Of a DNA stretch of 64,000 nt, positions 1 to 64,000 are shown piece after piece; positions within the stretch are counted from its first letter, which is position 1; each line of letters starts with the position of its first letter. A program made the translations under genes and the position numbers. The stretch comes from an uncultured bacterium (GTDB lineage: Bacteria; Krumholzibacteriota; Krumholzibacteriia; LZORAL124-64-63). Below the pieces are notes generated by a model that was not told the origin of the DNA, ran no database searches, and was given only the letters and a program-made list of their open reading frames with translations. The stretch is taken from contig CAVSGO010000006.1 in NCBI GenBank assembly GCA_963727525.1, positions 46,906 through 110,905 of the forward strand, written 5' to 3'.

Positions 1-1815
1 GATTTCGTGACGGCCGGCTTCCAGCGAACCGCGAACCAGGTTTGCGACCTCGCGTCCGGCCATGTCGTACACCGTCAGCGACACGGGCGCGGCCGAGTCG
101 AGGCGGAAGGCGATCAAGGTGGCCGGGTTGAACGGGTTGGGCGAGTTCTGCGCGAGGGCCACCGTGGCGCCGGCTCCTGGCACGTCGGTGATGCCGGCCG
201 TTTCGGCAAGGGTGACCGAGCGCGTCGTCTGCCCGTCCACGACACAGTGGTAGACGCCGTAGTCGGCTGCGGTCACGCCCGCGAGCGCGAGGTCGGCGGC
301 CGTTTCACCCGGGAGCGGCGCACCGTCGCGGTACCACTGGTAGCTGCTGCCGCTCAGCTCGGATTCGATCGCGAAGGTGACGACGGCGAGGCCCTGAGAT
401 CCGGCTCCGACTGCCTGATCGGTGGTGCCTGCCATCGTGATCTTGGTATTGGTGAATGCGCCCTGGTTCACGAGGTCACCCGTGGCGCGGATCCGCAGGG
501 GATAGGTGCCGTCCTGCACGGTGCCGGTGTTCTGCAGCGTGCCTTCGATGACCGCCTCGGCGCCCTGATAGTAGTCGCAGGTCACCGTGCCGACGATCGT
601 CAGCCCGGCGGTGAATGTGGTCGTGCCTGCGATCTTCGCATCGCCCAGCACGCCGTGGTCCACGGTCACGCCCGAGATGGAGCCGGACCCGGTCACGCGG
701 ATCACGTTGCCATTGGCGATCACGGTGCCCGATCCCAGACCGCCGAAGTTCGTGAACTCGAGCGAGCTCCCGGGAGCCAGTGCGAGGGTGCCGACGCCGA
801 GTCCGACGCCGCTGGCCAGGCGCAGCGGGGTGTCGGCGACGATGGTCGCCGCCTGGAACTCCGGCAGGAAGATCGGAGCCGTGCACACGGCGTCCGGGCT
901 CATGCTCAGGTGGTGGGTCGTACCCACGCCCGTGAGCTCGAGCGTCGGGTTGCTGATCGTGCCATTGTTCTCGACATCGCCTCTCACGCTGAGCGAGAAG
1001 CCGTAGTCGTCGTTGGTGATGAGCCCGTTATTGACGAGATCACCATTGACGACGACGCCACCACCGCCCGTGGCGGTGGGATTCCGCAGGCTGTTCATGA
1101 CGACCAGCCGCGTGACGACCGTCGCTCCCGCGGAGCGCGCGTCGCCGACGAAGACGACATCGTCGAGCGTGCAGGACTGGAGATACGAGTACGACTCGAA
1201 CCGCAGCTCGTTCCCGTTGGCGGCGATGGGGCCCTTGCAGATGGTGGCGGTGAGGGTGAGCGGGCAGTCGGGGGACAGGACGAGGCGGCCCCCGGTGAAG
1301 TCGATGTCGCCGCCCACACTGATGGGCGTGGTGGCGACCAGGTCGCCCGAGGCGCCGGCCGCGAACGACAGCGTCGTGTTGCAGTCGCTCCCGGCGCCCT
1401 GCGACATCATCCGCGTGGCACTTCCGGTGACGCGGGCCCGCCAGGGCGTGAAGACGCCGGAGTTGTGGAAGCTGCCGCCGAACTCGACCTCGAGATAGTA
1501 CCCATTCACGTTGCCGACGGCGCCGAGGTTTGTGAAGTCGCCGGCCACCTGCAACGTGCGCGGCGGCGCGACCAGGGCGCCGTTCACCGATCCCAGGGCT
1601 TCGACAGCGATGGTCTGGCACGGGTCGAGGCCATCGATGAGCACGGGCCCGGCGACCACGACATCGTCGCCGGCACCCGGAACGACGCCGCCAACCCACG
1701 TGGCCGCGCTCGACCAGTTGCCGCCGGCGGCAGTGGAAGTGATTGTGGCGGCCTCGGATAGCGAGGCCAGGGATATCAGGACAAGCGCCATGATGAGGAA
1801 CGAGCGAGTTCTCAT
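1..1815 (-). CDS. Secreted beta-helix/adhesin-like repeat protein, 5' partial in window (C-terminus runs off the window start); C-terminal FlgD-Ig-like/T9SS-like sorting domain begins near nt 150
   Basis: Manual reverse-complement translation from ATG 1815..1813 gives MRTRSFLIMALVLISLASLSEAATITS (signal peptide), then G/T/N-rich beta-helix-like repeats, and near the window start ...NSPNPFNPATLIAFRLDSAAPVSLTVYDMAGREV..., the same motif as the C-termini of five other proteins here. The frame is open to nt 1. The gene is absent from the supplied ORF track because no stop codon lies inside the window. Confidence 0.7.
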   Translation of the reverse strand, partial: MRTRSFLIMALVLISLASLSEAATITSTAAGGNWSSAATWVGGVVPGAGDDVVVAGPVLIDGLDPCQTIAVEALGSVNGALVAPPRTLQVAGDFTNLGAVGNVNGYYLEVEFGGSFHNSGVFTPWRARVTGSATRMMSQGAGSDCNTTLSFAAGASGDLVATTPISVGGDIDFTGGRLVLSPDCPLTLTATICKGPIAANGNELRFESYSYLQSCTLDDVVFVGDARSAGATVVTRLVVMNSLRNPTATGGGGVVVNGDLVNNGLITNDDYGFSLSVRGDVENNGTISNPTLELTGVGTTHHLSMSPDAVCTAPIFLPEFQAATIVADTPLRLASGVGLGVGTLALAPGSSLEFTNFGGLGSGTVIANGNVIRVTGSGSISGVTVDHGVLGDAKIAGTTTFTAGLTIVGTVTCDYYQGAEAVIEGTLQNTGTVQDGTYPLRIRATGDLVNQGAFTNTKITMAGTTDQAVGAGSQGLAVVTFAIESELSGSSYQWYRDGAPLPGETAADLALAGVTAADYGVYHCVVDGQTTRSVTLAETAGITDVPGAGATVALAQNSPNPFNPATLIAFRLDSAAPVSLTVYDMAGREVANLVRGSLEAGRHEI

Positions 1816-1940
1816 GATTCATCCCCTTGCTGGCGTCATATGGGTGAGGGCATGGTCGATGGCATAAAGGCTACCATAATTGTTCGTTTTAATTCAATGA
1901 AAATATGATATCAAAACCGGCGTCACGCGGCGCCGGGAGG

Positions 1941-1976
1941 ATCCTGTTGAAAACAGGATGAAAATTCATCTATAAT
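1941..1976 (+). promoter_or_regulatory. Candidate sigma-70 promoter TTGAAA-N18-TATAAT (1947-1952 / 1971-1976) overlapped by a perfect hairpin ATCCTGTT-gaa-AACAGGAT (1941-1959), upstream of the 2047 gene
   Basis: AT-rich island in a ~70% GC background; a perfect -10 hexamer with 18-nt spacing to a TTGAAA -35; the 8-bp inverted repeat over the -35/spacer could be an operator. Confidence 0.35.
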
Positions 1977-2046
1977 CCCTCATTCCATCGTGACCGCTGC
2001 ACATCCCGACGCGAAATCACGCATCTCCCTCAAAGGGAGGTCCAGG

Positions 2047-5000
2047 ATGGATACGAAGCTGCTCGTCTTGCTGGCCGCGCTCGCGCTTGCCGCGCCGGCT
2101 CTTGCCGTCACCCGGGTCGTCGATCTGGGTGGAGGTGGCGATTTCATGACCATTCAGCCGGCGATCGACGCATCCGCCAGTGGCGATGTCATCGTCGTGC
2201 ACGCCGGGACGTACACCGGCTCCGGCAACACCGGGCTCAATTTCGGTGGGCGCAATCTCACACTGCAGGCGTCGAGTGGTGCCGATGTCACCGTGATCGA
2301 CGCGGAGCAGTCGGCTCGCCTGTTCGTCTTCGCCAGCGGCGAGACCGCGGCGGCCCGGGTCGAGGGGTTCACACTCACGCATGGGCTGAGCGGGAGTGTC
2401 GGCGGGGCGGTGTACATCCAGGATGCGTCGCCAACCTTCGTGGACTGCTATCTCGTGGAGAACAGTAGCGATGCGCACGGCGGCGCCGTGTACGTGCAGG
2501 GTGGGGAACCCAGCTTCGACGGTTGCACCTTCGTGGGCAACACCACGCAGGGGCGCGGGGGCGCGCTCTGGATCGACGGCGCCGCCTTCGTCACCATCGA
2601 CCAGGCCACGATCACGGGCAACACGGCCAACCTGAGCGGCCTTTCGCACAACGGCGGTGGGCTGGTCGTTTCGGGCGATTCGCATCTCCAGCTCACGCGG
2701 TCGATTCTCTGGGGCAACCGCGCGGGCGACTTCGATGATCTCTACGTGCTCGGCACGTCGTCGGCGGCGATCTCGTGCTGCGATGTCGACAGCGGCGGGA
2801 TCGGCGGGGCAGGGGGCGTGGACTACGGCGCGGGTGTCGTCGTCAGCGATCCGCATTTCTGCCAGCCGGCCTATTGCCGCGCGTCGCCCTGGGGTGATGG
2901 CGACTATGGACTGGCCGCCAACTCGCCCTGCCTCCCCACGAACAACGCCTGCGGCGAGCGGATCGGCGCCTGGCCGCAGTCCTGTGGCGAGGTGGTGGTG
3001 TGGACCGGCGGTGCCGGCACCACGGCGTGGGAGAACCCGAACAACTGGAGCACGCACAATCTACCGGGACCGGGGGACAACGTGCAGATCACCACGGGGG
3101 ACGTGGTGCTGGCATCGACGGCCGAGATCGGTATTCTCACGCAGTGCAGTGAGAGCGACGACTCCGACCTCACGCTCACGATCACGACGGGCGGTCACCT
3201 GCTGCTCGCGTCCGGCGTCACCGACAAGGAAGTGCATGTGGCCACCGTCACTTCCGACAAGACGGTGATCGAGAACGGAGGTGAGGCGAGCACCGGCACG
3301 AACAACGTTCCGCAGCTCTGGCATCTCCTGGGCGAGTTCGATCTGAATAACGGTCACGTGAACGGCGCCCTCACCCTGGACGGTTCGGGGGCGGCCAATT
3401 CCAGTGGTAACAGTTCGCTGGGCCACGACACCAGTGTCATCAACCGCGGGCACACGCCGAACAAGGTGGCAGGCGCACCTGGTCTGAACGTGGTGAGCGG
3501 TACGCTCACGGTGGACGGCACGCTAAAGAACCACGGCGACATCAGCATCGCCGGCGGCGCCGCGCTGCAGCTCGGCGGCACGCTCGATAATCTCGCCGAC
3601 GGGGCCATCGCGCTGGAAGGCAGCATCACCGGCAACGGCAGCCTATCCAATCGCGGCGCCATGACCAAGACGGGTGCGACTGCGAGCGATGTCGTGCCCG
3701 GCGTGACCAACCTGCGCGACGCCGGTGGTGCCGGCACCATCGTCGTGAGCGAGAACGTGTGGCGCGTGGGTGGCGCGTTCAGCAACAGTGGACTCGTGGG
3801 CATCGCCGACGGCGCCACGCTGCGGCGTACGGGTACGATCACCAATGCGGCCGACGGCATCATCCAGCTTGCCGGCAACATCGGCGGTGGTGGCCTGCTC
3901 ACCAATCAGGGGCTGGTGCAGCGCAGTGGCGCCGGCACCAGTACCGTGACCGGCACCATCGCGAACACCGCCGACTTGGACACGGGCGACCGGGGTCGGT
4001 TGCTCGTGCCGACCGGGGCCTTGAACCTGACCACGCTACGCAGCGACGGCATCGTCGATGTGAGCGCGGGCGCCGCGCTCACCGTCACGAGTGAACTCAT
4101 CAGCGGCGACGACGCGCGGCTTTCCGGGGGCGGCTCCGTCGACGTGGTGACAGCCTCGTTCACCAACACCGGCCGCGTGCGGCCCGGCGCCTCGCCCGGT
4201 ACGCTCACCGTGGTGGGCGACTACCCGTCCACGCCGTCCACGCGCCTCTTCGTGGAGCTGGGCGGCACGGCGCCCGGCACCCAGTACGACCGGCTCGTCG
4301 CCACGGGCACGGCCACGCTCGGTGGTGCGATGCACGTGGCGCTGATCAACGGCTTCGTGCCCAGCGTCGGCGATACGTTCACCGTGCTCACGGCGGCGAG
4401 CGTGCTTGCGACGTTCGACTGCGTGTCCGGCCTGCCCGTGGCGCCCGGTTTGCGCCTGGTGCCGAGCGTGCTGAGCGACCGCGTGCTACTCGTGGCCACG
4501 GCGGGCGACGATGGCGATCAAGCCCCTCTGGCGGTGCGCGACGACGTGATCGTGTCCGACAGCCTACCCTCGACGTTGTCGCCGCTGGCCAACGATAGCG
4601 ATCCCGATGGCGACGGACTCACCCTGGTGAGCGTGATCGTGGCGGCCACCGCAGGCACGGCGCGGGTGAGCGTGGACGGCGAGACCATCACCTACTGGCC
4701 GCCGGCCGCGTCCACAGCGCTGGACAGCCTCGTCTACGTGGTCACCGACTGCGCCGGCGCAGTCGATTCGGCCACCGTGGTGCTGCACCTGGCCAACACC
4801 ACGGCCACGCCCGATCCGCCCGAGCCGTTGCCCGATGCGGCGTACAAGCTGTACCCGAACACGCCCAATCCGTTCAACCCGTTCACGAGCATCCGTTTCG
4901 ACGTGGCGCGGCCGGGGCCGATGCGCGTGGCGATCTACGATCTGCGCGGCCGCCTCGTGCAGACGCTCACCGATGGCTTCCACGCGGCCGGTACCTATGC

Positions 5001-5118
5001 CACGTCATGGCTCGGGCAGGACGCCCTCGGGCAGTCCGTGGCCTCGGGGGTGTACGTGGCGCGCCTCGAGGCGCCGGGCCGGGTGGTGGCCACGCGCAAG
5101 CTCACGCTCGTACGGTGA
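2047..5118 (+). CDS. Large secreted right-handed beta-helix (pectate-lyase-fold) repeat protein with a C-terminal FlgD-Ig-like/T9SS-like sorting domain (1023 aa)
   Basis: ORF 1990..5118; start moved to ATG 2047 (MDTKLLVLLAALALAAPALA signal peptide) with GGGAGG RBS 8 nt upstream. G/T/N-rich parallel beta-helix repeats (VVHAGTYTG, NTTQGRGGALWIDG...). C-terminus LYPNTPNPFNPFTSIRFDVARPGPMRVAIYDLRGRLVQTL...GVYVARLEAPGRVVATRKLTLVR. Confidence 0.85.
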   Translation: MDTKLLVLLAALALAAPALAVTRVVDLGGGGDFMTIQPAIDASASGDVIVVHAGTYTGSGNTGLNFGGRNLTLQASSGADVTVIDAEQSARLFVFASGETAAARVEGFTLTHGLSGSVGGAVYIQDASPTFVDCYLVENSSDAHGGAVYVQGGEPSFDGCTFVGNTTQGRGGALWIDGAAFVTIDQATITGNTANLSGLSHNGGGLVVSGDSHLQLTRSILWGNRAGDFDDLYVLGTSSAAISCCDVDSGGIGGAGGVDYGAGVVVSDPHFCQPAYCRASPWGDGDYGLAANSPCLPTNNACGERIGAWPQSCGEVVVWTGGAGTTAWENPNNWSTHNLPGPGDNVQITTGDVVLASTAEIGILTQCSESDDSDLTLTITTGGHLLLASGVTDKEVHVATVTSDKTVIENGGEASTGTNNVPQLWHLLGEFDLNNGHVNGALTLDGSGAANSSGNSSLGHDTSVINRGHTPNKVAGAPGLNVVSGTLTVDGTLKNHGDISIAGGAALQLGGTLDNLADGAIALEGSITGNGSLSNRGAMTKTGATASDVVPGVTNLRDAGGAGTIVVSENVWRVGGAFSNSGLVGIADGATLRRTGTITNAADGIIQLAGNIGGGGLLTNQGLVQRSGAGTSTVTGTIANTADLDTGDRGRLLVPTGALNLTTLRSDGIVDVSAGAALTVTSELISGDDARLSGGGSVDVVTASFTNTGRVRPGASPGTLTVVGDYPSTPSTRLFVELGGTAPGTQYDRLVATGTATLGGAMHVALINGFVPSVGDTFTVLTAASVLATFDCVSGLPVAPGLRLVPSVLSDRVLLVATAGDDGDQAPLAVRDDVIVSDSLPSTLSPLANDSDPDGDGLTLVSVIVAATAGTARVSVDGETITYWPPAASTALDSLVYVVTDCAGAVDSATVVLHLANTTATPDPPEPLPDAAYKLYPNTPNPFNPFTSIRFDVARPGPMRVAIYDLRGRLVQTLTDGFHAAGTYATSWLGQDALGQSVASGVYVARLEAPGRVVATRKLTLVR

Positions 5119-5140
5119 CGGCGCGCACCGGGAGGTGCCC

Positions 5141-5722
5141 ATGACGGAAGAATCGCGGGTCGACGTGACGCGCATGCTGCAGTCCATCGAAGGTTCGGCC
5201 GCCGACGAAGGCGCGGCCAATCGCCTCTTCGCGGCCGTCTATGACGAGCTGCACGGCATCGCCGCCGGGCTCATGCGCCGCGAGCGTGACGACCACACCC
5301 TGCAGCCCACGGCCCTCGTGCACGAGGCGTACATGCGCCTCGTCGACCAGACCCGGGCCGACTGGCAGAACCGTGCCCACTTCTACGGCATCGCCGCGCG
5401 CGCGATGCGCCAGATCCTGGTGGATCACGCGCGCAAGCACACCGCCGACAAGCGCGGTGGCCAGTGGCGCCGCGTGACCCTGGACGACAACGTGGCCGAG
5501 GCCGAGCAACTCTCCCTCGATATCCTCGCCGTACACGAGGCCCTCGAGCAACTCGCCCTCCGGGACGAGCGCATGGCGAAGGTGGTGGAGCTGCGCATCT
5601 TCGCGGGCCTGCACGCGCGCGAGGCCGCGCACGTGCTCGGGGTGTCGAAGCGCACCGTGGACGAGGACTGGCGCGTGGCGCGCATGCTGCTGGGCCGCGC
5701 GCTGTCGGCGGGCGCGGATTGA
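5141..5722 (+). CDS. ECF-type RNA polymerase sigma factor (TIGR02999-like sigma-70 subgroup usually paired with Ser/Thr kinases)
   Basis: MTEESRVDVTRMLQ...LVHEAYMRLVD (region 2) ...RIFAGLHAREAAHVLGVSKRTVDEDWRVARMLL (region 4 HTH). GGGAGG RBS 7 nt upstream of ATG 5141. The upstream part of ORF 4835..5722 is a read-through of the preceding gene's 3' end in another reading context. Confidence 0.85.
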   Translation: MTEESRVDVTRMLQSIEGSAADEGAANRLFAAVYDELHGIAAGLMRRERDDHTLQPTALVHEAYMRLVDQTRADWQNRAHFYGIAARAMRQILVDHARKHTADKRGGQWRRVTLDDNVAEAEQLSLDILAVHEALEQLALRDERMAKVVELRIFAGLHAREAAHVLGVSKRTVDEDWRVARMLLGRALSAGAD

Positions 5723-8382
5723 TGAACGACGAGCGCTTCGCCCGGTTGCGCGCCATCCTGCTGCATGCCGCCGACCTGCCGGTCGACGCGCGCAGTGCCT
5801 ACCTTGGCGATGCCTGCGCCGGCGACGCGGAGCTGCGGGCCGAGGTGGAGGCGCTTCTGCCCCATGACGTGGATGCGCCGTCGATCGTCGCCACGTCCGG
5901 CCTTGGCCGTCGTCTCGCCGCGGAGGCGGGGCAGGCATTCCTGCGCGCGCCGAACGCCGCACCCCCGGAGCGCATCGGTCCCTATCGTATCCTGGAGGTG
6001 CTCGGCGAGGGCGGCATGGGCGTGGTCTATCGCGCGGAGCAGGAGGAGCCCATACGCCGCGAGGTGGCGCTCAAGCTCGTGCGCTGGGGCTTCGACACCG
6101 ATCAGGTGGCCACGCGCTTCGCCGCCGAACGCCAGGTGCTGGCGCGCATGGAACACCCGCACATCGCGCGCGTGCTCGACGCCGGTCAGGACGACGCCGG
6201 CCGACCTTACTTCGTGATGGAGCTGGTGCGGGGTGTGCCCATCACGGCGTACTGCGAGCAGCACGCGCTGTCGGTCGACGGCCGGCTGGCCCTAATGCTC
6301 GCCATCTGTCGCGCCGTGCAGCATGCGCATCAGAAGGGCGTGATCCACCGCGACCTCAAGCCCTCGAACCTGCTCGTGAGCGAGAGCGATGGCGCGCCGC
6401 TGCCCAAGGTGATCGACTTTGGTATTGCCAAGGCTCTCGACCAGGCCGACGACGGTCTCACGCGCGAGGGCCAGCCCATCGGCACGGTGCGCTACATGAG
6501 CCCGGAGCAGGCGCGCGGCGTGAGCAGCGAGATCGACGTGCGCAGCGATGTGTATGCCCTCGGCGTGATCCTCTACGAGCTGCTCACCGGGGCGCCACCC
6601 TACGTCGCCGATGAGACCTCGCTGATCGGTCAGATGCGGGTGGTGATCGAGGCGCCGCCCCGGTCGTTTCGCGAGACCGCACCCGCCGATCGCCACCTCG
6701 ACGCTGACCTGGAGACGATCGTCCGCAAGGCCCTGGCGAAGGACCCGGCCGAACGCTACCAGAGCGCCGCTGCCCTGGGTGAGGACATCGAGCGCTTCCA
6801 GGCCTCGCTACCCATCCTCGCGCGCCCGCCCAGCGCCATGTATCAGCTCCGCAAACTGGTGGCGCGCAACCGCGTGCCATCGACATTGATCGCGGGCATC
6901 GTGCTGCTGATCGTGGGCTTCGGCATCTGGATGAGCGTGCTCTACGTGCGATCGGCGCGCAATCTGCGCCGCGCCGTCGTCGCCGAGAGCGAGTCGCGTC
7001 AGGTGACGGACTTCGTCACCGGTCTGTTCGAGATCTCGCATCCGAGCGAGTCGCGCGGCAATGCGGTGACGGCGCGCGAGATCCTCGACACCGGCGCCGA
7101 GAAGATCGAGACCGAACTGGGCGATCAGCCGGAGGTGCAGGAGCGGCTGCTGCACACGCTCGGCGTGGTGTACTCGGGTCTGGGGCTCTATGACAGATCG
7201 GGAGAGCTGCTGGAGGCCGCCCTCGCGCGCCGTCGCGCCGTCGGCCACGATGACAACCTCGAGGTCGCGTCGGTGCTCACCGACCTGGGCGCCATCTATC
7301 GCACGCGCGGCCAGGTCGCCCAGGCCGACACCGCCTACCAGGCTGCCCTGGACATCCGCCAGCGTCTGCTGCCCGCCACCGACTGGCGCGTGGCCGCGGC
7401 CGAGGCCAACGTCGGCGGGATCCGGGCGCTGCAGGGCCAGACCGACGAGGCGGCCCGGATGCTCGTGGACGCCGCCTCCTCGCTCGAAGCCCACGCGCCG
7501 GCCGGCTCGCTCGAGCTGCCGGCCACCTGGAACAGCCTGGCGCAGGTGCGCAAGGCGCAGCGCGATTTCGCCGCCGCCGAGTCGCTCGACACGCGGGCCC
7601 TCGCCCGTCGCGAGGAGCTGCTGCCGCCCGACCACCCGGAGATCGCCGAGTCGCTCAACAACCTCGCCGCCCTCTACTGGGCCCAGGGTCGTCTCGACGA
7701 GGCGGCACCCCTGGCCGAGCGCGCCCTCGCCATCCAGGAGAAGATCCTCGGCGCCGACCACCCCGACTTCGCCCTGGCGTTGCTCAACCAGGCCGCCATC
7801 GACCAGGACGTGGGCCGCCTCGAGATCGCCGAGCGCGAGCTGACGCGCGCGGTGGGCATTCTCGAGCGCAGCCTCGGCCCCGACGACGTGCAGGTGGCGT
7901 ACGCCCTGAACAACCTCGGCACCCTGTACCGCAAGCAGGACCGCCTGGATCTCGCCGCGTCCACCCTCGAGCGTTCCCTCGCGATCAAGCGCGCGAAGCT
8001 GGGCGACGATCACCTCTCGGTGGCTACCGCCCGCAACAACCTCGGTGAGGTGCGCCTGGCTCAGGGCCAGACCCGCATCGCCATCGCACTCTTCACCGAG
8101 GCCATGGCCATCCGCACGCAGCACTACGGCGGCGACGACGCCCGCACGGCATTGCCCATGCACAACCTCGGCCTCGCGTATCTGAAGTCCGGCCGGCTGG
8201 ACTCGGCAAGCGCCGACCTCGACCGCGCCCTCGCCATTCGCGTCGCGAAGCTGGGCCCGGTGCACGTGCGGATCGCGGAATCCCTGGAGGCCTGCGCCGA
8301 GCTGGCGCGGAAACTGGGGCAGAGTGCGAGGGCGGACTCCTTGCTGGCGCGAGCGAAGGCGGTACGGGGGAAGCTCGAGTAG
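5722..8382 (+). CDS. Membrane-spanning Hanks-type Ser/Thr protein kinase with a C-terminal TPR-repeat domain (886 aa)
   Basis: Start ATG overlaps the sigma-factor stop (TGATGA). Kinase motifs GEGGMGVVYRA, VALK, HRDLKPSNLL, DFGIAK, GTVRYMSPEQ; TM helix LIAGIVLLIVGFGIWMSVLYV; then multiple TPR repeats (LNNLAALYWAQGRLDEA, LNNLGTLYRKQDRLDLA ...). Confidence 0.9.
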   Translation: MNDERFARLRAILLHAADLPVDARSAYLGDACAGDAELRAEVEALLPHDVDAPSIVATSGLGRRLAAEAGQAFLRAPNAAPPERIGPYRILEVLGEGGMGVVYRAEQEEPIRREVALKLVRWGFDTDQVATRFAAERQVLARMEHPHIARVLDAGQDDAGRPYFVMELVRGVPITAYCEQHALSVDGRLALMLAICRAVQHAHQKGVIHRDLKPSNLLVSESDGAPLPKVIDFGIAKALDQADDGLTREGQPIGTVRYMSPEQARGVSSEIDVRSDVYALGVILYELLTGAPPYVADETSLIGQMRVVIEAPPRSFRETAPADRHLDADLETIVRKALAKDPAERYQSAAALGEDIERFQASLPILARPPSAMYQLRKLVARNRVPSTLIAGIVLLIVGFGIWMSVLYVRSARNLRRAVVAESESRQVTDFVTGLFEISHPSESRGNAVTAREILDTGAEKIETELGDQPEVQERLLHTLGVVYSGLGLYDRSGELLEAALARRRAVGHDDNLEVASVLTDLGAIYRTRGQVAQADTAYQAALDIRQRLLPATDWRVAAAEANVGGIRALQGQTDEAARMLVDAASSLEAHAPAGSLELPATWNSLAQVRKAQRDFAAAESLDTRALARREELLPPDHPEIAESLNNLAALYWAQGRLDEAAPLAERALAIQEKILGADHPDFALALLNQAAIDQDVGRLEIAERELTRAVGILERSLGPDDVQVAYALNNLGTLYRKQDRLDLAASTLERSLAIKRAKLGDDHLSVATARNNLGEVRLAQGQTRIAIALFTEAMAIRTQHYGGDDARTALPMHNLGLAYLKSGRLDSASADLDRALAIRVAKLGPVHVRIAESLEACAELARKLGQSARADSLLARAKAVRGKLE

Positions 8383-8512
8383 GAACGCGGATGACATGCC
8401 CCGGGCCCGACCTGTATCCTGGGCGAGCCAGCGGCCGCTGGAGGTGGGCGAAGATCCGATCCTGGCGTTCGTGACCCGCATGGTCGACGATAGCGCTACG
8501 GGAGGTGCGCCG

Positions 8513-9169
8513 ATGTCGATCACCGCAGACGAGGAACGCCGGATCCAGGCAACCGCCGATCAGCTCGAGGCGAGGACCGGCGTGCAGGTGCTCGCGGCCG
8601 TCATCGGGAAGGCGGATCACTATCCGGAGGTACCCTGGAAGGCGTTCGCCCTGGCCGCGGCTCTGGCGGCTTCCGTCCTCATCGTGCGAGCCTTCGTGGC
8701 TCCATCCTGGTTCGCACCCTTCGATGCCGCCATGGACGCCGTGGTCGTGCTCGGGGTCGGCATGCTCGCGGCCGTGCTGGCGGCCTGCTGGCCGCCGCTG
8801 GCCCGCCGGATCGTCGGGTCCCCACGGCTGCAGGGCGAGGTCGAGCAATATGCGCGAGCGTTCTTCCTCGAACGCGAGCTGTTCGCGACGCGCGAGCGCA
8901 ACGGCATCCTCCTGCTGATCAGTCTCTTCGAGCGCAAGGTCGTCGTGCTGCCGGACAGCGGCGTCGCGGCTCGGCTGAGCGACGGCGCCCTGGCCGGGGT
9001 GATCGATGGCATGCGCACTCCACTCGCTCGCGGTCGGCGAGCCGAGGCGGTGCTGGCGGGCCTCACGGCCCTCGAGAACGCGCTGCTCGCCGCCGGCGTG
9101 CGTGAGACAGCGGGAGGTCCGGACGAGATTCCGTCCGAGTTCGTCGAGGACAGGGGGGAGGAGCGATGA
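8513..9169 (+). CDS. TPM-domain-like membrane protein (first of a TPM pair)
   Basis: ATG 8513 with GGAGG RBS 7 nt upstream. Sequence MSITADEERRIQATADQLEARTGVQVLAAVIGKADHYPE..., hydrophobic TM stretches, and ERNGILLLISLFERKVVVLPDSG reminiscent of the TPM (TLP18.3/Psb32/MOLO-1) core. Domain assignment is tentative. Confidence 0.6.
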   Translation: MSITADEERRIQATADQLEARTGVQVLAAVIGKADHYPEVPWKAFALAAALAASVLIVRAFVAPSWFAPFDAAMDAVVVLGVGMLAAVLAACWPPLARRIVGSPRLQGEVEQYARAFFLERELFATRERNGILLLISLFERKVVVLPDSGVAARLSDGALAGVIDGMRTPLARGRRAEAVLAGLTALENALLAAGVRETAGGPDEIPSEFVEDRGEER

Positions 9170-10131
9170 GAACGCGCCTGCGCAACGCCGGCACCCTGGT
9201 CGTCACTCTCCTTGTCGTGACCATGGCCAGCGCCACGCGTGGCGAGGTGGCGGTTCCCTATCTTACCGGCCGCGTCGTCGACACGGCAGAGATCCTGGGT
9301 TCGGACGCCAGGGCACGGGTCACCGAGCACCTGCGTGCCCACGAGGAGCGTAGCGGCGACCAGATCGCAGTGCTCACGATACCCAGCCTCGAGGGCGAGA
9401 GCGTTGAAGACTTCGCCCAGCGGGTCTTCGAGGCATGGCGGCTGGGTCAAGCCGACCGCGATAACGGCGTGTTGATGGTGGTGGCCGCCGCGGATCGTCG
9501 GATGCGCATCCAGGTCGGATATGGCCTGGAGCCCACGCTCACGGATCTCGCCGCGGGGCGCATCATCCGCAACGTCATCACGCCGCCTTTCCGCGAGGGC
9601 GACTACGACGCGGGCGTCGAGGCCGGTGTGGACGCGATCGTCGCTGTTCTCGAAGGACAAGGTGCTCCTGCGGAAGCACCTGTGGCGGAGAGTCATCATG
9701 CGAATTTCCACATGGAAGGCCCCGACCTGTCGGTCATGGAACGCATTCTTTTCGGCGCCTTCATCTTCGGCATCATCGGTCTCTTCACGGTGCTCGGCGT
9801 GCTGATGCCGGGCGGCGGCTGGGCTCTCTACCCCTTCCTCATCCCCTTCTGGGCGACCTTCCCGATCGTCGTCGTCGGCGTGCGCGGGGCCTTCGTGCTG
9901 CTCATCGCCTACCTCGTGCTCTTCCCTGTTGCCAAGATCCTGGTGTCGCGGTCTCCCCGGTACCGGCACGCCCGCCACGCGCTGAAGACGAAGGGTGTCG
10001 CCCATGTCGGAGGTTTCACCTTCGGCGGCGGCGGTAGCGCCGGTTCGCATGGCTCGTGGAGCTCTGGCAGTAGCAGCTTCTCCGGCGGCGGCGGGCATTC
10101 CGGCGGCGGCGGTGCTTCCGGAAGCTGGTGA
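9166..10131 (+). CDS. TPM-domain protein (YgcG-like) with C-terminal TM helices and a Gly/Ser-rich tail
   Basis: ATG overlaps the previous stop (ATGA). Signal peptide, then PYLTGRVVDTAEILGSDARARVTEHLRAHEERSGDQIAVLTIPSLEGESVEDFAQRVFEAWRLGQADRDNGVLMVVAAADRRMRIQVGYGLEPTLTD (classic TPM domain). Three TM helices and a GGGGSAGSHGSWSSGSSSFSGGGGHSGGGGASGSW tail. Confidence 0.85.
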   Translation: MRTRLRNAGTLVVTLLVVTMASATRGEVAVPYLTGRVVDTAEILGSDARARVTEHLRAHEERSGDQIAVLTIPSLEGESVEDFAQRVFEAWRLGQADRDNGVLMVVAAADRRMRIQVGYGLEPTLTDLAAGRIIRNVITPPFREGDYDAGVEAGVDAIVAVLEGQGAPAEAPVAESHHANFHMEGPDLSVMERILFGAFIFGIIGLFTVLGVLMPGGGWALYPFLIPFWATFPIVVVGVRGAFVLLIAYLVLFPVAKILVSRSPRYRHARHALKTKGVAHVGGFTFGGGGSAGSHGSWSSGSSSFSGGGGHSGGGGASGSW

Positions 10132-10155
10132 TCTGCTGCGCTGGCCAGCAGATCC
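10130..10155 (+). terminator. Hairpin GATCTGCTG-cgctggc-CAGCAGATC immediately after the TPM gene stop (no U-tract)
   Basis: 9-bp perfect stem starting at the stop codon of the 9166..10131 gene; lacks a T-run, so intrinsic-terminator status is uncertain. Confidence 0.3.
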
Positions 10156-10337
10156 GGAATAAGTGCTGCAGCACGAGGCGCGGTTTCCGCCCGAACATCC
10201 AGGGATCAACGGAATCGGAGCGAAGTTGAGGCTGCGATGCCAGCAGGCGCGTTTGCGCCAGCGCGAATACCGGAGGATCATGGTGGCAAGGCAGGATGGT
10301 TCGACCTGCCTTCACCCTCGATCCGGAGGCGACGATC

Positions 10338-10790
10338 ATGGCGTTCGTGCACAACATGGCCGAAGACAGTGTCGGCATCGTGTGGATCTATGACGTGAAT
10401 TTCAGCGTGGGGCCCGGCCGCCGCAACCATCAGGCCGATGTCCAGCTCGTGCAGCACGGGCTCAACACGCTGCTGGCCCCGCTGGTCATCCCCGGCAAGA
10501 ACGGGTTGCCCATCAAGAACTACCTGAAGCGCGATGGTATCTACGGACGGAAGACGTCCGAGGCGATTCACGGATTCCAGAAACGGTTGCAACAGCTCGG
10601 CCTGTTCGTTGCTTCCGACGGGATCGTGAGTCCGTCCAGCCCGTCGGGCTGGAACAAGGACGGCTCCCGACAATACACCATCGTCTATCTCAACCGCATG
10701 CACCGCGATATCTATGGCACGATGATGGACGAAGAGCAGTTCCCGGAGCCGTTGAAGTCCAACGTGAAAGCGAATGCCGTCGTTGGATGA
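10338..10790 (+). CDS. Hypothetical protein with a peptidoglycan-binding-like (PG_binding_1-type) segment; locally lower GC
   Basis: ATG 10338 with GGAGG 8 nt upstream (ORF 10296..10790). DGIYGRKTSEAIHGFQKRLQQLGLFVASDGIV fits the DG.fG..T..AV..FQ...GL..DGivg PG-binding pattern. No signal peptide. Codon usage is less GC-biased than its neighbours. Confidence 0.6.
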   Translation: MAFVHNMAEDSVGIVWIYDVNFSVGPGRRNHQADVQLVQHGLNTLLAPLVIPGKNGLPIKNYLKRDGIYGRKTSEAIHGFQKRLQQLGLFVASDGIVSPSSPSGWNKDGSRQYTIVYLNRMHRDIYGTMMDEEQFPEPLKSNVKANAVVG

Positions 10791-10821
10791 CAGATGGTGA
10801 CTCGATTCGTCGCGGGCGCGA

Positions 10822-11463
10822 TCAGCGCCGATCCAGCGCCAGCCGCAGGCCGAGTCCCACGAGGACCAACCCGCATACCGCTTCCAGGCGACGACGCACC
10901 GCCGACCGCATGAGCTGGCGGCGGGCGGCGTCGGCCAGGAACGAGACGCCGGTGAGCCAGACGAGGCCCTCGGCGCCGTGGATAGCGGCCAGCAGGAGCG
11001 ACTTGCGCAGGACCGGGTCGCCGGGGCTGATGAACTGGGGCAGGAAGGCAAGGTAGAAGACGGCGACCTTCGGGTTCAGAACGTTGCAGAGAAAACCGTC
11101 GAGCAGGCATCGTCCGGTGGCTGTGGGCATCGGGACCGGCCCGTCCGGCGTCATGGCGGCGCCGTGGCGCTGACCACGGAAGGCTTCCCACAGGGACCGT
11201 GCGCCGAGCCAGACCAGGTAGCAAGCTCCCGCGAGCTTGACGGCGCCGAACAGCTCGGCCGAGCGGGTCAGGATCACGGAGACGCCGATGGCCGACAGGG
11301 TGGCGTGGACGAAGAGGCCGGCACAGATACCCCACATGGTGGCCAGTCCGTCGCGGCGACCGCCGCGCAGCACGCTGCGCAGGACGAGCATGGTGTCGGC
11401 GCCCGGCGTGATCGTCAGCACGCCGGCGACGAGGGTGAAGGCGAGGACCTGGGAGTCGAACAT
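10822..11463 (-). CDS. LysE/RhtB-family amino-acid exporter (213 aa)
   Basis: Start trimmed to ATG 11463 (MFDSQVLAFTLVAGVLTITPGADTMLVL...) with GGAAGG RBS; six-TM hydrophobic profile typical of LysE/RhtB translocators. Confidence 0.8.
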   Translation of the reverse strand: MFDSQVLAFTLVAGVLTITPGADTMLVLRSVLRGGRRDGLATMWGICAGLFVHATLSAIGVSVILTRSAELFGAVKLAGACYLVWLGARSLWEAFRGQRHGAAMTPDGPVPMPTATGRCLLDGFLCNVLNPKVAVFYLAFLPQFISPGDPVLRKSLLLAAIHGAEGLVWLTGVSFLADAARRQLMRSAVRRRLEAVCGLVLVGLGLRLALDRR

Positions 11464-11480
11464 CGCGAGGCCTTCCGTGT

Positions 11481-13718
11481 TCACACCTGGAACAGATACT
11501 GCAGCTTGAGAAAGTAGCTCCGTTCCGATAGCCGCCAGCCCGGCTGCGGCAACTCCGTCTCGCCGTAACCCCGGTAGTCCCGCGTGGACCCCACGTAGAA
11601 GATCGAGAACGGGTTGATGCGGTACGTGATCAGCGGATCCACTTCCCACAGGCGATCGAAGTCGTCGTACTGCAGCACGAGGCGTAGCGACAGCTCGCGG
11701 GTCAACTGCATGCCGAGGCGGGTGCGGGCGACCCAGCCGGAGAAGAGGGCCTCGCCGGTGCCGCGGTCGACGCTTCGCGTGAAGTCATAGGACGATTCCA
11801 GGATCAGGCGGTCCCAGGGCTTGAGGTTGAGCCACAGGCTCGTGCTGTTCTGACGACCGAGCACGAGGGCGGTGCGGGCGATGCGATGGCCGTGGGCGAG
11901 GTTGATGCCGCCGGAGACGGCGGAACTGGGCTTGGCCTCGATGTTGATGGAGGCCTGCCAGATGTCGTCGAACTGGATGTCGTGGAACAGCTCGTTGCTG
12001 TAGAGGACGTCGAGATTGATCTGGGTCTGGGCCCAGGCGAGGCGCAGGTAGAGGTGGGGATCGATCCACTCGTCCTTCTTCGTGCCGGCGAAGTTCCAGA
12101 CGCGGGCCACGTTGATCTGCGGTTGGACGCGGTCGACGAAGCCGTCGGTGTAGAACGTGTAACCCGTCCACACGCTCGTCTCGTGACGATCGTTCCGGGG
12201 CTCGAAACCGTTCTCGGCGCGGAAAGTGGGGCTGCGGCGCCAGTAGTCGAAGTCGAAGTCCCAGTGGCGAGCGCTGCGCTCGAGGCTGGCGTAGAGGCCG
12301 TGGCCCCAGAAGCGCTCGCCGTCGAAGGCGGCGGTGTGGGCGCCGCGGTCGAAGGTGAGGTCGTTGATGCCCGCGGTGAGCGTGGTGTCGTTCGGCTCGG
12401 CGGTGTGGGTGGCGAGGGCCTGCACCTCGATCTGCCAGTTGCGGTCGAGGCGCTGGCGCCAGTCGACGCCCATGAGCGAGCCGGAGCCGCCGTCGTCGTG
12501 GCGGCGATCGGTGATGACGAGGCCCACGTGGGAACCATCGCCGAGGCTGTGCTGGTAGCGTGCAAGGGTCGAGGTGCTCTTGCGGCCGGCGACGAAGACG
12601 CTGCGCTCGGCGAAGGGCAGGATGAAGGGCGAGTGCTCGTCGCGCGCCACGAGCACGGCGAGGTTATCGGCGCCGGGGCGCCCCACGAGCTTGGCGGCGA
12701 AGAGGGGGTCGTTGATCGTGCGCGTGTAGACGGTGGTGAACCAGCTTGCGAAGAGGTCGCTGCCCTCCTGGAAGAAGGGCCGCTTCTCGGAGTAGTACAG
12801 CGCGAAGGTGGAGTTGACGTCGATCTGCGCGGCGTCCGACTCCACCTGGCTGAAGTCGGGGTTGAGCGTGGCCTCGGCCGAGAGCGTGGAGCTGAGGTTG
12901 TCACGGACGCTGAGGCCGGCCTGGGCCGTGACGGCACCGTGGTCGAAGGCGCCGTCGTCCTGACGATGGGAGGCCTGCGTGGTGACCACCGAGGGCAACA
13001 CGGCGAGTCCCCTGCCTGGTTGCACGCCCGAGATGCCGCGCACCGTGCCCCACTTGCAGGGCCAGCACGGCTCGTCGCGATCGTAGGCGGCCCAGGAGTA
13101 CTGCTCGCGTACCTCGCGGGGACGGTTGCGCCAGAAGTCGACGCGCCACACCTGGTCGGTGGTGTCGGGGAAGCGCAGGCTGTTCCAGGGGATGGCCATC
13201 TCCACCTGCCAGCCGTCTGCCGTGATGCGGGAAGCGGTGGCGAAGACGAGGTCGTAGGTCAGGTCCTCGTCGCCGTTGAGCGACCAGAGCAGATCGCCCT
13301 GGATGCCGTAGGGGTTGGCGGCGATCTCGTAGGCCTGCGCCTGCTTCCCGAAGGTGTCGAGGCAGAGGATGACGTAGTCGTCGCTCCAGATACGGTCGCG
13401 CTCGGTGAAGCTGGCGCGTAGCTCGGTCGGGTCGTCGTGGCAGACGAAGGCGGCGTAGAGGTAGGTGTCGTCGTAGGTGAGCCAGGCTTCGGTGGCGACC
13501 GGCGGCTCCACCTGATCGCCCGGGTTGTGCTCGGCGAAGTTGTCGGCGCGGCCCGCGTATCGCCAGCCGGGATCGCCGAGATCGCCGTCGACGACGATGG
13601 CGGACGGCGTGCGCTGCACGGTGAGTTCGGGGTGGTAGACGGGGGTGAAGGCGCGCGCGCTGGCGGCACCGAGCACGACACCGAGCGTGGCGGCGAAAAG
13701 AAGGGCGCGGTGGGGCAT
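11481..13718 (-). CDS. Outer-membrane protein with an N-terminal CBM9-like carbohydrate-binding module and a DUF5916 beta-barrel (745 aa)
   Basis: Start trimmed to ATG 13718 (MPHRALLFAATLGVVLGAASARA signal peptide) with AGGACGA RBS. VVDGDLGDPGWRYAGRADNFAEHNPGDQ...TYLYAAFVCHDD (CBM9-like), then a long alternating-hydrophobic beta-barrel ending ...LKLQYLFQV. Confidence 0.75.
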   Translation of the reverse strand: MPHRALLFAATLGVVLGAASARAFTPVYHPELTVQRTPSAIVVDGDLGDPGWRYAGRADNFAEHNPGDQVEPPVATEAWLTYDDTYLYAAFVCHDDPTELRASFTERDRIWSDDYVILCLDTFGKQAQAYEIAANPYGIQGDLLWSLNGDEDLTYDLVFATASRITADGWQVEMAIPWNSLRFPDTTDQVWRVDFWRNRPREVREQYSWAAYDRDEPCWPCKWGTVRGISGVQPGRGLAVLPSVVTTQASHRQDDGAFDHGAVTAQAGLSVRDNLSSTLSAEATLNPDFSQVESDAAQIDVNSTFALYYSEKRPFFQEGSDLFASWFTTVYTRTINDPLFAAKLVGRPGADNLAVLVARDEHSPFILPFAERSVFVAGRKSTSTLARYQHSLGDGSHVGLVITDRRHDDGGSGSLMGVDWRQRLDRNWQIEVQALATHTAEPNDTTLTAGINDLTFDRGAHTAAFDGERFWGHGLYASLERSARHWDFDFDYWRRSPTFRAENGFEPRNDRHETSVWTGYTFYTDGFVDRVQPQINVARVWNFAGTKKDEWIDPHLYLRLAWAQTQINLDVLYSNELFHDIQFDDIWQASINIEAKPSSAVSGGINLAHGHRIARTALVLGRQNSTSLWLNLKPWDRLILESSYDFTRSVDRGTGEALFSGWVARTRLGMQLTRELSLRLVLQYDDFDRLWEVDPLITYRINPFSIFYVGSTRDYRGYGETELPQPGWRLSERSYFLKLQYLFQV

Positions 13719-13867
13719 CGCGGGTCGTCCTGATCCGGTGTGTGCGGCCGCGCCCGGGGGGCAGACGCGTCCGGTGACCGAACTCCTACGGGCGACCGGC
13801 CGGCGAGGTTTCATCGCGTCGTGGTCGTCGTCGCGACTGGGCTTGCGCCGGCCCGGAATGCCGACGT

Positions 13868-15619
13868 CTATCGCACCTTCACCACCCGTCCCGTCGCGGT
13901 CTCGACACCCGCGGTGAGCCGGTAAAGGTAGACGCCGCTCGCCATCGTGGTGCCGGCACCATTGCGGCCGTCCCAGACGAGCGTGTGCGAGCCCGCGGCG
14001 CCGTCATTCGCGACGAGTGTGCGCACGCGGCGGCCGGCGAGGTCGAAGATGTCGAGGCGGGCGGCGCCGTCGCGCGGCTGGGCGAAGCGGATCGTCGTGG
14101 TGCCGCTGAAGGGCGTCACCGCGCCGAGGAGGCGCAGGCCGCTCTTGCCGGCCACGTCGGGGGCTGGCGTGAGGGTCAGCAGCTGGCCTACGGCGGCGCC
14201 AAGGTCGGGGCGCGGGCCGATCAACTTCACCGTGTCGAGGGCGGGGATGCCCGTGTCGTGCAGGAGCGCGCGCAGCATGGCTGGCGTGAGGGCCTGGCCG
14301 AGGTTGGCCTTGGCGATGCCCTGCAGGCAGAGGGCGCTGCCGGTGATCATGGGCGATGCTCCGGAGGTGCCGCCAAAATCACTGGTGTAGCGCGTGCGCT
14401 CGGAGCCGGCCGTGTAGAGGTCGCCGTAGCCGGTGGTGACGATCGCCGAGCCCCATGCGTGTACGTCCATGCGGCTGCCATAGTTGGTGAACCACTCGGC
14501 CACGCGGCCCGTCGGTGTGCCGGCGCCCACCATGATGGCGCCCGAGTCGCGAACGTTGCGATCGAAGACGCCGTTCCAGGTGGGAGCGTCGAGGTCCTGG
14601 GACCCATTGGCGCCGGCCTCGACGCAGACCACGCCCTGCGACCAGCAGCCGGTCCAGATGACGTCGTAGTTCACCTGGAGCCACTCCATGGGCGTGGCGT
14701 CGCGGCTGGGCGGGAACATCTGCAGCTCGATGAGCCACACGTCGCCCGGTTGCAACTGGTCGACGGCTTCCTGGAAGTAGCTCGGCAGGGTGGGCCACTC
14801 GGCCCCGGGGATGCCGACGGTGCCCCACGCGACGTCGCCCGCGAAGCCGGTGACGCCGAAGCCGTTGTCCTGGGCGAGAATCTCGCCGAGCACCGCCGTA
14901 CCGTGGTCGCGGTAGCCTTCGATGTCGTTGCTGAAGCCGCCCTGATAGAACTGGCGCAGCGTGTCGAAATCCTCGTGGTCCCACACCCAGTCGAGTTCCA
15001 CGTCGACGAAGTGCATGCCCGCGCCGTGGCCGCCGGCCTGGGCCCAGGCGGCCGGAGCGGCCAGGCCCACGGGCGGATCATAGAGGTAGTCCTGCTGGCC
15101 CGTGAAATCGGGCGTGGGCAGCCACGCCGGCAGGAGGGGCTCCGCCACGGGGGCGATGACGGCGGGCTCGCACACCGGTGCCGGGTGCGCGATCTCCACC
15201 GCAGGCAACGCGTTGAGGGCGTTGATCACGTCGGCCAGGTGGGCGCGGCCGGTGGGAAGCTGCACGTCGTACCAGAGAGAGAGGTCGGGGCCGGTCTGGC
15301 CGCTGGCCAGTTCGCCCGCGTGCTTGCGCGCGCGCAGCACGTCAGGATCGCCGGCGAAGGTGCGACGCATGATGAGAGCATCGGCGAGGATATCGTTCAC
15401 GTTGGAGAGATCACGCCCGGCCGTGTCGGCGAAGCGTCCGCTCGCGAGCGACACGCGGGAGCCCTCTACGAATTTCAGGTGGAGCCAGGCGGGGTCGAAG
15501 CGGTCGAGGCCGGCGGTCGTCCAGGTGACGACGGGGCCGACGGGGCGGGTGGCCGTATCGAGAGCCGCGGCGGGCAAGGCCACGAGCAGGGCGAGGGCGA
15601 GAAGCCAGGGATAGCGCAT
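13868..15619 (-). CDS. Secreted subtilisin-like S8 serine peptidase with a C-terminal FlgD-Ig-like/T9SS-like sorting domain (583 aa)
   Basis: Start trimmed to ATG 15619 (MRYPWLLALALLVALPAAA) with GGAGG RBS. Catalytic-triad contexts DHGTAVLGEI and FGGTSGASPMITG. C-terminus ...FSGTTTIRFAQPRDGAARLDIFDLAGRRVRTLV...SGVYLYRLTAGVETATGRVVKVR. Confidence 0.85.
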   Translation of the reverse strand: MRYPWLLALALLVALPAAALDTATRPVGPVVTWTTAGLDRFDPAWLHLKFVEGSRVSLASGRFADTAGRDLSNVNDILADALIMRRTFAGDPDVLRARKHAGELASGQTGPDLSLWYDVQLPTGRAHLADVINALNALPAVEIAHPAPVCEPAVIAPVAEPLLPAWLPTPDFTGQQDYLYDPPVGLAAPAAWAQAGGHGAGMHFVDVELDWVWDHEDFDTLRQFYQGGFSNDIEGYRDHGTAVLGEILAQDNGFGVTGFAGDVAWGTVGIPGAEWPTLPSYFQEAVDQLQPGDVWLIELQMFPPSRDATPMEWLQVNYDVIWTGCWSQGVVCVEAGANGSQDLDAPTWNGVFDRNVRDSGAIMVGAGTPTGRVAEWFTNYGSRMDVHAWGSAIVTTGYGDLYTAGSERTRYTSDFGGTSGASPMITGSALCLQGIAKANLGQALTPAMLRALLHDTGIPALDTVKLIGPRPDLGAAVGQLLTLTPAPDVAGKSGLRLLGAVTPFSGTTTIRFAQPRDGAARLDIFDLAGRRVRTLVANDGAAGSHTLVWDGRNGAGTTMASGVYLYRLTAGVETATGRVVKVR

Positions 15620-15812
15620 CGTGAGCCTCCGGTTCGGGGGGCGGGGGGCAGGCATCGCGCCGGGATTATACCACGACGCGCGCCAGGTGCGCGAAGGAAA
15701 CGAGACGAGGAAGGCATGCGATACGGTGAACACGGCGGACCTGGCCGGTCGTGGTGCCGGCGTCATCGCCGTCGACCTGCAGGTCACGGCGGTGCGCAGG
15801 ATAGCGAATGGG

Positions 15813-16835
15813 CTACCCGATTTGCCCGCTGGCGTGGAGCTGTGCCGCCACACGGTAGAACGTGAAGGACGAGCACGTGGTGCCGCCGCAGACCTCGTCG
15901 AGCAGTCGGTCCTGCTTCAGGGCCACGAGGATGGCCTTGGCGATGTCGAGCGTGCAATCGTCGTCCCACTTCAGCTTCTTGGTCATGGCGCCATAGACCT
16001 TGGTGTCTGCCTGGAGCTGGTGCTTGATCTCGGCCAGTTCGTCGGCGCGGCGCATGGCCTCCATCATGAGGTGCACGGTGGGAACGGCGATCTCGACGGC
16101 GCTCACGGAATCAGGGTCCGACTCGGCCTGACTGCGGAAATAGAACTCTCCGTCGTCGCGGTGCAGGAAGATCTCGTGGAAAGCCTCCTCGCCCTCGAGT
16201 CCGGCGCAGCGGGCGCGATCGACCTGGCCGCCACGCAGCAGCACCTGGGCGAAGATCTCCTGCGTATCGTTCACCATGGCGAGGAGGCCGGTCTGGCCGG
16301 AATTGATGAGCGTCTGCACGACCGTGGGCATGTCGAAGTAACGGAGCTTGCCCGTCAGCTCGCGCCGTCGCGCCTGGCGCCGCATGTGGGTGATCATGTC
16401 CTGCAGACGCCGCGCGAACATGCGGGTCAGCTCCATGCCGTAGTCCGGAATGTCGCGCGCGAGCTGGTCGAACTGGGCGCGCGTGAGCGACCACACCCGG
16501 GCGTACTCGGGCACGCGACCGTCGGAACGGCGCGGGCTGCCGGTGAACAGGGCCATGTCGCCGATCAGCTCGCCGGGCGTGATGTAGGCCACCGGGACGG
16601 GCTCGGGACTCTCGGCGGTCGAACGTACGATCTCGATGGCGCCGTCGAGCAGCAGGTGCACGCAATCCGACGCTTCGCGGGTACGGAACAGGTACTCGCC
16701 CCGCTGGTACTCCTGGATCTGTCCCGCCGCGGCCGTTTCGCGGACCATGGCCTCGGACAGCATCTCGAACAGTTCGGTATTGCGAAGGGCATCAATGATT
16801 TCCTGGAGTTCGCAGGTCACGGTCTTCATCGCCAT
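15813..16835 (-). CDS. Cyclic-nucleotide-binding domain protein fused to a DUF4388 domain (probable start at the second ATG, 16829)
   Basis: cNMP-binding fold (ELFEMLSEAMVRETAAAGQIQEYQRGEYLFRTREASDCVHLLLDGAIEIVR...GELIGDMALF) followed by TVVQTLINSGQTGLLAMVNDTQEIFAQVLLRGGQV (DUF4388-like). A GAGGAG RBS sits 7 nt before the second ATG. Confidence 0.8.
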   Translation of the reverse strand: MAMKTVTCELQEIIDALRNTELFEMLSEAMVRETAAAGQIQEYQRGEYLFRTREASDCVHLLLDGAIEIVRSTAESPEPVPVAYITPGELIGDMALFTGSPRRSDGRVPEYARVWSLTRAQFDQLARDIPDYGMELTRMFARRLQDMITHMRRQARRRELTGKLRYFDMPTVVQTLINSGQTGLLAMVNDTQEIFAQVLLRGGQVDRARCAGLEGEEAFHEIFLHRDDGEFYFRSQAESDPDSVSAVEIAVPTVHLMMEAMRRADELAEIKHQLQADTKVYGAMTKKLKWDDDCTLDIAKAILVALKQDRLLDEVCGGTTCSSFTFYRVAAQLHASGQIG

Positions 16836-17098
16836 ACTCCTCTGCCATGACGTCGGATCCGCCCGCGGGGCGATCGGTTGTGCCGTATGTCCGCCCGGTC
16901 AGGTTCGGCAGCTCGTACGGGCATGTTAGGAATATCGAGCGCGATGGAAACCTCAGTAAGCAATGCCTTTACTCGATTTTCACTAAGGTCCGACGTCGAG
17001 TAGCCGATCGCTGAGGTCATGATTAGCCCGGGGGGCTGGGAGAGGCAGCAGATCGTTATGCCATACGCGCGGGATCTCGAAGCCATGTCGGTGCTGTG

Positions 17099-19087
17099 AT
17101 GGGGACTCCGTCCACCAGCACCCACGAACTCTCGACCGCCGTCGATCCCCAGGCGGCAGCCGACCTCATGGCCGCGATCGAGCGCGTGTTCAAGATCGGT
17201 GTCTATTACCCATCCGGTCACGCCCTCTGCGACCAGGCGGCCGACGTGTTTCTCACCGCGCTGGGCCGTGTGGTCGGCAAGGCGCCCACGTTGCGATTCA
17301 AGCTGAGCCAGGATGTCCTCACCGTGCAGGGGTTCGAACTGGACCCGACGCTCCGCGGCGTGCAGGGCTTCCGCGACCTCCTGAAGGAACTGGGCGTGGC
17401 GGCGGTCGACGTCGACAGCACCGTGGATGCGGCCGACCTGCACGTCTTCGTCACGCAGCTCCTCGCCTATCGCAATCGCGTGAAGGGCACCCATTCCTTC
17501 CAGCAGGTGGTCGTGGAGGGCATGCCGCCCACCATCGGCGTGGAGCATCTCGAATTCATCGCGCGCGAGGTCTACGGCGACGAGAATACCGAGGGCGGCG
17601 ACCCTTCGAACCCCAGCGTCGAGGCGTTGCTCGCCACGCTCGCCCGGCATGGACTCGGTCCCGAGGAGATCGATCGCTGCCGCCGCCTGCTGGAATCCAT
17701 CCCTGGGTACCTCGAGAACCGTGAGGGCGGCGGTGGGGCGCTCCCGCACGTGACCTGGGCCGACGTGGAGGCGCTGCTGGTGCGGGCGGCGCGAGAGCCG
17801 ATCGACCCCGAGAGGTCCGGGGCGACCGGACGGCGCTCGTCGCACGCGAGTCTGGACGCGCTGGCCGCGATCTTCGAGGCCCTGGGCAAGCGCGTGAAGA
17901 CATCGGGATCGCGCGAGGCCATCGACCTGTTGCTCTCGATCTCGCGACGCGACGAGGCGGCGACCGACGCGAACGCCAGCGAGAACGCGCCTTCGCCGGC
18001 GTCGCCCACGCCGCCGCCGAAACCGGCGCCGCCGCGTGAGGCGCAGGAGGCGCCGCTGAGCGCGCTGTACGATCAACTCGCCGCGTGCCGTGCGGCTGCG
18101 CCCGGGACGCCGACGCTGGCAACCGCCAATCGCTGCGAGGACCTCACGATCCTGTTCCAGATGTTCACACGGGATCAGACGCCGCAGGCCCAGCTGCGGA
18201 TCCAGAAGAGGATCCGCGACATCCTGCGCACGCCCCTGCAATCGTCGGAGTGGGACGTCGTGGTCGCCGGTACGCGCCAGCTCGTGGAGCTGGACGACCG
18301 GGAACACCTCACCGGGCCGCTGCGCATGGTGCTCGAGGCGCTGCGCGCCTCGGAATTCGCTTCGACATTGCGATACCTCGCCGACATCGGCCGCGGCCTC
18401 ACGCCCGAACGATTCATGGTGGTGTGGCCCCACCTCGTCAACGAATTGCTCATCGGAGGCCCCGGCGCCGATCCCGAAGTCTTCGCCGAGGTTGGCGCCA
18501 TGGTTTGCCGCCCGACGCATGCGGACATGGAGACGGCGTTGCCGATGCTGGAGTCGCTGGACGCGTTGCGGGATCGTCGCTGCGCGCGTGCGCTCTTCTC
18601 GCCGCCGCCGGTGGAACTGTATCCGGTGTTCGCGGCGCTGCTGCAGTCGCCACATGCCCCGTTCATCGGCAATCTTCTGCTCAGTGGCATGCGTTTCCGA
18701 CCGCTCAACTGGTTGAGCGAATCGGTGCTACCCTTGCTCGGACATTTCCAGCCGCAACATCGGCGATTCCTGGTCGACCTGCTCAATCTCGGCGCCCTCG
18801 ATACGCCGCCCCGCAGCACGGCCGAGATGGCCGGCAAGATCATCGCCGTTGCCCTGCCGCAGCTTCCGCGCTCGCGTCGCAACGAACCGTGGGTGGCGAC
18901 GTCGGTGCGCGCACTCGGAAAGCTCCCGACGCCCCGCGCCGGTCGAGTACTGCGTCAGATCGTCCGGGCCAGGCGGCTCTGGCTGATCCCGGAATGGCCG
19001 GATGCCGCGCGGCAAGCGGCGCGCCAGACGCTCGACCGTTTCCACGCGCTGACTGACGACGAGATCGATGAGACACCGAAAGAGTGA
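17099..19087 (+). CDS. Hypothetical 662-aa protein (no recognisable domain), immediately upstream of and co-directional with the HD-GYP gene
   Basis: Protein-like composition on the + strand, whereas the overlapping 609-aa reverse ORF is Arg-rich junk. Contains a Pro/Ala-rich linker (ENAPSPASPTPPPKPAPPREAQEAP). Stop codon abuts the next gene's start. Confidence 0.7.
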   Translation: MGTPSTSTHELSTAVDPQAAADLMAAIERVFKIGVYYPSGHALCDQAADVFLTALGRVVGKAPTLRFKLSQDVLTVQGFELDPTLRGVQGFRDLLKELGVAAVDVDSTVDAADLHVFVTQLLAYRNRVKGTHSFQQVVVEGMPPTIGVEHLEFIAREVYGDENTEGGDPSNPSVEALLATLARHGLGPEEIDRCRRLLESIPGYLENREGGGGALPHVTWADVEALLVRAAREPIDPERSGATGRRSSHASLDALAAIFEALGKRVKTSGSREAIDLLLSISRRDEAATDANASENAPSPASPTPPPKPAPPREAQEAPLSALYDQLAACRAAAPGTPTLATANRCEDLTILFQMFTRDQTPQAQLRIQKRIRDILRTPLQSSEWDVVVAGTRQLVELDDREHLTGPLRMVLEALRASEFASTLRYLADIGRGLTPERFMVVWPHLVNELLIGGPGADPEVFAEVGAMVCRPTHADMETALPMLESLDALRDRRCARALFSPPPVELYPVFAALLQSPHAPFIGNLLLSGMRFRPLNWLSESVLPLLGHFQPQHRRFLVDLLNLGALDTPPRSTAEMAGKIIAVALPQLPRSRRNEPWVATSVRALGKLPTPRAGRVLRQIVRARRLWLIPEWPDAARQAARQTLDRFHALTDDEIDETPKE

Positions 19088-20476
19088 GTGACCATGCAAG
19101 GAAATCTCGACAAGCTCGTCATCCTGCTCAGCAGCGGCTTCGCGCAGCGTCGCCTCTACTTCGCCGACCACCCGAAGGTGGCCGGCCATAGCCGGGAGTT
19201 CGTCGCTCAGCTCGGTCGTTATCTCGACGAGGTCGATCAGGACGAGATCTTCCTCGGCGTGATCGACGGCAAACTCGTCCACAATGGCCGTTACCTAATC
19301 GGACCGAGCATCGCCGGCGGCCCGCTCATCGAATTCGTGACCCGCATGCACGGTGGTGGACTCGCCTTCACGCGCCTCACCACGGATGCCGAGGTGCGGG
19401 CTCTCTTCTCCATGGCGGCGGAGCTGCGCGAACCGACGTCGGGCCTGACGGAGGCGCGGGCACTGCTGGCATCACGCGGCATCACCACCATTCACGTGGC
19501 GGCACCATACCATGAGGCATCCGGCCTGATGCCGGAGGACGCCCAGGTCTCGTGGCAGGGCAAGGATCAGGGCGGCGGGGGGCTCGAATCGCCGTTGCTC
19601 GTCTATCAGGCGCTCTTCGATGTCGTCACGGCCGCCCACGGCAATGCGTCGCTGAGTCGTGCGCTGGATATCGAGAGCACGCGTTCGGTGAGCGAGTATC
19701 TCCTGCACAGCACTCGTGCCAACTTCACCGACATCATGCATCTGATGCATTACCCGGACTTCGATTCTTACACGGTGGGGCATTCGGTACGCGTGGCCAC
19801 GCTGGCCGTGTTCGCGGGCGACCGGCTCGGATTGTCCGACGAGCACCTCCTCGATCTGGGCACCGCCGGACTGCTGCACGATGTCGGCAAGAGCAAGATC
19901 CCCGACGAGATCCTCTACAAGCCCGGCCGCCTCGACGCCGGCGAATTCGCGATCATGCAATCCCACGCGGCCATCGGCGCGGAGATCCTGCTCGAGCACA
20001 AGACCGCCACGCAGCTCGACGTCGCCGCGGCCTGGGGACACCACATCCGTCACGACGGCGGCGGTTACCCCAAGACGCCACCGTGGGGCGCGCGCAACAA
20101 GATCACGGCGCTCTTGCAGATCTGCGACGTCTTCGAGGCGTTGACGGCGGTACGTCCCTACAAGGCGCCGATGACACCACGCACCGCGTTCGAGATCATG
20201 CTGAAAGACCAGGGCGCCTTCGATCCTGGTCTGCTGGCCGTATTCGTGAACACGCTGGGTCTCTACCCGCCCGGAAACGTCGTACGCCTCAACGACGGCA
20301 CCTACGGCAGCGTTGTCGCCGCCACCGCCGACATCGAACGTCCACGGGTTCGCTTGACGCACGACCCCGAGGGCAAGCCGCTCCCCGACGAGAGCCGGGT
20401 CGAGTGCGACCTCACGAGCACGCCGGAGTGCAGCGTGGCCGAGCTCGTCCTCGAGCCGGACACGGTGCTGGCCTGA
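19088..20476 (+). CDS. HD-GYP domain phosphohydrolase (c-di-GMP phosphodiesterase family) with an N-terminal DUF3391-like region
   Basis: HSVRVATLAVFAGDRLGL...LGTAGLLHDVGKSKIP...FAIMQSHAAIGAEIL...HHIRHDGGGYPK (HD ... GYP signature). GTG 19088 or ATG 19094 as start. Confidence 0.85.
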   Translation: MTMQGNLDKLVILLSSGFAQRRLYFADHPKVAGHSREFVAQLGRYLDEVDQDEIFLGVIDGKLVHNGRYLIGPSIAGGPLIEFVTRMHGGGLAFTRLTTDAEVRALFSMAAELREPTSGLTEARALLASRGITTIHVAAPYHEASGLMPEDAQVSWQGKDQGGGGLESPLLVYQALFDVVTAAHGNASLSRALDIESTRSVSEYLLHSTRANFTDIMHLMHYPDFDSYTVGHSVRVATLAVFAGDRLGLSDEHLLDLGTAGLLHDVGKSKIPDEILYKPGRLDAGEFAIMQSHAAIGAEILLEHKTATQLDVAAAWGHHIRHDGGGYPKTPPWGARNKITALLQICDVFEALTAVRPYKAPMTPRTAFEIMLKDQGAFDPGLLAVFVNTLGLYPPGNVVRLNDGTYGSVVAATADIERPRVRLTHDPEGKPLPDESRVECDLTSTPECSVAELVLEPDTVLA

Positions 20477-20576
20477 GTCGCGCCTTGCTGGGCTCGCACG
20501 CGCCGTGGTAGAGTGAGTCGACGCGGCCGATGCCCGGCCGTCCCGTCAACGGCGTCTATCTCGAGAGCCAGGATCG

Positions 20577-21464
20577 TTGGTCATGGTTCGCGTTTCGCGG
20601 GTATTCCTCGTCGCTCTCGCGGGCTTCGTTCTGGCTGCGGCCCCAGCCGTCGCGGCGGTGTCGGCGGCCGATGCCGACTCGGTGGACATCGCATTCGTAC
20701 TCATACCCGCGGGATCCTACGTGAGCGGTAGCCCGGGCGACGAGTGGGGAAGCCGTGTCGACGAGAAACAGCACCGCGTCACGTTGAGCCACGCGTTCTA
20801 CCTCTCGACGACGGAGATCACCCAGACAATGTGGCGCGCGGTCATGGGCAACAACCCGAGCTATCTCTACGATTGCCCGCGATGCCCCGTGGAAGGCCTG
20901 AGCTGGTTCGACGCGATCGCCTTCTGCAACGCATTCTCGCAGCAAGCCGGTTTGGCGCCGGTCTACGCGATCCGCGACACACTCGTCACGTGGGACCGCA
21001 CTGCCGACGGCTACCGTCTGCCGACCGAGGCGGAATGGGAGTATGCGTGTCGTGCCGGCAGCGCCACGGCGTTCCACACGGGCGACTGCCTCGGTACCGA
21101 CAAGGCGAACTACAAGGGCTATGAACCGCAGGAAGGCTGCGCCAGCGGTCTCTGGCGCGGCCAGACGATCGACGTCGGGTCGTTTGCCGCCAATAACTGG
21201 GAGCTCTGCGACATGCACGGAAACGTCGGGGAATGGTGCTGGGACCGCTGGGACTTCTATCCGGACACCGCCACGGTGGATCCAGCCGGACCGGACCGCG
21301 GCGACGAGCGGGTCATCCGCGGCGGCAACTTCGATCGGCCGGCCTGGGACTGCCGTTCGGCCGCGCGCACCATGGCCCGTCCCCGGGCGTGGTTCCGGGA
21401 TGTGGGCGTACGTCTCGCGCGTACGGCCTTCACGGCGGCAGACATCCAGGGGGGCAGCCCATGA
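20577..21464 (+). CDS. Secreted formylglycine-generating-enzyme (FGE/SUMF1) family protein
   Basis: Signal peptide VSRVFLVALAGFVLAAAPAVAAV. YRLPTEAEWEYACRAGSATAFHTGD...HGNVGEWCWDRW...RVIRGGNFD (FGE-sulfatase fold motifs). Stop overlaps the sulfatase start (ATGA). Confidence 0.85.
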   Translation: MVMVRVSRVFLVALAGFVLAAAPAVAAVSAADADSVDIAFVLIPAGSYVSGSPGDEWGSRVDEKQHRVTLSHAFYLSTTEITQTMWRAVMGNNPSYLYDCPRCPVEGLSWFDAIAFCNAFSQQAGLAPVYAIRDTLVTWDRTADGYRLPTEAEWEYACRAGSATAFHTGDCLGTDKANYKGYEPQEGCASGLWRGQTIDVGSFAANNWELCDMHGNVGEWCWDRWDFYPDTATVDPAGPDRGDERVIRGGNFDRPAWDCRSAARTMARPRAWFRDVGVRLARTAFTAADIQGGSP

Positions 21465-22855
21465 GCGACGTCTCACGCCGCGACGCGTTGAAACTGATCG
21501 GCGCCGGCGCCGCCGCGCTGACGCTGCCTCGGCTGCTCGGATGCGGCGCCAAAGATATTGCGGGGCGACGCCCCAACGTCGTCGTCATCCTCGCGGACGA
21601 CCTGCGCTACGACGCCATCGGCTGCGCCGGAGATCGGCGCTTGCAGACGCCGAACATCGACCGCCTCGCCGGCGAAGGCGTGCGCTTCACGAACGCATTC
21701 GTGACCACGAGTCTCTGCAGCCCGTCGCGCGCGGCCTTTCTCACCGGTTGCTACGCCCATACCCAGGGCGTCTTCTACAACGAGATGCGCGATCCCCTGC
21801 CGTCGGTGCCCATGTTTCCCGAGCTGCTGCAACGCGCGGGCTACGAGACGGCGTTCGTCGGCAAGTGGCATATGCTGCGACGCGCCACGCCGAGACGCGG
21901 CTTCGATCACTGGGTGGCGTTCAATGGTCAGGGCGCGTACTTCCGGAATACCCTGAACGTCGACGGCGACTGGGTCTACTCCGAGAACTATATCACCGAC
22001 GAGCTCACGTCCCGCGCCGTGAACTACCTGGTGCGGGACCACGAGAAGCCGTTCTTCCTCATGCTCAGCCACAAGGCCGTGCACGCGCCATTCGTGCCGG
22101 CGCCGCGCCATGCGAATCGCTACGGCGACGTGACCTACACGTCCCGGGACGACAGTCGCGACCGGCTCGATGCCAAACCCGCCTGGGGTGGACGTGCCGC
22201 GGACGAGAACGTCGCTTCCGAGATGCGGAATTACCACCGCACGGTGCTGGGCATCGACGAGAGCGTGGGCACGATACGTGCCACCCTGCAGGAGCAGGGC
22301 GTGCTCGATGACACACTGGTGGTCTTTACCAGCGACAACGGCTACCTGTTCGGCGAGCACGGCGGACTCATGGACAAGCGTGCGGCCTACGAGCCGTCGA
22401 TCCGTATCCCGCTGATCCTGCGCTACCCGCCCCAGGGGGGCGCCGGAACGATCTGCGACGGGCTGGCGTTGAACATCGATCTCGCTCCCACCCTGGTCGA
22501 GCTGGCGGGCGCGCCGGCTTCCCCGACCATACAGGGCCAGAGCCTGATTCCGCTACTGCGCGGGGAGCCGGGTCGCGATGCGTTCCTCTACGAGTACTTT
22601 CATGAACTGGGCACCGTGCCCACGGCGCTGGCGGTTCGTACGCGCGAATGGAAGTACGTCACGTATCCCGACGACCCGGACCTGCCGTCCGAACTGTACG
22701 ACCTGCGGGCCGACCCCGGCGAGCTACGCAACCTCGCCGACCAGGCGACGCTCTCCGAAAAGCAGACCGAACTCGAGGAACGCCTGGCCGCCCTGCTCCG
22801 TGCGACGAACTTCAGAATGCCGGGACCACCGCGCCGCTCGCTGAGTCAGGGGTGA
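21461..22855 (+). CDS. Cys-type sulfatase with a twin-arginine (Tat) signal peptide (464 aa)
   Basis: MSDVSRRDALKLIGAGAAALTLPRLLG (Tat RR motif). PNVVVILADDLRYD...TTSLCSPSRAAFLTGCY (C-x-P-x-R formylglycine motif). GKWH. C-terminal sulfatase fold. Confidence 0.9.
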   Translation: MSDVSRRDALKLIGAGAAALTLPRLLGCGAKDIAGRRPNVVVILADDLRYDAIGCAGDRRLQTPNIDRLAGEGVRFTNAFVTTSLCSPSRAAFLTGCYAHTQGVFYNEMRDPLPSVPMFPELLQRAGYETAFVGKWHMLRRATPRRGFDHWVAFNGQGAYFRNTLNVDGDWVYSENYITDELTSRAVNYLVRDHEKPFFLMLSHKAVHAPFVPAPRHANRYGDVTYTSRDDSRDRLDAKPAWGGRAADENVASEMRNYHRTVLGIDESVGTIRATLQEQGVLDDTLVVFTSDNGYLFGEHGGLMDKRAAYEPSIRIPLILRYPPQGGAGTICDGLALNIDLAPTLVELAGAPASPTIQGQSLIPLLRGEPGRDAFLYEYFHELGTVPTALAVRTREWKYVTYPDDPDLPSELYDLRADPGELRNLADQATLSEKQTELEERLAALLRATNFRMPGPPRRSLSQG

Positions 22856-22857
22856 TC

Positions 22858-24084
22858 ATGAACGCGCAACCATTCACGCTCCTCGTCAAGCCGGCTGGAG
22901 CCGCCTGCAACCTGCATTGCGCCTACTGCTTCTACTTGCCAACGGCACAGCTCCATGCGCACGAAACCCACCGCTGCATGACCCCGCTGATCCTGCGCCG
23001 ACTCGTCACCGGCTACCTGGCCACGCGTCAACCGGTGTACGGCTTCTGCTGGCAGGGGGGCGAACCGACGCTGATGGGCCTCGATTTCTACGTGCAGGCC
23101 ACGAAGCTGCAGGAGCGCCTCGGCCGCACCGGTCAGCTCGTGAGCAACAGCCTGCAGACCAACGCGCTGCTGATCGACGACGCTTGGGCCGAACACCTCG
23201 CGCGCTATCGCTTCCTCGTGGGGTGCAGCCTCGATGGCCCCGCGGCGATGCACGATCGGTACCGCACGGCCGCCAATGGCGAGGCGAGCCACGCGCGCGT
23301 GCTGCACGGGATACGAACGTTGCAACGCCACGGCGTGGCCGTGAATGTGCTCGTGCTGGTGAGTCAGGCCAACGTGCGCCGTGCCGGCGAGGTGTTCGGC
23401 TACTTGCGCGATCTCGGACTCCTGCACCAGCAGTACATCCCATGTCTCGACGTCGACGACGATGGGGCGCCGCGGCCGTATGCGATCGGCAGCGAGGAAT
23501 GGGGCGCGTTCCTCGACGCGCTCTTCGTGGCCTGGGCGGCCGACGGGGAACGCGCCGCGATCCGCAATCTCGACGCTCTCGTGGGCCAGCTTCTGGGCGA
23601 TCCCCCCGCGGAATGCACGCTGGGGCAGGACTGTCGACAATACGTGGTGGTGGAGCACAACGGCGCCATCTATCCCTGCGATTTCTATGTGCGCGAGGAC
23701 CTGTGCCTGGGCAACGTGATGGACGTAGCGTGGGACACCGTGCTGGCGTCACCGGCGCATCGCCGGTTCGGGGCGACCAAGGCTGCCTGGCCCGAGGCGT
23801 GCGCCACCTGCGATTGCCTCGACCTCTGCGCCGGTGGCTGTCCGCGGCACCGCACGGGCAGTGCGGCCGAACCCAGCCGGCTTTGTGCGGGTTTGCGCGG
23901 ATTCCTGCGCGTGCGGCGGGAAGAATTGACGCGGATCGCGGCCCGGCGCGCCGGCGAACGCGCCGCCCGCCCCTTCGCGGTCATGACCGGTGCCAGAGCA
24001 GGCGGCGCGGCCGTCCAGTCCCGCAACGAACCGTGCCCGTGCGGCAGCGGGCGCAAGTTCAAGAAGTGCTGCGGCGGCGGTTGA
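22858..24084 (+). CDS. Anaerobic sulfatase-maturating enzyme (radical-SAM/SPASM) with a C-terminal SEC-C zinc-binding motif
   Basis: ATG 22858 (MNAQPFTLLVKPAGAACNLHCAYCFY = CxxxCxxC radical-SAM cluster). SPASM-like Cys clusters (CTLGQDCRQY...YPCDF...CATCDCLDLCAGGCP). Terminal CPCGSGRKFKKCCGGG (SEC-C motif). Confidence 0.85.
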   Translation: MNAQPFTLLVKPAGAACNLHCAYCFYLPTAQLHAHETHRCMTPLILRRLVTGYLATRQPVYGFCWQGGEPTLMGLDFYVQATKLQERLGRTGQLVSNSLQTNALLIDDAWAEHLARYRFLVGCSLDGPAAMHDRYRTAANGEASHARVLHGIRTLQRHGVAVNVLVLVSQANVRRAGEVFGYLRDLGLLHQQYIPCLDVDDDGAPRPYAIGSEEWGAFLDALFVAWAADGERAAIRNLDALVGQLLGDPPAECTLGQDCRQYVVVEHNGAIYPCDFYVREDLCLGNVMDVAWDTVLASPAHRRFGATKAAWPEACATCDCLDLCAGGCPRHRTGSAAEPSRLCAGLRGFLRVRREELTRIAARRAGERAARPFAVMTGARAGGAAVQSRNEPCPCGSGRKFKKCCGGG

Positions 24085-24115
24085 GCACCACCGCCGCCGC
24101 ACCACCGTACGCGCG

Positions 24116-27100
24116 TCACCGCACCAACATCATCTTGTGCAACATCGTCTCGCCCGTCGCTTCGAGGCGGCAGAAGTAGAGACCGCTCGCCGTCTCGCGC
24201 CCGGATCCGTCCCGTCCATCCCAGCGCACCTCGTGCCGGCCCGCCGGCAACACGTCGGCGACCAGCCTGCGCACCCGTACGCCGCGCACGTCGTAGATTT
24301 CGAGCTGTATGGGGCCGGGTGCGGCGAGGTCGAACGCGATCACCGTCTGGGGGTTGAAGGGATTCGGGGCGTTGCCCACGACCCGGGTGACGGTGGGGAG
24401 CGTCGCCGGCGCCGCCGTGGCGGTGGCGCTGCCGACCAGCAGGTTCAGTCCCCACGTCTGGAACGCGCCGAGCGCGCCGAAGGCGGTGTCGGCCACGAAG
24501 ATGGTCCAGTCGCCCTGAGGGTCCGCGCCCAGGAAGTCATCGAGTGATCCGGGACCGTCGACCACGAGGTTGGCGGGCCAGTTGCCCACGATGTCGTCGT
24601 TGATGCTGCCCGAGTGGTCGTGCAGCGTGACCACCGTACCCTGCGGATTCGTGAGCGTGACGACGAGCTGGCCGATCGAGGGATGCGTGATGGCGATGTC
24701 CACCGAAACGCCGAGCAGCGCGCCGGTGTCGCCGACGTTGATGTTGCTGGTCATGCCGGCGGGGTTGTTGTCGGGAATCGGCAGGTTCACGCTGGCTGTC
24801 TCGTGCACGGCGACCACGGGGAAGAGCGTGAAGTCCACGCCGGAGAGCGTCTGTCCGTCAGCCAGCGCCACGGTGCGAGTCGCTGGCGCGTAGCCGTCGC
24901 GGCTCACGGTCATCGCGTAGTTGCTCGCCCACAGACCGGCGATCGTGTAGGCCCCATCGGAACCGGTGTTGGCGCTGTGGAAGGGGCCCGCCGTGACGGT
25001 GATGCCGGACGCGTCACCGCCGTCCTCCAGGCTCACCACCCCGGAGATCGACGAGGTGCCGGGCGACTCGGGCGCCGTCAGGTAGGCCAGCGCGTTTTCA
25101 GTGAGCAAGCGGGCCTGATCCGGGTTCAAGTAGCCGAAGTCGAAGGGGAGGAAGACGATCTGTCCCGCGTCCGGCCCGGAGTTGTCGTCATAGAGGAGCA
25201 CGCCGGCGGAATCGATGCTGAACACGGAATGCATGATCACGAGCGCGTCGGCCGTCGGCAGTGCGAGGTCGCACGCTCCCACGTCGAAACCGGCATCCAC
25301 GCCGGTTTCGATGTCGTCGGGAAGGCGGTGCGGCCGGTTCAGGAACAGGTGGTGATCCTCATCCGGATTGGGCACGAGCAACGTGCCCGAATCACCCCAC
25401 CAGTCCGCGGTGTGCAGGACCGTGCGGGTGAAGGCGTCGCTGAACGGAGGACTCTGGTAGGCGCGGTACACGATATCGCCGCCCTCGATCATCAGACGGC
25501 CACCGCTCTGTACCCAGGCCAGCAGGCGGTCGCGCAACTCCGGATTCTGCAGGGGCTGTTGATTGTTGCCACACGAGATCACCACGGCATCGTGTCCGGG
25601 CAGACTGTTCTGGCCGACATCGGCCGCGTCCACCTGATCGACGACATAACCGGCATCGATCAGCCACTGCGCGATGTCCGCGGCCGAGGTGGCGGGTTCG
25701 ACGGGAACACCGCGGGGGGAGCCCGATGGCTCCTGCTCTCGCGCCGCGTAGTTGAAGAGGTTGTCGATCACGAGCACGCGGGCCAGGGCGGCGACCACGG
25801 TAAAGGTGAATGGGCCGGCGGTGGTCGTGTTGGGGATGGCGGCCACATCCTGTGCCGCCAGGCGGTACGTCACGGTGTCGCCCACCTGCAGCGATCCGGC
25901 CGCGAGCGGGAAGTCCACACCGTAGCCATCACCGTCGGGCGCCAGCGCGACGGGCCCTTGCTGCGCGCCACCGTTCACTGCGAACGTGAGCGTGACGTCG
26001 GCGATGCCGATGTTGTCGGATGCCAGCGCGAAGACCCGCGGCGGCCACGTTGCCAGGGTCTGGTCGATGAGCGGCGCGTGGAAGAGTTGCGGCGCGATGG
26101 TATCGACCCCGATACCGAAGCCGTACACGCCGGTGGGCGCGTTCAGCGGTGCCCGGATGGTGATGCCCTGTGCGTCGCTCGCCTCGAGGTAGTAGTCGAC
26201 GATGCCACCCGCCTGACCAGGGATCTCGCCCGTGTAGGCGTCGCCGCCCGCGGGGGTCAGTGGCGCCGTTTGCCAGGGGCCGCCATCCACGCGCCACACC
26301 AGGGAGAGCGTGGCGCCGGCCAGACCCTGGCGGTCGGTGATCGTCGCCGTGACGACGTATGGTCCCACAGTGTCCTCGGTGTCCACGAGCGGCGTGTGCG
26401 CGATGGAGGGGCCCCAGTAGGTGACGGCCGCGTAGGCGTCGACGATGCCCCAGCCGTAGTCGTTGTCGGGGTTGTCCGTGCGGTCGGCGGTGGCCTTGAG
26501 CGCGTCGCGCACCTGGGCCGGTGTGAGCGAGGGCACCCGCTCCAGAATGAGGGCGGCCACGCCCGCCACGAGCGGTGTCGCGAAACTGGTGCCGTCCACG
26601 GCAGAGTAGCCCGTCGCGCCGTCCCAGTAGGCCACGATGTTACTCACGCCCTGGGCGCTGAGGTCGGGCTTGATGCGGCCGTCGTAGGTGGGACCGGGCG
26701 AGCTGAACGAGGCGATGTTGCCGTCGAGGTCCACCGCCGCGAGGGCCAGCACGTTGTGGCCATCGGCAGGGGGCAGGATGTGGGGGAAGTCGGAATTCTG
26801 CCGCTCGTTGCCGGCGCTATTGAAGACGCAGACGCCCAGATCGAACGCCATGTCGGCCGCGATGGTGGTGACGGCCGTGTCGCCGTCGAGGTCGCTGAAG
26901 TCGTACCAGTAGTAGTAGCCCAGACTGCTGGTGACGACGTCCACGCCGAGCGACTCCTCCCACTCGATGCCCGCGACCCAGTTGTCCTCCTCGATGGGCG
27001 TCTCGCTCTCGATGTCCTCGGTCTTGGCGAGGATCGCCGAGGCGCCATAGGCCGTGCCGATCAGCTCGCCGTTCTTGAAGCCCATGACGAGTGAGAGCGT

Positions 27101-27886
27101 CTCGGTGCCGTGCCGGGCCTGCTGGAAGTAGTCGCCGGGTTCCTGCGCCACGATGGTGTCGTTGTCGACGAAGTCGTACTGGGCGATGACGTCGATGTTC
27201 TGCAACGCCATGTGGGTGCGGTTGAAGCCGGAGTCGAGCATACCCACGATCACGCCGTGTCCGCTGAGGCCCAGCTCGTGGGCGGGCGGCACGTCGATCT
27301 GCTCGAGGGTGGCCAGACTGGAGCCATAGCTGAGTTGCCAGCGATCTCCGGACGCGGCCCTGGCCGCATCGTTGCGGGCGGCAGCCCGGGCCTCGTCGGC
27401 TGGCGACACGGCCAGCTCGGGGCGGACGAACTTCGCCACCAGGTCCACCCTGGTCACGAAGGGCAAGCGCGCGATGGCGGCGATCTGGTCCGGCCTGGCG
27501 TTCACGCTGATGGCATCGAGCCAGCGCGACGTCCGGCGTAGGGCCGCGCCGGTGGCCGTGACGGCGCGCACGTAGGCGGCGTCCACGGGCAGGTCGTGGG
27601 TGTCCACGAGGCGGGACCCCGCCGGTTTCACCCTGGCGCGACGGGCCAGCGCGCGCGCCGTCAGGCGCTGCTCCTCGCGGTCGAGGGCGGCCGGCAGGTC
27701 GGATGCGCTCACGCCCTTGTCGGTGAACGAGACCCAGATGGCCCAGGTGCCGTCGGCCTGACGCAGGGGCGCTGCGGGATCGGTGAGCGCGTGGGCGAGG
27801 CGCGGCGAAACTTCGGCGCGCGCCGCGCTCGGCACGACCAGGACCACGGTCACGGCGAGGATCAGCGTCATCAGGAAACGGCGCAT
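24116..27886 (-). CDS. Large secreted subtilisin-like S8 peptidase with a proprotein-convertase-type P domain and a C-terminal FlgD-Ig-like/T9SS-like sorting domain (1256 aa)
   Basis: AAGGAG RBS. Signal peptide MRRFLMTLILAVTVVLVVPSAARA. S8 contexts HGTETLSLV and GTSFATPLVAGVAALI. P-domain-like QLVVTLTNPQGTVVTLHDH. C-terminus NAPNPFNPQTVIAFDLAAPGPIQLEIYDVRGVRVRRL...SGLYFCRLEATGETMLHKMMLVR. Confidence 0.9.
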   Translation of the reverse strand: MRRFLMTLILAVTVVLVVPSAARAEVSPRLAHALTDPAAPLRQADGTWAIWVSFTDKGVSASDLPAALDREEQRLTARALARRARVKPAGSRLVDTHDLPVDAAYVRAVTATGAALRRTSRWLDAISVNARPDQIAAIARLPFVTRVDLVAKFVRPELAVSPADEARAAARNDAARAASGDRWQLSYGSSLATLEQIDVPPAHELGLSGHGVIVGMLDSGFNRTHMALQNIDVIAQYDFVDNDTIVAQEPGDYFQQARHGTETLSLVMGFKNGELIGTAYGASAILAKTEDIESETPIEEDNWVAGIEWEESLGVDVVTSSLGYYYWYDFSDLDGDTAVTTIAADMAFDLGVCVFNSAGNERQNSDFPHILPPADGHNVLALAAVDLDGNIASFSSPGPTYDGRIKPDLSAQGVSNIVAYWDGATGYSAVDGTSFATPLVAGVAALILERVPSLTPAQVRDALKATADRTDNPDNDYGWGIVDAYAAVTYWGPSIAHTPLVDTEDTVGPYVVTATITDRQGLAGATLSLVWRVDGGPWQTAPLTPAGGDAYTGEIPGQAGGIVDYYLEASDAQGITIRAPLNAPTGVYGFGIGVDTIAPQLFHAPLIDQTLATWPPRVFALASDNIGIADVTLTFAVNGGAQQGPVALAPDGDGYGVDFPLAAGSLQVGDTVTYRLAAQDVAAIPNTTTAGPFTFTVVAALARVLVIDNLFNYAAREQEPSGSPRGVPVEPATSAADIAQWLIDAGYVVDQVDAADVGQNSLPGHDAVVISCGNNQQPLQNPELRDRLLAWVQSGGRLMIEGGDIVYRAYQSPPFSDAFTRTVLHTADWWGDSGTLLVPNPDEDHHLFLNRPHRLPDDIETGVDAGFDVGACDLALPTADALVIMHSVFSIDSAGVLLYDDNSGPDAGQIVFLPFDFGYLNPDQARLLTENALAYLTAPESPGTSSISGVVSLEDGGDASGITVTAGPFHSANTGSDGAYTIAGLWASNYAMTVSRDGYAPATRTVALADGQTLSGVDFTLFPVVAVHETASVNLPIPDNNPAGMTSNINVGDTGALLGVSVDIAITHPSIGQLVVTLTNPQGTVVTLHDHSGSINDDIVGNWPANLVVDGPGSLDDFLGADPQGDWTIFVADTAFGALGAFQTWGLNLLVGSATATAAPATLPTVTRVVGNAPNPFNPQTVIAFDLAAPGPIQLEIYDVRGVRVRRLVADVLPAGRHEVRWDGRDGSGRETASGLYFCRLEATGETMLHKMMLVR

Positions 27887-27908
27887 GGGGGGGCTCCTTG
27901 TCGGGCGC

Positions 27909-27936
27909 GGGCTCCGCCGTGGCGACGACGGAGCCC
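27909..27936 (-). terminator. Hairpin GGGCTCCG-N12-CGGAGCCC downstream of the HAF-repeat gene (no clear U-tract)
   Basis: 8-bp GC stem between the convergently oriented stop (27969) and the next start (27886) on the same strand. Confidence 0.25.
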
Positions 27937-27968
27937 GCTGGGGTGGAACGCGCGTGTGGAAGAGCGAC

Positions 27969-29342
27969 CTAGCGGACCAGCATCATCTTGCTGGCGCGTA
28001 CGGCCGTATCCGTCACCATCTGCAGCATGTAGGTGCCCGACGGCACGGCGCGGCCGGTCGTGTCGGTGCCCGGCCACAACAGCGCATGCTCGCCGGCGTC
28101 AAAAAGCTCGTTGGCTAGCTCGGTGACCTTGTGCCCGTGCATGTCGAACACGGTGAGGCGCACGTTCTGCGGCTGCGCGAGGCTGAACTTCACGTTCGTC
28201 ATCGGGTTGAACGGGTTCGGCGACGCGCCGAGCAGAGCCGTGGCCGGCTGCGGGGTGTCCTGGGGCTGGGTCTGGCCGTGGTCCTCGGTGCTTACCGAAT
28301 TGTCGAGGCGCGCCATGAAGGCGAGATTGAGGAAGCCGCCTTCCTCCACGTAAGACCCGGTGATCGTGTTGCCGTCGCCGGAAATACTCATCGCCCTCGT
28401 AAGCGTCAGACCATCGGCGCCCACCACGTTGTGCCCGGCGAAGTAGTCGGATAGGGTCTGCAGACCCTCGTCCACGGTCCAGATGATCGCCGTGACCGAG
28501 CTGAAGAACGGGTCGCCGCTGAAACCCACGACCTTGCCGTCGTCCGAAATGCTCAGGCCGGTGCTGCCGTAGGGCTCGTCACCCGGCAGCGTGCCGATCG
28601 GCACCACACCGACGACGTTGTCCCAGTAGAACGCCTCGTTGTTGATGACGCCCGTCATCTTGGTGCCGTCGCTGCTCACGGCATAGACCTCACCCGGCAA
28701 GTCGGGGTCGGCGAGCAACTGAGGGCCGCTGACGTCATCCGTCCAGAAGGCCGCTCGGCGGAAGCCCATGGTTGGATGTTCGTCGAAGCCCACCGTCACC
28801 GTGCCGTCGTCGGAAATATCGGTGGCGCGACTGCTGTTGCCCGAGGAGCCCAGGTTGACGGTGCCGACACCCTGGGTCCACTTGAAGGCCACGGCGTCGC
28901 AGCTGATCCAGCCGAGGCCCACGCCGATCGAACCGTCGAAGTTCAGCGCGTAGCCTGAGCTGAGATCGGAACCGCACGGGGCGCCACCGGGCATTTCGTC
29001 CATGAAGACGAAGCCGCCGGCGGGCGTCCAGTAAGCGGCAGCGTTGAGCCCGTCACTGTTCGGGCGCGTGAAGCACAGCGTGGAACCGTCGCCGGAGATG
29101 GTGCCGCCGCTCGTGGAGAGGCCGCCGGTGTCGATCGTCATGAAGCCGTCGGCCTCGGTCCAGTAAAAGTAGTCGTTCCAGGCGCCGCCCATGGCCTGGC
29201 CGTCGTACGACAGGTAGAGGGTGCCGCCAAAGAACGATCCAGGCAGGTCGGTCAACGGGATGAACGTACCGGTCGCGAACGCTCCGGTCGCGCCGATCGC
29301 GATGAGCGCGACCACACTCAGGATCATGAGCAGTTTCTTCAT
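27969..29342 (-). CDS. Secreted HAF-family extracellular-repeat protein with a C-terminal FlgD-Ig-like/T9SS-like sorting domain (457 aa)
   Basis: GGAGG RBS. Signal peptide MKKLLMILSVVALIAIGATGAFA. Repeated ...A(V/I)S.DG(T/K).(T/V)G... units (ATDISDDGTVTVGF, VYAVSSDGTKMTGV, LSISDDGKVVGF, MSISGDGNTITGS) as in TIGR02913 HAF repeats. C-terminus ASPNPFNPMTNVKFSLAQPQNVRLTVFDMHGHKV...GTYMLQMVTDTAVRASKMMLVR. Confidence 0.8.
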   Translation of the reverse strand: MKKLLMILSVVALIAIGATGAFATGTFIPLTDLPGSFFGGTLYLSYDGQAMGGAWNDYFYWTEADGFMTIDTGGLSTSGGTISGDGSTLCFTRPNSDGLNAAAYWTPAGGFVFMDEMPGGAPCGSDLSSGYALNFDGSIGVGLGWISCDAVAFKWTQGVGTVNLGSSGNSSRATDISDDGTVTVGFDEHPTMGFRRAAFWTDDVSGPQLLADPDLPGEVYAVSSDGTKMTGVINNEAFYWDNVVGVVPIGTLPGDEPYGSTGLSISDDGKVVGFSGDPFFSSVTAIIWTVDEGLQTLSDYFAGHNVVGADGLTLTRAMSISGDGNTITGSYVEEGGFLNLAFMARLDNSVSTEDHGQTQPQDTPQPATALLGASPNPFNPMTNVKFSLAQPQNVRLTVFDMHGHKVTELANELFDAGEHALLWPGTDTTGRAVPSGTYMLQMVTDTAVRASKMMLVR

Positions 29343-29488
29343 GATTGCCTCCAGGGGACATGGCTGGGATTGCCTTGGACACGGATGTGCGATTGGCCGA
29401 AGATCTTGCCAAGTGCCGCAGATCCTAGCAAAATCGGATGGGTCCTAGCAGATTTTCCGGATGGCGTTGACGTTTATGATTTAACAGA

Positions 29489-29524
29489 ATTGGCCGGCGT
29501 CACGGGGTCGCGACGCCGGCCAAT
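29489..29524 (-). terminator. Rho-independent terminator candidate for speA: perfect 13-bp stem ATTGGCCGGCGTC-N10-GACGCCGGCCAAT followed (on the minus strand) by TCTGTTAAATC
   Basis: Lies 9 nt downstream of the speA stop (29533) on the coding strand. GC-rich stem with a moderately U-rich tail. Confidence 0.55.
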
Positions 29525-29532
29525 GGGGCGGC

Positions 29533-31437
<1,905 letters not shown>

Positions 31438-31517
31438 CGTGCCTCCGGCTTCCTTCTCGCGTCCACGTGGTGTCTGGTGAGCGGGATATCTTAATACGAT
31501 TTCGGTCCGCGGTCAGG

Positions 31518-33308
31518 TCAAGATTGGGCGTCCAGCTCGGTCCAGCGGCTGTACAGCGCGGCGAGCTGACCCTCGAGGCCGGCGAGGGTGTCGCGCAGTC
31601 CGGCCACCGTGTCGCCGGCGTCCCGGTAGAGGTGCGGGTCGGCGAGGCGGGTCCGCACCCTGGCTTGCTCGATCTCGAGCGCCTCGATCCGTCCGGGCAG
31701 GGCCGCCAGCTCCTGCTGCTCCCGGTAACCGAGGCGCCGCGGCTTCGCGGCAAGGGACGGCGTGGGACGCGTCTTGCGCTCGCCGCGCTCGGCTCGGGGC
31801 TCGGCACTGGCCCGGGCGGTGCGCAGCCAGTCGCTGTACCCGCCCACCGTCTCCACCACGCGGCCGTCGCCGGCCAGGGCCAGGGTGCTGGTGGTGACAT
31901 TGTCGAGGAACTCGCGGTCGTGGCTCACCAGCAGGATCGTGCCCGCGAAGGTGCCGAGCAGTTCCTCGAGCAGCTCGAGCGTTTCCAGATCGAGGTCGTT
32001 CGTGGGTTCATCGAGCACCAGCAGATTGGCCGGCCGGGCGAAGAGGCGTGCCAGCAGGAGGCGGTTGCGCTCGCCTCCTGAGAGGCGGGTGATGGGGGCC
32101 CGGGCACGGTCGGGCGAGAAGAGGAAGCTGCCGAGGTAGCTGATGATGTGCACCGGCCTGCCGTCCACGATCACGGTATCGCCCTCGGCGCCCACGTTCT
32201 CCTGTACGGTGGCTGTTTCGTCGAGCTGGGCGCGTTGCTGGTCGAAGTAGGCGATCGCCAGGTTGGTGCCGTGGTGCACCTGGCCGCCGGCCGGGCTCAG
32301 TTCGCCCAGCAGCAAGCGCAGCAACGTCGTCTTGCCCGAGCCGTTGGGGCCGAGGATACCCACCTTGTCGCCGCGCAGCACCGTGCCGGAGAAGTCGTCC
32401 ACGACCGTTCGGTCCCCCCACGCGAAGTTCACGCGCTCCGCCCGGATTACCAGGCGACCGCTGCGGTCGGCCTCCTGCAGCGGCATCTGCACGTCGCCGG
32501 TTTGCACGCGTCGGTCGCGCCGCTCCTCGCGCATCTGCATCAAGGAGCGCACCCGTCCCTCGTTGCGCGTACGACGCGCGAGGATGCCCTGCCGGATCCA
32601 TGCCTCCTCCTGGGCGAGCTTCTTGTCGAACTGCGCCCACTGTTGCCGTTCGGTCTGCATCACGGCGTCGCGTCGCACCAGGAAGGTGGGATAGTCGCAG
32701 GCCCAGTCGCGCAGCCGGCCGCGGTCCAACTCGACGATACGTCCGGCGAGGCCGCGCAGGAACGCGCGATCGTGGGTGACGAAGAGCAGAGTGCCGCGAA
32801 AGCGTTGCAACTCGCTCTCGAGCCAGGTGATGGCCTCGACGTCGAGATGATTGGTGGGCTCGTCGAGCAGCAGCACGTCGGGGTCGATCACCAGGGCGCG
32901 TGCCAGGAGGGCACGACGTTTGGCCCCGGTGGACAGGGTGGCGAAGTCGGCGTCCATGGCCAGACCGGCCCGGGTGACGGCCTGCTCCACGAGGTGCTGC
33001 ATCTCCCAGGGCGTGTCGCCTCCCGGGAGGTCGGCGAGGGCAGCCGCCACCACCTGGCCCACCGTACCGCCGAGATCGGCCGGTACCTCCTGCGGCATCA
33101 ACCCTATCCGCAGCCCAGCCGTGCGCAAGATCTCGCCGCTGTCGGGCGCCAGCGCGGCGGAGAGCAGCCTCAGCAGTGTCGACTTGCCCTCGCCGTTGCG
33201 GCCCAGCAGCGCGATGTGATCCCCCTTCTCCACGCGCAGGTCGACGTCCACGAGCACGGGCGGCCCGCCGAGCGAGAGCGTCACGGACTTCAGCTCGAGT
33301 ATTGCCAT
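31518..33308 (-). CDS. ABC-F family ATPase (tandem ABC ATPase domains, no TM domain; Uup/YheS/EttA-like) (596 aa)
   Basis: Start trimmed to ATG 33308 (MAILELKSVTLSLGGPPVLVDVDLRVEKGDHIALLGRNGEGKSTLL). Two Walker A motifs (GRNGEGKS, GPNGSGKT) and two signature motifs (LSTGAKRR, LSGGERNR). The upstream 108 codons of ORF 31518..33632 are non-coding read-through. Confidence 0.85.
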   Translation of the reverse strand: MAILELKSVTLSLGGPPVLVDVDLRVEKGDHIALLGRNGEGKSTLLRLLSAALAPDSGEILRTAGLRIGLMPQEVPADLGGTVGQVVAAALADLPGGDTPWEMQHLVEQAVTRAGLAMDADFATLSTGAKRRALLARALVIDPDVLLLDEPTNHLDVEAITWLESELQRFRGTLLFVTHDRAFLRGLAGRIVELDRGRLRDWACDYPTFLVRRDAVMQTERQQWAQFDKKLAQEEAWIRQGILARRTRNEGRVRSLMQMREERRDRRVQTGDVQMPLQEADRSGRLVIRAERVNFAWGDRTVVDDFSGTVLRGDKVGILGPNGSGKTTLLRLLLGELSPAGGQVHHGTNLAIAYFDQQRAQLDETATVQENVGAEGDTVIVDGRPVHIISYLGSFLFSPDRARAPITRLSGGERNRLLLARLFARPANLLVLDEPTNDLDLETLELLEELLGTFAGTILLVSHDREFLDNVTTSTLALAGDGRVVETVGGYSDWLRTARASAEPRAERGERKTRPTPSLAAKPRRLGYREQQELAALPGRIEALEIEQARVRTRLADPHLYRDAGDTVAGLRDTLAGLEGQLAALYSRWTELDAQS

Positions 33309-33343
33309 GGCACCATATGCGTCGCGGAAGGAAAGGCGTCCGC

Positions 33344-33889
33344 TCAGATGCTCCAGTTGACGAGCGGCAGCACCGGGAGCTTCGACTTGCTCTGGATGAT
33401 GTTCAGCACCCCGATCTGCAACCCGTGCATTTTCTGGGCGACGTTCACCACGCCGACCTGGACGCCGTTGAAATCGTCGGACACGTTCACGAGACCCCAC
33501 TGCAGGCCCTCGGCCCGCCGGTTCACGTTGACGGCGCCTGACTGCACACCCTGCAGGAAGCCGTCGGTCCGGCTGTAGAACCCGGCCTGCCAGCCGCTGA
33601 AGTCGCCGTCGGTGAGTCCCACGAGAGCCCACTGCACGCCGACCTGGTCGCCGTGCGCGACGGTGATCAGGCCCCAGTCGAGTCCCTTGACGTCGCGGTT
33701 CACGCCATAGAGCAGGGCGAGACGCAGTGCGCTCACCGACGTCTCCTCGCCGGTGGTCTGGACCGGGCTGAACAGCGCGAGATTGAGCGGGCTGCGGGCC
33801 TCGTCGGCCGCGGCGGCCGTGGTCGGTGCGACCACGGCCGGCGTGGCCAGGGCGAGAACGAGGAACGCGTGGGCGAGCGCGTGTCTCAT
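33344..33889 (-). CDS. Secreted hypothetical protein with degenerate G-x-Q-x-G-x-x-N-V repeats
   Basis: Signal peptide MRHALAHAFLVLALATPAVVAP. Repeats GVQWALVGL, GLQWGLVNV, GVQVGVVNV, GLQIGVLNI. Confidence 0.6.
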   Translation of the reverse strand: MRHALAHAFLVLALATPAVVAPTTAAAADEARSPLNLALFSPVQTTGEETSVSALRLALLYGVNRDVKGLDWGLITVAHGDQVGVQWALVGLTDGDFSGWQAGFYSRTDGFLQGVQSGAVNVNRRAEGLQWGLVNVSDDFNGVQVGVVNVAQKMHGLQIGVLNIIQSKSKLPVLPLVNWSI

Positions 33890-33911
33890 GATCGGATCCT
33901 GTCGTTGCGAA

Positions 33912-34703
33912 CTATAGCGCGTCGCGCGTGACCGTGGCGTTCTCCACGATGACGTCGTACGCGTAACCCGCGCCGAAATCCTTGTTCGTGGCGACGGTGC
34001 CCTTGATCAGGACCACGTCGCCGACCTTGGCGTCGCCGTCGGTGGTGACGGTGAGGTCGCCGTCGGCGCCGTTGCTGCTGCCGTCCTGGATGTGCAGCCA
34101 GTTCTTGCCCATCACGTTGCCGGTGCGCTTGACCACCTGGCCGCGCACGAGCACCTGCTTGCCGGCGAGCTTGGCGGCATCGGCGTGGATCTCCGCCACG
34201 GTCACGCCACCGGCAGCCTTGGCCACGCTGCCGGCCGCCACGGTGACGTCGGCCTGATTCAGACCGGAGTGCGGATTGCTGCCACCGCTCATCGCGCCGC
34301 CGCCCATGGAGGCCGGCATGTTCGATGCGCCGCCCTTCTGGATGGCGTTGACGAAGTAGATCTCCGGGAAAGTGCGGTCGAGCGTCTTGCTGGCGAAGTC
34401 CTTCATCACCATGCCGGCGGGCATGGTCACCTCATCGCCCACGGCCACCTCGGTGGTGGGGCCGGCCGCCCAGACGTCGCCATCGGCGGTCTTCACGTGG
34501 ACGTAGGTATAGCCGCCGGAATCCATCGTCTCGGTGACCTCGCCGCTGATGCTGGCCGGGGTCGCGGACGGAGGCGCGGCCTGCTGGCCCTGCGCGGGGG
34601 TGTTCGCGCTGGCCTGCTGCTGGGCGCTGGTGTCGCTCTTGCCCCCGCAGCCGGCGAGCAGGGCGATCAAGGCGATGGCGGCAAGTAACGTACGGACCAT
34701 CAT
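33912..34703 (-). CDS. Lipoprotein of unknown function (263 aa)
   Basis: Start trimmed to ATG 34703 (GGGAGG RBS 6 nt upstream). MMVRTLLAAIALIALLAGC lipobox, Q/A/P-rich linker, then a Gly-rich soluble domain. Confidence 0.7.
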   Translation of the reverse strand: MMVRTLLAAIALIALLAGCGGKSDTSAQQQASANTPAQGQQAAPPSATPASISGEVTETMDSGGYTYVHVKTADGDVWAAGPTTEVAVGDEVTMPAGMVMKDFASKTLDRTFPEIYFVNAIQKGGASNMPASMGGGAMSGGSNPHSGLNQADVTVAAGSVAKAAGGVTVAEIHADAAKLAGKQVLVRGQVVKRTGNVMGKNWLHIQDGSSNGADGDLTVTTDGDAKVGDVVLIKGTVATNKDFGAGYAYDVIVENATVTRDAL

Positions 34704-34771
34704 CGTGAGCCTCCCAAGGGTTTCGAGATTGCCTAGCATGGCCACAAGATAGACCGTACGGGTGGTATTTC

Positions 34772-34954
34772 AACCCACCTAATTCATGCTGTCGCGTAGC
34801 GAGGCGAGTGGAACGGTCTCTGTGAGCGGGATCTCGCAGGGTTTGTGAGGGAGCCGTACCCGCTGGGGTACGGTGACCGCAGCAAACCCGAGAAAGCCCG
34901 CTCACAGAGACCCGTGACGCCGCCGCAGTAGCGATAGCATGAATTAGGTGGGTT
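34772..34954. repeat. ~183-bp imperfect inverted repeat (long hairpin) in the divergent intergenic region between the lipoprotein gene and the CDF transporter gene
   Basis: Arms pair symmetrically about nt 34863/34864: AACCCACCTAATTCATGCT (34772-34790) with AGCATGAATTAGGTGGGTT (34936-34954); GGTCTCTGTGAGCGGG (34815-34830) with CCCGCTCACAGAGACC (34898-34913); apical hairpin CCGTACCC-gctg-GGGTACGG (34854-34873). Intervening segments pair only partly. No other copy in the window. Confidence 0.7.
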
Positions 34955-35068
34955 CAAGTCGGGCGAGAACCCCCAGGTGCCCAGTTTCGCGCTTGTCGTG
35001 GCGGGACCGATGCCGTTTGCTAGAGTCTCCCGGTAGCCGCGACGGCGCCGGCCACGAGGGAGTGCGCC

Positions 35069-36487
35069 TTGTCCAGTCCGGTCGACCCGGCCGCCGTGCA
35101 TGCCAAGACCCGCGCCGCGACCATGTCCGTCATGGCGGCGGTCCTGCTCACCGTCTTGAAACTCACCGTCGGACTCGCCACCGGCAGTCTCGGTCTCCTG
35201 GCCGAGGCGGCGCACTCGGGCCTCGATCTCGTGGCGGCCATCGTCACCTACTTCGCCGTGCGCATCTCGGACCGGCCCGCCGACCACGTTCACCAGTACG
35301 GCCACGGCAAGGTGGAGAACCTGTCGGCGCTGTTCGAGACGGTCCTGCTGCTCGTGACCTGTGTGTGGATCGTCTTCGAGGCGGTGCAGCGCCTGGCGTA
35401 CAAGCACGCCCACGTGGAGGCTACGGTGTGGGCCTTCGTCGTGATCATGACGTCGATCGTGGTGGACATCAATCGCTCGCGTATGCTCTACCGCGCTGCT
35501 CGCGAGCACCATAGCCAGGCCCTGGAAGCCGACGCGCTCCATTTCTCCACCGACATCTGGAGTTCTGCCGTCGTCCTGGTGGGGTTGGCCCTGGTGTGGC
35601 TGAGCGGCCGCCTCGGACCCGACTGGCTCTGGCTCGCCAAGGCCGACGCCGTGGCGGCGCTGGGCGTGGCGTGCATCGTCGTCGTGATCAGCATTCGACT
35701 CGGCCAGCGCGCGGTGAACGTGCTGCTCGATGCCGCGCCGCACGGGCTGGTCGCTCGTATCGAGGCCGAGGTGGTGCAAGTGCCGGGCGTGCGCGAGGTG
35801 CGGGACACGCGTGTGCGTCAGAGCGGGGCCGCCACCTTCGTCGATCTCACCGTCGAGGTGGAGCGCAGCGTCGCCCTCGAGGAAGCGCACCGTATCGCCA
35901 CCGAGGTCCAGGAGGCCGTGGCGCAACTCGTGCCGCGCAGCGACGTGGTGGTGCACGTCGATCCGGTGCGGCCGCGCGGCGAGATCCTTCCCGACACCGT
36001 GAGCGCCATCGCCACGCGGATGGGGCTGCGTACCCACGACGTGGTGCTCCACGAGATCCGCGGCAGGTTCTACCTGGACATGCACGTCGACGTGCCGGCC
36101 GATCTCTCCCTCGCCGATGCGCACGTGGAGGTGTCCCGCCTGGAGGAGGCGATCCGGGCCGAGCTGCCGCATGGCACCACCATCAACAGCCACATCGAGC
36201 CGTACCACTCCACCACCCCGCGCGTGGCGGCGCTGGGCGCCGACACCGAGGCGCTCCTGCGTGACCGCATCCTGGCCGCAATGTCGCGTGTACCGGGCTT
36301 GCGTGGCTGCCACGCCTGCCATCTCCGCGCCGGGCTCACCGGCTACGACGTCGTGCTCGATTGCCACGCTCCCGCCGAGCTGTCGGTGGATGAGGCCCAT
36401 CGCCTCACCGAGATCGCGGAGTCGCGCTTGCGGGAAGAGATCCCGGGCATCGGGCAGGTCCTCATCCACGTCGAACCCGCCTCCTGA
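35069..36487 (+). CDS. Cation diffusion facilitator (CDF) family divalent-metal efflux transporter with an extended/duplicated C-terminal cytoplasmic domain (472 aa)
   Basis: TTG 35069 with GAGGGA RBS 8 nt upstream. LKLTVGLATGSLGLLAEAAHSGLDLVAAIVTYFAVRISDRPAD..HQYGHGKVENLSALFE (CDF TM signature with HxxxD metal site). Two successive C-terminal regulatory-domain-like segments (VREVRDTRVRQSG...VHVDP ; CHACHLRAGLTGYDVVLDCHA...IHVEP). Confidence 0.85.
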   Translation: MSSPVDPAAVHAKTRAATMSVMAAVLLTVLKLTVGLATGSLGLLAEAAHSGLDLVAAIVTYFAVRISDRPADHVHQYGHGKVENLSALFETVLLLVTCVWIVFEAVQRLAYKHAHVEATVWAFVVIMTSIVVDINRSRMLYRAAREHHSQALEADALHFSTDIWSSAVVLVGLALVWLSGRLGPDWLWLAKADAVAALGVACIVVVISIRLGQRAVNVLLDAAPHGLVARIEAEVVQVPGVREVRDTRVRQSGAATFVDLTVEVERSVALEEAHRIATEVQEAVAQLVPRSDVVVHVDPVRPRGEILPDTVSAIATRMGLRTHDVVLHEIRGRFYLDMHVDVPADLSLADAHVEVSRLEEAIRAELPHGTTINSHIEPYHSTTPRVAALGADTEALLRDRILAAMSRVPGLRGCHACHLRAGLTGYDVVLDCHAPAELSVDEAHRLTEIAESRLREEIPGIGQVLIHVEPAS

Positions 36488-36492
36488 CGCGG

Positions 36493-36936
36493 TCAGGGCT
36501 TCGGTGTGGCGGTCGTGCCCAGGCACAGCGGTGACGCGCCCGCCGAGCGATCGATGAGATCGACGATCGGTGTGCTGCCCATGGCCTCCTCGATGTGGGC
36601 CATGGCGTCGTCGAGCTTGCGGTGCAGGGGGCAGAGCTGCGAACCATGCGCGGGGATGCCCAGTGGGCAGCCATCGAGCCGAGGGATGGGATCGATGGCG
36701 TTGATCACGTCCAGCGGCGTGATCGTCAGCGGGTCGCGCGCGAGCGTGAAGCCGCCGTGCAGTCCACGCTGCGAGTTCACGAGTTTCGCGCGCACGAGGC
36801 TTTGCATCACCTTGGCGAGGTAGCCCGCCGGGATCTTCGTGGCGTCCGCGATCGCCCTGGTGGTCTGCGGGGCGTCGCCACGGCTGGCGATCCATACGAT
36901 CGTGCGGAGGGCGTACTCGGCAGTCCGGGAAATCAA
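36493..36936 (-). CDS. Rrf2-family transcriptional regulator (IscR/NsrR-like, three conserved Cys) (147 aa)
   Basis: Probable TTG start at 36936 with GGAGG 7 nt upstream (ORF extends to 37008). ISRTAEYALRTIVWIA...TKIPAGYLAKVMQSLVRAKLVNSQRGLHGGFTLAR (wHTH). Cys residues in DGCPLGIPAHGSQLCP.... Confidence 0.8.
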   Translation of the reverse strand: MISRTAEYALRTIVWIASRGDAPQTTRAIADATKIPAGYLAKVMQSLVRAKLVNSQRGLHGGFTLARDPLTITPLDVINAIDPIPRLDGCPLGIPAHGSQLCPLHRKLDDAMAHIEEAMGSTPIVDLIDRSAGASPLCLGTTATPKP

Positions 36937-37046
36937 CGCGCAGCCTCCGTCTTTCTGCTTACTGGACCTTGACATCCACAATGTGCCCGCTATCGTTGCC
37001 CCTGTCAAGAGGACAAAAGCATCCAGATATCGAGTGAGGCTTCCAG

Positions 37047-38132
37047 ATGGAGGCTGTGGTCATGCAAGGCACCGAGAACACGTCGGATACGATTCAAGCC
37101 ACCAGCCGGCCGCGTCGGCGTTCCCGGCCGCGCCGCGCCTACGGACCGCGCCTGGCCGTGCAACTCGTCACCCTCGGCATCTGCGTCGCGATGGGCGTCC
37201 AGTTCGGCACCTGGGTCGGTCGTCTCGAGGCTGGCTCCATCGCGGGTGTCCGGCCGCCAGGCGTGGAGGGTTTCCTGCCCATCTCGGGACTCATCAGCCT
37301 GCGCCAACTGATCGCAACGGGCGAGTTCTCGATGATCCATCCCGCGGCGCTGGTGATCCTCGCTCTCGCCTGCCTGAGCGCACTGCTGCTCAAGAAGTCG
37401 TTCTGCTCCTGGCTATGCCCCGTTGGCACGGTGTCGGAGTACGCGGCGCGTCTCGCGCATCGGGTGACGGGCTGGCGGGTGAAGCTGCCGCGCTGGCTCG
37501 ACTACCCGCTGATGGGCATCAAGTACCTGCTTCTGATCTTCTTCCTCCACGCGATCTTCTTCCGGATGGCGACGGCCGACGTGACGGCGTTCCTGCTCTC
37601 GCCGTACAACAAGGTCGCCGACATCAAGATGTTCTACTTCTTCGCCCATATCTCCGCGCTGGCGATCAAGGTCATCTTGGCACTCGTGGCGCTCAGCCTG
37701 GTGGTGCCGTATTTCTGGTGCCGCTACCTCTGCCCGTACGGCGCGCTGCTCGGGGCACTGTCCTGGTTCTCGCCCCTGAAGATCCGCCGCTCGCCCCTCG
37801 ACTGCACGAGCTGCGGCCGCTGCGCTGCCGTCTGTCCCGCGTTCTTGCCCGTCGACCTCAAGCTCGTGATCAACTCGCCCGAGTGCACCGGTTGCATGGA
37901 ATGCGCGGCGCATTGCCCGGTGCCCACCGCGCTGGCCTTCGGTCCACCGCCGCGCTGGCATCGCAAGGTGAAGCCGGCGGCGGTGGCCGTGCTCGTAATC
38001 GTGCTCTTCTACGGCGGCATCGGCGTGGCAAAGCTCGCCGGTCGCTGGCATTCGCGGGTCGATCCCGTGGAGTTGCAGCAGCGCGTGCAGCACGGACTGA
38101 ACGGGCCCGACTACGGGCATTTCGGGCGCTAG
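37047..38132 (+). CDS. Membrane polyferredoxin-like 4Fe-4S protein (NapH/MauN/NosR-C-like)
   Basis: TM helices with paired CxxxCP motifs (FCSWLCPVG, CRYLCPYG) plus two ferredoxin CxxCxxCxxxCP clusters (CTSCGRCAAVCP, CTGCMECAAHCP). Alternative start ATG 37062 (GGAGG RBS). Confidence 0.75.
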   Translation: MEAVVMQGTENTSDTIQATSRPRRRSRPRRAYGPRLAVQLVTLGICVAMGVQFGTWVGRLEAGSIAGVRPPGVEGFLPISGLISLRQLIATGEFSMIHPAALVILALACLSALLLKKSFCSWLCPVGTVSEYAARLAHRVTGWRVKLPRWLDYPLMGIKYLLLIFFLHAIFFRMATADVTAFLLSPYNKVADIKMFYFFAHISALAIKVILALVALSLVVPYFWCRYLCPYGALLGALSWFSPLKIRRSPLDCTSCGRCAAVCPAFLPVDLKLVINSPECTGCMECAAHCPVPTALAFGPPPRWHRKVKPAAVAVLVIVLFYGGIGVAKLAGRWHSRVDPVELQQRVQHGLNGPDYGHFGR

Positions 38133-38168
38133 AGCCCAGCGCGGCGGCGTTGGCCGGCCGGGCGCTGG

Positions 38169-38197
38169 CCCGCGGATACCGGCCGCGGGTGTTCTCC
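38169..38197 (+). terminator. Hairpin CCCGCGG-ataccgg-CCGCGGG followed by TGTTCTCC, downstream of the polyferredoxin gene
   Basis: 7-bp GC stem 37 nt after the stop, with a weak T-rich tail. Confidence 0.3.
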
Positions 38198-38306
38198 AAG
38201 CCTGTCGGCGACTGAAACCTCGCCTGGACGCGGTTTCGCGACTAGCTTGAACGGCAATCGTGCCACCCCGCCGATCGTCGATGACCATTCCGCCGAGCGA
38301 GAAGCC

Positions 38307-39359
38307 ATGCCGCATCTCATCGCCGTATCCACAGCGTCGCCCCCGCACCGGGTCGACCAGAGCGAAGCGCGGGAATTCGCGAGCAACCTCTTTCGCGAGC
38401 ACCTCTCGCACCTCGACCGGTTGCTGCCGGTGTTCACCAATGCGGGCATCGAGACGCGCTACTTCGCGATGCCGCCCGCCTGGTTTCGCGATCCGCCGCC
38501 CTTCGCCGAGAAGAACGCCATCTTCGTGGAGCAGGCCACAGCGCTCAGTGCGCGCGCCGTACGCCAGCTCCTCGAGACGACGGAGCTGAAACCCGGCGAC
38601 ATCGACATGATCATCTTCATCAACACCACGGGTCTGGCAACGCCGTCGATAGACGCGCGCCTGATCAACGTGCTCGGTCTGCGCACCGACGTGCGCCGCA
38701 CGCCGATCTGGGGCCTCGGCTGCGCGGGGGGCGCCGCGGGCCTGGCGCACGCCTATCACCATGCACTCGGCCATCCGCGCGAGCGCATCCTCGTGGTGGC
38801 CTGCGAGCTGTGCGGCCTCACCTTCCTGGCCGACGACTACACGAAGAGCAACCTCGTGGCCTGCGCCCTCTTCGCGGACGGCGCCGCTGCCGCACTCATA
38901 TGTGGCGACGATGTCGGCGCGCAGGGGCTGGAGTTGCTGGGCACCCAGTCGCGCTTCTATCCCGACTCGCTCGAGGTCATGGGCTGGAACATCGTCGCCC
39001 GCGGCATGCAGGTGGTGTTCGATCGCCGCATCCCCGACATCGTGACGCAGCACGCGGCCGACGAGCTGGACACCTTCCTCGCGCACCACGGCCTCGCGCG
39101 CGCCGGCGTGGCGGAGTACCTCTACCATCCCGGCGGTATCAAGGTGCTCGAGGCCTATGTCAACGCGTACGGTGTGGAGCCGGGCGCCCTGCGCTACTCG
39201 CGCGAGGTGCTGCGCGATTTCGGCAACATGTCGTCGGTCACGGTGCTCTACGTCCTGGCCCGCTACCTCAGCGAGCACCGTCCTGGCCGCGGCGTGCATG
39301 GCGTGATCTCGGCGCTGGGGCCGGGCTTCTCCTCGGAATCGTTGCTGGTGCGGCTGTAG
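38307..39359 (+). CDS. Type III polyketide synthase (chalcone/stilbene synthase family) (350 aa)
   Basis: ATG 38307 (MPHLIAVSTASPPHRV). Active-site Cys context GLGCAGGAAGLAHA; C-terminal FGNMSSVTVLYVL and GPGFSSESLLVRL. Confidence 0.85.
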   Translation: MPHLIAVSTASPPHRVDQSEAREFASNLFREHLSHLDRLLPVFTNAGIETRYFAMPPAWFRDPPPFAEKNAIFVEQATALSARAVRQLLETTELKPGDIDMIIFINTTGLATPSIDARLINVLGLRTDVRRTPIWGLGCAGGAAGLAHAYHHALGHPRERILVVACELCGLTFLADDYTKSNLVACALFADGAAAALICGDDVGAQGLELLGTQSRFYPDSLEVMGWNIVARGMQVVFDRRIPDIVTQHAADELDTFLAHHGLARAGVAEYLYHPGGIKVLEAYVNAYGVEPGALRYSREVLRDFGNMSSVTVLYVLARYLSEHRPGRGVHGVISALGPGFSSESLLVRL

Positions 39360-39365
39360 ATTTCG

Positions 39366-39381
39366 CTGGTGCCGGCACCAG
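39366..39381. terminator. Perfect 16-bp palindrome CTGGTGCCGGCACCAG between convergent genes (possible bidirectional terminator hairpin)
   Basis: Located between the PKS stop (39359) and the Crp-family gene stop (39409). Confidence 0.35.
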
Positions 39382-39408
39382 AATCGAGGAAGCGCGTGCT
39401 GGCCGTCG

Positions 39409-40086
39409 TCAGCCGGCGGCCAGCATCGCGCGCAACACCGTCTCGCGCTCGAGGATGATGCGGCCGCGGGCCAGCTTTACCGCGCGGGCGCGCTCGAAGT
39501 CCTTCAGCAGACGACTGATGACCTCGCGGGCCGAGCCGAGATCGGCCGCGATGCGTTCGTGGGTCACCGCCAGTTCGCGCACGGGTTCGCCATCGCCGAA
39601 GAAGCGCTTGCCGAGATACTCTGCGAGGCGGCGATCCATGCGCTTGAACGCCACCTCCTCCACCAGGGACATGATGCCCGCGATGTGCGTGGAGAGCAGC
39701 GTGAACACGTACGTACGCAGCACCGGGTTGAGGTCGATCCAGCGCCGGAAATCGGGACCGCGGAATGCCACGGCCTGCACGTCCTCCTCGACGACGGCCG
39801 ACGCCGGACACGGCTCGCCTGACAGGAGGCACGACAGGTTGAGCAGGCACACCTCGCCGGCCTGGACGTGGTAGAGGGTGATCTCGCGTCCGGTGTCACC
39901 CAGCTTGTAGACACGCAGCTTCCCCTGACCGACCAGGGCGATCACCTCGGAATGCCGTCCCTCGGAGGCGTAGTGCGTGCCCCGTTTGAGTTCGGTGCGG
40001 ACGCCGACCGCGAGCATCTCCTTCTGGAACGCCGGGTCGCAATCGCGGAAGAATGGGTAGTGCTCGAGGATCCGTCGCTTGTCCAT
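39409..40086 (-). CDS. Crp/Fnr-family transcriptional regulator (no N-terminal Fnr-type Cys cluster evident)
   Basis: cNMP-binding beta-roll (GQGKLRVYKLGDTGREITLYHVQAGEV) and C-terminal HTH (RIAADLGSAREVISRLLKDFERARAV). Confidence 0.8.
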   Translation of the reverse strand: MDKRRILEHYPFFRDCDPAFQKEMLAVGVRTELKRGTHYASEGRHSEVIALVGQGKLRVYKLGDTGREITLYHVQAGEVCLLNLSCLLSGEPCPASAVVEEDVQAVAFRGPDFRRWIDLNPVLRTYVFTLLSTHIAGIMSLVEEVAFKRMDRRLAEYLGKRFFGDGEPVRELAVTHERIAADLGSAREVISRLLKDFERARAVKLARGRIILERETVLRAMLAAG

Positions 40087-40300
40087 GGGCGTCGCTTTCG
40101 CATGGGCGTGAGGGGCGGCGGTCCCGGCGCTGTCGGCGGGCTGCAGGACGCAACCTGCGGTACCAACGGGTCGCGCCGGAATGAAGATATTCTATGTCAC
40201 GATTTGCGTTCCGGCAACGTACCTGGCGTGAGTGACCGGGATCACAGACGTCAGTCGCACCGATCCTGATCATGAAGACACCGGAGGTCGGAGGTGCCGT

Positions 40301-41413
40301 CTAATCTGGGTGGGGCGGACGGCGCTTCCGATCGTCCGGATCGAGATCCCCATCGTCCGTGAAGATACGCAGGTCCCGCGGGGCGACATACATGACGTCG
40401 CCGGCGACCACGTTCAGCTCCTGGAATCGCTCCGGCGCGACCGCGGCCTCGAACTGCTCGCCGGTCGGTGTCCGCAATGCGAGCCTCACCGTAGGCCCCG
40501 CCGCGTGGACCGCCATGACCTCGGCCCGCAGGCTCGGGACCATTGGGGGGTGCCTTTCCAGGGTCAGTTCGTGCGGCCTGATGAAGACACGCACCGCGCT
40601 CGCGGATCGCGCCTGGTGAGCCGGCGCGTCCAGCACGACACTCGCGAACATCACCTTGCCGTCGGCCACGCGACCCCGGAACACGTTGACGTCTCCAAGG
40701 AAGTTCATCACGAATTCCGTCGCCGGTTCGTGGAATACAGCGTCGGGCTTCCCGACCTGTTCGATGTGGCCCTCGTTCATCACGACGATGCGATCGGCCA
40801 CCTCGAGGGCTTCGTCCTGGTCGTGGGTGACGAAGACGCTGGTGACGTGGATATGTTCGTGCAACTGTCGCAACCAGATGCGAAGCTGCTTGCGCACGCG
40901 TGCGTCGAGCGCGCCGAAGGGTTCGTCGAGCAGCAGCACGCGCGGCTCCACGGCGAGCGCCCGCGCCAGGGCCACCCGCTGGCGCTGGCCTCCGGAGAGC
41001 TGAGCCGGGAAACGATCGGCCATGGGTTCGAGCTGAACGAGTTGTAACAACTCCTGCACGCGCGCCGCGATCGCGCGGCGCGAGGGCCGTTCGCCTCGTG
41101 GCCTCACTCGCAGGCCGAAGGCCACGTTCTCGAACACCGTCAGGTGCCGGAACAGCGCGTAATGCTGGAACACGAATCCCACGCGGCGCTCCTGCACGCG
41201 CCGCCCGGCGACGTCCTGATCGTGGAAACGGACGGGACCGCTGCCGGCATCGGGAAGCTCGAGGCCGGCGATGATACGCAGCAACGTGGTCTTGCCGGAG
41301 CCGGAGGGTCCGAGCAACGCGGTGAGCTCGCCGGCCGGCAGGGTGACGCTCACGTTGCGCAACGCCGTGAACGTGCCATAGGTCTTGCTGACGTGTTCGA
41401 TGGTGATGCCCAT
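40301..41413 (-). CDS. cysA: Sulfate/thiosulfate ABC transporter ATP-binding protein
   Basis: Start trimmed to ATG 41413 ([13 protein letters not shown]). Walker [10 protein letters not shown], signature [15 protein letters not shown], Walker B LLLDEP, C-terminal TOBE-like domain. Confidence 0.85.
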
Positions 41414-41414
41414 G

Positions 41415-42296
41415 TCATGCGACCTCCGTCGCGCCATCGTGGCTGTGGACCTGCGCGGCTTGCGGTTCACCGGTCTGCTGTTCCATCAGCGCCCTGGCGG
41501 CCAGCGTCGCCAGAGCCAGGAGCGCGAGGAGCGAAGCTGCCGCGAAGGCGGCGACGAAGTTGTACTCGTTGTAGAGGATTTCTACCTGAAGCGGCAGCGT
41601 AATGGTCTTGCCGCGAATGTGGCCGGAGACCACCGAGACCGCTCCGAACTCGCCCATGGCGCGCGCATTGCAGAGAATCACGCCATAGAGCAGGGCCCAC
41701 TTCACGTTGGGAATGGTCACCCGCCACAGCGTTTGCCAGCCCGAGGCTCCGAGCGTGAGCGCGGCTTCCTCGTCGTCGGTGCCCTGGGCCGCCATGAGCG
41801 GGATCAGCTCGCGTGCCACGTATGGCAGCGTCACGAAGACCGTCGCCATCACGATGCCGGGCACCGCAAAGATCACCTGCAGATCGTGCGCGGCCAGCCA
41901 CGGGCCCAACCAGCCATGAAGGCCGTACACCAGCACGTAGACGAGGCCCGAGATCACGGGCGAGATGGCTAGCGGCAGGTCGATCAAGGTCGTCAGCACG
42001 GTCTTGCCGCGGAACTCGAACTTGGCGACGGCCCACGCCGCCGCGAGGCCGAACACCAGGTTCACGGGCACGGCGATCGCCGCGACGAACAGCGTGAGTC
42101 GGATCGCGGCGCGTACGGCCGGGTCGCCGAAGCTCGCCACGTAGGCGCGCGCACCGCGACGCAGGGCCTCGGCGAAGACGGCGGCCAGGGGCGCCAGCAG
42201 GAAGACCGCGAGAATCACCAGCGTTGCCGCCAGGGCCAGCCGGCGCGCCCAGCGAGGATCGGCGATGGCGACGCGCGGCGTCGATGCAACGGGCAT
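41415..42296 (-). CDS. cysW: Sulfate ABC transporter permease
   Basis: Start trimmed to ATG 42296 (MPVASTPRV...). Permease EAA-like loop [16 protein letters not shown]. The upstream 230 codons of ORF 41415..42998 are antisense/read-through junk. Confidence 0.8.
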
Positions 42297-42298
42297 GA

Positions 42299-43132
42299 TC
42301 AGACTCTCCCGCGCCGGGCCCAGCGCTGTAGCAGATTGATCGTCAGCAACAGGCCGAACGAGACGGCAAGCAGCGCCACCGCGATCGCCGTGGCGCCCGC
42401 CTCGTCGTACTGCTCGAGCTTGGTCACGATCAGGAGCGGCGCGATCTCGGTACGCATGGGAAGATTGCCGCTGATGAAGACCACGGAACCGTACTCGCCG
42501 AGCGCCCGTGCCAGGGCCAGACCGAAGCCGGTGAGCACGGCCGGCGCAAGGCCGGGCAGTACGACATATCGCAGGGTCTGTCGACGCCGCGCGCCGAGGC
42601 TGGCGGCGGCCTCCTCCATTTCGGGATCGAGGTCCGCCACGGCAGGCTGGAGTGTCCGAACGACGAAAGGTAGACCAACGAAGGCGAGCGCGATCACCAC
42701 GCCCAGGGGCGAGAACGCTGCTCGGATGCCCACATGTGCCAGCAAGCCGCCGAGCCAGCCCGTGGGAGCATAGATGGTTGTGAGTGCGATCCCGGACACT
42801 GCCGTGGGCAGGGCGAAGGGCAGGTCGATGAGGGCGTCGAGGATCCGTTGGCCGGGAAAGCGATATCGCACGAGCGCCCACGCCACCACCGTACCGCACA
42901 GCGTGTCGACGAATGCGGCGATCAGGGCGCTGCCGATGCTGAGCCGGCACGCCGCGACGACCCGCGGCGCGGTCACGATGTCCCAGAATCCGGTCCAACC
43001 AAACGTCGCGGAGCGCAGAACCAGCGCCGCCAGCGGCACGAGGGCCACGACCGAGAGCGTGAACAGCGTGACACCGAGCGTCAGCTCGAAGCCGGGAAGC
43101 ACCGTATGCTTGCGCGCCAGGAGGGCCATCAT
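42299..43132 (-). CDS. cysT: Sulfate ABC transporter permease
   Basis: MMALLARKHTVLPGFELTLGVTLFTLSVVALVP... ; EAA-like loop SLGARRRQTLRYVVLP; six-TM profile. Confidence 0.8.
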   Translation of the reverse strand: MMALLARKHTVLPGFELTLGVTLFTLSVVALVPLAALVLRSATFGWTGFWDIVTAPRVVAACRLSIGSALIAAFVDTLCGTVVAWALVRYRFPGQRILDALIDLPFALPTAVSGIALTTIYAPTGWLGGLLAHVGIRAAFSPLGVVIALAFVGLPFVVRTLQPAVADLDPEMEEAAASLGARRRQTLRYVVLPGLAPAVLTGFGLALARALGEYGSVVFISGNLPMRTEIAPLLIVTKLEQYDEAGATAIAVALLAVSFGLLLTINLLQRWARRGRV

Positions 43133-43139
43133 GGTTGCC

Positions 43140-44226
43140 TCATCGCCGCGCGGCCATCATCGCATCGAAGACGCCGCCGTCGACGAAATGCGTCTGCTGC
43201 GCGACTGTCCAGCCACCGAAGACATCATCGACGCTCATGCGCTGCAACGCCGGGAAGCGCGCGAGATCGGCCGGGTCGGCATTCGTGGGATCGACCGGCC
43301 GGTAGTAATGCTTCGCTGCGAGCCGCTGAGCGACGGGCGAGTACAGCCACTGCAGGTAGGCCGTGGCCACCGCACGCGTGCCGTGCTTGTCGGCCCACGA
43401 ATCCACGAGGGCCACGGGCGGTTCCGCGAGGATGCTCACCGATGGCACGACGATGTCGACGCGGTCGGGGCCGAACTCGTTGACCGCGAGAAATGCCTCG
43501 TTCTCCCAGGTGAGGAGCACGTCGCCGATGCCGCGCGCCACGAATGTGCCGGTGGCGCCTCGAGCCCCCGAATCGAGCACCGGCACGTGGGCGTAGAGCG
43601 CGGCGACGAAGGCGCGCGCGCTGTCCTCGGCCGCGGCAACGGCGCCGGCGGCGGCCGTGTCGTGCAGCCGTGCGAGGTCGCCGAGCTGCCGCTGCAGCGC
43701 CGCCGCCCACGCGGCGAGGTAGATCCAGCGCGCACCCCCCGAGGTCTTGGGATTGGGGGTGATCACCGTCACGCCCGGCGCGAGCAGGTCTGCGCCAATC
43801 GTGGATGCCGCGGGGATTCCCCTTGCGCACCAGGAACACCACGGTCGAGGTGTACGGCGTGCTGCCGTTCGGTAGCCGCTGTCGCCAGTTCCCGGGCAAG
43901 GTGCCGGCATGTGAGGCGATCGCGTCGATATCGTGGGCCAGCGCCAGCGTCACGACGTCGGCTTCCAGCCCCTCGATCACGGCCCGCGCCTGGGCGCCGG
44001 AGCCGCCATGCGACATCGCGATCGTCACTGTCTGCCCGGTCTCCAGCCGCCAGTGCTCCGCGAACGTCGAGTTGACGTCCCTGTAGAATTCGCGGGTCGG
44101 ATCGTAGGAGACATTGAGCAGGGTGAGCGGCCTTTCCGATGCCGCGGCGGGCTCGCTCCGACGGCACCCGATCGGGAATGTCATGATGGCCAGCAGCGCC
44201 AGGATCATGAGGGATGCGCGGGACAT
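43140..44226 (-). pseudogene. sbp: Periplasmic sulfate/thiosulfate-binding protein (Sbp/CysP), split by a +1 frameshift near nt 43785-43803
   Basis: N-terminal part (ATG 44226, AGGAGG RBS, lipoprotein-like signal [21 protein letters not shown] ... [19 protein letters not shown]) lies in the ORF 43225..44364 frame. The C-terminal part ([29 protein letters not shown] ... LTWENEA ... FGGW) lies in the ORF 43140..43910 frame. Removing one base from tggCgcagacctg restores ...HDWADLLAPG.... Confidence 0.75.
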
Positions 44227-44263
44227 GTTGCCTCCTTCCGGTGGGTTCTCCAGCAGATAAGAG

Positions 44264-44278
44264 GCAAATGATGGGCCA
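44264..44278 (-). promoter_or_regulatory. Sigma-54-type promoter candidate TGGCCCatcatTTGC (GG-N10-GC) 38 nt upstream of sbp
   Basis: Minus-strand reading of 44278..44264 gives TGGCCC-N5-TTGC, which matches the TGGCAC-N5-TTGC consensus at the -24 GG, the -12 GC and the TTGC element. Confidence 0.45.
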
Positions 44279-44382
44279 ATCGCATGATGATATACAACTT
44301 GTTGCCGCACAATAAATAGCTTATTTAGTATGCCGTATACCGTGAAATGTGGTAGCTTTGCCATGAAATATCATGGTATGAT

Positions 44383-44400
44383 CCGTGATATATCACGGAG
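44383..44400. promoter_or_regulatory. Perfect 18-bp palindrome TCCGTGATATATCACGGA (with nearby CCATGA-aata-TCATGG, 44361-44376) in the divergent sbp / sigma-54-activator intergenic region; candidate activator (UAS) or autoregulatory site
   Basis: Seen directly. Lies about 105 bp upstream of the putative sigma-54 -24 element of sbp and abuts the RBS of the activator gene. Confidence 0.45.
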
Positions 44401-44410
44401 GAGGCCTGCC

Positions 44411-45976
44411 ATGGCGACCGATTCCTGGCTGCTCGACGTCTGGCGAGAAGCCTGCCAGCATCTTGACCTCGGCGAGCTGATCGCGCGGCTCGCCCCGCTC
44501 GTCAAATGCCGCTGGCCCGTGAGCGCGGTCGCCGTGGCGCGCCAGTCGCCCGACGCCAAGGTGATGGAACTTGTCGGCCCGCTTGGCGACGGCGACGTCG
44601 CGGCGGACCAGCGCCGCGAGCTGACGTCTGCCGATTCCCGCTTGCTCGGCGCCTGGCTTGCACAGGGGCAGACGGAGATCATCGCGAACGACGGCCGGGT
44701 GCCGTCCGGTGTGGCCACGCTTCTGCCCGCTGCGTACACCCGGGCCGGTACCGTCATCGCGCCGCTCACCTCGTCCGATGAGGCGCGCGGGCTACTCGTG
44801 GTCGTACCCGCGGATTCCGAGGCGCCGCACGGGGTGCTTCCGGCTGTCGAGCAGCTGCGGGCTCCGCTCGCCGCAGCCCTGGCGAACGACCGTCGGTTGC
44901 GTGAGCTGGTGGATCTGCGCCGGGCTGCCGAAGCCGATCGGCGATCCTTGCTCACGCGTCTCGGCCGCGACGAGTTGCTCGAGACCATCGTCGGCGCCGA
45001 CGGCGGCCTGCGTGGTGTGATGGCACGCGTCGCCATGGTCGCGGCGTCGGACATACCGGTGCTGATCCTGGGCGAGACCGGTGCCGGCAAGGAGGTCGTG
45101 GCGCGCGCCGTGCACGCGCGGTCGCGACGCGCGCACGGGCCGTTCACGCGCGTGAACTGCGGTGCCATCCCGCCAGAGCTGGTGGATTCCGAACTCTTTG
45201 GCCACGAGAAGGGGAGCTTCACCGGCGCCATGTCCCGCCGCCGCGGCTGGTTCGAGCGCTCGGACCAGGGCACCCTGTTGCTCGACGAGGTCGGCGAACT
45301 GCCGAAAGCGGCGCAGGTGCGGTTGCTACGAGTGATCCAGGACGGCATGCTCCAGCGTGTGGGGGGGGAGTCGATGCTCCGGGTCGACGTGCGGATCATC
45401 GCAGCCACCCATGCCGATCTTGCCGCCATGGTGCAGCGCGGCGAGTTTCGCGAGGACCTGTGGTACCGGCTCGCTGTTTTTCCGCTGGTGTTGCCTCCCC
45501 TGCGTGAACGGACCGAGGATATTCCCGACCTCGTTGCCATGCTCGCGCGACGCGCCTCGCGACGATTCGGCCTCAGGCCGCAGCGACCGACGGCTGCCGA
45601 TCTCGCCCTGCTTGCGGCCTATCCGTGGCCGGGAAACGTCCGGGAACTGGGTTCGGTAATCGATCGTGCCGCCATCCTGGGCGATGGCAAGTGTCTGGAT
45701 ATCGCGAAGGCGCTCGGCAGCGGCGGTCCCGGCATGCACGCGGGGGCATGGGCGTCGTCGCCACGTGCGACGAGCGCGACGCCCGAGGCGCTCGCGTCGC
45801 TGGACGCGGCGATGGCTGCGCACATTCGCGCCGCCCTCATTGCCTGCGATGGTCGTATCGAGGGGGCGCAGGGCGCGGCCGTTCTCCTGTGCATCAACCC
45901 GCACACGCTGCGCGCGCGCATGCGAAAGCTCGGTCTCGAGTGGGCCCGATATCGGGTCCATCGATCCACAGGCTGA
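44411..45976 (+). CDS. Sigma-54-dependent transcriptional activator (bacterial enhancer-binding protein): N-terminal GAF-like sensor, AAA+ sigma-54 interaction domain, C-terminal HTH
   Basis: ATG 44411 with GGAGGAGG RBS. Walker A GETGAGKE, sigma-54 contact motif GSFTGA, RVDVRIIAATH, PWPGNVREL, C-terminal HTH (AQGAAVLLCINPHTLRARMRKLGL). Confidence 0.85.
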   Translation: MATDSWLLDVWREACQHLDLGELIARLAPLVKCRWPVSAVAVARQSPDAKVMELVGPLGDGDVAADQRRELTSADSRLLGAWLAQGQTEIIANDGRVPSGVATLLPAAYTRAGTVIAPLTSSDEARGLLVVVPADSEAPHGVLPAVEQLRAPLAAALANDRRLRELVDLRRAAEADRRSLLTRLGRDELLETIVGADGGLRGVMARVAMVAASDIPVLILGETGAGKEVVARAVHARSRRAHGPFTRVNCGAIPPELVDSELFGHEKGSFTGAMSRRRGWFERSDQGTLLLDEVGELPKAAQVRLLRVIQDGMLQRVGGESMLRVDVRIIAATHADLAAMVQRGEFREDLWYRLAVFPLVLPPLRERTEDIPDLVAMLARRASRRFGLRPQRPTAADLALLAAYPWPGNVRELGSVIDRAAILGDGKCLDIAKALGSGGPGMHAGAWASSPRATSATPEALASLDAAMAAHIRAALIACDGRIEGAQGAAVLLCINPHTLRARMRKLGLEWARYRVHRSTG

Positions 45977-46044
45977 ACTCCCATGTTTTTTGTAAGTGAT
46001 GTATGTCTTTATATTTACACGAATCGGCACATGCGATTTTATTT

Positions 46045-46058
46045 GTTAAATTTTTAAC
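46045..46058. promoter_or_regulatory. AT-rich palindrome GTTAAA-tt-TTTAAC within the AT-rich promoter island (45980-46124) upstream of the cytochrome-rnf gene string
   Basis: Perfect 6-bp arms with a 2-nt spacer. The island also contains TTTACA-N17-TTTTAT (46012-46040) as a possible sigma-70-like promoter. Confidence 0.25.
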
Positions 46059-46124
46059 CTATGACTAGGTTACATCACGAGCACGTTCCCTGAACACAGG
46101 CCGCACACGATGCGAGGTGGTCTC

Positions 46125-46598
46125 ATGACTTCTGACACGCCCTCCAATGGCGACCACTGGGAATGCATGGTCTGGGAGAAGCACCGGTACAATGACCGTA
46201 CTGTCATCAAATCCGGTTCCTATCTCCGCGCATCCTGTCCCTACTGCGCGGAATGTCTGATTGCCGAGGGCATGATCCGCCTCGCGTCCGTCTCGCGAGA
46301 CGGGCGCAAGGGCTGGGTGGAACTGAGTCCGTACCTCAACGTCTTCGAGCGGCGCAGCGACATCCACCTTTCCGAGACCGCCGACTTTTCGGACCTGGTC
46401 TGTCCCCACTGCCACCGCTCGCTCAGGGTCCCGGAGCGCAAGTGCGGACGCGGCGATGCGAGCGTCGCCGTGGTGATGGTGGGCATCTCCACGATCAACG
46501 TGCCCTTCTACTTCTGCATGCAGACGGGCTGCACATGGCACCTCATCGATCCAGAGGACGAGCACCGGATCATCCTGGACGACAGCCTGGAATGGTGA
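46125..46598 (+). CDS. Cys-rich hypothetical protein (paired CxxC zinc-ribbon-like motifs, including CPHCH) (157 aa)
   Basis: ATG 46125 with GAGGTGG RBS. CPYCAEC ... CPHCHRSL ... CMQTGC. No signal peptide. First gene after the AT-rich island. Confidence 0.6.
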   Translation: MTSDTPSNGDHWECMVWEKHRYNDRTVIKSGSYLRASCPYCAECLIAEGMIRLASVSRDGRKGWVELSPYLNVFERRSDIHLSETADFSDLVCPHCHRSLRVPERKCGRGDASVAVVMVGISTINVPFYFCMQTGCTWHLIDPEDEHRIILDDSLEW

Positions 46599-46602
46599 CG
46601 CG

Positions 46603-47256
46603 ATGCCCTTCGCTGGACGCGATGATCATGGTTCGCCGGTTCGCGGTCACGCTCGCAGCAATGCGGTGCTGATCGTCGTTGCGGTCGTGGCCGCCGCCGT
46701 CGCCGCCGGCGGATACTTGCGGGGGGCGCCGCCGCCGACGACTGATCGCATCTACCTGCGCAGCATCGGCGGCGCGGTTGTCTTCGGACATGCGGAGCAC
46801 CAGGCTCGGGTCGCAAGCTGCCTGCCCTGCCACCATGAACTGATCCTGGGCGATCCGATCGCCTGCGCCACGTGCCACGATGCGGATGTCACGTTCGATC
46901 TGGCGTCGCATGACGAACTCGTGCAGATCGATGGCCACACCTGCGACGGCTGTCACGCGAGCGCAGATGCCACGGGTGCGCGCAACTGCCGCGCCTGCCA
47001 TGCCTCTGAGGTCGAAGGCGCAACGAGCGTGCATGCCTGCAGCGATTGCCACGATGATGCGACATACGGGCCGGCGACGTTGCCGCACGCGAGTCTCGTG
47101 ACCATCGAAGGACACAGTTGCGATGGGTGCCACACACCTCGCGCCCTTGCAGAAGCGTACCACGCGACCTGCAACGGCTGTCACCTGCGAGCCGCCCCGC
47201 AGCGATTCGCTGCAGCCGATGGTGGCGCGACGTGCGCAGCGTGCCACCTGAAGTGA
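46603..47256 (+). CDS. Membrane-anchored octahaem c-type cytochrome (cytochrome c3-like) immediately upstream of rnfC
   Basis: N-terminal TM/signal-anchor AVLIVVAVVAAAVAAGG. Eight CxxCH motifs (CLPCH, CATCH, CDGCH, CRACH, CSDCH, CDGCH, CNGCH, CAACH) in 217 aa. Confidence 0.85.
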   Translation: MPFAGRDDHGSPVRGHARSNAVLIVVAVVAAAVAAGGYLRGAPPPTTDRIYLRSIGGAVVFGHAEHQARVASCLPCHHELILGDPIACATCHDADVTFDLASHDELVQIDGHTCDGCHASADATGARNCRACHASEVEGATSVHACSDCHDDATYGPATLPHASLVTIEGHSCDGCHTPRALAEAYHATCNGCHLRAAPQRFAAADGGATCAACHLK

Positions 47257-47272
47257 AACGCGGAGGTCGATC

Positions 47273-48577
47273 GTGAGCTTGCTCAACCTGTTCAAGACAC
47301 CCGCGGCTCGCGTCCCCCGCGTGGCGCTCGGGTCCACGGCGATCGTCGACCTGCCCGATCCCGACCACGTGGTGATCCCCCTCGAGTATCCCGGTCAGAT
47401 TCGCTTTCGACCCGCGGTCCAGGCCGGAGACTCCGTGGCGCGCGGGCAGGTGATCGGCCGTTCCGAACTGGGCAACTGCGTGCACGCCTCGATCAGCGGG
47501 CTGATCAAGGAGATCCGGACAATCTGGTCGGCTAGTGGCTACCACGTTCCGGCGGTCGTCATCACCCGCGGCGACGCACCCGCGCTCACACCCACCGAGT
47601 GCCTCGGACAGTGCGGGCTCGATCTGGCCTCGGCGACACGCATCGCATTGCTCAAAGCGGGCGGTGTGATTTCCCCGTGGACCACGCCGGGCCAGGACCA
47701 CCGAGAAGCGGACATCGGCGAGTTCCCGGACATCCAGCACATCGTCGTGAAGGGGCTGAACGAGGAGCCCACGATCGTAAATTTCGAGCTGCTCATGGTG
47801 GAGGGAGCCGGCAGGCTGAAGGACGCGTTGCAACGGCTGTGCGATTTCGTGCCCCGCGCCACGATATGGTTGACGGTGGCGCGCCGCCTCGAGCCGTGGG
47901 CGCGCGAGACCTTCGAGGACCTCGTACGCGTGGTGGGCCTCGCCGAGGAGTATCGCCATCGCATCGAGCGGATGGTGGTGCCGCGCGTGACGGGCGTGGC
48001 CATTGCGAATACCGAGGCGTTCCGGTCGCGCGGTGTCGCCGTGCTCTCCGTCGAACACCTGCTGACCGCGGCCGATGCGCTTGCCGGCAAGCCATTCACG
48101 CACAAGACGGCGACGATAGCCGGAGGCCTTCTGCGCGAGCCGGTGACCGTGCGCACACCGGTCGGAACGACGATCGGGACCTTGCTCGCGAGCCAGGGCA
48201 TGAGCGCCGCCGACTACGGTCGTCTGATCGTCGGCGGCCCGATGCGCGGCATGACGCAGTATACCGACGAGACGCCGTTGAGCAAGTTCCAGCACGGCGT
48301 ATTGGTGATGGCAGCGTCCGAGCTGCCGGCGGAGCTGAACCGTACCTGTGTGAACTGCGGCCGCTGCACGCGCGCCTGTCCCGTGCACCTGCAGGTGCAC
48401 CTCATCGGGCGTTGCGTGGAGTACAACCTGCTTGCCGAAGTGCCTTCGCGCCACCCAGAGGCCTGTCACGAGTGCGGGCTCTGCGCCTTCGTCTGTCCGG
48501 CTCATCGGCCCCTGGTGCAGATGATGAAGATCGCCAAGCGTGCGGGCGTGACCGAGACGAGCGAGGCGGTGGCATGA
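47273..48577 (+). CDS. rnfC: Rnf electron-transport complex subunit C
   Basis: GTG 47273 with GGAGG RBS. RnfC_N-like N-terminus, IVGGPMRG, C-terminal 2x[4Fe-4S] (CVNCGRCTRACP, CHECGLCAFVCP). Not evaluated: no canonical GGxGFP FMN/NADH motif was seen by eye. Confidence 0.8.
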   Translation: MSLLNLFKTPAARVPRVALGSTAIVDLPDPDHVVIPLEYPGQIRFRPAVQAGDSVARGQVIGRSELGNCVHASISGLIKEIRTIWSASGYHVPAVVITRGDAPALTPTECLGQCGLDLASATRIALLKAGGVISPWTTPGQDHREADIGEFPDIQHIVVKGLNEEPTIVNFELLMVEGAGRLKDALQRLCDFVPRATIWLTVARRLEPWARETFEDLVRVVGLAEEYRHRIERMVVPRVTGVAIANTEAFRSRGVAVLSVEHLLTAADALAGKPFTHKTATIAGGLLREPVTVRTPVGTTIGTLLASQGMSAADYGRLIVGGPMRGMTQYTDETPLSKFQHGVLVMAASELPAELNRTCVNCGRCTRACPVHLQVHLIGRCVEYNLLAEVPSRHPEACHECGLCAFVCPAHRPLVQMMKIAKRAGVTETSEAVA

Positions 48578-49608
48578 TCCCGACGATCATCGACACGCGG
48601 CCGGCGACCGACCAGGCGCCCAGGAACGATCGCGACGCTCAGCACGACCACAAGCTGAGCGTAGCCGAGGGGCCGCACTGGCACGACGGCAGTTCGCTCA
48701 CGCGGACACAGATTCTCTGGCTTATGGCGCTGCTTCCCGCGGGCGTGGCGAGCGGCGTCATGCTCGGCGCACCGGCGTTGCGGGTGATGGCGCTGGCGGT
48801 CGCGGCCGCGATCGCCTTCGATGCCCTCGCCAACCGCGTGATGTCCCTGCCGGATGCCACCTCGAACGGCAGCAGCATCACTCTCGGCCTGCTGCTCGCC
48901 TTTCTCCTGCCGGTCGACGCGCCGTGGTGGTTGGTGGTCGTGGGCTGTTTCCTGACCATCGTGATCGGCAAGAAGCTCTTCGGTGGCTGGGGCGGCTATC
49001 CCGTGCATCCGGTGGCGCTGAGCTACGCGATGCTCGTCGTGTCGTGGCCAGCGCGGATGGACGTCACGGCGTCGCTCGTGCACGCGACCTGGCGCGCCGC
49101 ACCGGTGGAACCTCTACGGCTCGTCAAGACCCTCGGCGCGGCCGCCGCCGCGCAATACGACCTCCACGACCTCCTGCTCGGCGTGCAGACCGCTGGCGTG
49201 GGCGACGCGATGGTGCTGTGGCTTCTCGCGGGCGGTGTCTTCCTATTCCTCGTCCGGCAGGTGCCCTGGCAGATTCCGATCGGTGTCGTCGCCGGCGTGG
49301 TGCTCTGCGCCTGGCTGCTCGGCATGGCCGACCCCGGGCGCACGGCCACGCCGGCCTTCCAGCTCCTGGCGGGCGGTACGGTGTTCATGGCGTTCTTTCT
49401 GGCGCCGGAGCACACGACATCGCCGGTCAACCCGTGGCCGATGTTCCTCTACGGGTGGTTGGGCGGCGTGTTGCTCGTGCTGATCCGCGCGTTCTCGAGT
49501 CACATCGACGGCACGGTATTCGCCGTGCTGCTGATGAACGTCGCCTGTCCGCTGCTCGACCGCCTGGGGCCCCGGATCGTCGGCCTGGAGGTGCCACGCG
49601 ATGCGTGA
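48574..49608 (+). CDS. rnfD: Rnf complex subunit D (NqrB-like integral membrane subunit)
   Basis: ATG overlaps the rnfC stop (ATGA). Polytopic membrane profile with the conserved GGWGGYPVHPVAL-type segment and the FMN-attachment-region context (TSPVNPWP). Confidence 0.8.
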   Translation: MIPTIIDTRPATDQAPRNDRDAQHDHKLSVAEGPHWHDGSSLTRTQILWLMALLPAGVASGVMLGAPALRVMALAVAAAIAFDALANRVMSLPDATSNGSSITLGLLLAFLLPVDAPWWLVVVGCFLTIVIGKKLFGGWGGYPVHPVALSYAMLVVSWPARMDVTASLVHATWRAAPVEPLRLVKTLGAAAAAQYDLHDLLLGVQTAGVGDAMVLWLLAGGVFLFLVRQVPWQIPIGVVAGVVLCAWLLGMADPGRTATPAFQLLAGGTVFMAFFLAPEHTTSPVNPWPMFLYGWLGGVLLVLIRAFSSHIDGTVFAVLLMNVACPLLDRLGPRIVGLEVPRDA

Positions 49609-50206
49609 AATCGGTCGCCTGGTGCTGGTGCTCGGGCTCATCGGCGTGGTGAGCGCGTCGTCGCTGGCATACGTGCGCACGACCCTCGCTCCCCGGATCG
49701 AGCGGCAGAACGATTTCTACGTGCGCGGGCCGGCGCTCGAACGGCTGTTCCAGCAGCCGGCACGCACTCTCCTGGGCAACAAGGTGACGCTGGATGCGGC
49801 CGGCACCCGCTACCTGATCTTCTTTCGGCGAGTGGACGGCGACGTCACGGGTCTCGCCGTGGAAGCGCCTGGCCACGGCGGCTACGCCGGCGACGTGGTG
49901 ATGATGGTCGGACTCGATCTTGTCACCGAACGGATGCTCGGCGTGGAGATCGTCTCGCACGGCGAGACCCCGGGCGTGGGTGCCCGGATCGAGAGACCGA
50001 CATTCCGCAAGCAGTGGCGAGGCTTGCCGATGGACGACACGCTGAATCTGCGCACTGCGGGCGGCAACATCGACGCGATCAGCGGTGCCACCTTCTCGTC
50101 GCGTGCCATGATCGACGGCACCAACCAGGTCGATGGCCCTGATGCGGGATCACAGGGCCGACATCCTGGCGCGCATAGCCGGGAACTAGACGGAGAGCGG
50201 TCATGA
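49601..50206 (+). CDS. rnfG: Rnf complex subunit G (FMN-binding); last ~20 codons possibly frameshifted
   Basis: N-terminal TM anchor ([19 protein letters not shown]), FMN-binding-domain motif [14 protein letters not shown]. From about nt 50130 the +1 frame reads ...[18 protein letters not shown] (protein-like, RnfG-like C-terminus), whereas the called frame reads [23 protein letters not shown]. Confidence 0.7.
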
Positions 50207-50815
50207 CGTTCAGGCAGGCACTCACTCACGGGTTCTGGCGAGACCTGCCGCCTTTCCGGCTGGTGCTTGGCCTCTGCCCGGCTCTGGCCGTCACCTCGGC
50301 CGCGCCCAACGGGCTGGGCATGGGGTTGGCGGTGACCTTCGTGCTGATCTTCTCCAACATGTTCATCTCGCTGCTGCGCCGGGTGATCCCCGAGCGAGGT
50401 ACGGATCGCCAGCTACATCGTGGTGATCGCCAGCCTCGTGGTGCTCGTGGAACTGGGCATGAAGGCGTTCTTCTTCTCGCTCTCCCAGCAGTTGGGGATC
50501 TACATCCCGCTCATCGTCGTGAACTGCATCCTGCTGGGGCGCGCCGAGGCGTTCGCCTCGCGCAATCCTGTGCTGCTGTCCGTGGCCGACGGGGTGAGCG
50601 TGGGGCTGGGCTACACGGTCTCGCTCACGTTGATGGCGTCGGTGCGCGAGGTCCTGGGCGCCGGCACGTGGTTCGGCCATACAGTGTTCGGACATGGTTT
50701 CGAGCCCTTCGGTTTCATGGTCAGGGCGCCGGGGGCGTTCCTCTGCCTGGGCCTGCTCCTCGGACTGATGAATGCCTGGAGCCGCAAGCGCGGCGAGTTC
50801 TTCGTGCAGACGTGA
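50203..50815 (+). pseudogene. rnfE: Rnf complex subunit E, interrupted by a +1 frameshift at about nt 50392-50404
   Basis: ATG 50203 (GGAGAG RBS): [64 protein letters not shown], then junk in-frame. The conserved continuation (E)[43 protein letters not shown]... is in the next frame (ORF 50420..50815). Removing one G from gagcgaGgtacgg joins them. Confidence 0.8.
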
Positions 50816-50829
50816 CGGGAGACCGTGCC

Positions 50830-51405
50830 ATGAACCTGATTCTGCTGACCGTGAGTGCGATCTTCGTACACAACATCCTGCTGGCGCAATACCTGGGCAA
50901 CTGCCCGTTCTGCGGCGTATCGAAGAGGATCGAAACCGCGACCGGCATGGCGGTGGCCGTGGTATTCGTGACCACTCTGGCGTCGATCTTCACCTGGGGC
51001 ACGTATCACCAGATTCTCGTGCCATTGCACCTGGAGTACCTGCAAACGCTGGTCTTCATCCTGGTGATCGCGGCCCTCGTGCAGTTCGTGGAGATCTTCC
51101 TCAAGAAGAAGAGCCGTTCCCTCTACAACGCGCTCGGGATCTACCTGCCACTGATCACCACGAACTGCGCCGTGCTGGGGATCGCGTTGCTCAATATCAA
51201 GAACAACTTCGGCTTCGTGCACATGGTGGTGTATTCCGCCGCCAGCTCGGCGGGATTCGGCCTTGCCATCGTGCTGTTCGCCGGGGTGCGCGAGCGCCTC
51301 TTCCTGTCGCCGGTGCCGCGGTCCATGCAGGGGACGGCGATCGCCCTCGTCACGGCCGGCATCATGTCGCTCGCGTTCCTGGGGTTCGCGGGCATGGTCG
51401 AGTAG
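50830..51405 (+). CDS. rnfA: Rnf complex subunit A
   Basis: ATG 50830. [27 protein letters not shown]...[19 protein letters not shown] (RnfA/RnfE family signature). Confidence 0.85.
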
Positions 51406-51420
51406 CCACGGAGACGCACC

Positions 51421-53511
51421 ATGTGGATCCCCGCTGTCGTCCTCGGAGGTATCGCCGCGATCGCGGCGGTGGTGCTGGGCATTGCGGCGCGCGTCTTCCA
51501 CGTTCAGGAAGATCCGCGGATCAAGGCCGTCAATGACCTGCTCGCCGGCGCCAACTGCGGGGGCTGCGGCTACGCGGGCTGCGTCGCCTGTGCGGAGGCG
51601 ATCGTCCGCGGCGAGGTGGAGCCCAACGCATGCGTGGTCGGTCAGGCCGATGTGGCGCGCGCCGTCGCCTCGTTTCTGGGCATGGAACTGGCCGACACGG
51701 AGCCGCAGATCGCGTGCCCCGACTGCCAGGGAGGGTTGCGCGCCTCGCGCAAGTACGCCTACGCCGGCTTTGACGACTGCCGCGCTGCTATGCTCTATTT
51801 CCACGGCCCCGTGTCATGCCAGCACGGATGCCTCGGGCTGGGCACCTGCATCCGCGCCTGCAAGTTCGGGGCGATCACGATGGGGCCCGCCGGGTTGCCC
51901 CTCTTCGATCCTACGCGCTGCGTGGCCTGCGGCGCCTGCGCTCGCGCTTGCCCCAAGGGCATCATCTCGATCATTTCCGAGACGACCAAGATCCTGCACT
52001 GGAATCGCTACACCGAATGCCTGGCCCCGTGCCGGCAGAAGTGTCCGGCGCAGATCAACATCCCCAAGTACATCGAGCACCTGAAGCGCGGCGAGTTCGC
52101 CGAGGCGTTGCTGACGATCAAGGAGAGCAACCCGCTACCGCTCTCCACGGGCCGGGTATGCCCCGAGCCGTGTGCCCTGGCCTGCCGGCGACATATCGGC
52201 GACGAACCGGTAGCGATCAACTATCTCAAGCGCTTCGCGGCCGACTGGGAAATGAGCTCGGGGCGCCGCCTGCACATCCCTGTGCTTCCGGATACCGGCC
52301 GGAAGGTCGCGGTGATCGGAGGCGGGCCAGCCGGACTGTCCGCGGCCTACTTCCTGCGCCGCCTCGGCCACGCCGTCACCATCTATGATCAGATGCCGGC
52401 GCTCGGCGGCATGCTGCGCTACGGCATTCCGGAGTACCGTCTTCCCAAGCGTGTTCTCGACTGGGAGATCGAGGGCATCCTGGCACTCGGCATCCAGGCC
52501 GCGACCGGTGTCGCTCTGGGCAAGGACTTCACCATCGATTTCCTGCGCGCCAATGGTCACGACGCGATCTTCCTCGCCGTGGGTGCATGGCGCGACAATG
52601 GCCTTGGCCTCGAGGACGACGGCGTCTCTGGTATCGTGAGCGGCATCGAGTTGCTGCGGCGCATGCAGACGTCCGCGCCGATCCCCTTACGTGGACACGT
52701 GATCGTGATCGGCGGCGGCAACACCGCCATCGATGCCGCGCGCACCGCCCTGCGAGCCGGCGCGAGTCGGGTGAGCATCGTGTATCGCCGTTCGCGCGAC
52801 GAGATGCCGGCGAATCCGGCCGAGATCGTGGCCGCTGACGAGGAGGGCGTGCGATACCGCTTCCTCAGCGCGCCCAACCGCATCGTATCCGACGCCGGCC
52901 ACGTCACCGGGCTCGAGATTCTGCGCATGGAGCTGGGCGAACCCGATCCCAGCGGTCGGCGAAGGCCCGTGGCGATCGCGGGATCGGAAGAGACGATCCC
53001 GTGCGACCTGATCATCGAGGCCGTGGGCCAGATGCCCGACATCGATTTCCTTGCGGTGCCGGGCATGCCGTCGTTGCCGACAACGCGCTGGAACACGATC
53101 GACGCCAGCGAGGACACGCTACAGACCGATGTGCCCTACATCTTCACCGGTGGTGATTGCTTCACGGGACCCTCGCTCATGGTCAACGCGATCGGTGCTG
53201 GTCGGTATGCGGCACGATCGATCCACTATTACGTGACCGAGGGCAGGATTCCGCCAATCGAGCACCGACAGACCGAACTCATCAGCGACTCGCTCTACGA
53301 GTCCATCGCGGGTGTGGCACCCCGCCCTCGGGTGCACGAGCCCGTCGTGACGCTGCAGGACCGCCTCGGCACTTTCAATGAGGTCGAGGGCACGATCGAC
53401 GAAGAGGATGCCCTCTACGAGGCCGCGCGTTGCCTGCATTGCGGCACCTACTGCTATGACCACGATCTGGAGCAGGAACGTCTGCGGCAGGAGACCGAGC
53501 AGCCGGCGTGA
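51421..53511 (+). CDS. rnfB: RnfB (N-terminal membrane anchor + Fe-S/ferredoxin domains) fused to a GltD/NfnB-like NAD(P)H-dependent FAD oxidoreductase (696 aa)
   Basis: GGAGA RBS. MWIPAVVLGGIAAIAAVVLGIAA, NCGGCGYAGC (RnfB cluster), two 4Fe-4S ferredoxin motifs (CIRACKFGAI / CVACGACARACP); then KVAVIGGGPAGLSAAYFL (FAD GxGxxG) ... VIVIGGGNTAIDAARTA (NAD(P) GxGxxA) ... TGGDC as in glutamate-synthase small-subunit-like flavoproteins. Confidence 0.8.
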   Translation: MWIPAVVLGGIAAIAAVVLGIAARVFHVQEDPRIKAVNDLLAGANCGGCGYAGCVACAEAIVRGEVEPNACVVGQADVARAVASFLGMELADTEPQIACPDCQGGLRASRKYAYAGFDDCRAAMLYFHGPVSCQHGCLGLGTCIRACKFGAITMGPAGLPLFDPTRCVACGACARACPKGIISIISETTKILHWNRYTECLAPCRQKCPAQINIPKYIEHLKRGEFAEALLTIKESNPLPLSTGRVCPEPCALACRRHIGDEPVAINYLKRFAADWEMSSGRRLHIPVLPDTGRKVAVIGGGPAGLSAAYFLRRLGHAVTIYDQMPALGGMLRYGIPEYRLPKRVLDWEIEGILALGIQAATGVALGKDFTIDFLRANGHDAIFLAVGAWRDNGLGLEDDGVSGIVSGIELLRRMQTSAPIPLRGHVIVIGGGNTAIDAARTALRAGASRVSIVYRRSRDEMPANPAEIVAADEEGVRYRFLSAPNRIVSDAGHVTGLEILRMELGEPDPSGRRRPVAIAGSEETIPCDLIIEAVGQMPDIDFLAVPGMPSLPTTRWNTIDASEDTLQTDVPYIFTGGDCFTGPSLMVNAIGAGRYAARSIHYYVTEGRIPPIEHRQTELISDSLYESIAGVAPRPRVHEPVVTLQDRLGTFNEVEGTIDEEDALYEAARCLHCGTYCYDHDLEQERLRQETEQPA

Positions 53512-53541
53512 TCCGGCCGCCATGCAGAAAGGTACGGCAAG

Positions 53542-53949
53542 GTGTATCTACGGACCGCGCGAAATCGCCTGCAGTTCGTGCTCTGGCTCGTCGCGGTGCA
53601 CTCTGCCGCCGTTGCCGTGGGACTCATGGCGCATCCCGTAGCGCTGCTGGAACGCCTCGGCTTCGCCGCCGTGGGCGAGCCGTTCTTCCCGACCCAGGGC
53701 GGCGTCTTCCATCTGGTCATGGCGGTAGGCTACGCGATGGCTGCCTGGTCGCCGGATCGCAACCGCTGCCTGGCCGTGTTCTCGATCGTGGTCAAGGTTC
53801 TGGCCACGCTCTTTCTGCTCGTCTATTGGTTCGTGATCTCTCGTCTACCGGCGGTGCTGCTTTCCGGCCTGGTCGACGGCGCCATGGCGGTAATGATCGC
53901 GCTCGCGTACGCGGCATGGCGACGCGAGCAAGCACGCGAGGTGTCGTGA
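53542..53949 (+). CDS. Small hydrophobic membrane protein of unknown function (135 aa)
   Basis: GTG 53542. Four predicted TM helices (FVLWLVAVHSAAVAVGLMA..., VFHLVMAVGYAMAAW..., VFSIVVKVLATLFLLVYWFVI..., VDGAMAVMIALAYAAW). Stop overlaps the next start (GTGATGG). Confidence 0.5.
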   Translation: MYLRTARNRLQFVLWLVAVHSAAVAVGLMAHPVALLERLGFAAVGEPFFPTQGGVFHLVMAVGYAMAAWSPDRNRCLAVFSIVVKVLATLFLLVYWFVISRLPAVLLSGLVDGAMAVMIALAYAAWRREQAREVS

Positions 53950-55619
53950 TGGACACGAAGCTGCCCGGAATCGTCGTGACCGGCGCCTCCGGCTTCATCG
54001 GTCGGCACTTCCTGGCCAGTGCGGCCGGACGCTACCGGCTGTTCTGTCTGGCGCGCCGCTCGCGCGAGGAGTCGCAGATTCCCGCCTACGAAAACCTGCA
54101 TTGGTCGCAGGTTGACGTTGCGCGCTGGGACGACCTACGCGAGGTCGTGCATTGCGTGAAGAGCCATGGAGGCGCGTCTGCCGTGCTTCATCTCGCCGGC
54201 TACTACGACTTCCACAACATGGAGCACCCCGAATACGAACGCACGAACGTGAAGGGGACCCGCAACGTTCTCAAACTGGCGCGTCAGCTCGGTGTCGGTC
54301 GCTTCATCTTCGCCAGCTCCCTGGCCGCGTGCCGGTTTCCGCCGGCGGGCCTGGCGATCACCGAGGATTCGCCGGCCGACGCCGGATTCGCCTATGCCCG
54401 GAGCAAGCGCGACGCGGAGGAACTCATCTGCGCGCATACCCAATGGATCCCAGCGTCCATCGTGCGCCTCGCTGCGGTCTATAGCGACTGGTGCGAGTAT
54501 CCACCGCTCTATGTCTTCCTGAAGACGTGGCTATCGGACGGCTGGAACGCCTGCATTCTCGGGGGGCGCGGCGAATCGGCGGTGCCGTACATTCACGTCC
54601 AGGATCTGGTGAAGCTCTTTCATGTGATCCTCGAGCGCAGCGCTACGCTGCCGCGACTGGCCGTGTACAACGCCAGCCCGAATTCAGTGGCCAGCCATCG
54701 GGATCTGTTCCAGATGGCGACGCGTGCATACTACGGCACGGACATCCAGCCGCGATGCGTGCCGCGCGTACTGGCGGTACCGGGCGTGTTCCTGCGCTGG
54801 TGGCTCGGCAAGGCCCGAGGGGCGGCGCCGTTCGAGGCGCCCTGGATGATGCGGTATGTGGACGCGCAGCTCCGGGTCGATGCCAACCGCACCCATGCGG
54901 CGCTCGATTGGCGCCCGGCGCCGCGCATGGACGTCGTACGACGGCTACTGGTGATGATCGAGAATATGAAGACGCACTCCGAAATATGGCATCAGCGCAA
55001 TGAGGCGGCTCTACGGCGCGTGGCATACCGTCCCAATCTCGTCATCGCCCGGATCCTCGACGACCTGCGCGAGGAGTTGATCGCCCGGATCGCCGAACGG
55101 GTGAATTCACCGGATCTGGCCTCGCAATTCGCCGGATATCACGACATGGAGCGCGAGACGCTCCGCTGGTACCTCGCGTTGCTCTACCAGGTGCTCGTGG
55201 CGTCCGTGCGCACGCGCGACCGGCAGCTCATCCGGCACTACGCCCAGGTCATCGCCACGAGACGCCAGCAGGAGGGTTTCTCGTCCGACGAAGTGCGCGA
55301 CTTCCTGATCCTGGTGGGCAAGATCGTGACTGAGACGTTGCGCACGCATGCCGAGCTTGTGGGGCACGAGCAGCCCATTCACGACAATGTCGGTCTGGCG
55401 TTCCAGCTCGCGGTCGACGGCATCGAGGACGTCTACGAAGCTCACGAGGCGCTCAATCCGGAATTGATTGCGCGGGGGCAGGGCTTCGCGGAACTGGGCT
55501 CGAACCGCGACCTCGAGCATATGGTTCACCAGCTCCGCGATCTCTGTGGCGATGTGTTCCCGACGCCCGGTGTCCACGCGAACACGGCCACGACGGATCG
55601 TCCCGTCATCGGACCATGA
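53949..55619 (+). CDS. NAD-dependent epimerase/dehydratase (extended SDR) family protein with a ~250-aa C-terminal helical extension (556 aa)
   Basis: ATG 53949 (MDTKLPGIVVTGASGFIGRHF = GxxGxxG Rossmann). YARSKRDAEE (YxxxK). The upstream part of ORF 53508..55619 is read-through. Confidence 0.8.
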   Translation: MDTKLPGIVVTGASGFIGRHFLASAAGRYRLFCLARRSREESQIPAYENLHWSQVDVARWDDLREVVHCVKSHGGASAVLHLAGYYDFHNMEHPEYERTNVKGTRNVLKLARQLGVGRFIFASSLAACRFPPAGLAITEDSPADAGFAYARSKRDAEELICAHTQWIPASIVRLAAVYSDWCEYPPLYVFLKTWLSDGWNACILGGRGESAVPYIHVQDLVKLFHVILERSATLPRLAVYNASPNSVASHRDLFQMATRAYYGTDIQPRCVPRVLAVPGVFLRWWLGKARGAAPFEAPWMMRYVDAQLRVDANRTHAALDWRPAPRMDVVRRLLVMIENMKTHSEIWHQRNEAALRRVAYRPNLVIARILDDLREELIARIAERVNSPDLASQFAGYHDMERETLRWYLALLYQVLVASVRTRDRQLIRHYAQVIATRRQQEGFSSDEVRDFLILVGKIVTETLRTHAELVGHEQPIHDNVGLAFQLAVDGIEDVYEAHEALNPELIARGQGFAELGSNRDLEHMVHQLRDLCGDVFPTPGVHANTATTDRPVIGP

Positions 55620-57078
55620 CCATCTTGCGCGTGAGCACGTGGCCCGCCTGCTCGAGGCGGTACACGTAGACCCCGGCCGGCATCGCGGCGCCTTGGTCGT
55701 CGGTGCCGGCCCACATCGTCACGTGGTGGCCGCCGTCGCGTTCGGCGTCGACGAGGGTCCGTATCCGTCGGCCGCGCTGGTCGAAGATGGCAAGTGTGAC
55801 GTGATCTCCGCCGCGCCGCACGTCGTACCCGATCGTGGTCTGGGGATTGAAGGGGTTGGGAATGTTCTGCTCGAGGGCGATGGCGTTGGGCACGCTGTCG
55901 ATGTTGACCGTGGTGCCCGTGATGCGGTAGACCGTATCGCCGCCGACGTCGACCACGTACAGTTCGCCGAGCCCATCCTGGCCGATCGACGCGAGCCCGC
56001 CGAAGCCGCCCGGCGGCGTGATCTGGTCGGTCCAGTCCGTGACCGGTCCGAATCCGCTCGCTGCCGACCACGCGCCACTCCAGATCTGACCGCTGCAGTA
56101 ATCGGCGAAAAAATACTGGCCGGCAAGCGCCGGTAAGGCGTCGCCGCGATAGACGTAGCCGCCTGAGATGGAGCATCGAAACGGGGTGCCGCCGTGCGAG
56201 TACTCGTGGACCGGCAACACCAGGGTGCCGTCGTTGCAATCACTCGGCGGATCGTAGCAACTCGTGCCTTCCATCAGGTGCCAACCGTAGTTCTCACCAC
56301 CGCTCGAGCTGGCGGGTTGGACGTCGATTTCCTCCAGCTCACCCTGGCCCACGTCGGCGATGTAGAGATCTCCGGTCTGTCGATCGAAGGAGAAGCACCA
56401 GGGGTTGCGCAGGCCGTAGGCCCAGATCTCGTCACGCCCGGGCTGGCCCACCAGGGGATTCGAGGGCGGATTGGTGTAGCCGGGTGCCATGGCCACGTTG
56501 ATGCGCAGGATCTTGCCCAGCAACAGGTCGACATTCTGCGCCCTGTTCTGCGGGTCGCCGGCTGAGCCACCGTCGCCCAGGCCGATGTAGAGCATGCCGT
56601 CCGGCCCGAACTGCAGGCACCCGCCGTTGTGGTTGCTGTACGGCTGTGTCACCGAGATCAGGTGCTCGGCGCTCGTGGGGTCGGCGACGTCGGGATCGGC
56701 GCTGACATGGTAGCGTACGATCTGCGTGTCGCCGTTGACGTCGGTGTAGTCGACGTAGAAGCGACCCGAGATGTCATAGTCGGGCGCGAAGGCGAGCCCC
56801 AGGAGTCCACGTTCGCTCCCCGTGCCGACCAGATCGGAGATGTCGAGGAAGACATCGAGTCGGTTGCCGCCCTGGTCGTAGACCTCGATACGTCCACCCT
56901 GCCGCACGACGAAGAGGCGAGGATCGCCATCCGGCGCGACGAGCCGCACGGGCTGAGCGATGTTCGTGATCACCGGTTCAACCGCAAGGACGGCCGCAGC
57001 CAACTGCGGGCGCATGGTTATCGCAACGAGGATGATAACGAGCGCGGCCAGTACGGGCCGCGAGAATGTGCGTAGCAT
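55606..57078 (-). CDS. Secreted PQQ-dependent sugar dehydrogenase (soluble glucose/sorbosone dehydrogenase family beta-propeller) with a C-terminal FlgD-Ig-like/T9SS-like sorting domain (490 aa)
   Basis: GGAGG RBS. Signal peptide. GLLGLAFAPDY, HNGGCLQFGPDGMLYIGLGDGG, YGLRNPWCFSFD, ENYGWHLMEG (sGDH-family motifs). C-terminus QNIPNPFNPQTTIGYDVRRGGDHVTLAIFDQRGRRIRTL...GVYVYRLEQAGHVLTRKMVMVR. Confidence 0.85.
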   Translation of the reverse strand: MLRTFSRPVLAALVIILVAITMRPQLAAAVLAVEPVITNIAQPVRLVAPDGDPRLFVVRQGGRIEVYDQGGNRLDVFLDISDLVGTGSERGLLGLAFAPDYDISGRFYVDYTDVNGDTQIVRYHVSADPDVADPTSAEHLISVTQPYSNHNGGCLQFGPDGMLYIGLGDGGSAGDPQNRAQNVDLLLGKILRINVAMAPGYTNPPSNPLVGQPGRDEIWAYGLRNPWCFSFDRQTGDLYIADVGQGELEEIDVQPASSSGGENYGWHLMEGTSCYDPPSDCNDGTLVLPVHEYSHGGTPFRCSISGGYVYRGDALPALAGQYFFADYCSGQIWSGAWSAASGFGPVTDWTDQITPPGGFGGLASIGQDGLGELYVVDVGGDTVYRITGTTVNIDSVPNAIALEQNIPNPFNPQTTIGYDVRRGGDHVTLAIFDQRGRRIRTLVDAERDGGHHVTMWAGTDDQGAAMPAGVYVYRLEQAGHVLTRKMVMVR

Positions 57079-57229
57079 GCCGTTCCTCCGGATTTCGGTC
57101 GAGATTCCGTCAATACGACGATCGTCAAGTCAGATATTTATACAGGATATTACTCGTCATGTATGGCGCCAGGCAAGTTTTTGACCGGTGGCGGGAAGAT
57201 CTTGCCCGATCACGATCAGAACACGCCAT

Positions 57230-57247
57230 TGCGACGTGCGACGCACG
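57230..57247. promoter_or_regulatory. Tandem TGCGACG TGCGACG overlapping the perfect palindrome CGTGCG-a-CGCACG, ~190 bp upstream of the sigma-54-type promoter; enhancer (UAS) candidate
   Basis: Seen directly within the 410-bp AT-rich intergenic island 57079-57488. Confidence 0.3.
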
Positions 57248-57423
57248 ATCTCTCCCCGTCCTGGTCGGCACAATTCGAGGAGCGAGTAGAGCGCGAAACC
57301 TCTACCTGTATTACGAAACGGAAAAAGACGACTTTGGTCATGATAACTGATTGCAATATCGCTCGTTACAGCAATATTTTCTCAGTAATTTCTTCATTTT
57401 CTTCTTTCTCCGAGCGATACTAT

Positions 57424-57439
57424 TGGTGTACGTTTTGCA
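57424..57439 (+). promoter_or_regulatory. Sigma-54-type promoter TGGTGTacgttTTGCA (GG 57425-57426, GC 57437-57438, 10-nt spacing) ~50 nt upstream of the decahaem cytochrome gene
   Basis: Matches TGGCAC-N5-TTGCA at the TGG, spacing and TTGCA elements. A/T-tract between it and the upstream repeats (possible IHF bend). Direct repeats CAACACCT x2 (57439-57470) in the leader. Confidence 0.5.
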
Positions 57440-57488
57440 ACACCTGTCAGCGTATCAACACCTTGATGACCCTGTTCAAGGAGACGGC

Positions 57489-58457
57489 ATGCGCACGAAC
57501 GGCGGATCACCAACCTTCCACGTGATGGCCTTGGCCACGTGCACGGTGCTCTGCCTGGGCCTGATCGCCCTCCTTCCCGGAGTGGCAACGGCCCAGGACG
57601 CGATGCGAACGACCGAGACCTGCCTCGGATGCCACGACGGTCAGGCCGCGAACCTGGTGGGGAGTCCTCACCAGATCACGGCACTGACGGACGCGGCCGG
57701 GGCACGCATTGCTTGCACCGACTGTCACAAGGGCCCTGCCAGCCACTGGGAGGACGACCCCGAATCGAATCCAATGGGCAATCCGGCCACGGTCTCGGCC
57801 GATGCGGCGGCGAAGCTTTGCGCCGGTTGCCACGTCAACCCTCACCAGCAATCGATGATGACCGGCGATCCGCACAACACCGCCGGCGTGTCCTGCACGA
57901 GCTGCCACCAGGTGCATGGTGGAGCGAACCGCGCCGATCTGCTGAAGCAGCCGGAGCCCGGTCTCTGCTACAGCTGCCATGGCGCCGTGCAGGGGCAATT
58001 CGCGCAGCCGTCGCGTCATCCCGTCGCCGATGGGGTCATGACGTGCAGCGACTGCCACCTCAAGTCTGCGGACGCGCGCGGTGCGCTCACATGGTCGGGC
58101 ACCAACGCGATGTGCGTGAGCTGCCACGACCAGTTCCAGGGACCGTTTCCCTTCGAGCACCAGGCAACCATGGACTTCTCCACGGAAGAGGGCGGATGTC
58201 TGAGCTGTCACGACCCGCACGGATCGGCCCTGCCGCGTCTGCTCAAGCAGCCGTACGAGTCGCCTCACTACAACCTCTGTACCCAGTGCCACGCGGTTCC
58301 CAAGCACAACTTCAATCAGGAGCACGGCACCGCCTGGGCGGGCGTGGCCTGCACAGAGTGTCACGTCGACGTTCACGGATCCTACGAGAACCGGCTGTTC
58401 CTGACGCCGGCTCTGCGGGCTCAGGGCTGTTCCGCCGTGGGCTGCCACCATTTCTAG
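57489..58457 (+). CDS. Periplasmic decahaem c-type cytochrome (MtrA/OmaB-like size and haem density) (322 aa)
   Basis: ATG 57489 with AGGAGA RBS. Signal peptide MALATCTVLCLGLIALLPGVATAQDA. Ten CxxCH (CLGCH, CTDCH, CAGCH, CTSCH, CYSCH, CSDCH, CVSCH, CLSCH, CTQCH, CTECH) plus a terminal CSAVGCH (Cx4CH). Confidence 0.85.
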   Translation: MRTNGGSPTFHVMALATCTVLCLGLIALLPGVATAQDAMRTTETCLGCHDGQAANLVGSPHQITALTDAAGARIACTDCHKGPASHWEDDPESNPMGNPATVSADAAAKLCAGCHVNPHQQSMMTGDPHNTAGVSCTSCHQVHGGANRADLLKQPEPGLCYSCHGAVQGQFAQPSRHPVADGVMTCSDCHLKSADARGALTWSGTNAMCVSCHDQFQGPFPFEHQATMDFSTEEGGCLSCHDPHGSALPRLLKQPYESPHYNLCTQCHAVPKHNFNQEHGTAWAGVACTECHVDVHGSYENRLFLTPALRAQGCSAVGCHHF

Positions 58458-58469
58458 AAGGGGCGACCA

Positions 58470-60038
58470 ATGCGACGATCGACTGCGACGACAACCTGTC
58501 TGGCTCTGTTGCTGGGCCTGTTGTACGCGGCGCCCGTCCACTGCGCGACGCTGAATGGAACGCTCACGCTCGGAAACATCAGTCTGGACGAGGATGCCGG
58601 CGATCTGTCCGCGATGCAGGAGACGTACAACATCCACGACGGATTCTCCGTCTCGCAGATCCTGCTCAACGGCCAGCTCAGCGACCGGAACATGTTCCAG
58701 CTCGACCTGCGTGAGATCAACCTGGACAGCCGCAAGGGGCTCTTCACCTACCGGCTGGCCGACGTCGGCGACGTGACGGTGCGCTATGACCAGCATCGGC
58801 AGCTCTTCGATGCCGATGGTGCCGTCAGTTCCGAGCGCAAGGATCTGCGCATCGGAGCCAGGGCGGCCATGACACCGTGGCTGCGCGTGTCGGGCAACTA
58901 CAATCACCAGACGCGCGCGGGCGACCGACTGGGCTATCCAGCCGGCAACATCGGCTGGCTGGGCAACGGCTACGACTACACGCTGCAGACCGGCCGCGTG
59001 GAGGCCGAGGTGCATGACCACGTCCGCGGTCTGGCCGTGGGCTACGAGATGTCGGACTATGCCGACACTGAGCACAACGGTACCGACCGCCAGGGCCATG
59101 TGGTCTCGGTGCGTGGTCACATGCCCTGCCTGTTCTTGCCCGATCACGTGTCGCACTACGTGCGCGCGGCGTTCGGCCAGCAGGAACTGGTGGGCAGCGG
59201 CCTGCAGTACGACATGGCGTCATTCCAGTACGTGGGCGTGGTCAAGCCGGTGGATCAGTTCAAGTTCAAGTACGACCTGTACCTGAGCCGCGTGGACGAC
59301 GACGCCACCGATCTGAAGACGGACGACATCCGCAACAACTTCGACCTGACCTACTTCTTCAAGTACGGCCAGGTCTTCGGTGGTTATAGCTACGTGACTG
59401 CCGACGACGACCGCACCCTCACCAGCTCCAATGTCTGGCGTGTGGGAGCGGCGGGCGGCTATCACCATGCGATCCGCGCCAAGGTGAGCTACGCCACGTC
59501 GGACAAGACCGACACCGAGCAGCTCACCTTGCTCAAGGACGTGGAGCAGGACCGTTTCCGGGCGAGCCTGCAGTCGCAACCGGTTGAGAATCTGACGGTC
59601 GGCGCGTCCTATGCCGACCGCACGCGGGAGTTCCCTGTCATCAACGTGAAGGCCACCGGCAAGCAGGTGAGCACCTTCGCGCGGGTGACGGTGCCCGGCT
59701 GGGGCGGCTTCGGTGCCGACTACACCTATAGCCGTGACGAGTATGACGACCTGGTGGCGGGATACGACGCCGAGAGCAACGTCGTGACCGGCCGTGTCGA
59801 CGTGGATTACATCAAGAATCTGCGTCTGTCCGCCGCCGTGTCCTATCTGGATATCGGAAAGGACCTCGATATCGAGAAGTCGATCCTCTCCTTCGAGGGG
59901 CGTTACAACCTGCTCGACGACTATCACATCGAGGTCAAGTACAACGTCTACAACTACGACGACTACATCCTGCTGGACCGCTACTACACGGCCAACGTCG
60001 TGTGGGTGAACATCGGTTACGATTTCTCGGTGGAGTAG
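58470..60038 (+). CDS. Predicted outer-membrane beta-barrel protein (porin-like, MtrB/OmbB-type role inferred from context) (522 aa)
   Basis: AAGGGG RBS. Signal peptide MRRSTATTTCLALLLGLLYAAPVHCA. Long series of amphipathic Y/D/T-rich beta-strand-like segments (VSVRGHM, KFKYDLYLSRV, DLTYFFKYGQVFGGYSYVT, KVSYATSD, HIEVKYNVYNY, ANVVWVNIGYDFSVE). Confidence 0.65.
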   Translation: MRRSTATTTCLALLLGLLYAAPVHCATLNGTLTLGNISLDEDAGDLSAMQETYNIHDGFSVSQILLNGQLSDRNMFQLDLREINLDSRKGLFTYRLADVGDVTVRYDQHRQLFDADGAVSSERKDLRIGARAAMTPWLRVSGNYNHQTRAGDRLGYPAGNIGWLGNGYDYTLQTGRVEAEVHDHVRGLAVGYEMSDYADTEHNGTDRQGHVVSVRGHMPCLFLPDHVSHYVRAAFGQQELVGSGLQYDMASFQYVGVVKPVDQFKFKYDLYLSRVDDDATDLKTDDIRNNFDLTYFFKYGQVFGGYSYVTADDDRTLTSSNVWRVGAAGGYHHAIRAKVSYATSDKTDTEQLTLLKDVEQDRFRASLQSQPVENLTVGASYADRTREFPVINVKATGKQVSTFARVTVPGWGGFGADYTYSRDEYDDLVAGYDAESNVVTGRVDVDYIKNLRLSAAVSYLDIGKDLDIEKSILSFEGRYNLLDDYHIEVKYNVYNYDDYILLDRYYTANVVWVNIGYDFSVE

Positions 60039-60075
60039 CATTCGCGTTCTCGAGTACGAGGCAAGGAGGAAGACA

Positions 60076-61101
60076 ATGTCCGCTCTCAGGAATCTCAGTC
60101 TAATCACGATCGTGCTACTGCTCCTGGTCGGTGTGACCGCATGCGACCGCACGATCACCCGTGTCGAGCAGGTGGCGGATCAGCCCAGCAGCTGCTTCAA
60201 CTGCCATGGCGACGACAACACCGCGCTCATCTCGGCCCAGCTGGCATGGGAGAACTCGCGCCACGCGAGCGGCCTCAATACCAACCGGGCCACGGCCGAC
60301 TGCTCCGGTTGCCATACCGGCGACGGCTTCATCGCGCGCGCCGAAGGGAACATCCCCGAGGCCTACGACAACCCGTCGGTCATCCATTGCTTCACCTGCC
60401 ACGCGCCGCACAGCAACGGCGACTTCGGTCTGCGCTGGACGGAAATGGCCACGCTCGAGGACGGCACCACGTTCGATCTCCACGCTGGCAACCTCTGCGT
60501 GGCTTGCCACCATGCGCGCGACGACGTCAACACCTTCGTGCGCACGGGCGGCGACGTGACGATCAGCAGCACCCACTGGGGTCCGCACCATGGCCCGCAG
60601 GGCGACATGCTGCTGGGCTCCAACGGCTACGAGTACGACAGCTACGGCTACGAGCAGACGCCATACCACCGCACCCTCACCCAGGACGGCTGCGTGGACT
60701 GCCACTTCAAGACCACGCGCAACTTCGTGGTGGGCGGCCACTCGTTCAACATGGAGGCCGATCTCGAGGGCTCCACGGTGCGCAACACCGCGGCCTGCGC
60801 GGCGTGCCACACCGGCCTCAGCGATTTCAACTACAACTCCGTGCAGGACAGCGTGGCCACCATGCTGACGACGCTGGAGACTTCGCTCGAGGATGCGGGC
60901 CTGTTCACCAGTGGCCACCCGGTCGCACAGACCGTGGCCGAGGCCGACGCGGGCGCCATGTGGAACTACCTGCTGGTCGAGGAAGACCGCAGCATGGGCG
61001 TTCACAACTCGAAGTACATCATCGGACTTCTTGACTCTTCCATTCAATATTTGGCGGACAAGAAGTCGGTTGCACCGCTGGCTCTGGTTGACCAAGATTA
61101 G
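60076..61101 (+). CDS. Lipoprotein hexahaem c-type cytochrome (341 aa)
   Basis: AAGGAGGA RBS. Lipoprotein signal LLLLVGVTAC. Six CxxCH (CFNCH, CSGCH, CFTCH, CVACH, CVDCH, CAACH). Confidence 0.85.
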   Translation: MSALRNLSLITIVLLLLVGVTACDRTITRVEQVADQPSSCFNCHGDDNTALISAQLAWENSRHASGLNTNRATADCSGCHTGDGFIARAEGNIPEAYDNPSVIHCFTCHAPHSNGDFGLRWTEMATLEDGTTFDLHAGNLCVACHHARDDVNTFVRTGGDVTISSTHWGPHHGPQGDMLLGSNGYEYDSYGYEQTPYHRTLTQDGCVDCHFKTTRNFVVGGHSFNMEADLEGSTVRNTAACAACHTGLSDFNYNSVQDSVATMLTTLETSLEDAGLFTSGHPVAQTVAEADAGAMWNYLLVEEDRSMGVHNSKYIIGLLDSSIQYLADKKSVAPLALVDQD

Positions 61102-61145
61102 ACCAGACCAGTAGGACTGCGCGAGCAGCATACTCGCTGAATCAC

Positions 61146-61180
61146 ACACGGGCGGGGACGGTCTCCGCCCGTGTTTTCTG
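61146..61180 (+). terminator. Rho-independent terminator: ACACGGGCGG-ggacggtct-CCGCCCGTGT followed by TTTTCTG
   Basis: 10-bp GC-rich perfect stem and T-run, 45 nt after the hexahaem cytochrome stop and 13 nt before the next gene's RBS. Confidence 0.7.
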
Positions 61181-61192
61181 AGAGGGATCACC

Positions 61193-63814
61193 GTGAACTT
61201 GAGAGCTTCACTGCGTGCGCTGGCCGTGTTTATTCTCGCCGCGACACTGTCCAGCATCACCTCTCTCTCCTCGGCGTACGCCGACAACGACACGTGCTTC
61301 ATGTGCCACGACGATGCGTCGCTCAAGAGCGAGTCGGGCAAGTCCGTCGGCGTTCTGGCGAAGTTGTTCGATGCGAGTGTTCACGCCGGCCTGGAGTGCA
61401 CCGACTGCCACACGCAGGACGCGAACTTCGATGACGTGCCGCATTTCTCGCGTTACCAGCCGGTCAATTGCGCGATGTGCCACGAGGACGCGGCGCACAG
61501 CTTCGGATTGAATTTTCACGCCAAGGCGGCTACCCAGGGCAACACCAATGCTCCGAACTGCAAGGACTGCCACGGCGTCGACGGCAATCCCCACGCGATG
61601 CGCGCCCTTACCGCGCGCACGGCGGAGTCGGCGTGCCGACGGTGCCACGCTTCGGAAGCCAAGATCTATGACACCGGTGTGCATGCGATCGCCGACAAGG
61701 GTGGTCGCGAGAGGGCCGGATGCGTGACCTGCCACCAGTCGCACGGCCCGGGTCTGCCGCCCTCGTCCGGCGCCGTGAACGGCCTCTGCGAGAAGTGCCA
61801 CAAGGGCGCCATGGAGGACGTCCAGCGCGGTGGCCACGTGGCCATTGGCGAGGGACTCAACCAGACGCTGAACTGCGCTTCGTGCCACGACGTGCATGGC
61901 ACGCACAAGCCGCACCTGTCCGCGCGCGTGGCCCAGGCGTGCGTCACCTGCCACCAGAAGGAACGCGATGCCTTCATAGGGTCGGTACACGAGACGCTCA
62001 TCGCCGGCGGCACGATGCATTGCCTTTCCTGTCACAGCACGCACAAGGACGAGGCGGCGGCGCGGCAGTACGACGCGGGCTGCGGCAGTTGCCACGGCGA
62101 CGTGGAAAAGATCTACCGCGGTAGCGTGCACCGTTTCGGCCGCTTGCGCGGCGATGACGGTGCCGCGACGTGTGCCAACTGTCACCACGGACACCATATC
62201 CTCCCGGCGACCGATCCGGCGTCGCCGACGAATCGCTTGAACATTCCCAGCACCTGCGGCGAATGCCACACCGATGAGAGCATCGTCACCAAGGACTTCG
62301 TGCGTCTGCCGATCACGCTGCCAAACTACATGAACTCGGTGCACGGCAAGGGGCTCGTGGCGGGCAAACCCACCGCGACCTGCACCGACTGCCATGGCAC
62401 GCACGACCTGCAGACCGCCCAGGATCCGAATTCGAAGATCAATCGGTTCCACATCGCGCAGACGTGCAGCAAGTGCCACGCGGATATCGCGGAGAAATAC
62501 GAGAACTCGATCCACGGCAAGGCTGTGCAGGTGGGTATCGAGGATTCGCCGACCTGCATCGATTGCCACGACGAGCACCTGATCAAGGACGTCAAGGACC
62601 CCACCGCGCGGCAGAATCCAGAGAACATCGCGCGCGAGCTGTGCGGTGACTGCCACAACAACTCGGACATGGTGTCGAAGTACGGCATCGCCGCGGGCGT
62701 CGTGAGCAGCTATCTCGACAGCTACCACGGGTGGGCGATCAGCCGCGGGGGAACCCTCGTGGCCACCTGCGTCGATTGCCACACGACCCACGAGATCCGG
62801 GCCCCGCAGGATCCCGAGTCGTCGGTCTTCGTGGACAACGTGACAAAAACGTGCGGCAAGTGCCACGCGAATGCCAACGAGACGTTTTCCCGCTCTTACA
62901 CGCACGCGGGCGCGCTAGCGGCGCGCGGGCCGCACGGCTGGGCGAAGCTGATCTACCTCATCCTGATCGCCGTGGTGCTTGGCGGCATGGCGCTGCACAA
63001 CTTCGTGATCGCGCGCTTCGAGATCATCAAGCACCGCGTGCGCCGGCGCCGGGAGGCGTACGTCGTGCGCTGGCAGCGCGTGGAGCGCGTGCAGCACCTG
63101 ATCCTGCTCACGTCGTTCTTCGGCCTGGCCATCACCGGCTTCGCGCTGCGCATGCACGACGCCTGGTGGGTCAAGGTGATCGGCCTCGGTGGCTCCGAGT
63201 CGGTGCGCGCCAACCTGCACCGCGCGCTGGCCGTGATCCTCACCGGAGCAGCGTTCTTCCACCTGTGGTGGATCATCGCCACCCGGCGCGGTCGTTACGC
63301 CGTCAAGGAGATGGCGCCCGGCGCGCACGACATCGTGCACTTCATCAAGAACATGGGCTTCCACCTGGGCTTCACGTCCGAGCGACCGAAGTTCCGACGG
63401 TTCGATTACACGCAGAAGGCGGAGTACTGGGCGGTCGTCTGGGGCACCATGGTCATGGCTCTCACCGGGCTCGTGCTGTGGTTCCCCGTGCTGGTGACCA
63501 CCTGGACGCCCGCCTGGGTGGTGCGCGTGGCCGAGGTGGTGCACTACTACGAGGCCATCCTCGCGGTCTCGGCCATCATCATCTGGCACTTCTTCTACGT
63601 CATCTTCATGCCATCGGAGTACCCGGTGAGCACCGTGTGGCTCGACGGCCGCATGCCGGAGCACGACTGGAAGGAATTCCACGCGGCCGAGCACGAGACC
63701 GACGGCGACGCAGTGGTGCAGCAGCCCGGGCCCAGCACCGATCTGCCCGGCATCGCGGTGTTCGTGCCCAAGGCGTTGCGCAGCAAGCGTCCTCCCGACC
63801 CGAAACACGGGTGA
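61193..63814 (+). CDS. Fusion of a 19-haem periplasmic c-type cytochrome domain with a C-terminal membrane dihaem cytochrome b (FdnI/HydC-like); CbcL-like inner-membrane quinol:cytochrome oxidoreductase candidate (873 aa)
   Basis: GTG 61193 with GAGAGGGA RBS. Signal peptide. 19 CxxCH motifs (CFMCH ... CGKCH). Then four TM helices with conserved Arg/His (VVRWQRVERVQHLILLTSFFGLAITGFALRMHD..., HRALAVILTGAAFFHLWW..., EYWAVVWGTMVMALTGLVLWF..., HYYEAILAVSAIIIWHFFYVIF), as in cytochrome b subunits of formate dehydrogenase / NiFe hydrogenase. Confidence 0.85.
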   Translation: MNLRASLRALAVFILAATLSSITSLSSAYADNDTCFMCHDDASLKSESGKSVGVLAKLFDASVHAGLECTDCHTQDANFDDVPHFSRYQPVNCAMCHEDAAHSFGLNFHAKAATQGNTNAPNCKDCHGVDGNPHAMRALTARTAESACRRCHASEAKIYDTGVHAIADKGGRERAGCVTCHQSHGPGLPPSSGAVNGLCEKCHKGAMEDVQRGGHVAIGEGLNQTLNCASCHDVHGTHKPHLSARVAQACVTCHQKERDAFIGSVHETLIAGGTMHCLSCHSTHKDEAAARQYDAGCGSCHGDVEKIYRGSVHRFGRLRGDDGAATCANCHHGHHILPATDPASPTNRLNIPSTCGECHTDESIVTKDFVRLPITLPNYMNSVHGKGLVAGKPTATCTDCHGTHDLQTAQDPNSKINRFHIAQTCSKCHADIAEKYENSIHGKAVQVGIEDSPTCIDCHDEHLIKDVKDPTARQNPENIARELCGDCHNNSDMVSKYGIAAGVVSSYLDSYHGWAISRGGTLVATCVDCHTTHEIRAPQDPESSVFVDNVTKTCGKCHANANETFSRSYTHAGALAARGPHGWAKLIYLILIAVVLGGMALHNFVIARFEIIKHRVRRRREAYVVRWQRVERVQHLILLTSFFGLAITGFALRMHDAWWVKVIGLGGSESVRANLHRALAVILTGAAFFHLWWIIATRRGRYAVKEMAPGAHDIVHFIKNMGFHLGFTSERPKFRRFDYTQKAEYWAVVWGTMVMALTGLVLWFPVLVTTWTPAWVVRVAEVVHYYEAILAVSAIIIWHFFYVIFMPSEYPVSTVWLDGRMPEHDWKEFHAAEHETDGDAVVQQPGPSTDLPGIAVFVPKALRSKRPPDPKHG

Positions 63815-63842
63815 ACGCCCGCTGATTAGTCGCATTCCTCAA

Positions 63843-63878
63843 TGAGGCCCCGGAGATCCTTACCGGGGCCTCTTGATA
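63843..63878 (+). terminator. Rho-independent terminator: GAGGCCCCGG-agatccttac-CCGGGGCCTC followed by TTGATATTCC
   Basis: 10-bp perfect GC stem 29 nt after the stop of the 873-aa cytochrome gene, with a T-rich tail. Confidence 0.6.
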
Positions 63879-64000
63879 TTCCGTTGTCACAGCTGCTGCC
63901 CGGACTCGTAATCTGTGATACCCTGGAGAGCGCCGCGCCTATCGGGAGCGGCGACCTCGCCGGCCTGATGGTGGATCACCCCAATGAAAGGCCACATGAT

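What the first reader, a model, noticed from the sequence alone, without database searches (positions are those of the whole stretch)
57424..63814. Complete porin-cytochrome-type extracellular electron transfer module, including a 19-haem cytochrome c/b fusion, behind a sigma-54-type promoter
Four consecutive co-directional genes follow a 410-bp AT-rich regulatory island. They encode a signal-peptide decahaem cytochrome (10 CxxCH in 322 aa, MtrA/OmaB-like density), a 522-aa predicted outer-membrane beta-barrel, a lipoprotein hexahaem cytochrome, and an 873-aa protein with 19 CxxCH fused to a 4-TM dihaem cytochrome b. Start spacings are 13-38 nt with strong RBSs, and an intrinsic terminator separates only the last gene. 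This content and order (periplasmic multihaem, then OM porin, then surface lipoprotein cytochrome) is the logic of Mtr/Pio/Geobacter Omb-Oma-Omc conduits, here with its own inner-membrane CbcL-like quinol-oxidising module. This is based on established knowledge of those systems, and homology was not computed. In a high-GC lineage rich in FlgD-Ig/T9SS-like secreted proteins such a conduit would be undescribed. The beta-barrel lacks the CxxC of MtrB and ends in ...DFSVE rather than an aromatic residue, so it may be a new porin family.
Basis: partly seen in the sequence, partly recalled or inferred. Interest (0 to 1): 0.85.

Follow-up and report, generated by a model that had tools for sequence, protein, structure and literature searches.

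The report
Compact Mtr-type outer-membrane electron conduit
Three adjacent genes in this probable Krumholzibacteria genome encode a slimmed-down version of the known Mtr system that carries electrons across the bacterial outer membrane, topped by a six-haem surface cytochrome of a type known from Gram-positive iron reducers, with a 19-haem inner-membrane cytochrome gene next door.

Summary
Four co-directional genes lie at 57489-63814: a 10-CxxCH cytochrome, a 522-aa barrel, a 6-CxxCH lipoprotein and a 19-CxxCH cytochrome fused to a cytochrome b.

- **g1** is an MtrA/DmsE-family decahaem (E 5e-24 to MtrA, 6R2Q_A).
- **g2** has no Pfam or NCBIfam hit. Its AlphaFold model is a 26-strand barrel whose best PDB match is MtrB (E 8e-18, TM 0.77). 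It is a compact, sequence-divergent MtrB-fold sheath, not a new fold.

The g1-g2-g3 order is conserved in every evaluable one of 41 loci from Krumholzibacteria, Eisenbacteria and Latescibacteria MAGs.

The 19-haem c/b fusion follows a strong terminator hairpin. It lies near the triad in only about 5 of those loci, so the "complete module" is a local juxtaposition.

The sigma-54 motif exists but is neither enriched nor broadly conserved in relatives.

Verdict: a new variant of a known kind, unannotated and apparently undescribed in these phyla. The direction of electron flow is undetermined.

The parts
57079..57488 (.). AT-rich divergent intergenic region between the GSDH/FlgD_ig gene (- strand) and g1
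   Evidence: GC about 0.51-0.53 against about 0.65 in the flanks. Sequence read.
57424..57439 (+). Sigma-54-like -24/-12 motif TGGTGTACGTTTTGCA (candidate only)
   Evidence: Correct GG-N10-GC spacing and a full TTGCA, 65 nt before the ATG. It matches 8 of 12 consensus positions. The same score occurs in 18% of random 300-nt pieces of related loci, and the motif is not conserved upstream of 33 of 34 g1 homologues.
57489..58457 (+). g1: periplasmic MtrA/DmsE-family decahaem cytochrome c (322 aa)
   Evidence: 10 CxxCH. TIGR03508 170.9 bits over model positions 2-257 of 258, below the cutoff of 192.2. phmmer E 5.2e-24 to MtrA chain 6r2q_A over 260 aa. Signal peptide seen by inspection.
58470..60038 (+). 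g2: compact 26-strand MtrB-fold outer-membrane barrel (522 aa)
   Evidence: AF2 mean pLDDT 85.3 with 26 strands. Foldseek top hit MtrB 6r2q_B, E 8.2e-18, TMq 0.77; the next hits have E >= 6.6e-8 and TM <= 0.5. No Pfam or NCBIfam hit itself. 8 of 30 homologues hit PF11854.
60076..61101 (+). g3: hexahaem lipoprotein cytochrome of the OcwA/NrfA-like fold (341 aa), putative surface terminal cytochrome
61146..61179 (+). Intrinsic-terminator-like hairpin (13-bp stem, 3-nt loop) plus TTTTCT, between g3 and g4
   Evidence: Sequence. Fold -39.4 kcal/mol for the 101-nt gap, z = -2.8.
61193..63814 (+). g4: inner-membrane 19-haem cytochrome c fused to an FdnI/HydC-type cytochrome b (873 aa), putative quinol:cytochrome c oxidoreductase
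   Evidence: 19 CxxCH, all invariant in 22 homologues. PF01292 E 7.6e-14 and TIGR01583 E 1e-12 at residues 624-805. Signal peptide plus 5 TM segments.
63844..63872 (+). G+C-rich hairpin after g4 (10-bp stem) with a weak T tail, the likely end of the transcription unit
   Evidence: z = -3.77.

Best explanation
g1-g2-g3 encode a three-part electron conduit of the Mtr type that crosses the outer membrane.

**Proposed mechanism (inferred)**
- The decahaem g1 is exported by Sec and threaded through the lumen of the 26-strand barrel g2. This gives an insulated chain of ten bis-His haems across the outer membrane.
- On the outer face, g1 contacts the six-haem lipoprotein g3. g3 has the fold of the surface terminal reductases OcwA and the Carboxydothermus S-layer cytochrome, and it exchanges electrons with extracellular Fe(III)/Mn(IV) minerals, humic material or partner cells.
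- g4 is transcribed largely on its own, behind a terminator. It is an inner-membrane quinol:cytochrome c oxidoreductase. An FdnI/HydC-type cytochrome b in the membrane oxidises or reduces the quinone pool. A 19-haem periplasmic arm carries the electrons toward g1, or toward other periplasmic partners.
- Net flow is most likely outward, that is, respiration of extracellular acceptors. The direction is not determined by sequence.

**What is shown:** gene content, haem motifs, homology of g1 to MtrA, the fold of g2 and g3, and synteny of the triad.

**What is inferred:** assembly of g1 inside g2, surface exposure of g3, coupling of g4 to g1, the substrate and the direction.
For: - g1: 10 CxxCH and a full-length DmsE-family match. 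E 5.2e-24 to MtrA of the solved Mtr complex.
- g2: high-confidence 26-strand barrel, the strand number of MtrB (PMC7198977). MtrB is the top PDB match by ten orders of magnitude over 22-strand TonB receptors and 26-strand LptD. 8 of 30 family members hit PF11854 MtrB_PioB, best E 3.1e-7.
- Synteny: the decahaem-barrel-hexahaem order holds in every locus where the contig allows it, across 41 loci from Krumholzibacteria, Eisenbacteria, Latescibacteria and FCB-group MAGs at 34-68% identity.
- Operon structure: 12- and 37-nt gaps with RBSs point to one operon for g1-g3.
- g4: signal peptide, 19 invariant CxxCH, then TM helices carrying invariant His 635, 676, 784 and 799 in an FdnI-like domain. 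g4 homologues sit next to the triad in L001 and L011, with shorter 13-haem versions in L030 and L036.
Against: - No experiment and no complex model was available. The insertion of g1 into g2 is by analogy only.
- g1 scores below the TIGR03508 trusted cutoff. It lacks the MtrA residues Trp204 and Gln206 that contact the MtrB cap helix.
- g2 has no significant sequence match to MtrB.
- Surface exposure of g3 is unproven. This copy has Asp at +2 after the lipid-modified Cys, which means inner-membrane retention in E. coli. That position varies (D/T/E/S) in the family.
- g4 is separated by a strong hairpin plus T-run. It is not linked to the triad in the closest relatives. Elsewhere it is paired with an NrfA-like gene, a c554-like cytochrome or a Rieske/cytochrome b pair.
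- Direction of flow is open. MtoA and PioA, of Fe(II) oxidisers, belong to the same decahaem family.
Confidence: 0.72

Rival explanations
1. The same conduit runs inward. It would be an electron-uptake or Fe(II)-oxidation system like MtoAB/PioAB. It would take electrons from extracellular Fe(II), minerals or partner cells and pass them to periplasmic carriers, g4 and the respiratory chain.
For: - MtoA and PioA are DmsE-family decahaems with 26-strand partners, like g1 and g2.
- Krumholzibacteria MAGs have been proposed to be iron oxidisers on other grounds: Cyc2 and oxygen reductases (PMC7914226; PMC9769843).
- L002 carries a cytochrome bd-type oxidase 4 kb upstream.
- Mtr conduits are reversible in principle (established knowledge).
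Against: - The MtoAB and PioAB clusters carry no outer lipoprotein multihaem cytochrome. Their listed partners are MtoD/CymA and the HiPIP PioC (PMC10654088). Here g3 is invariably present.
- The nearest structural relatives of g3 are surface cytochromes of iron reducers.
- No monohaem MtoD or HiPIP PioC-type partner lies in the operon.
Confidence: 0.25
2. g4 is not part of the module. It would be a general-purpose quinol dehydrogenase with a long haem arm that serves several periplasmic reductases and merely lies next to the triad in this genome.
For: - A terminator hairpin plus T-run lies between g3 and g4.
- There is no g4 homologue within 8-10 kb of the triad in the two closest relatives or in about 30 of 35 loci with flanks.
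- The nearest g4 relative (71%, L042) sits at the syntenic GSDH/FlgD_ig site, but behind an NrfA-like gene instead of g1-g3.
- In L043 and L044 its only cytochrome neighbour is a c554-like cytochrome of about 190 aa.
- The family occurs at about 50% identity in records named Calditrichaeota, Brocadiae and Deltaproteobacteria.
Against: - Homologues or paralogues of g4 sit beside the triad, or beside a second Mtr-like pair, in L001, L002, L011, L030 and L036. That is more than expected for an unrelated gene.
- A conduit needs some quinol-oxidising partner, and none other is encoded nearby in the window.
Confidence: 0.4
3. g3 faces the periplasm, anchored to the inner or outer membrane. It would act as a tethered periplasmic shuttle between g4 and g1. 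The conduit would then end at the exposed terminal haem of g1, as in MtoAB/PioAB.
For: - Asp at +2 after the lipobox Cys in this copy.
- No secretion-system gene in the operon.
- The fold relatives NrfA and the octahaem nitrite reductase are periplasmic enzymes (established knowledge).
Against: - The +2 residue is not conserved (D/T/E/S), and the Asp rule is an enterobacterial one (established knowledge).
- The gene order periplasmic cytochrome, barrel, lipoprotein cytochrome parallels the Geobacter porin-cytochrome clusters (established knowledge; the OmbB-OmaB-OmcB complex is described in PMC12307469).
- The top structural matches are the cell-surface cytochromes OcwA and 6qvm, ahead of NrfA.
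Confidence: 0.15
4. g3 is a catalytic reductase for a soluble substrate such as nitrite, hydroxylamine or sulfite. g1 and g2 would feed it in the way DmsEF feeds the extracellular DMSO reductase.
For: - 9 of 33 homologues hit PF02335 Cytochrom_C552.
- An NrfA-like gene occupies the equivalent place in L042.
Against: - g3 has no CxxCK or other atypical haem motif.
- Each of its six CxxCH is matched by one further conserved His (H63, H112, H171, H198, H222, H310). That fits all-bis-His haems with no open coordination site.
- It is only about two thirds the size of NrfA and covers only the C-terminal part.
Confidence: 0.07

Closest known systems
MtrCAB of Shewanella (PDB 6R2Q), with its relatives MtrDEF and DmsEF
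   Same: - A periplasmic decahaem of about 320 aa homologous to MtrA (E 5e-24).
- A 26-strand barrel whose model superposes on MtrB (TM 0.77). It has a short helix in the loop between strands 1 and 2, and short strands 2-4, as described for MtrB.
- A third, lipid-anchored multihaem cytochrome is encoded in the same cluster.
   Different: - The barrel is 522 aa against 649 residues in the 6r2q_B chain. It is about 13% identical, has no N-terminal CxxC and no significant HMM match.
- The lipoprotein has 6 haems and an OcwA/NrfA-like fold, not the 10-haem MtrC.
- Gene order is A-B-lipoprotein rather than mtrC-A-B.
- MtrA Trp204 and Gln206 are not conserved.
- No CymA-type NapC/NirT quinol dehydrogenase. 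A 19-haem c/b fusion lies nearby instead.
MtoAB (Sideroxydans) and PioAB (Rhodopseudomonas) Fe(II)-oxidation conduits
   Same: A DmsE-family decahaem plus a 26-strand MtrB-type barrel encoded side by side. No MtrC-type decahaem.
   Different: Those clusters have no outer lipoprotein multihaem cytochrome. Their partners are MtoD/CymA or the HiPIP PioC. PioB and MtoB belong to PF11854, which g2 does not hit.
OcwA of Thermincola potens (6I5B) and the S-layer undecahaem cytochrome of Carboxydothermus ferrireducens (6QVM)
   Different: g3 has 6 haems (OcwA has nine by established knowledge; the 6QVM entry is titled undecahaem). It matches only their C-terminal part. It is a lipoprotein of a diderm and is encoded with an MtrAB-type sheath.
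Geobacter porin-cytochrome clusters (OmaB-OmbB-OmcB, ExtABCD)
   Same: The same logic and gene order: periplasmic multihaem, then porin, then lipoprotein multihaem (established knowledge; the complexes are described in PMC12307469).
   Different: No detected homology. g1 is a DmsE/MtrA-type decahaem and g2 an MtrB-fold 26-strand barrel. The best Geobacter-related hit is the GSU2203 decahaem family for g1, at 164.5 bits, below the cutoff of 325.
CbcL of Geobacter sulfurreducens
   Same: One polypeptide that joins a periplasmic multihaem c domain to a membrane dihaem b domain, proposed to oxidise menaquinol for extracellular electron transfer (PMC9129911).
   Different: CbcL has 9 c haems and six TM helices. 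g4 has 19 CxxCH, 5 predicted TM helices and 7 invariant His in the C-terminal membrane-domain region.
Mtr-like porin-MHC clusters of Acidobacteriota and Verrucomicrobiota (bioRxiv 10.64898/2026.05.27.727921)
   Same: Sequence-divergent, syntenic porin plus multihaem-cytochrome clusters in uncultured phyla, with MtrA-like and OcwA-like predicted cytochromes.
   Different: Different phyla. That study reports no homologues at 50% identity or above outside its clades. Whether any of its four architectures equals this triad was not tested.

Membership tests
MtrA/DmsE/MtoA/PioA decahaem cytochromes (TIGR03508) | Ten CxxCH motifs in a Sec-exported protein of about 300-350 aa | tested here: met
   10 CxxCH in 322 aa. 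Signal peptide with ATA-QD.
MtrA/DmsE/MtoA/PioA decahaem cytochromes (TIGR03508) | Family HMM score at or above the curated cutoff | tested here: not met
   170.9 bits against a cutoff of 192.2, although the match covers model positions 2-257 of 258.
MtrA/DmsE/MtoA/PioA decahaem cytochromes (TIGR03508) | Detectable homology to the solved MtrA | tested here: met
   phmmer E 5.2e-24 to 6r2q_A, residues 40-299 against 62-324, with the CxxCH motifs of the aligned stretch in register.
MtrA/DmsE/MtoA/PioA decahaem cytochromes (TIGR03508) | Encoded next to its barrel partner | tested here: met
   12-nt gap to g2. Conserved in all evaluable loci.
MtrB/PioB outer-membrane sheath (PF11854) | Pfam PF11854 match | tested here: not met
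   No hit for g2 even at E <= 1. 8 of 30 homologues match, best E 3.1e-7. hhalign against one 609-aa PF11854 protein was inconclusive, probability 2%.
MtrB/PioB outer-membrane sheath (PF11854) | 26 antiparallel beta-strands | tested here: met
   AF2 model, pLDDT 85.3, 26 strands. MtrB has 26 (PMC7198977).
MtrB/PioB outer-membrane sheath (PF11854) | Fold closest to MtrB rather than to other large barrels | tested here: met
   6r2q_B E 8.2e-18, TMq 0.77. The next best are TonB-dependent receptors and LptD, at E >= 6.6e-8 and TM <= 0.5.
MtrB/PioB outer-membrane sheath (PF11854) | Canonical length (about 650-800 aa) and, in metal-reducing Gammaproteobacteria, an N-terminal CxxC | tested here: not met
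   522 aa. All full-length family members among the 150 best hits from 1.84 billion representatives are 504-557 aa. No CxxC. The role of the CxxC is recalled from the literature and was not checked here.
MtrB/PioB outer-membrane sheath (PF11854) | The decahaem sits inside the barrel lumen | not testable with these tools
   No multimer prediction was available.
MtrC/OmcA/MtrF surface decahaem lipoproteins | Ten haems in a four-domain staggered-cross fold | tested here: not met
MtrC/OmcA/MtrF surface decahaem lipoproteins | Lipoprotein signal peptide | tested here: met
   VTAC lipobox. The Cys is invariant in 37 homologues.
OcwA / NrfA-like multihaem cytochromes | Sequence-profile and fold similarity to OcwA (6I5B) | tested here: met
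OcwA / NrfA-like multihaem cytochromes | Nine haems (OcwA), or a catalytic CxxCK or five-coordinate haem (NrfA) | tested here: not met
   Six CxxCH, no CxxCK. Six further conserved His fit all-bis-His ligation.
CbcL-type c/b fusion quinol oxidoreductases | A periplasmic multihaem c domain fused to an FdnI/HydC-type dihaem cytochrome b | tested here: met
   19 CxxCH plus PF01292 (E 7.6e-14) and TIGR01583 (E 1e-12). Invariant His 635, 676, 784 and 799.
CbcL-type c/b fusion quinol oxidoreductases | Nine c haems and six TM helices (PMC9129911) | tested here: not met
   19 CxxCH. 5 hydrophobic segments after the c domain.
CbcL-type c/b fusion quinol oxidoreductases | Sequence homology to GSU0274 beyond the shared domains | not tested
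   No CbcL sequence or model was available in the libraries used.
Sigma-54-dependent promoter | GG at -24 and GC at -12 with the consensus TGGCAC-N5-TTGCW | tested here: inconclusive
   TGGTGT-N5-TTGCA, 8 of 12 positions. Scores this high occur in 18% of random 300-nt pieces of related loci and upstream of 21% of homologous genes. Four related loci share AGG-N9-TTGCT at -86 to -93.
Sigma-54-dependent promoter | A cognate enhancer-binding protein nearby | tested here: not met
   The nearest PF00158 gene is 44330-45976, 11.5 kb upstream and next to the cytochrome-rnf operon. L042 does have one beside the syntenic GSDH gene.

The most novel reading that the evidence does not exclude
The triad would define a widespread, so far unrecognised class of minimal Mtr conduit in the FCB-group candidate phyla Krumholzibacteria, Eisenbacteria and Latescibacteria. 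In it an MtrAB-type sheathed decahaem wire has recruited an OcwA-type surface cytochrome instead of MtrC. OcwA is the fold used by Gram-positive iron reducers. In this organism the conduit would be fed directly by a membrane-anchored 19-haem wire long enough to bridge much of the periplasm without soluble shuttles. It would also sit 4 kb from an rnf operon led by its own multihaem cytochrome. These abundant, uncultured, supposedly heterotrophic lineages would then be overlooked players in extracellular electron transfer. HMM-based surveys (FeGenie-type tools, MtrCAB searches) would miss them because the barrel escapes PF11854 and there is no MtrC.
Probability: 0.35. Interest if true: 0.65.

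Novelty: new variant of a known kind. Interest (0 to 1): 0.5.

Why it matters
Mtr-type conduits are the best understood route for moving respiratory electrons across a bacterial outer membrane. They are also the main chassis for bioelectronic engineering.

- A systematic survey that required MtrC, MtrA and MtrB together found them in only three phyla (PMC8805035).
- The family described here is common in soil, sediment and wastewater metagenomes. It counts 181 clusters at 50% identity and hundreds of 90% clusters. It is annotated only as "hypothetical protein".
- It lies in phyla with no cultured iron or electrode respirers that I could find.
- It offers a natural minimal design: a barrel about 125 residues shorter than the solved MtrB chain, and a six-haem cap.
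- It also suggests that sheath and surface cytochrome are interchangeable modules drawn from different lineages.
- If functional, it changes which organisms should be counted in environmental iron, manganese and humic electron budgets.

It is an extension of a known mechanism, not a new one.

Tried and rejected
- **Contig look-up.** Looking up the window's own contig through the exact sequence of g2 (and P0001) found no record. I could not see what follows g4 beyond the window end.
- **Barrel against PDB by sequence.** A sequence-profile search of the barrel family found nothing. hhalign against a single 609-aa PF11854 protein was inconclusive. The link to MtrB therefore rests on fold and on weak Pfam hits in 8 of 30 relatives.
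- **Terminator scan.** The consensus terminator scan reported nothing on the + strand. The g3-g4 hairpin was found by reading and folding the gap.
- **Structure prediction input.** I rebuilt the alignment from database hits.
- **Sigma-54 motif.** Neither a strict nor a scored search upstream of 34 g1 homologues showed enrichment over background.
- **Rejected: g2 as a new fold or a soluble protein.** The model is a confident closed barrel.
- **Rejected: g3 as an MtrC half-molecule.** The PF22113 hit is modest, and similar hits appear in g4, which is not an MtrC-type surface cytochrome.
- **Rejected: the four genes as one conserved operon.**
- **Literature.** Searches combining these phyla with porin-cytochrome, MtrA/MtrB or multihaem terms found only reports of OmcS- and Cyc2-type hits or haem-motif counts, not this module.

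Full report
**1. Observation**

The region 57351-63814 carries four co-directional + strand ORFs.

| Gene | Coordinates | Size | Features (unless noted) |
|---|---|---|---|
| g1 | 57489-58457, counted from the internal ATG | 322 aa | 10 CxxCH |
| g2 | 58470-60038 | 522 aa | no CxxCH, 3 Cys, no CxxC |
| g3 | 60076-61101 | 341 aa | 6 CxxCH |
| g4 | 61193-63814, GTG start | 873 aa | 19 CxxCH |

The only other ORF in the 64-kb window with two or more CxxCH is an 8-motif ORF at 46477-47256.

- **N-termini.** g1 ends its signal peptide with ATA-QD. g2 has a hydrophobic leader. g3 has the lipobox VTAC. g4 has AYA-DN.
- **Gaps.** They are 12, 37 and 91 nt, each start preceded by a purine-rich RBS.
- **Upstream region.** The 410-bp region drops to about 0.51-0.53 GC, against about 0.65 around it. 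It is a divergent intergenic region. The neighbour on the - strand is a glucose/sorbosone dehydrogenase with a FlgD_ig tail.
- **Hairpins.** The g3-g4 gap holds a 13-bp G+C-rich hairpin (61146-61174) followed by TTTTCT. The consensus scan missed it. Another strong hairpin follows g4.
- **Sigma-54 string.** TGGTGTACGTTTTGCA is at 57424-57439.

The description is therefore accurate. The one correction is that the b-type part has five hydrophobic segments after the c domain, one linker plus four, rather than four.

**2. The individual proteins**

**g1.** It matches the DmsE-family decahaem model over its whole length. The score is 170.9 bits, just under the cutoff of 192.2. It also matches MtrA of the solved Mtr complex at E 5.2e-24, with the haem motifs of the aligned stretch in register. 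The MtrA residues Trp204 and Gln206, which contact the MtrB cap helix, are Asp and Val in g1.

**g2.** It has no Pfam or NCBIfam match.
- With an alignment of 30 homologues, AlphaFold2 gives mean pLDDT 85.3 and 26 beta-strands. That is the strand number of MtrB.
- Foldseek against the PDB puts MtrB (6r2q_B) first at E 8.2e-18 and TMq 0.77. TonB-dependent receptors and the 26-strand LptD follow at E >= 6.6e-8 and TM <= 0.5. The similarity is therefore specific and not just "a big barrel".
- At the sequence level the link is thin. 8 of 30 homologues hit PF11854, best E 3.1e-7. A profile search of the PDB found nothing. hhalign against one 609-aa PF11854 protein was inconclusive.
- An exhaustive HMMER profile search of 1.84 billion representatives found 181 relatives. 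All full-length ones among the 150 best listed are 504-557 aa.

g2 thus belongs to a tight, compact, sequence-distinct family with the MtrB fold.

**g3.** It is a lipoprotein in every one of 37 homologues. The Cys is invariant and followed by a conserved x-R-x-[IV]-T-x-V-E stretch.
- Besides the six CxxCH, there are six further invariant or near-invariant His (63, 112, 171, 198, 222, 310). This fits six bis-His haems.
- A profile search of the PDB finds OcwA of Thermincola (6i5b, E 6.8e-13), the S-layer undecahaem cytochrome of Carboxydothermus (6qvm, 2e-10), and then NrfA enzymes.

g3 is therefore an OcwA/NrfA-type cytochrome, not an MtrC-type one.

**g4.** It combines 19 CxxCH with a PF01292/TIGR01583 FdnI-type cytochrome b at residues 624-805.
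- In 22 homologues at 45-70% identity, all 19 motifs are invariant. So are His 602, 635, 676, 690, 784, 799 and 830.
- The family is widespread, with 933 hits. Records are named Krumholzibacteria, Latescibacterota, Calditrichaeota, Brocadiae and Deltaproteobacteria. They are annotated only generically.

**3. Context in relatives**

The barrel family was found in 39 genome loci, plus others from metagenomes. Most come from MAGs named Candidatus Krumholzibacteria, Eisenbacteria or Latescibacteria. The best matches (63-68%) are Krumholzibacteria or unnamed, so the window is probably from that phylum.

In every locus where the contig extends far enough, a 10-CxxCH ORF of about 320 aa precedes the barrel. 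A 6-CxxCH lipoprotein ORF of about 340-365 aa follows it. The exceptions are contig ends and two frameshifted assemblies.

The c/b fusion behaves differently.
- A close homologue lies within 10 kb only in L001 and L011, where it is upstream. A 13-haem version lies on the other strand in L030 and L036. Paralogues at about 30% identity occur in L001, L002 and L030.
- The two closest relatives of the triad have a TPR/PMT_2 gene, or the contig end, after g3. They have a TonB-dependent receptor or a ferritin gene before g1.
- The closest relative of g4 (71%, L042) lies at the same GSDH/FlgD_ig site. There it follows an NrfA-like gene rather than a triad and precedes a c554-like cytochrome.
- In L001 it heads a Rieske/cytochrome b cluster.

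The triad is therefore the conserved unit. g4 is a frequent but facultative neighbour.

**4. Promoter claim**

- The motif has the right GG-N10-GC spacing and a perfect TTGCA, but only TGG of the -24 hexamer.
- The strict pattern occurs five times in the window on both strands. The other four do not lie in the region upstream of g1.
- A score of 8 of 12 or better occurs in 18% of random 300-nt pieces of related loci, and upstream of 21% of g1 homologues.
- Four mutually related loci share AGG-N9-TTGCT at -86 to -93. This could be a real clade-specific sigma-54 promoter or just shared ancestry.
- The nearest enhancer-binding protein gene is 11.5 kb away.

The claim is possible but unproven.

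**5. Mechanism**

The best-supported reading is an Mtr-type conduit. g1 is threaded through g2, and g3 is the outer cytochrome. g1-g3 are expressed as one operon that ends at the hairpin.

g4 is a plausible inner-membrane quinol:cytochrome c oxidoreductase. It is analogous in architecture to CbcL, which has nine c haems and six TM helices. Its 19-haem arm could reach far into the periplasm, since 20 haems span 185 Å in MtrCAB. That step is inference.

An outward direction is favoured by the invariable presence of a lipoprotein cytochrome and by its kinship to surface cytochromes of iron reducers. The MtoAB and PioAB clusters, as described, have no such component. Sequence cannot settle this.

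**6. Comparison and novelty**

- A survey requiring MtrC, MtrA and MtrB found the system in three phyla only.
- Papers on Krumholzibacteria report OmcS- and Cyc2-type hits or counts of haem motifs, not this module.
- A 2026 preprint describes analogous divergent porin-multihaem clusters, with MtrA-like and OcwA-like models, in Acidobacteriota and Verrucomicrobiota. The general phenomenon is therefore being recognised.

I rate this a new variant of a known kind. It has the MtrAB core, a compact barrel family invisible to PF11854, and an OcwA-type hexahaem cap, in FCB-group candidate phyla. Interest is moderate (0.5). The mechanism is familiar. The family is abundant, unannotated and easily testable, and it would widen the list of organisms credited with extracellular electron transfer.

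Noticed in passing
window 44330-53511 (+): A sigma-54 activator gene (44330-45976) is followed by an 8-CxxCH cytochrome ORF (46477/46603-47256). Directly after that comes an rnf operon: RnfC 47273-48577, RnfD within 47599-49608, RnfG 49601-50206, a double-length Rnf-Nqr membrane subunit (two PF02508 matches) at 50203-51405, and an RnfB-like FeS protein fused to a Pyr_redox_2 domain at 51421-53511. A multihaem cytochrome gene next to an rnf operon recalls, from my own knowledge, the MmcA cytochrome of Methanosarcina acetivorans (PMC6703419; title and abstract seen only). It may be a second route feeding electrons to the periplasm, 4 kb from the conduit.
   Followed up: partly
window 61193-63814, residues 586-830 of g4: The C-terminal membrane-domain region of the c/b fusion has seven invariant His (602, 635, 676, 690, 784, 799, 830) across 22 homologues. 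A FdnI-type dihaem b needs four. His602 sits in the extra linker helix and His690 in TM2, both toward the cytoplasmic side. They could bind a third haem or form a quinone site.
   Followed up: no
L042 8288-13190 (GCA_016277765.1): The closest relative of g4 (71%) lies at the same GSDH/FlgD_ig neighbour as in the window. There it follows a 496-aa NrfA-like (PF02335) gene and has no triad. It precedes a 185-aa c554-like cytochrome, and a sigma-54 activator lies just upstream. The site looks like a hot spot where different terminal modules are swapped in front of the same c/b fusion.
   Followed up: partly
L043/L044 12656-13237; L001 12955-13545; L042 12633-13190: A c554-like multihaem cytochrome of about 190 aa recurs immediately downstream of g4 homologues. 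In L001 it lies downstream of the triad. The window ends 186 nt after g4, so whether it follows here is unknown.
   Followed up: no
L018 6192-8729; L023 5553-8753; L039 2365-5526: In several Eisenbacteria genomes a giant cytochrome ORF with 35-42 CxxCH motifs (845-1066 aa) lies upstream of the triad.
   Followed up: no
L002 16533-21563: The same genome (GCA_975963955.1) carries, 5 kb from the compact triad, a second pair. It consists of a 328-aa decahaem and a 609-aa barrel that does pass PF11854 (33.5 bits against a cutoff of 23). A 121-aa ORF and another c/b fusion follow. Compact and canonical-type sheaths therefore coexist.
   Followed up: partly
L040 11363-13420: In an FCB-group MAG the most divergent barrel (25% identity) is followed by a 685-aa, 14-CxxCH protein. 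Its C-terminal part is homologous to g3. The cap cytochrome can therefore be extended by extra haem domains.
   Followed up: no
window 60142-60174 (g3 residues 23-33) and alignment A2: The residues after the lipid-modified Cys are unusually conserved (C-x-R-x-[IV]-T-x-V-E, with Arg25 invariant). This may be a sorting signal or a strand that docks on the barrel. AF2 confidence is low there.
   Followed up: no
L045 4374-6764; contig of P0002 (GCA_036704725.1) 1380-1931: In the two closest relatives the gene just upstream of the triad is iron-related: a TonB-dependent receptor in one and ferritin in the other. This is an anecdotal hint of a link to iron.
   Followed up: no
window 58470-60038, C-terminus: The barrel family ends ...G-Y-x-F-S-x-x. 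The usual terminal aromatic residue of the OMP beta-signal sits four residues from the end. This is a family trait rather than a peculiarity of this copy.
   Followed up: partly

Follow-up and report, generated by a model that had tools for sequence, protein, structure and literature searches.

A 19-haem cytochrome c fused to a cytochrome b anchor beside an MtrAB-like gene set: a probable CbcL-type quinol oxidoreductase from a Krumholzibacteria-like lineage

Does a gene for a very long chain of c-type haems, found next to genes resembling an outer-membrane electron conduit, encode a protein that sends electrons out of the cell, brings them in, or keeps them in the periplasm? The window (the whole 64-kb stretch of DNA that was analysed) contains such a gene, whose product, as read from its sequence, joins a two-haem cytochrome b anchor of the inner membrane to a periplasmic chain of 19 haems (Table 1). 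Public protein collections contain one entry identical to it over the 873 aa.

Table 1. Features of the locus, with positions in the window and strand.
Feature	Position	Strand	Remarks
mtrA-like gene, periplasmic decahaem cytochrome	57489..58457	+	10 CxxCH
mtrB-like gene, 26-strand outer-membrane beta-barrel	58470..60038	+	
Hexahaem lipoprotein gene, presumed cell-surface cytochrome	60076..61101	+	6 CxxCH; lipobox LVGVTAC
GC-rich hairpin	61146..61180	+	13 bp stem, 3-nt loop, then UUUUCU; between lipoprotein gene and fusion gene
Shine-Dalgarno-like GAGAGGGA	61181..61188	+	4 nt before the GTG of the fusion gene; read from sequence
CbcL-type fusion gene	61193..63814	+	GTG start; 873 aa
Signal peptide, residues 1-30	61193..61282	+	Hydropathy; model helix 4-26; cleavage-type site between AYA and D, from sequence
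Periplasmic 19-haem c-domain, residues 31-575	61283..62917	+	19 invariant CxxCH and 19 other invariant His
TM0 linker helix, residues 585-609	62945..63019	+	Invariant G-G-M-x-x-H602-N
FdnI-like four-helix cytochrome b domain, residues 621-808	63053..63616	+	H635, H676, H690, H784, H799
Cytoplasmic C-terminal tail, residues 809-873	63617..63811	+	Hydropathy; sixth TM helix absent; aligns with the FdnI C-terminus
Second GC-rich hairpin, directly 3' of the fusion-gene stop codon	63839..63876	+	

The sequence-only reading had counted 19 CxxCH motifs after a signal peptide, and this count stands: there are exactly 19 between residues 35 and 554, they include every cysteine of the protein (38/38), and they follow a signal of the Sec type, in which R4 and R8 precede a hydrophobic core and SSAYA stands before DND. 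A motif scan of the 873 aa returned no CxxCK, CxxxCH or CxxxxCH. The c-domain has one haem per 28.7 residues, and across 79 homologues, with identities down to 45%, its 19 motifs and 19 further histidines are invariant; judged from this alignment, the conservation is far above chance. The only conserved methionine of the domain is M207. Every one of the 19 c-haems has a conserved candidate for its second histidine, which at sequence level gives one possible bis-His partner per motif. With such candidate ligands, the domain resembles a chain for electron transfer alone and not a catalyst. Its best match is MtrA (residues 146-305, E 2e-11).

The membrane part had been described as four C-terminal helices with the histidine pattern of dihaem cytochromes b. 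The four-helix b-domain was recovered (helices at 633-654, 677-697, 745-772, and 785-808), and the last ~250 aa match Pfam Ni_hydr_CYTB (PF01292; 52 bits, cut-off 30), but a fifth helix had been missed, TM0, which links the c-domain to the b-domain. In a fold search, the sole significant structural match was FdnI, the cytochrome b556 gamma subunit of Escherichia coli formate dehydrogenase-N (PDB 1KQF/1KQG chain C), which shares the four-helix fold, the four ligand histidines and the cytoplasmic C-terminal tail. The FdnI haem ligands H18, H57, H155, and H169 align to H635, H676, H784, and H799, which are invariant in the 79 homologues, bearing out the dihaem pattern. FdnI works with FdnG and FdnH, whereas here the place of the Fe-S subunit is taken by the fused cytochrome c domain, and by analogy TM0 may stand in for the single TM helix that anchors the periplasmic FdnH. 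The predicted periplasmic location of the c-domain agrees with the signal peptide, with TM0, and with the positive-inside rule, the loops 610-632 and 698-744 having 9 and 10 K/R versus 2 and 1 in 655-676 and 773-784. Two invariant membrane histidines, H602 in TM0 and H690 in TM2, go beyond the ligands of FdnI and fall outside its two-haem scheme; within the membrane, both are level with the cytoplasmic b-haem. They could hold a third b-haem, and since CbcL also has both histidines, CbcL-type proteins would in that case be trihaem and not dihaem. The tail (809-873) is hydrophilic and a sixth helix is missing, as it is from all of the 150 best representatives of this type of b-domain. An NCBIfam search with the fusion protein gave zero matches above cut-off. 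The label "formate dehydrogenase gamma subunit" given by some sources is a domain-level mislabel: TIGR01583 reaches 48.5 bits against a cut-off of 115.85 and there are no FdnG or FdnH genes. Neither the region from 53.5 kb to 64 kb nor the 10 kb downstream contains genes for molybdopterin or Fe-S subunits.

The resemblance to CbcL, already proposed from the sequence, holds along both domains. CbcL of Geobacter sulfurreducens (GSU0274) and its orthologues in Desulfuromonadia likewise consist of a signal, a multihaem c-domain, a linker TM helix, and an FdnI/HydC-like b-domain. CbcL is needed for the reduction of low-potential acceptors, has nine haems, shown by NMR to be low-spin and bis-His, and reduces PpcA (PMC9129911; bioRxiv 10.1101/2022.08.31.506072). 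Our reference was a 613-aa composite from Desulfuromonas thiophila, where cbcL is split by a frameshift and the two pieces were joined; this locus was reached via C-terminal fragments of the CbcL clade, in a search seeded with an imperfectly transcribed CbcL alignment from the supplement of PMC9129911. The haem positions of the composite are identical to those tabulated for D. acetoxidans CbcL. BLASTP aligned residues 297-828 of the fusion protein colinearly with residues 32-554 of the composite (192 bits, E 2e-56, 28% identity over 562 columns). CbcL corresponds in order to haems 11-19 and to TM0-TM4, has all six membrane histidines, and has the same density of ~28 residues per haem. The differences are 1) the number of haems, 19 versus 9, the 10 extra ones being N-terminal; 2) the length, 873 versus 619 aa; 3) the sixth C-terminal TM helix, present in CbcL and absent here; 4) a TM0-TM1 loop ~20 residues shorter than in CbcL; 5) the spacing between the histidines of TM2, 14 versus 20; and 6) the genetic context, since the fusion gene adjoins an MtrAB-like conduit and Geobacter cbcL does not.

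The protein has a Sec signal with a periplasmic multihaem c-domain inside the range of the CbcL/MtrH/MtoC family (3-23 CxxCH) and a C-terminal HydC/FdnI-like b domain with its ligand histidines, and in both domains it is colinear with a genuine CbcL. Most published members have six TM helices following the c-domain; this protein has five. It is a fairly ordinary member of this already catalogued family. Because of the lacking sixth helix, we place it in a separate 5-TM clade of the superfamily and do not regard it as a CbcL orthologue. This sister clade of CbcL is found in at least 582 species genomes and at least 2689 representative clusters and falls into discrete classes of 11, 13, 16, or 19 haems; the cultured Melioribacter, for instance, has a homologue with 16. 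The haem chain had been called unusually long, a view that we abandon: 19 is the commonest number among close relatives (exactly 19 in 81 of the 120 best database matches), and the 2018 survey of Zhong & Shi described CbcL/MtrH/MtoC homologues with 3-23 haems and identities from 28.6% to 100%, many with 19 haems and often adjoining mtrAB, its Table S2 giving 19-haem homologues and one with 23 (PMC6295460). A literature search on 19-haem bc fusions or the 5-TM clade (including Krumholzibacteria, Melioribacter, and Caldithrix) found only that survey, and the clade apparently lacks a dedicated description. The tabulated 19-haem homologues include Cabys_319 of Caldithrix abyssi (920 aa) and BAX79136 of Marinifilaceae (932 aa) (PMC6295460). 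We also found 19-haem CbcL-type proteins with six TM helices adjoining relatives of the fusion gene, at loci L044, L064, L077, and L018. Their 19 CxxCH match those of the fusion protein one-to-one (~30% identity end to end, E 1e-120), and they share its six membrane histidines and the 14-residue spacing in TM2; they differ by the presence of the sixth helix, by an extra 50-80 aa, and by a membrane domain that has 39-44% identity to CbcL but 32-35% to the fusion protein. Since the 6-TM form often occurs beside a 5-TM paralogue in one locus, the two forms are distinct paralogues.

What surrounds the gene bears on its role. The mtrA-like gene starts at the Met at 57489 and not at the listed ORF start (57351), because the signal peptide follows the former. 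Its product matches MtrA (6r2q_A) over residues 62-324 of 333 (E 5e-24), and matches TIGR03508 (DmsE/MtrA decahaem) over profile positions 2-257 of 258 with 170 bits, slightly below the cut-off of 192; its sequence identifies it as a probable decahaem of the MtrA/DmsE type. The mtrB-like protein gave no Pfam, NCBIfam, or PDB match in direct sequence searches, so the identity of the barrel comes from a family scan and a fold search: PF11854 (MtrB_PioB) matches 18 of 60 members of its family, and its AF2 model (pLDDT 89, pTM 0.79; signal helix and 26 strands) has MtrB (6r2q_B) as top Foldseek match (E 4e-16, TMq 0.75), with the next matches at 1e-8. On this model, it would be a large barrel of the MtrB/PioB type, into which the decahaem presumably inserts. 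The hexahaem lipoprotein has a partial domain match to Pfam MtrC-MtrF_II-IV_dom (39.6 bits, cut-off 30) and weakly matches 6i5b_A (E 3e-5). With six haems in 341 aa it is not a decahaem of the MtrC/OmcA type, and its sequence indicates a different surface cytochrome. Since these three genes lie upstream, the locus may encode a complete pathway from quinol to the cell surface. With its MtrA homologue beside a 26-strand barrel of the MtrB kind, the locus resembles MtrCAB of Shewanella (PDB 6R2Q) and MtoAB/MtoC of Fe(II)-oxidising Betaproteobacteria, and mtoC and mtrH are likewise inner-membrane CbcL-type genes inside conduit clusters; the locus differs from these by its shorter barrel (522 aa versus ~650 aa), by the hexahaem surface protein, where Shewanella has the decahaem MtrC, and by its host, which, to judge by what the closest homologues are called, appears to be a Krumholzibacteria-like member of the FCB group. 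The wider neighbourhood encodes an Rnf complex and many secreted hydrolases.

The four genes lie on the same strand with gaps of 12, 37, and 91 nt, and the same four recur in permuted order at a related locus (L014). The last gap had been read as holding a strong terminator followed by a ribosome-binding site. Both elements are present: the hairpin has 13 perfect base pairs at 61146-61174 (-24.8 kcal/mol), and the GTG of the fusion gene comes 18 nt past its stem and 12 nt past the U-tract, preceded by the Shine-Dalgarno-like motif. The hairpin escaped a simple terminator scan, and a promoter scan found no promoter. The hairpin could uncouple the expression of the lipoprotein gene from that of the fusion gene, but it need not mark a separate transcription unit. 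Among relatives, further multihaem genes lie within 8 kb in 56 of 72 loci, whereas, of 87 fetched loci, only 2 have an MtrB-like porin adjoining the relative; the link with an outer-membrane conduit thus belongs to this locus and is not shared by the family. Some homologues stand alone (L005), and those at L004 and L006 adjoin NrfA-like (Cytochrom_C552) cytochromes.

We think it probable that the fusion protein is a quinol:cytochrome c oxidoreductase of the inner membrane, akin to CbcL, MtrH, and MtoC, that feeds electrons outward to an extracellular acceptor. From the sequence and the models, the Sec signal would export the N-terminal 19-haem domain to the periplasm and TM0 would bring the chain back across the membrane, where the FdnI-type bundle, by its ligand positions, would hold two b-haems, one near each membrane face. 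A (mena)quinol would be oxidised at the b-domain, an activity that we infer from sequence, and the electrons would cross the two b-haems, run along the 19 c-haems to the MtrA-like decahaem in its barrel, and so reach the hexahaem lipoprotein at the surface; minerals of Fe(III) or Mn(IV), humics, or a partner cell might be the final acceptor. The quinone site of FdnI is close to the cytoplasmic b-haem, and if this is so here, the quinol step itself would build no proton-motive force, as has been argued for CbcL.

The sequence of the protein cannot fix the direction in which electrons flow. They could also move inward, as has been suggested for MtoC: a donor outside the cell, be it Fe(II), a cathode-like mineral, or a partner cell, would feed the MtrAB-like conduit, and the 19 haems would lead into the quinone pool; FdnI itself is a quinone reductase (formate dehydrogenase-N, PDB 1KQF). 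The genes cbcL, mtrH, and mtoC cluster with mtrAB or mtoAB, mtoC with the latter, and their homologues occur in Fe(III) reducers and Fe(II) oxidisers alike, with no sequence feature that separates them (PMC6295460). Yet the transfer of Fe(II)-derived electrons to low-potential menaquinone is uphill, the Rnf complex and hydrolases fit an organotroph, and the 64-kb window showed no Cyc2, RuBisCO, or other marker of lithotrophy; we consider inward flow unlikely and outward flow the more likely direction. The protein could also be a general periplasmic hub, comparable to CymA, NrfH, Qrc, or Hmc, through which soluble reductases or dehydrogenases are connected with the quinone pool, the neighbouring conduit being incidental. 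This would suit the rarity of the porin among homologous loci, the solitary homologues and those next to NrfA-like cytochromes, and a hairpin that could set the gene apart; it fits poorly with four tightly spaced genes on one strand, with their recurrence at L014, and with the lack of periplasmic reductase genes within 10 kb downstream, and we regard it as quite improbable. That the c-domain is a catalytic enzyme of the nitrite, hydroxylamine, or tetrathionate reductase type on a cytochrome b anchor is scarcely credible, as there is no CxxCK and no unpaired haem motif, its best match is an electron-transfer protein, profile searches with the NrfA, HAO, and OTR families gave nothing above threshold, and, in keeping with the sequence-only reading, the haem-ligand histidines of the anchor are in place and no NrfA- or HAO-type signature appears.

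The preferred reading, outward flow from quinol to the surface, raises the matter of how electrons cross the periplasm, which is one of the less settled steps of extracellular respiration and may involve small diffusing cytochromes or fixed wires. A more specific proposal, which we hold to be doubtful, is that the 19-haem domain forms a rigid chain of ~15 nm that spans the periplasm and docks directly on the MtrA-like decahaem, the four products making one hard-wired path from quinol to surface that runs over 2 b-haems and then over 19, 10, and 6 c-haems and needs no diffusible cytochrome in between. The length is scaled from MtrA, in which 10 haems reportedly span ~8 nm. If the proposal were true, the size classes of 11, 13, 16, and 19 haems would be adaptations of length. 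Because it combines a very long inner-membrane haem chain with an MtrAB-type conduit in one four-gene cluster, the locus is a compact candidate for testing the idea of a fixed wire. The class of protein, its 19-haem forms, and its clustering with mtrAB were already in the literature, and current understanding is not overturned; what the locus suggests is iron, manganese, or electrode respiration in a poorly studied, Krumholzibacteria-like lineage.

The open reading frame of the fusion protein is genuine, and an identical protein is already present in public collections (P0001, on a 378-kb contig). The sequence-only reading had seen in it a 19-haem c-type cytochrome behind a signal peptide, joined to four C-terminal helices with the histidine pattern of a cytochrome b and akin in architecture to CbcL. 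The N-terminus is indeed a Sec-type signal peptide, followed by exactly 19 CxxCH motifs that span residues 35-554 and hold all 38 cysteines; a search of the protein for CxxCK or other variant haem motifs found none. The four-helix b-domain was also correct (Pfam Ni_hydr_CYTB, 52 bits; cut-off 30), but the helices behind the c-domain total five, because a linker helix, TM0, precedes this bundle (TM1-TM4). The charge distribution obeys the positive-inside rule, with the c-domain in the periplasm, as expected, and the C-terminus in the cytoplasm.

In an alignment of 79 full-length homologues, 45-79% identical to the window protein, H635, H676, H784, and H799 are invariant. The profile of this alignment matches Escherichia coli FdnI (1KQF chain C) over residues 3-214 of 217 (E 4e-12), and the FdnI haem ligands H18, H57, H155, and H169 fall exactly on these four histidines; the notion that the C-terminal helices might lack haem ligands therefore fails, and the proposed cytochrome b pattern stands. 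In the c-domain, the same alignment has exactly 19 invariant histidines besides those of the motifs and a single conserved methionine, M207, which fits 19 bis-His electron-transfer haems. Among solved structures, the decahaem wire MtrA (6r2q_A, E 2e-11) matches this domain best. The protein does not match a nitrite or hydroxylamine reductase, none of these families reaching threshold. Two more invariant membrane histidines, H602 and H690, lack an equivalent in FdnI. The former lies in TM0 within G-G-M-x-x-H-N, the latter in TM2, 14 residues below H676, and both lie level with the cytoplasmic b-haem. They are kept in relatives with 13 haems, in 19-haem proteins with a sixth helix (6-TM), and in Desulfuromonas CbcL, and all six membrane histidines are common to the window-type (5-TM) clade, the 6-TM 19-haem proteins, and this CbcL (loci L044, L064, L077, L018, and L087). 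The FdnI dihaem scheme requires only four of these six, and the literature calls CbcL dihaem on homology grounds only. H602 and H690 could be part of the lining of the quinone site or act as ligands to a third b-haem.

The search for CbcL was seeded with OCR fragments from a paper's supplement and returned C-terminal fragments that truly belong to the CbcL clade. One was traced to a Desulfuromonas thiophila locus (L087) where an apparent frameshift at about position 4000 splits the gene into 434 and 179 aa; the split may reflect an assembly error or mark a pseudogene. The 613-aa composite of the two pieces has nine CxxCH (at 32, 57, 81, 104, 128, 156, 184, 227, and 255), the positions tabulated by Zhong & Shi for the D. 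acetoxidans CbcL homologue. BLASTP aligns the window protein with it at 192 bits (E 2e-56, 28% identity), residues 297-828 being colinear with composite residues 32-554 across both domains, which bears out the likeness to CbcL. In this pairwise alignment, the last nine haems and TM0-TM4 equal the whole of CbcL minus its last helix, whereas a multiple alignment with 6-TM 19-haem proteins pairs the nine CbcL motifs with window haems 9-15, 18, and 19; the two alignments thus disagree on which nine haems correspond. CbcL (GSU0274) ends in a sixth helix (589-611), where the window protein has a hydrophilic tail that aligns with the cytoplasmic C-terminus of FdnI. We regard the topology, the homology to CbcL, and the dihaem scaffold of FdnI type, ligands included, as established; at sequence level, the c-domain is of a putative all-bis-His type.

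The supposition that 19 haems are unusually many did not survive. Exactly 19 CxxCH occur in 81 of the 120 best database hits (828-893 aa, bar one 742-aa and one partial 635-aa sequence), with named sources in Candidatus Krumholzibacteria, Calditrichaeota, Brocadiae, Deltaproteobacteria, and Latescibacterota. A survey of CbcL/MtrH/MtoC homologues (Zhong & Shi, Front Microbiol 2018, PMC6295460) found them in 15 phyla, with 416-1034 aa, 3-23 CX2CH motifs, and in most cases six TM helices. Their Table S2 lists one 23-haem protein of 1034 aa and many 19-haem members of 907-951 aa, e.g., Caldithrix abyssi Cabys_319, Marinifilaceae BAX79136, Ignavibacteria OGV21847, Gemmatimonadetes MAF27600, and Syntrophaceae OIP92139. 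The window protein thus joins numerous other 19-haem proteins in a class that had been catalogued before. Its 5-TM layout of 853-873 aa is absent from all table entries of that survey, and our literature search found no paper describing such a clade. The 6-TM 19-haem CbcL-type proteins that adjoin its relatives in six loci have membrane domains 39-44% identical to Desulfuromonas CbcL over the full length, sixth helix included, but only 32-35% identical to that of the window protein. The window protein can nevertheless be aligned with them along its entire length (identity about 30%, E as low as 1e-120), 19 of 19 motifs being in register, and the 19-haem layout is therefore common to the 6-TM CbcL clade and its 5-TM sister clade, in which sequence comparison places the window protein.

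Haem number in the family changes by discrete modules (11, 13, 16, 19). Of the 120 best hits, 22 have exactly 13 CxxCH, and the 13-haem class (P0080-P0114) corresponds to the 19-haem protein minus a clean six-haem block, haems 4-9 (residues ~100-270 of the window protein). With one genome scanned per species, relatives turned up in at least 582 genomes. Among its 80 best loci, 40 have 11 haems (mainly Acidobacteriota, Gemmatimonadota, Planctomycetota, and Verrucomicrobiota), three have 13 (mainly Acidobacteriaceae and Ca. Sulfotelmatobacter), 17 have 16 (mainly Ignavibacteria, including the cultured Melioribacter sp. Ez-97), five have 17-18, and eight have 19, the last two classes in various taxa. 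When only the membrane domain was used in an exhaustive profile search, 2689 representative clusters matched at E <= 1e-3; the best 150 carry 0-19 haems (mode 11), and none has a sixth helix.

Immediately upstream come three genes in the same orientation, at intergenic distances of 12, 37, and 91 nt. One encodes a decahaem MtrA homologue (10 CxxCH, E 5e-24 to 6r2q_A) that covers the whole of the DmsE-family model, its score of 170 bits falling slightly short of the 192 cut-off. Another encodes a 522-aa protein with no direct family match, but 18 of 60 homologues match PF11854 MtrB_PioB; its model is a 26-strand barrel (pLDDT 89, pTM 0.79) whose top structural match is MtrB (6r2q_B, E 4e-16), the E value of the runner-up being eight orders of magnitude higher. 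The third product is a 341-aa hexahaem lipoprotein, the presumed surface cytochrome, with a partial MtrC/MtrF domain match and a weak match to 6i5b_A, the surface cytochrome OcwA of Thermincola. Co-encoding of MtrA-like and MtrB-like proteins and a lipoprotein cytochrome with the fusion protein is established, and there is precedent: cbcL/mtrH/mtoC genes frequently cluster with mtrAB/mtoAB or other cytochrome genes (PMC6295460). Locus L014 has the same four genes, in the order fusion (19 haems, 63% identical), MtrA, barrel, lipoprotein. The window-type barrel occurs in only two of 87 fetched loci, so the association is not family-wide; an orthologue with 71% identity, whose surroundings are otherwise syntenic, is instead preceded by an NrfA-like cytochrome and followed by a small cytochrome of 185 aa. 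Another cytochrome gene with at least three haems lies within 8 kb in 56 of 72 fusion loci, and within 600 nt in 38. In other genomes, a small cytochrome of ~180-200 aa, matching MtrC/MtrF II-IV and Cytochrome_C554, recurs directly 3' of the fusion gene, and is tetrahaem where its haems were counted (L008, L032, and the other 16-haem loci). It may be the usual periplasmic partner; the window has a FlgD_ig protein in its place.

The fusion gene is bracketed by two hairpins. The upstream one has a perfect 13-bp stem (-24.8 kcal/mol) followed by UUUUCU, and a Shine-Dalgarno-like GAGAGGGA sits between it and the GTG. These elements correspond to the strong terminator and own ribosome-binding site of the sequence-only reading; a simple terminator scan made no call for the hairpin. 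No space is left for a promoter between hairpin and ribosome-binding site, and the simpler reading would take the hairpin for an intra-operon attenuator or an mRNA-stabilising structure rather than for proof that the gene is a unit of its own. The downstream hairpin, 25 nt past the stop, is GC-rich and strong (10-bp core stem, 9-nt loop).

Coordinates of features in the window and in loci of other genomes (L handles)
Feature	Locus	Position	Strand	Remarks
Fusion gene	window	61193-63814	+	GTG start, 873 aa
TM0	fusion protein	residues 585-609		hydropathy + AlphaFold model
Four b-domain helices	fusion protein	residues 633-654, 677-697, 745-772, 785-808		hydropathy + AlphaFold model
H602 codon	window	63005-63007	+	
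H690 codon	window	63269-63271	+	
Upstream hairpin	window	61146-61174		
Downstream hairpin	window	63839-63876		
Rnf-type operon with cytochrome	window	46603-53511	+	
Octahaem cytochrome c before Rnf operon	window	46603-47256	+	membrane-anchored, 8 CxxCH, N-terminal TM helix
RnfC	window	47273-48577	+	
RnfD	window	about 48.6-49.6 kb	+	
RnfG	window	49601-50206	+	
Fused RnfE/RnfA	window	50203-51405	+	two Rnf-Nqr stretches
RnfB-like Fe-S protein fused to GltD-like NAD(P)H flavoprotein	window	51421-53511	+	
FlgD_ig-ended proteins	window	1990-5118	+	
	window	24116-27886, 55606-57078	-	
	L001	4034-6688, 7474-8415, 10537-12564		
Ser/Thr protein kinase fused to long TPR array	window	5464-8382	+	972 aa
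cbcL orthologue, split	L087	2697-4540		Desulfuromonas thiophila
Small downstream cytochrome	L002	12656-13237		
	L004	10633-11190		
	L008	10627-11202		
	L032	10493-11026		one of many 16-haem loci
Paired fusions	L018	7968-12805		partner 6-TM CbcL-type, 19 haems
	L044	600-5924		as L018
	L064	2198-7484		as L018
	L077	3869-10391		as L018
	L022	7842-12965		as L018
	L036	2270-7189		as L018
	L006	8001-13098		partner a putative fusion, 846-aa multihaem gene

Many large secreted proteins of the window and of L001 carry a C-terminal FlgD_ig-type domain, probably a lineage-specific sorting or anchoring tag; the set includes a subtilase, a cadherin/Ig-repeat protein, a GSDH-type dehydrogenase, and a beta-helix protein. 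The kinase-TPR gene is unrelated to the fusion gene. A cytochrome-linked Rnf lies 4 kb from the conduit cluster, and both may belong to the same respiratory chain.

We propose that quinol would be oxidised at the b-domain and that electrons would travel via the two b-haems and then the 19 c-haems, reach the MtrA-like protein inside its barrel, and go on to the surface cytochrome and an extracellular acceptor. The direction of flow is not readable from sequence, because CbcL/MtrH/MtoC homologues occur in Fe(III) reducers and Fe(II) oxidisers alike (PMC6295460). By analogy with FdnI, quinol oxidation would not conserve energy if the quinone site lay close to the cytoplasmic haem, as has been argued for CbcL (bioRxiv 10.1101/2022.08.31.506072). 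In many genomes, a 5-TM fusion with 11, 16, or 19 haems stands side by side with a second large multihaem fusion. Such pairs suggest two specialised quinol oxidases and call to mind CbcL, ImcH, and CbcBA of Geobacter, which are potential-specific.
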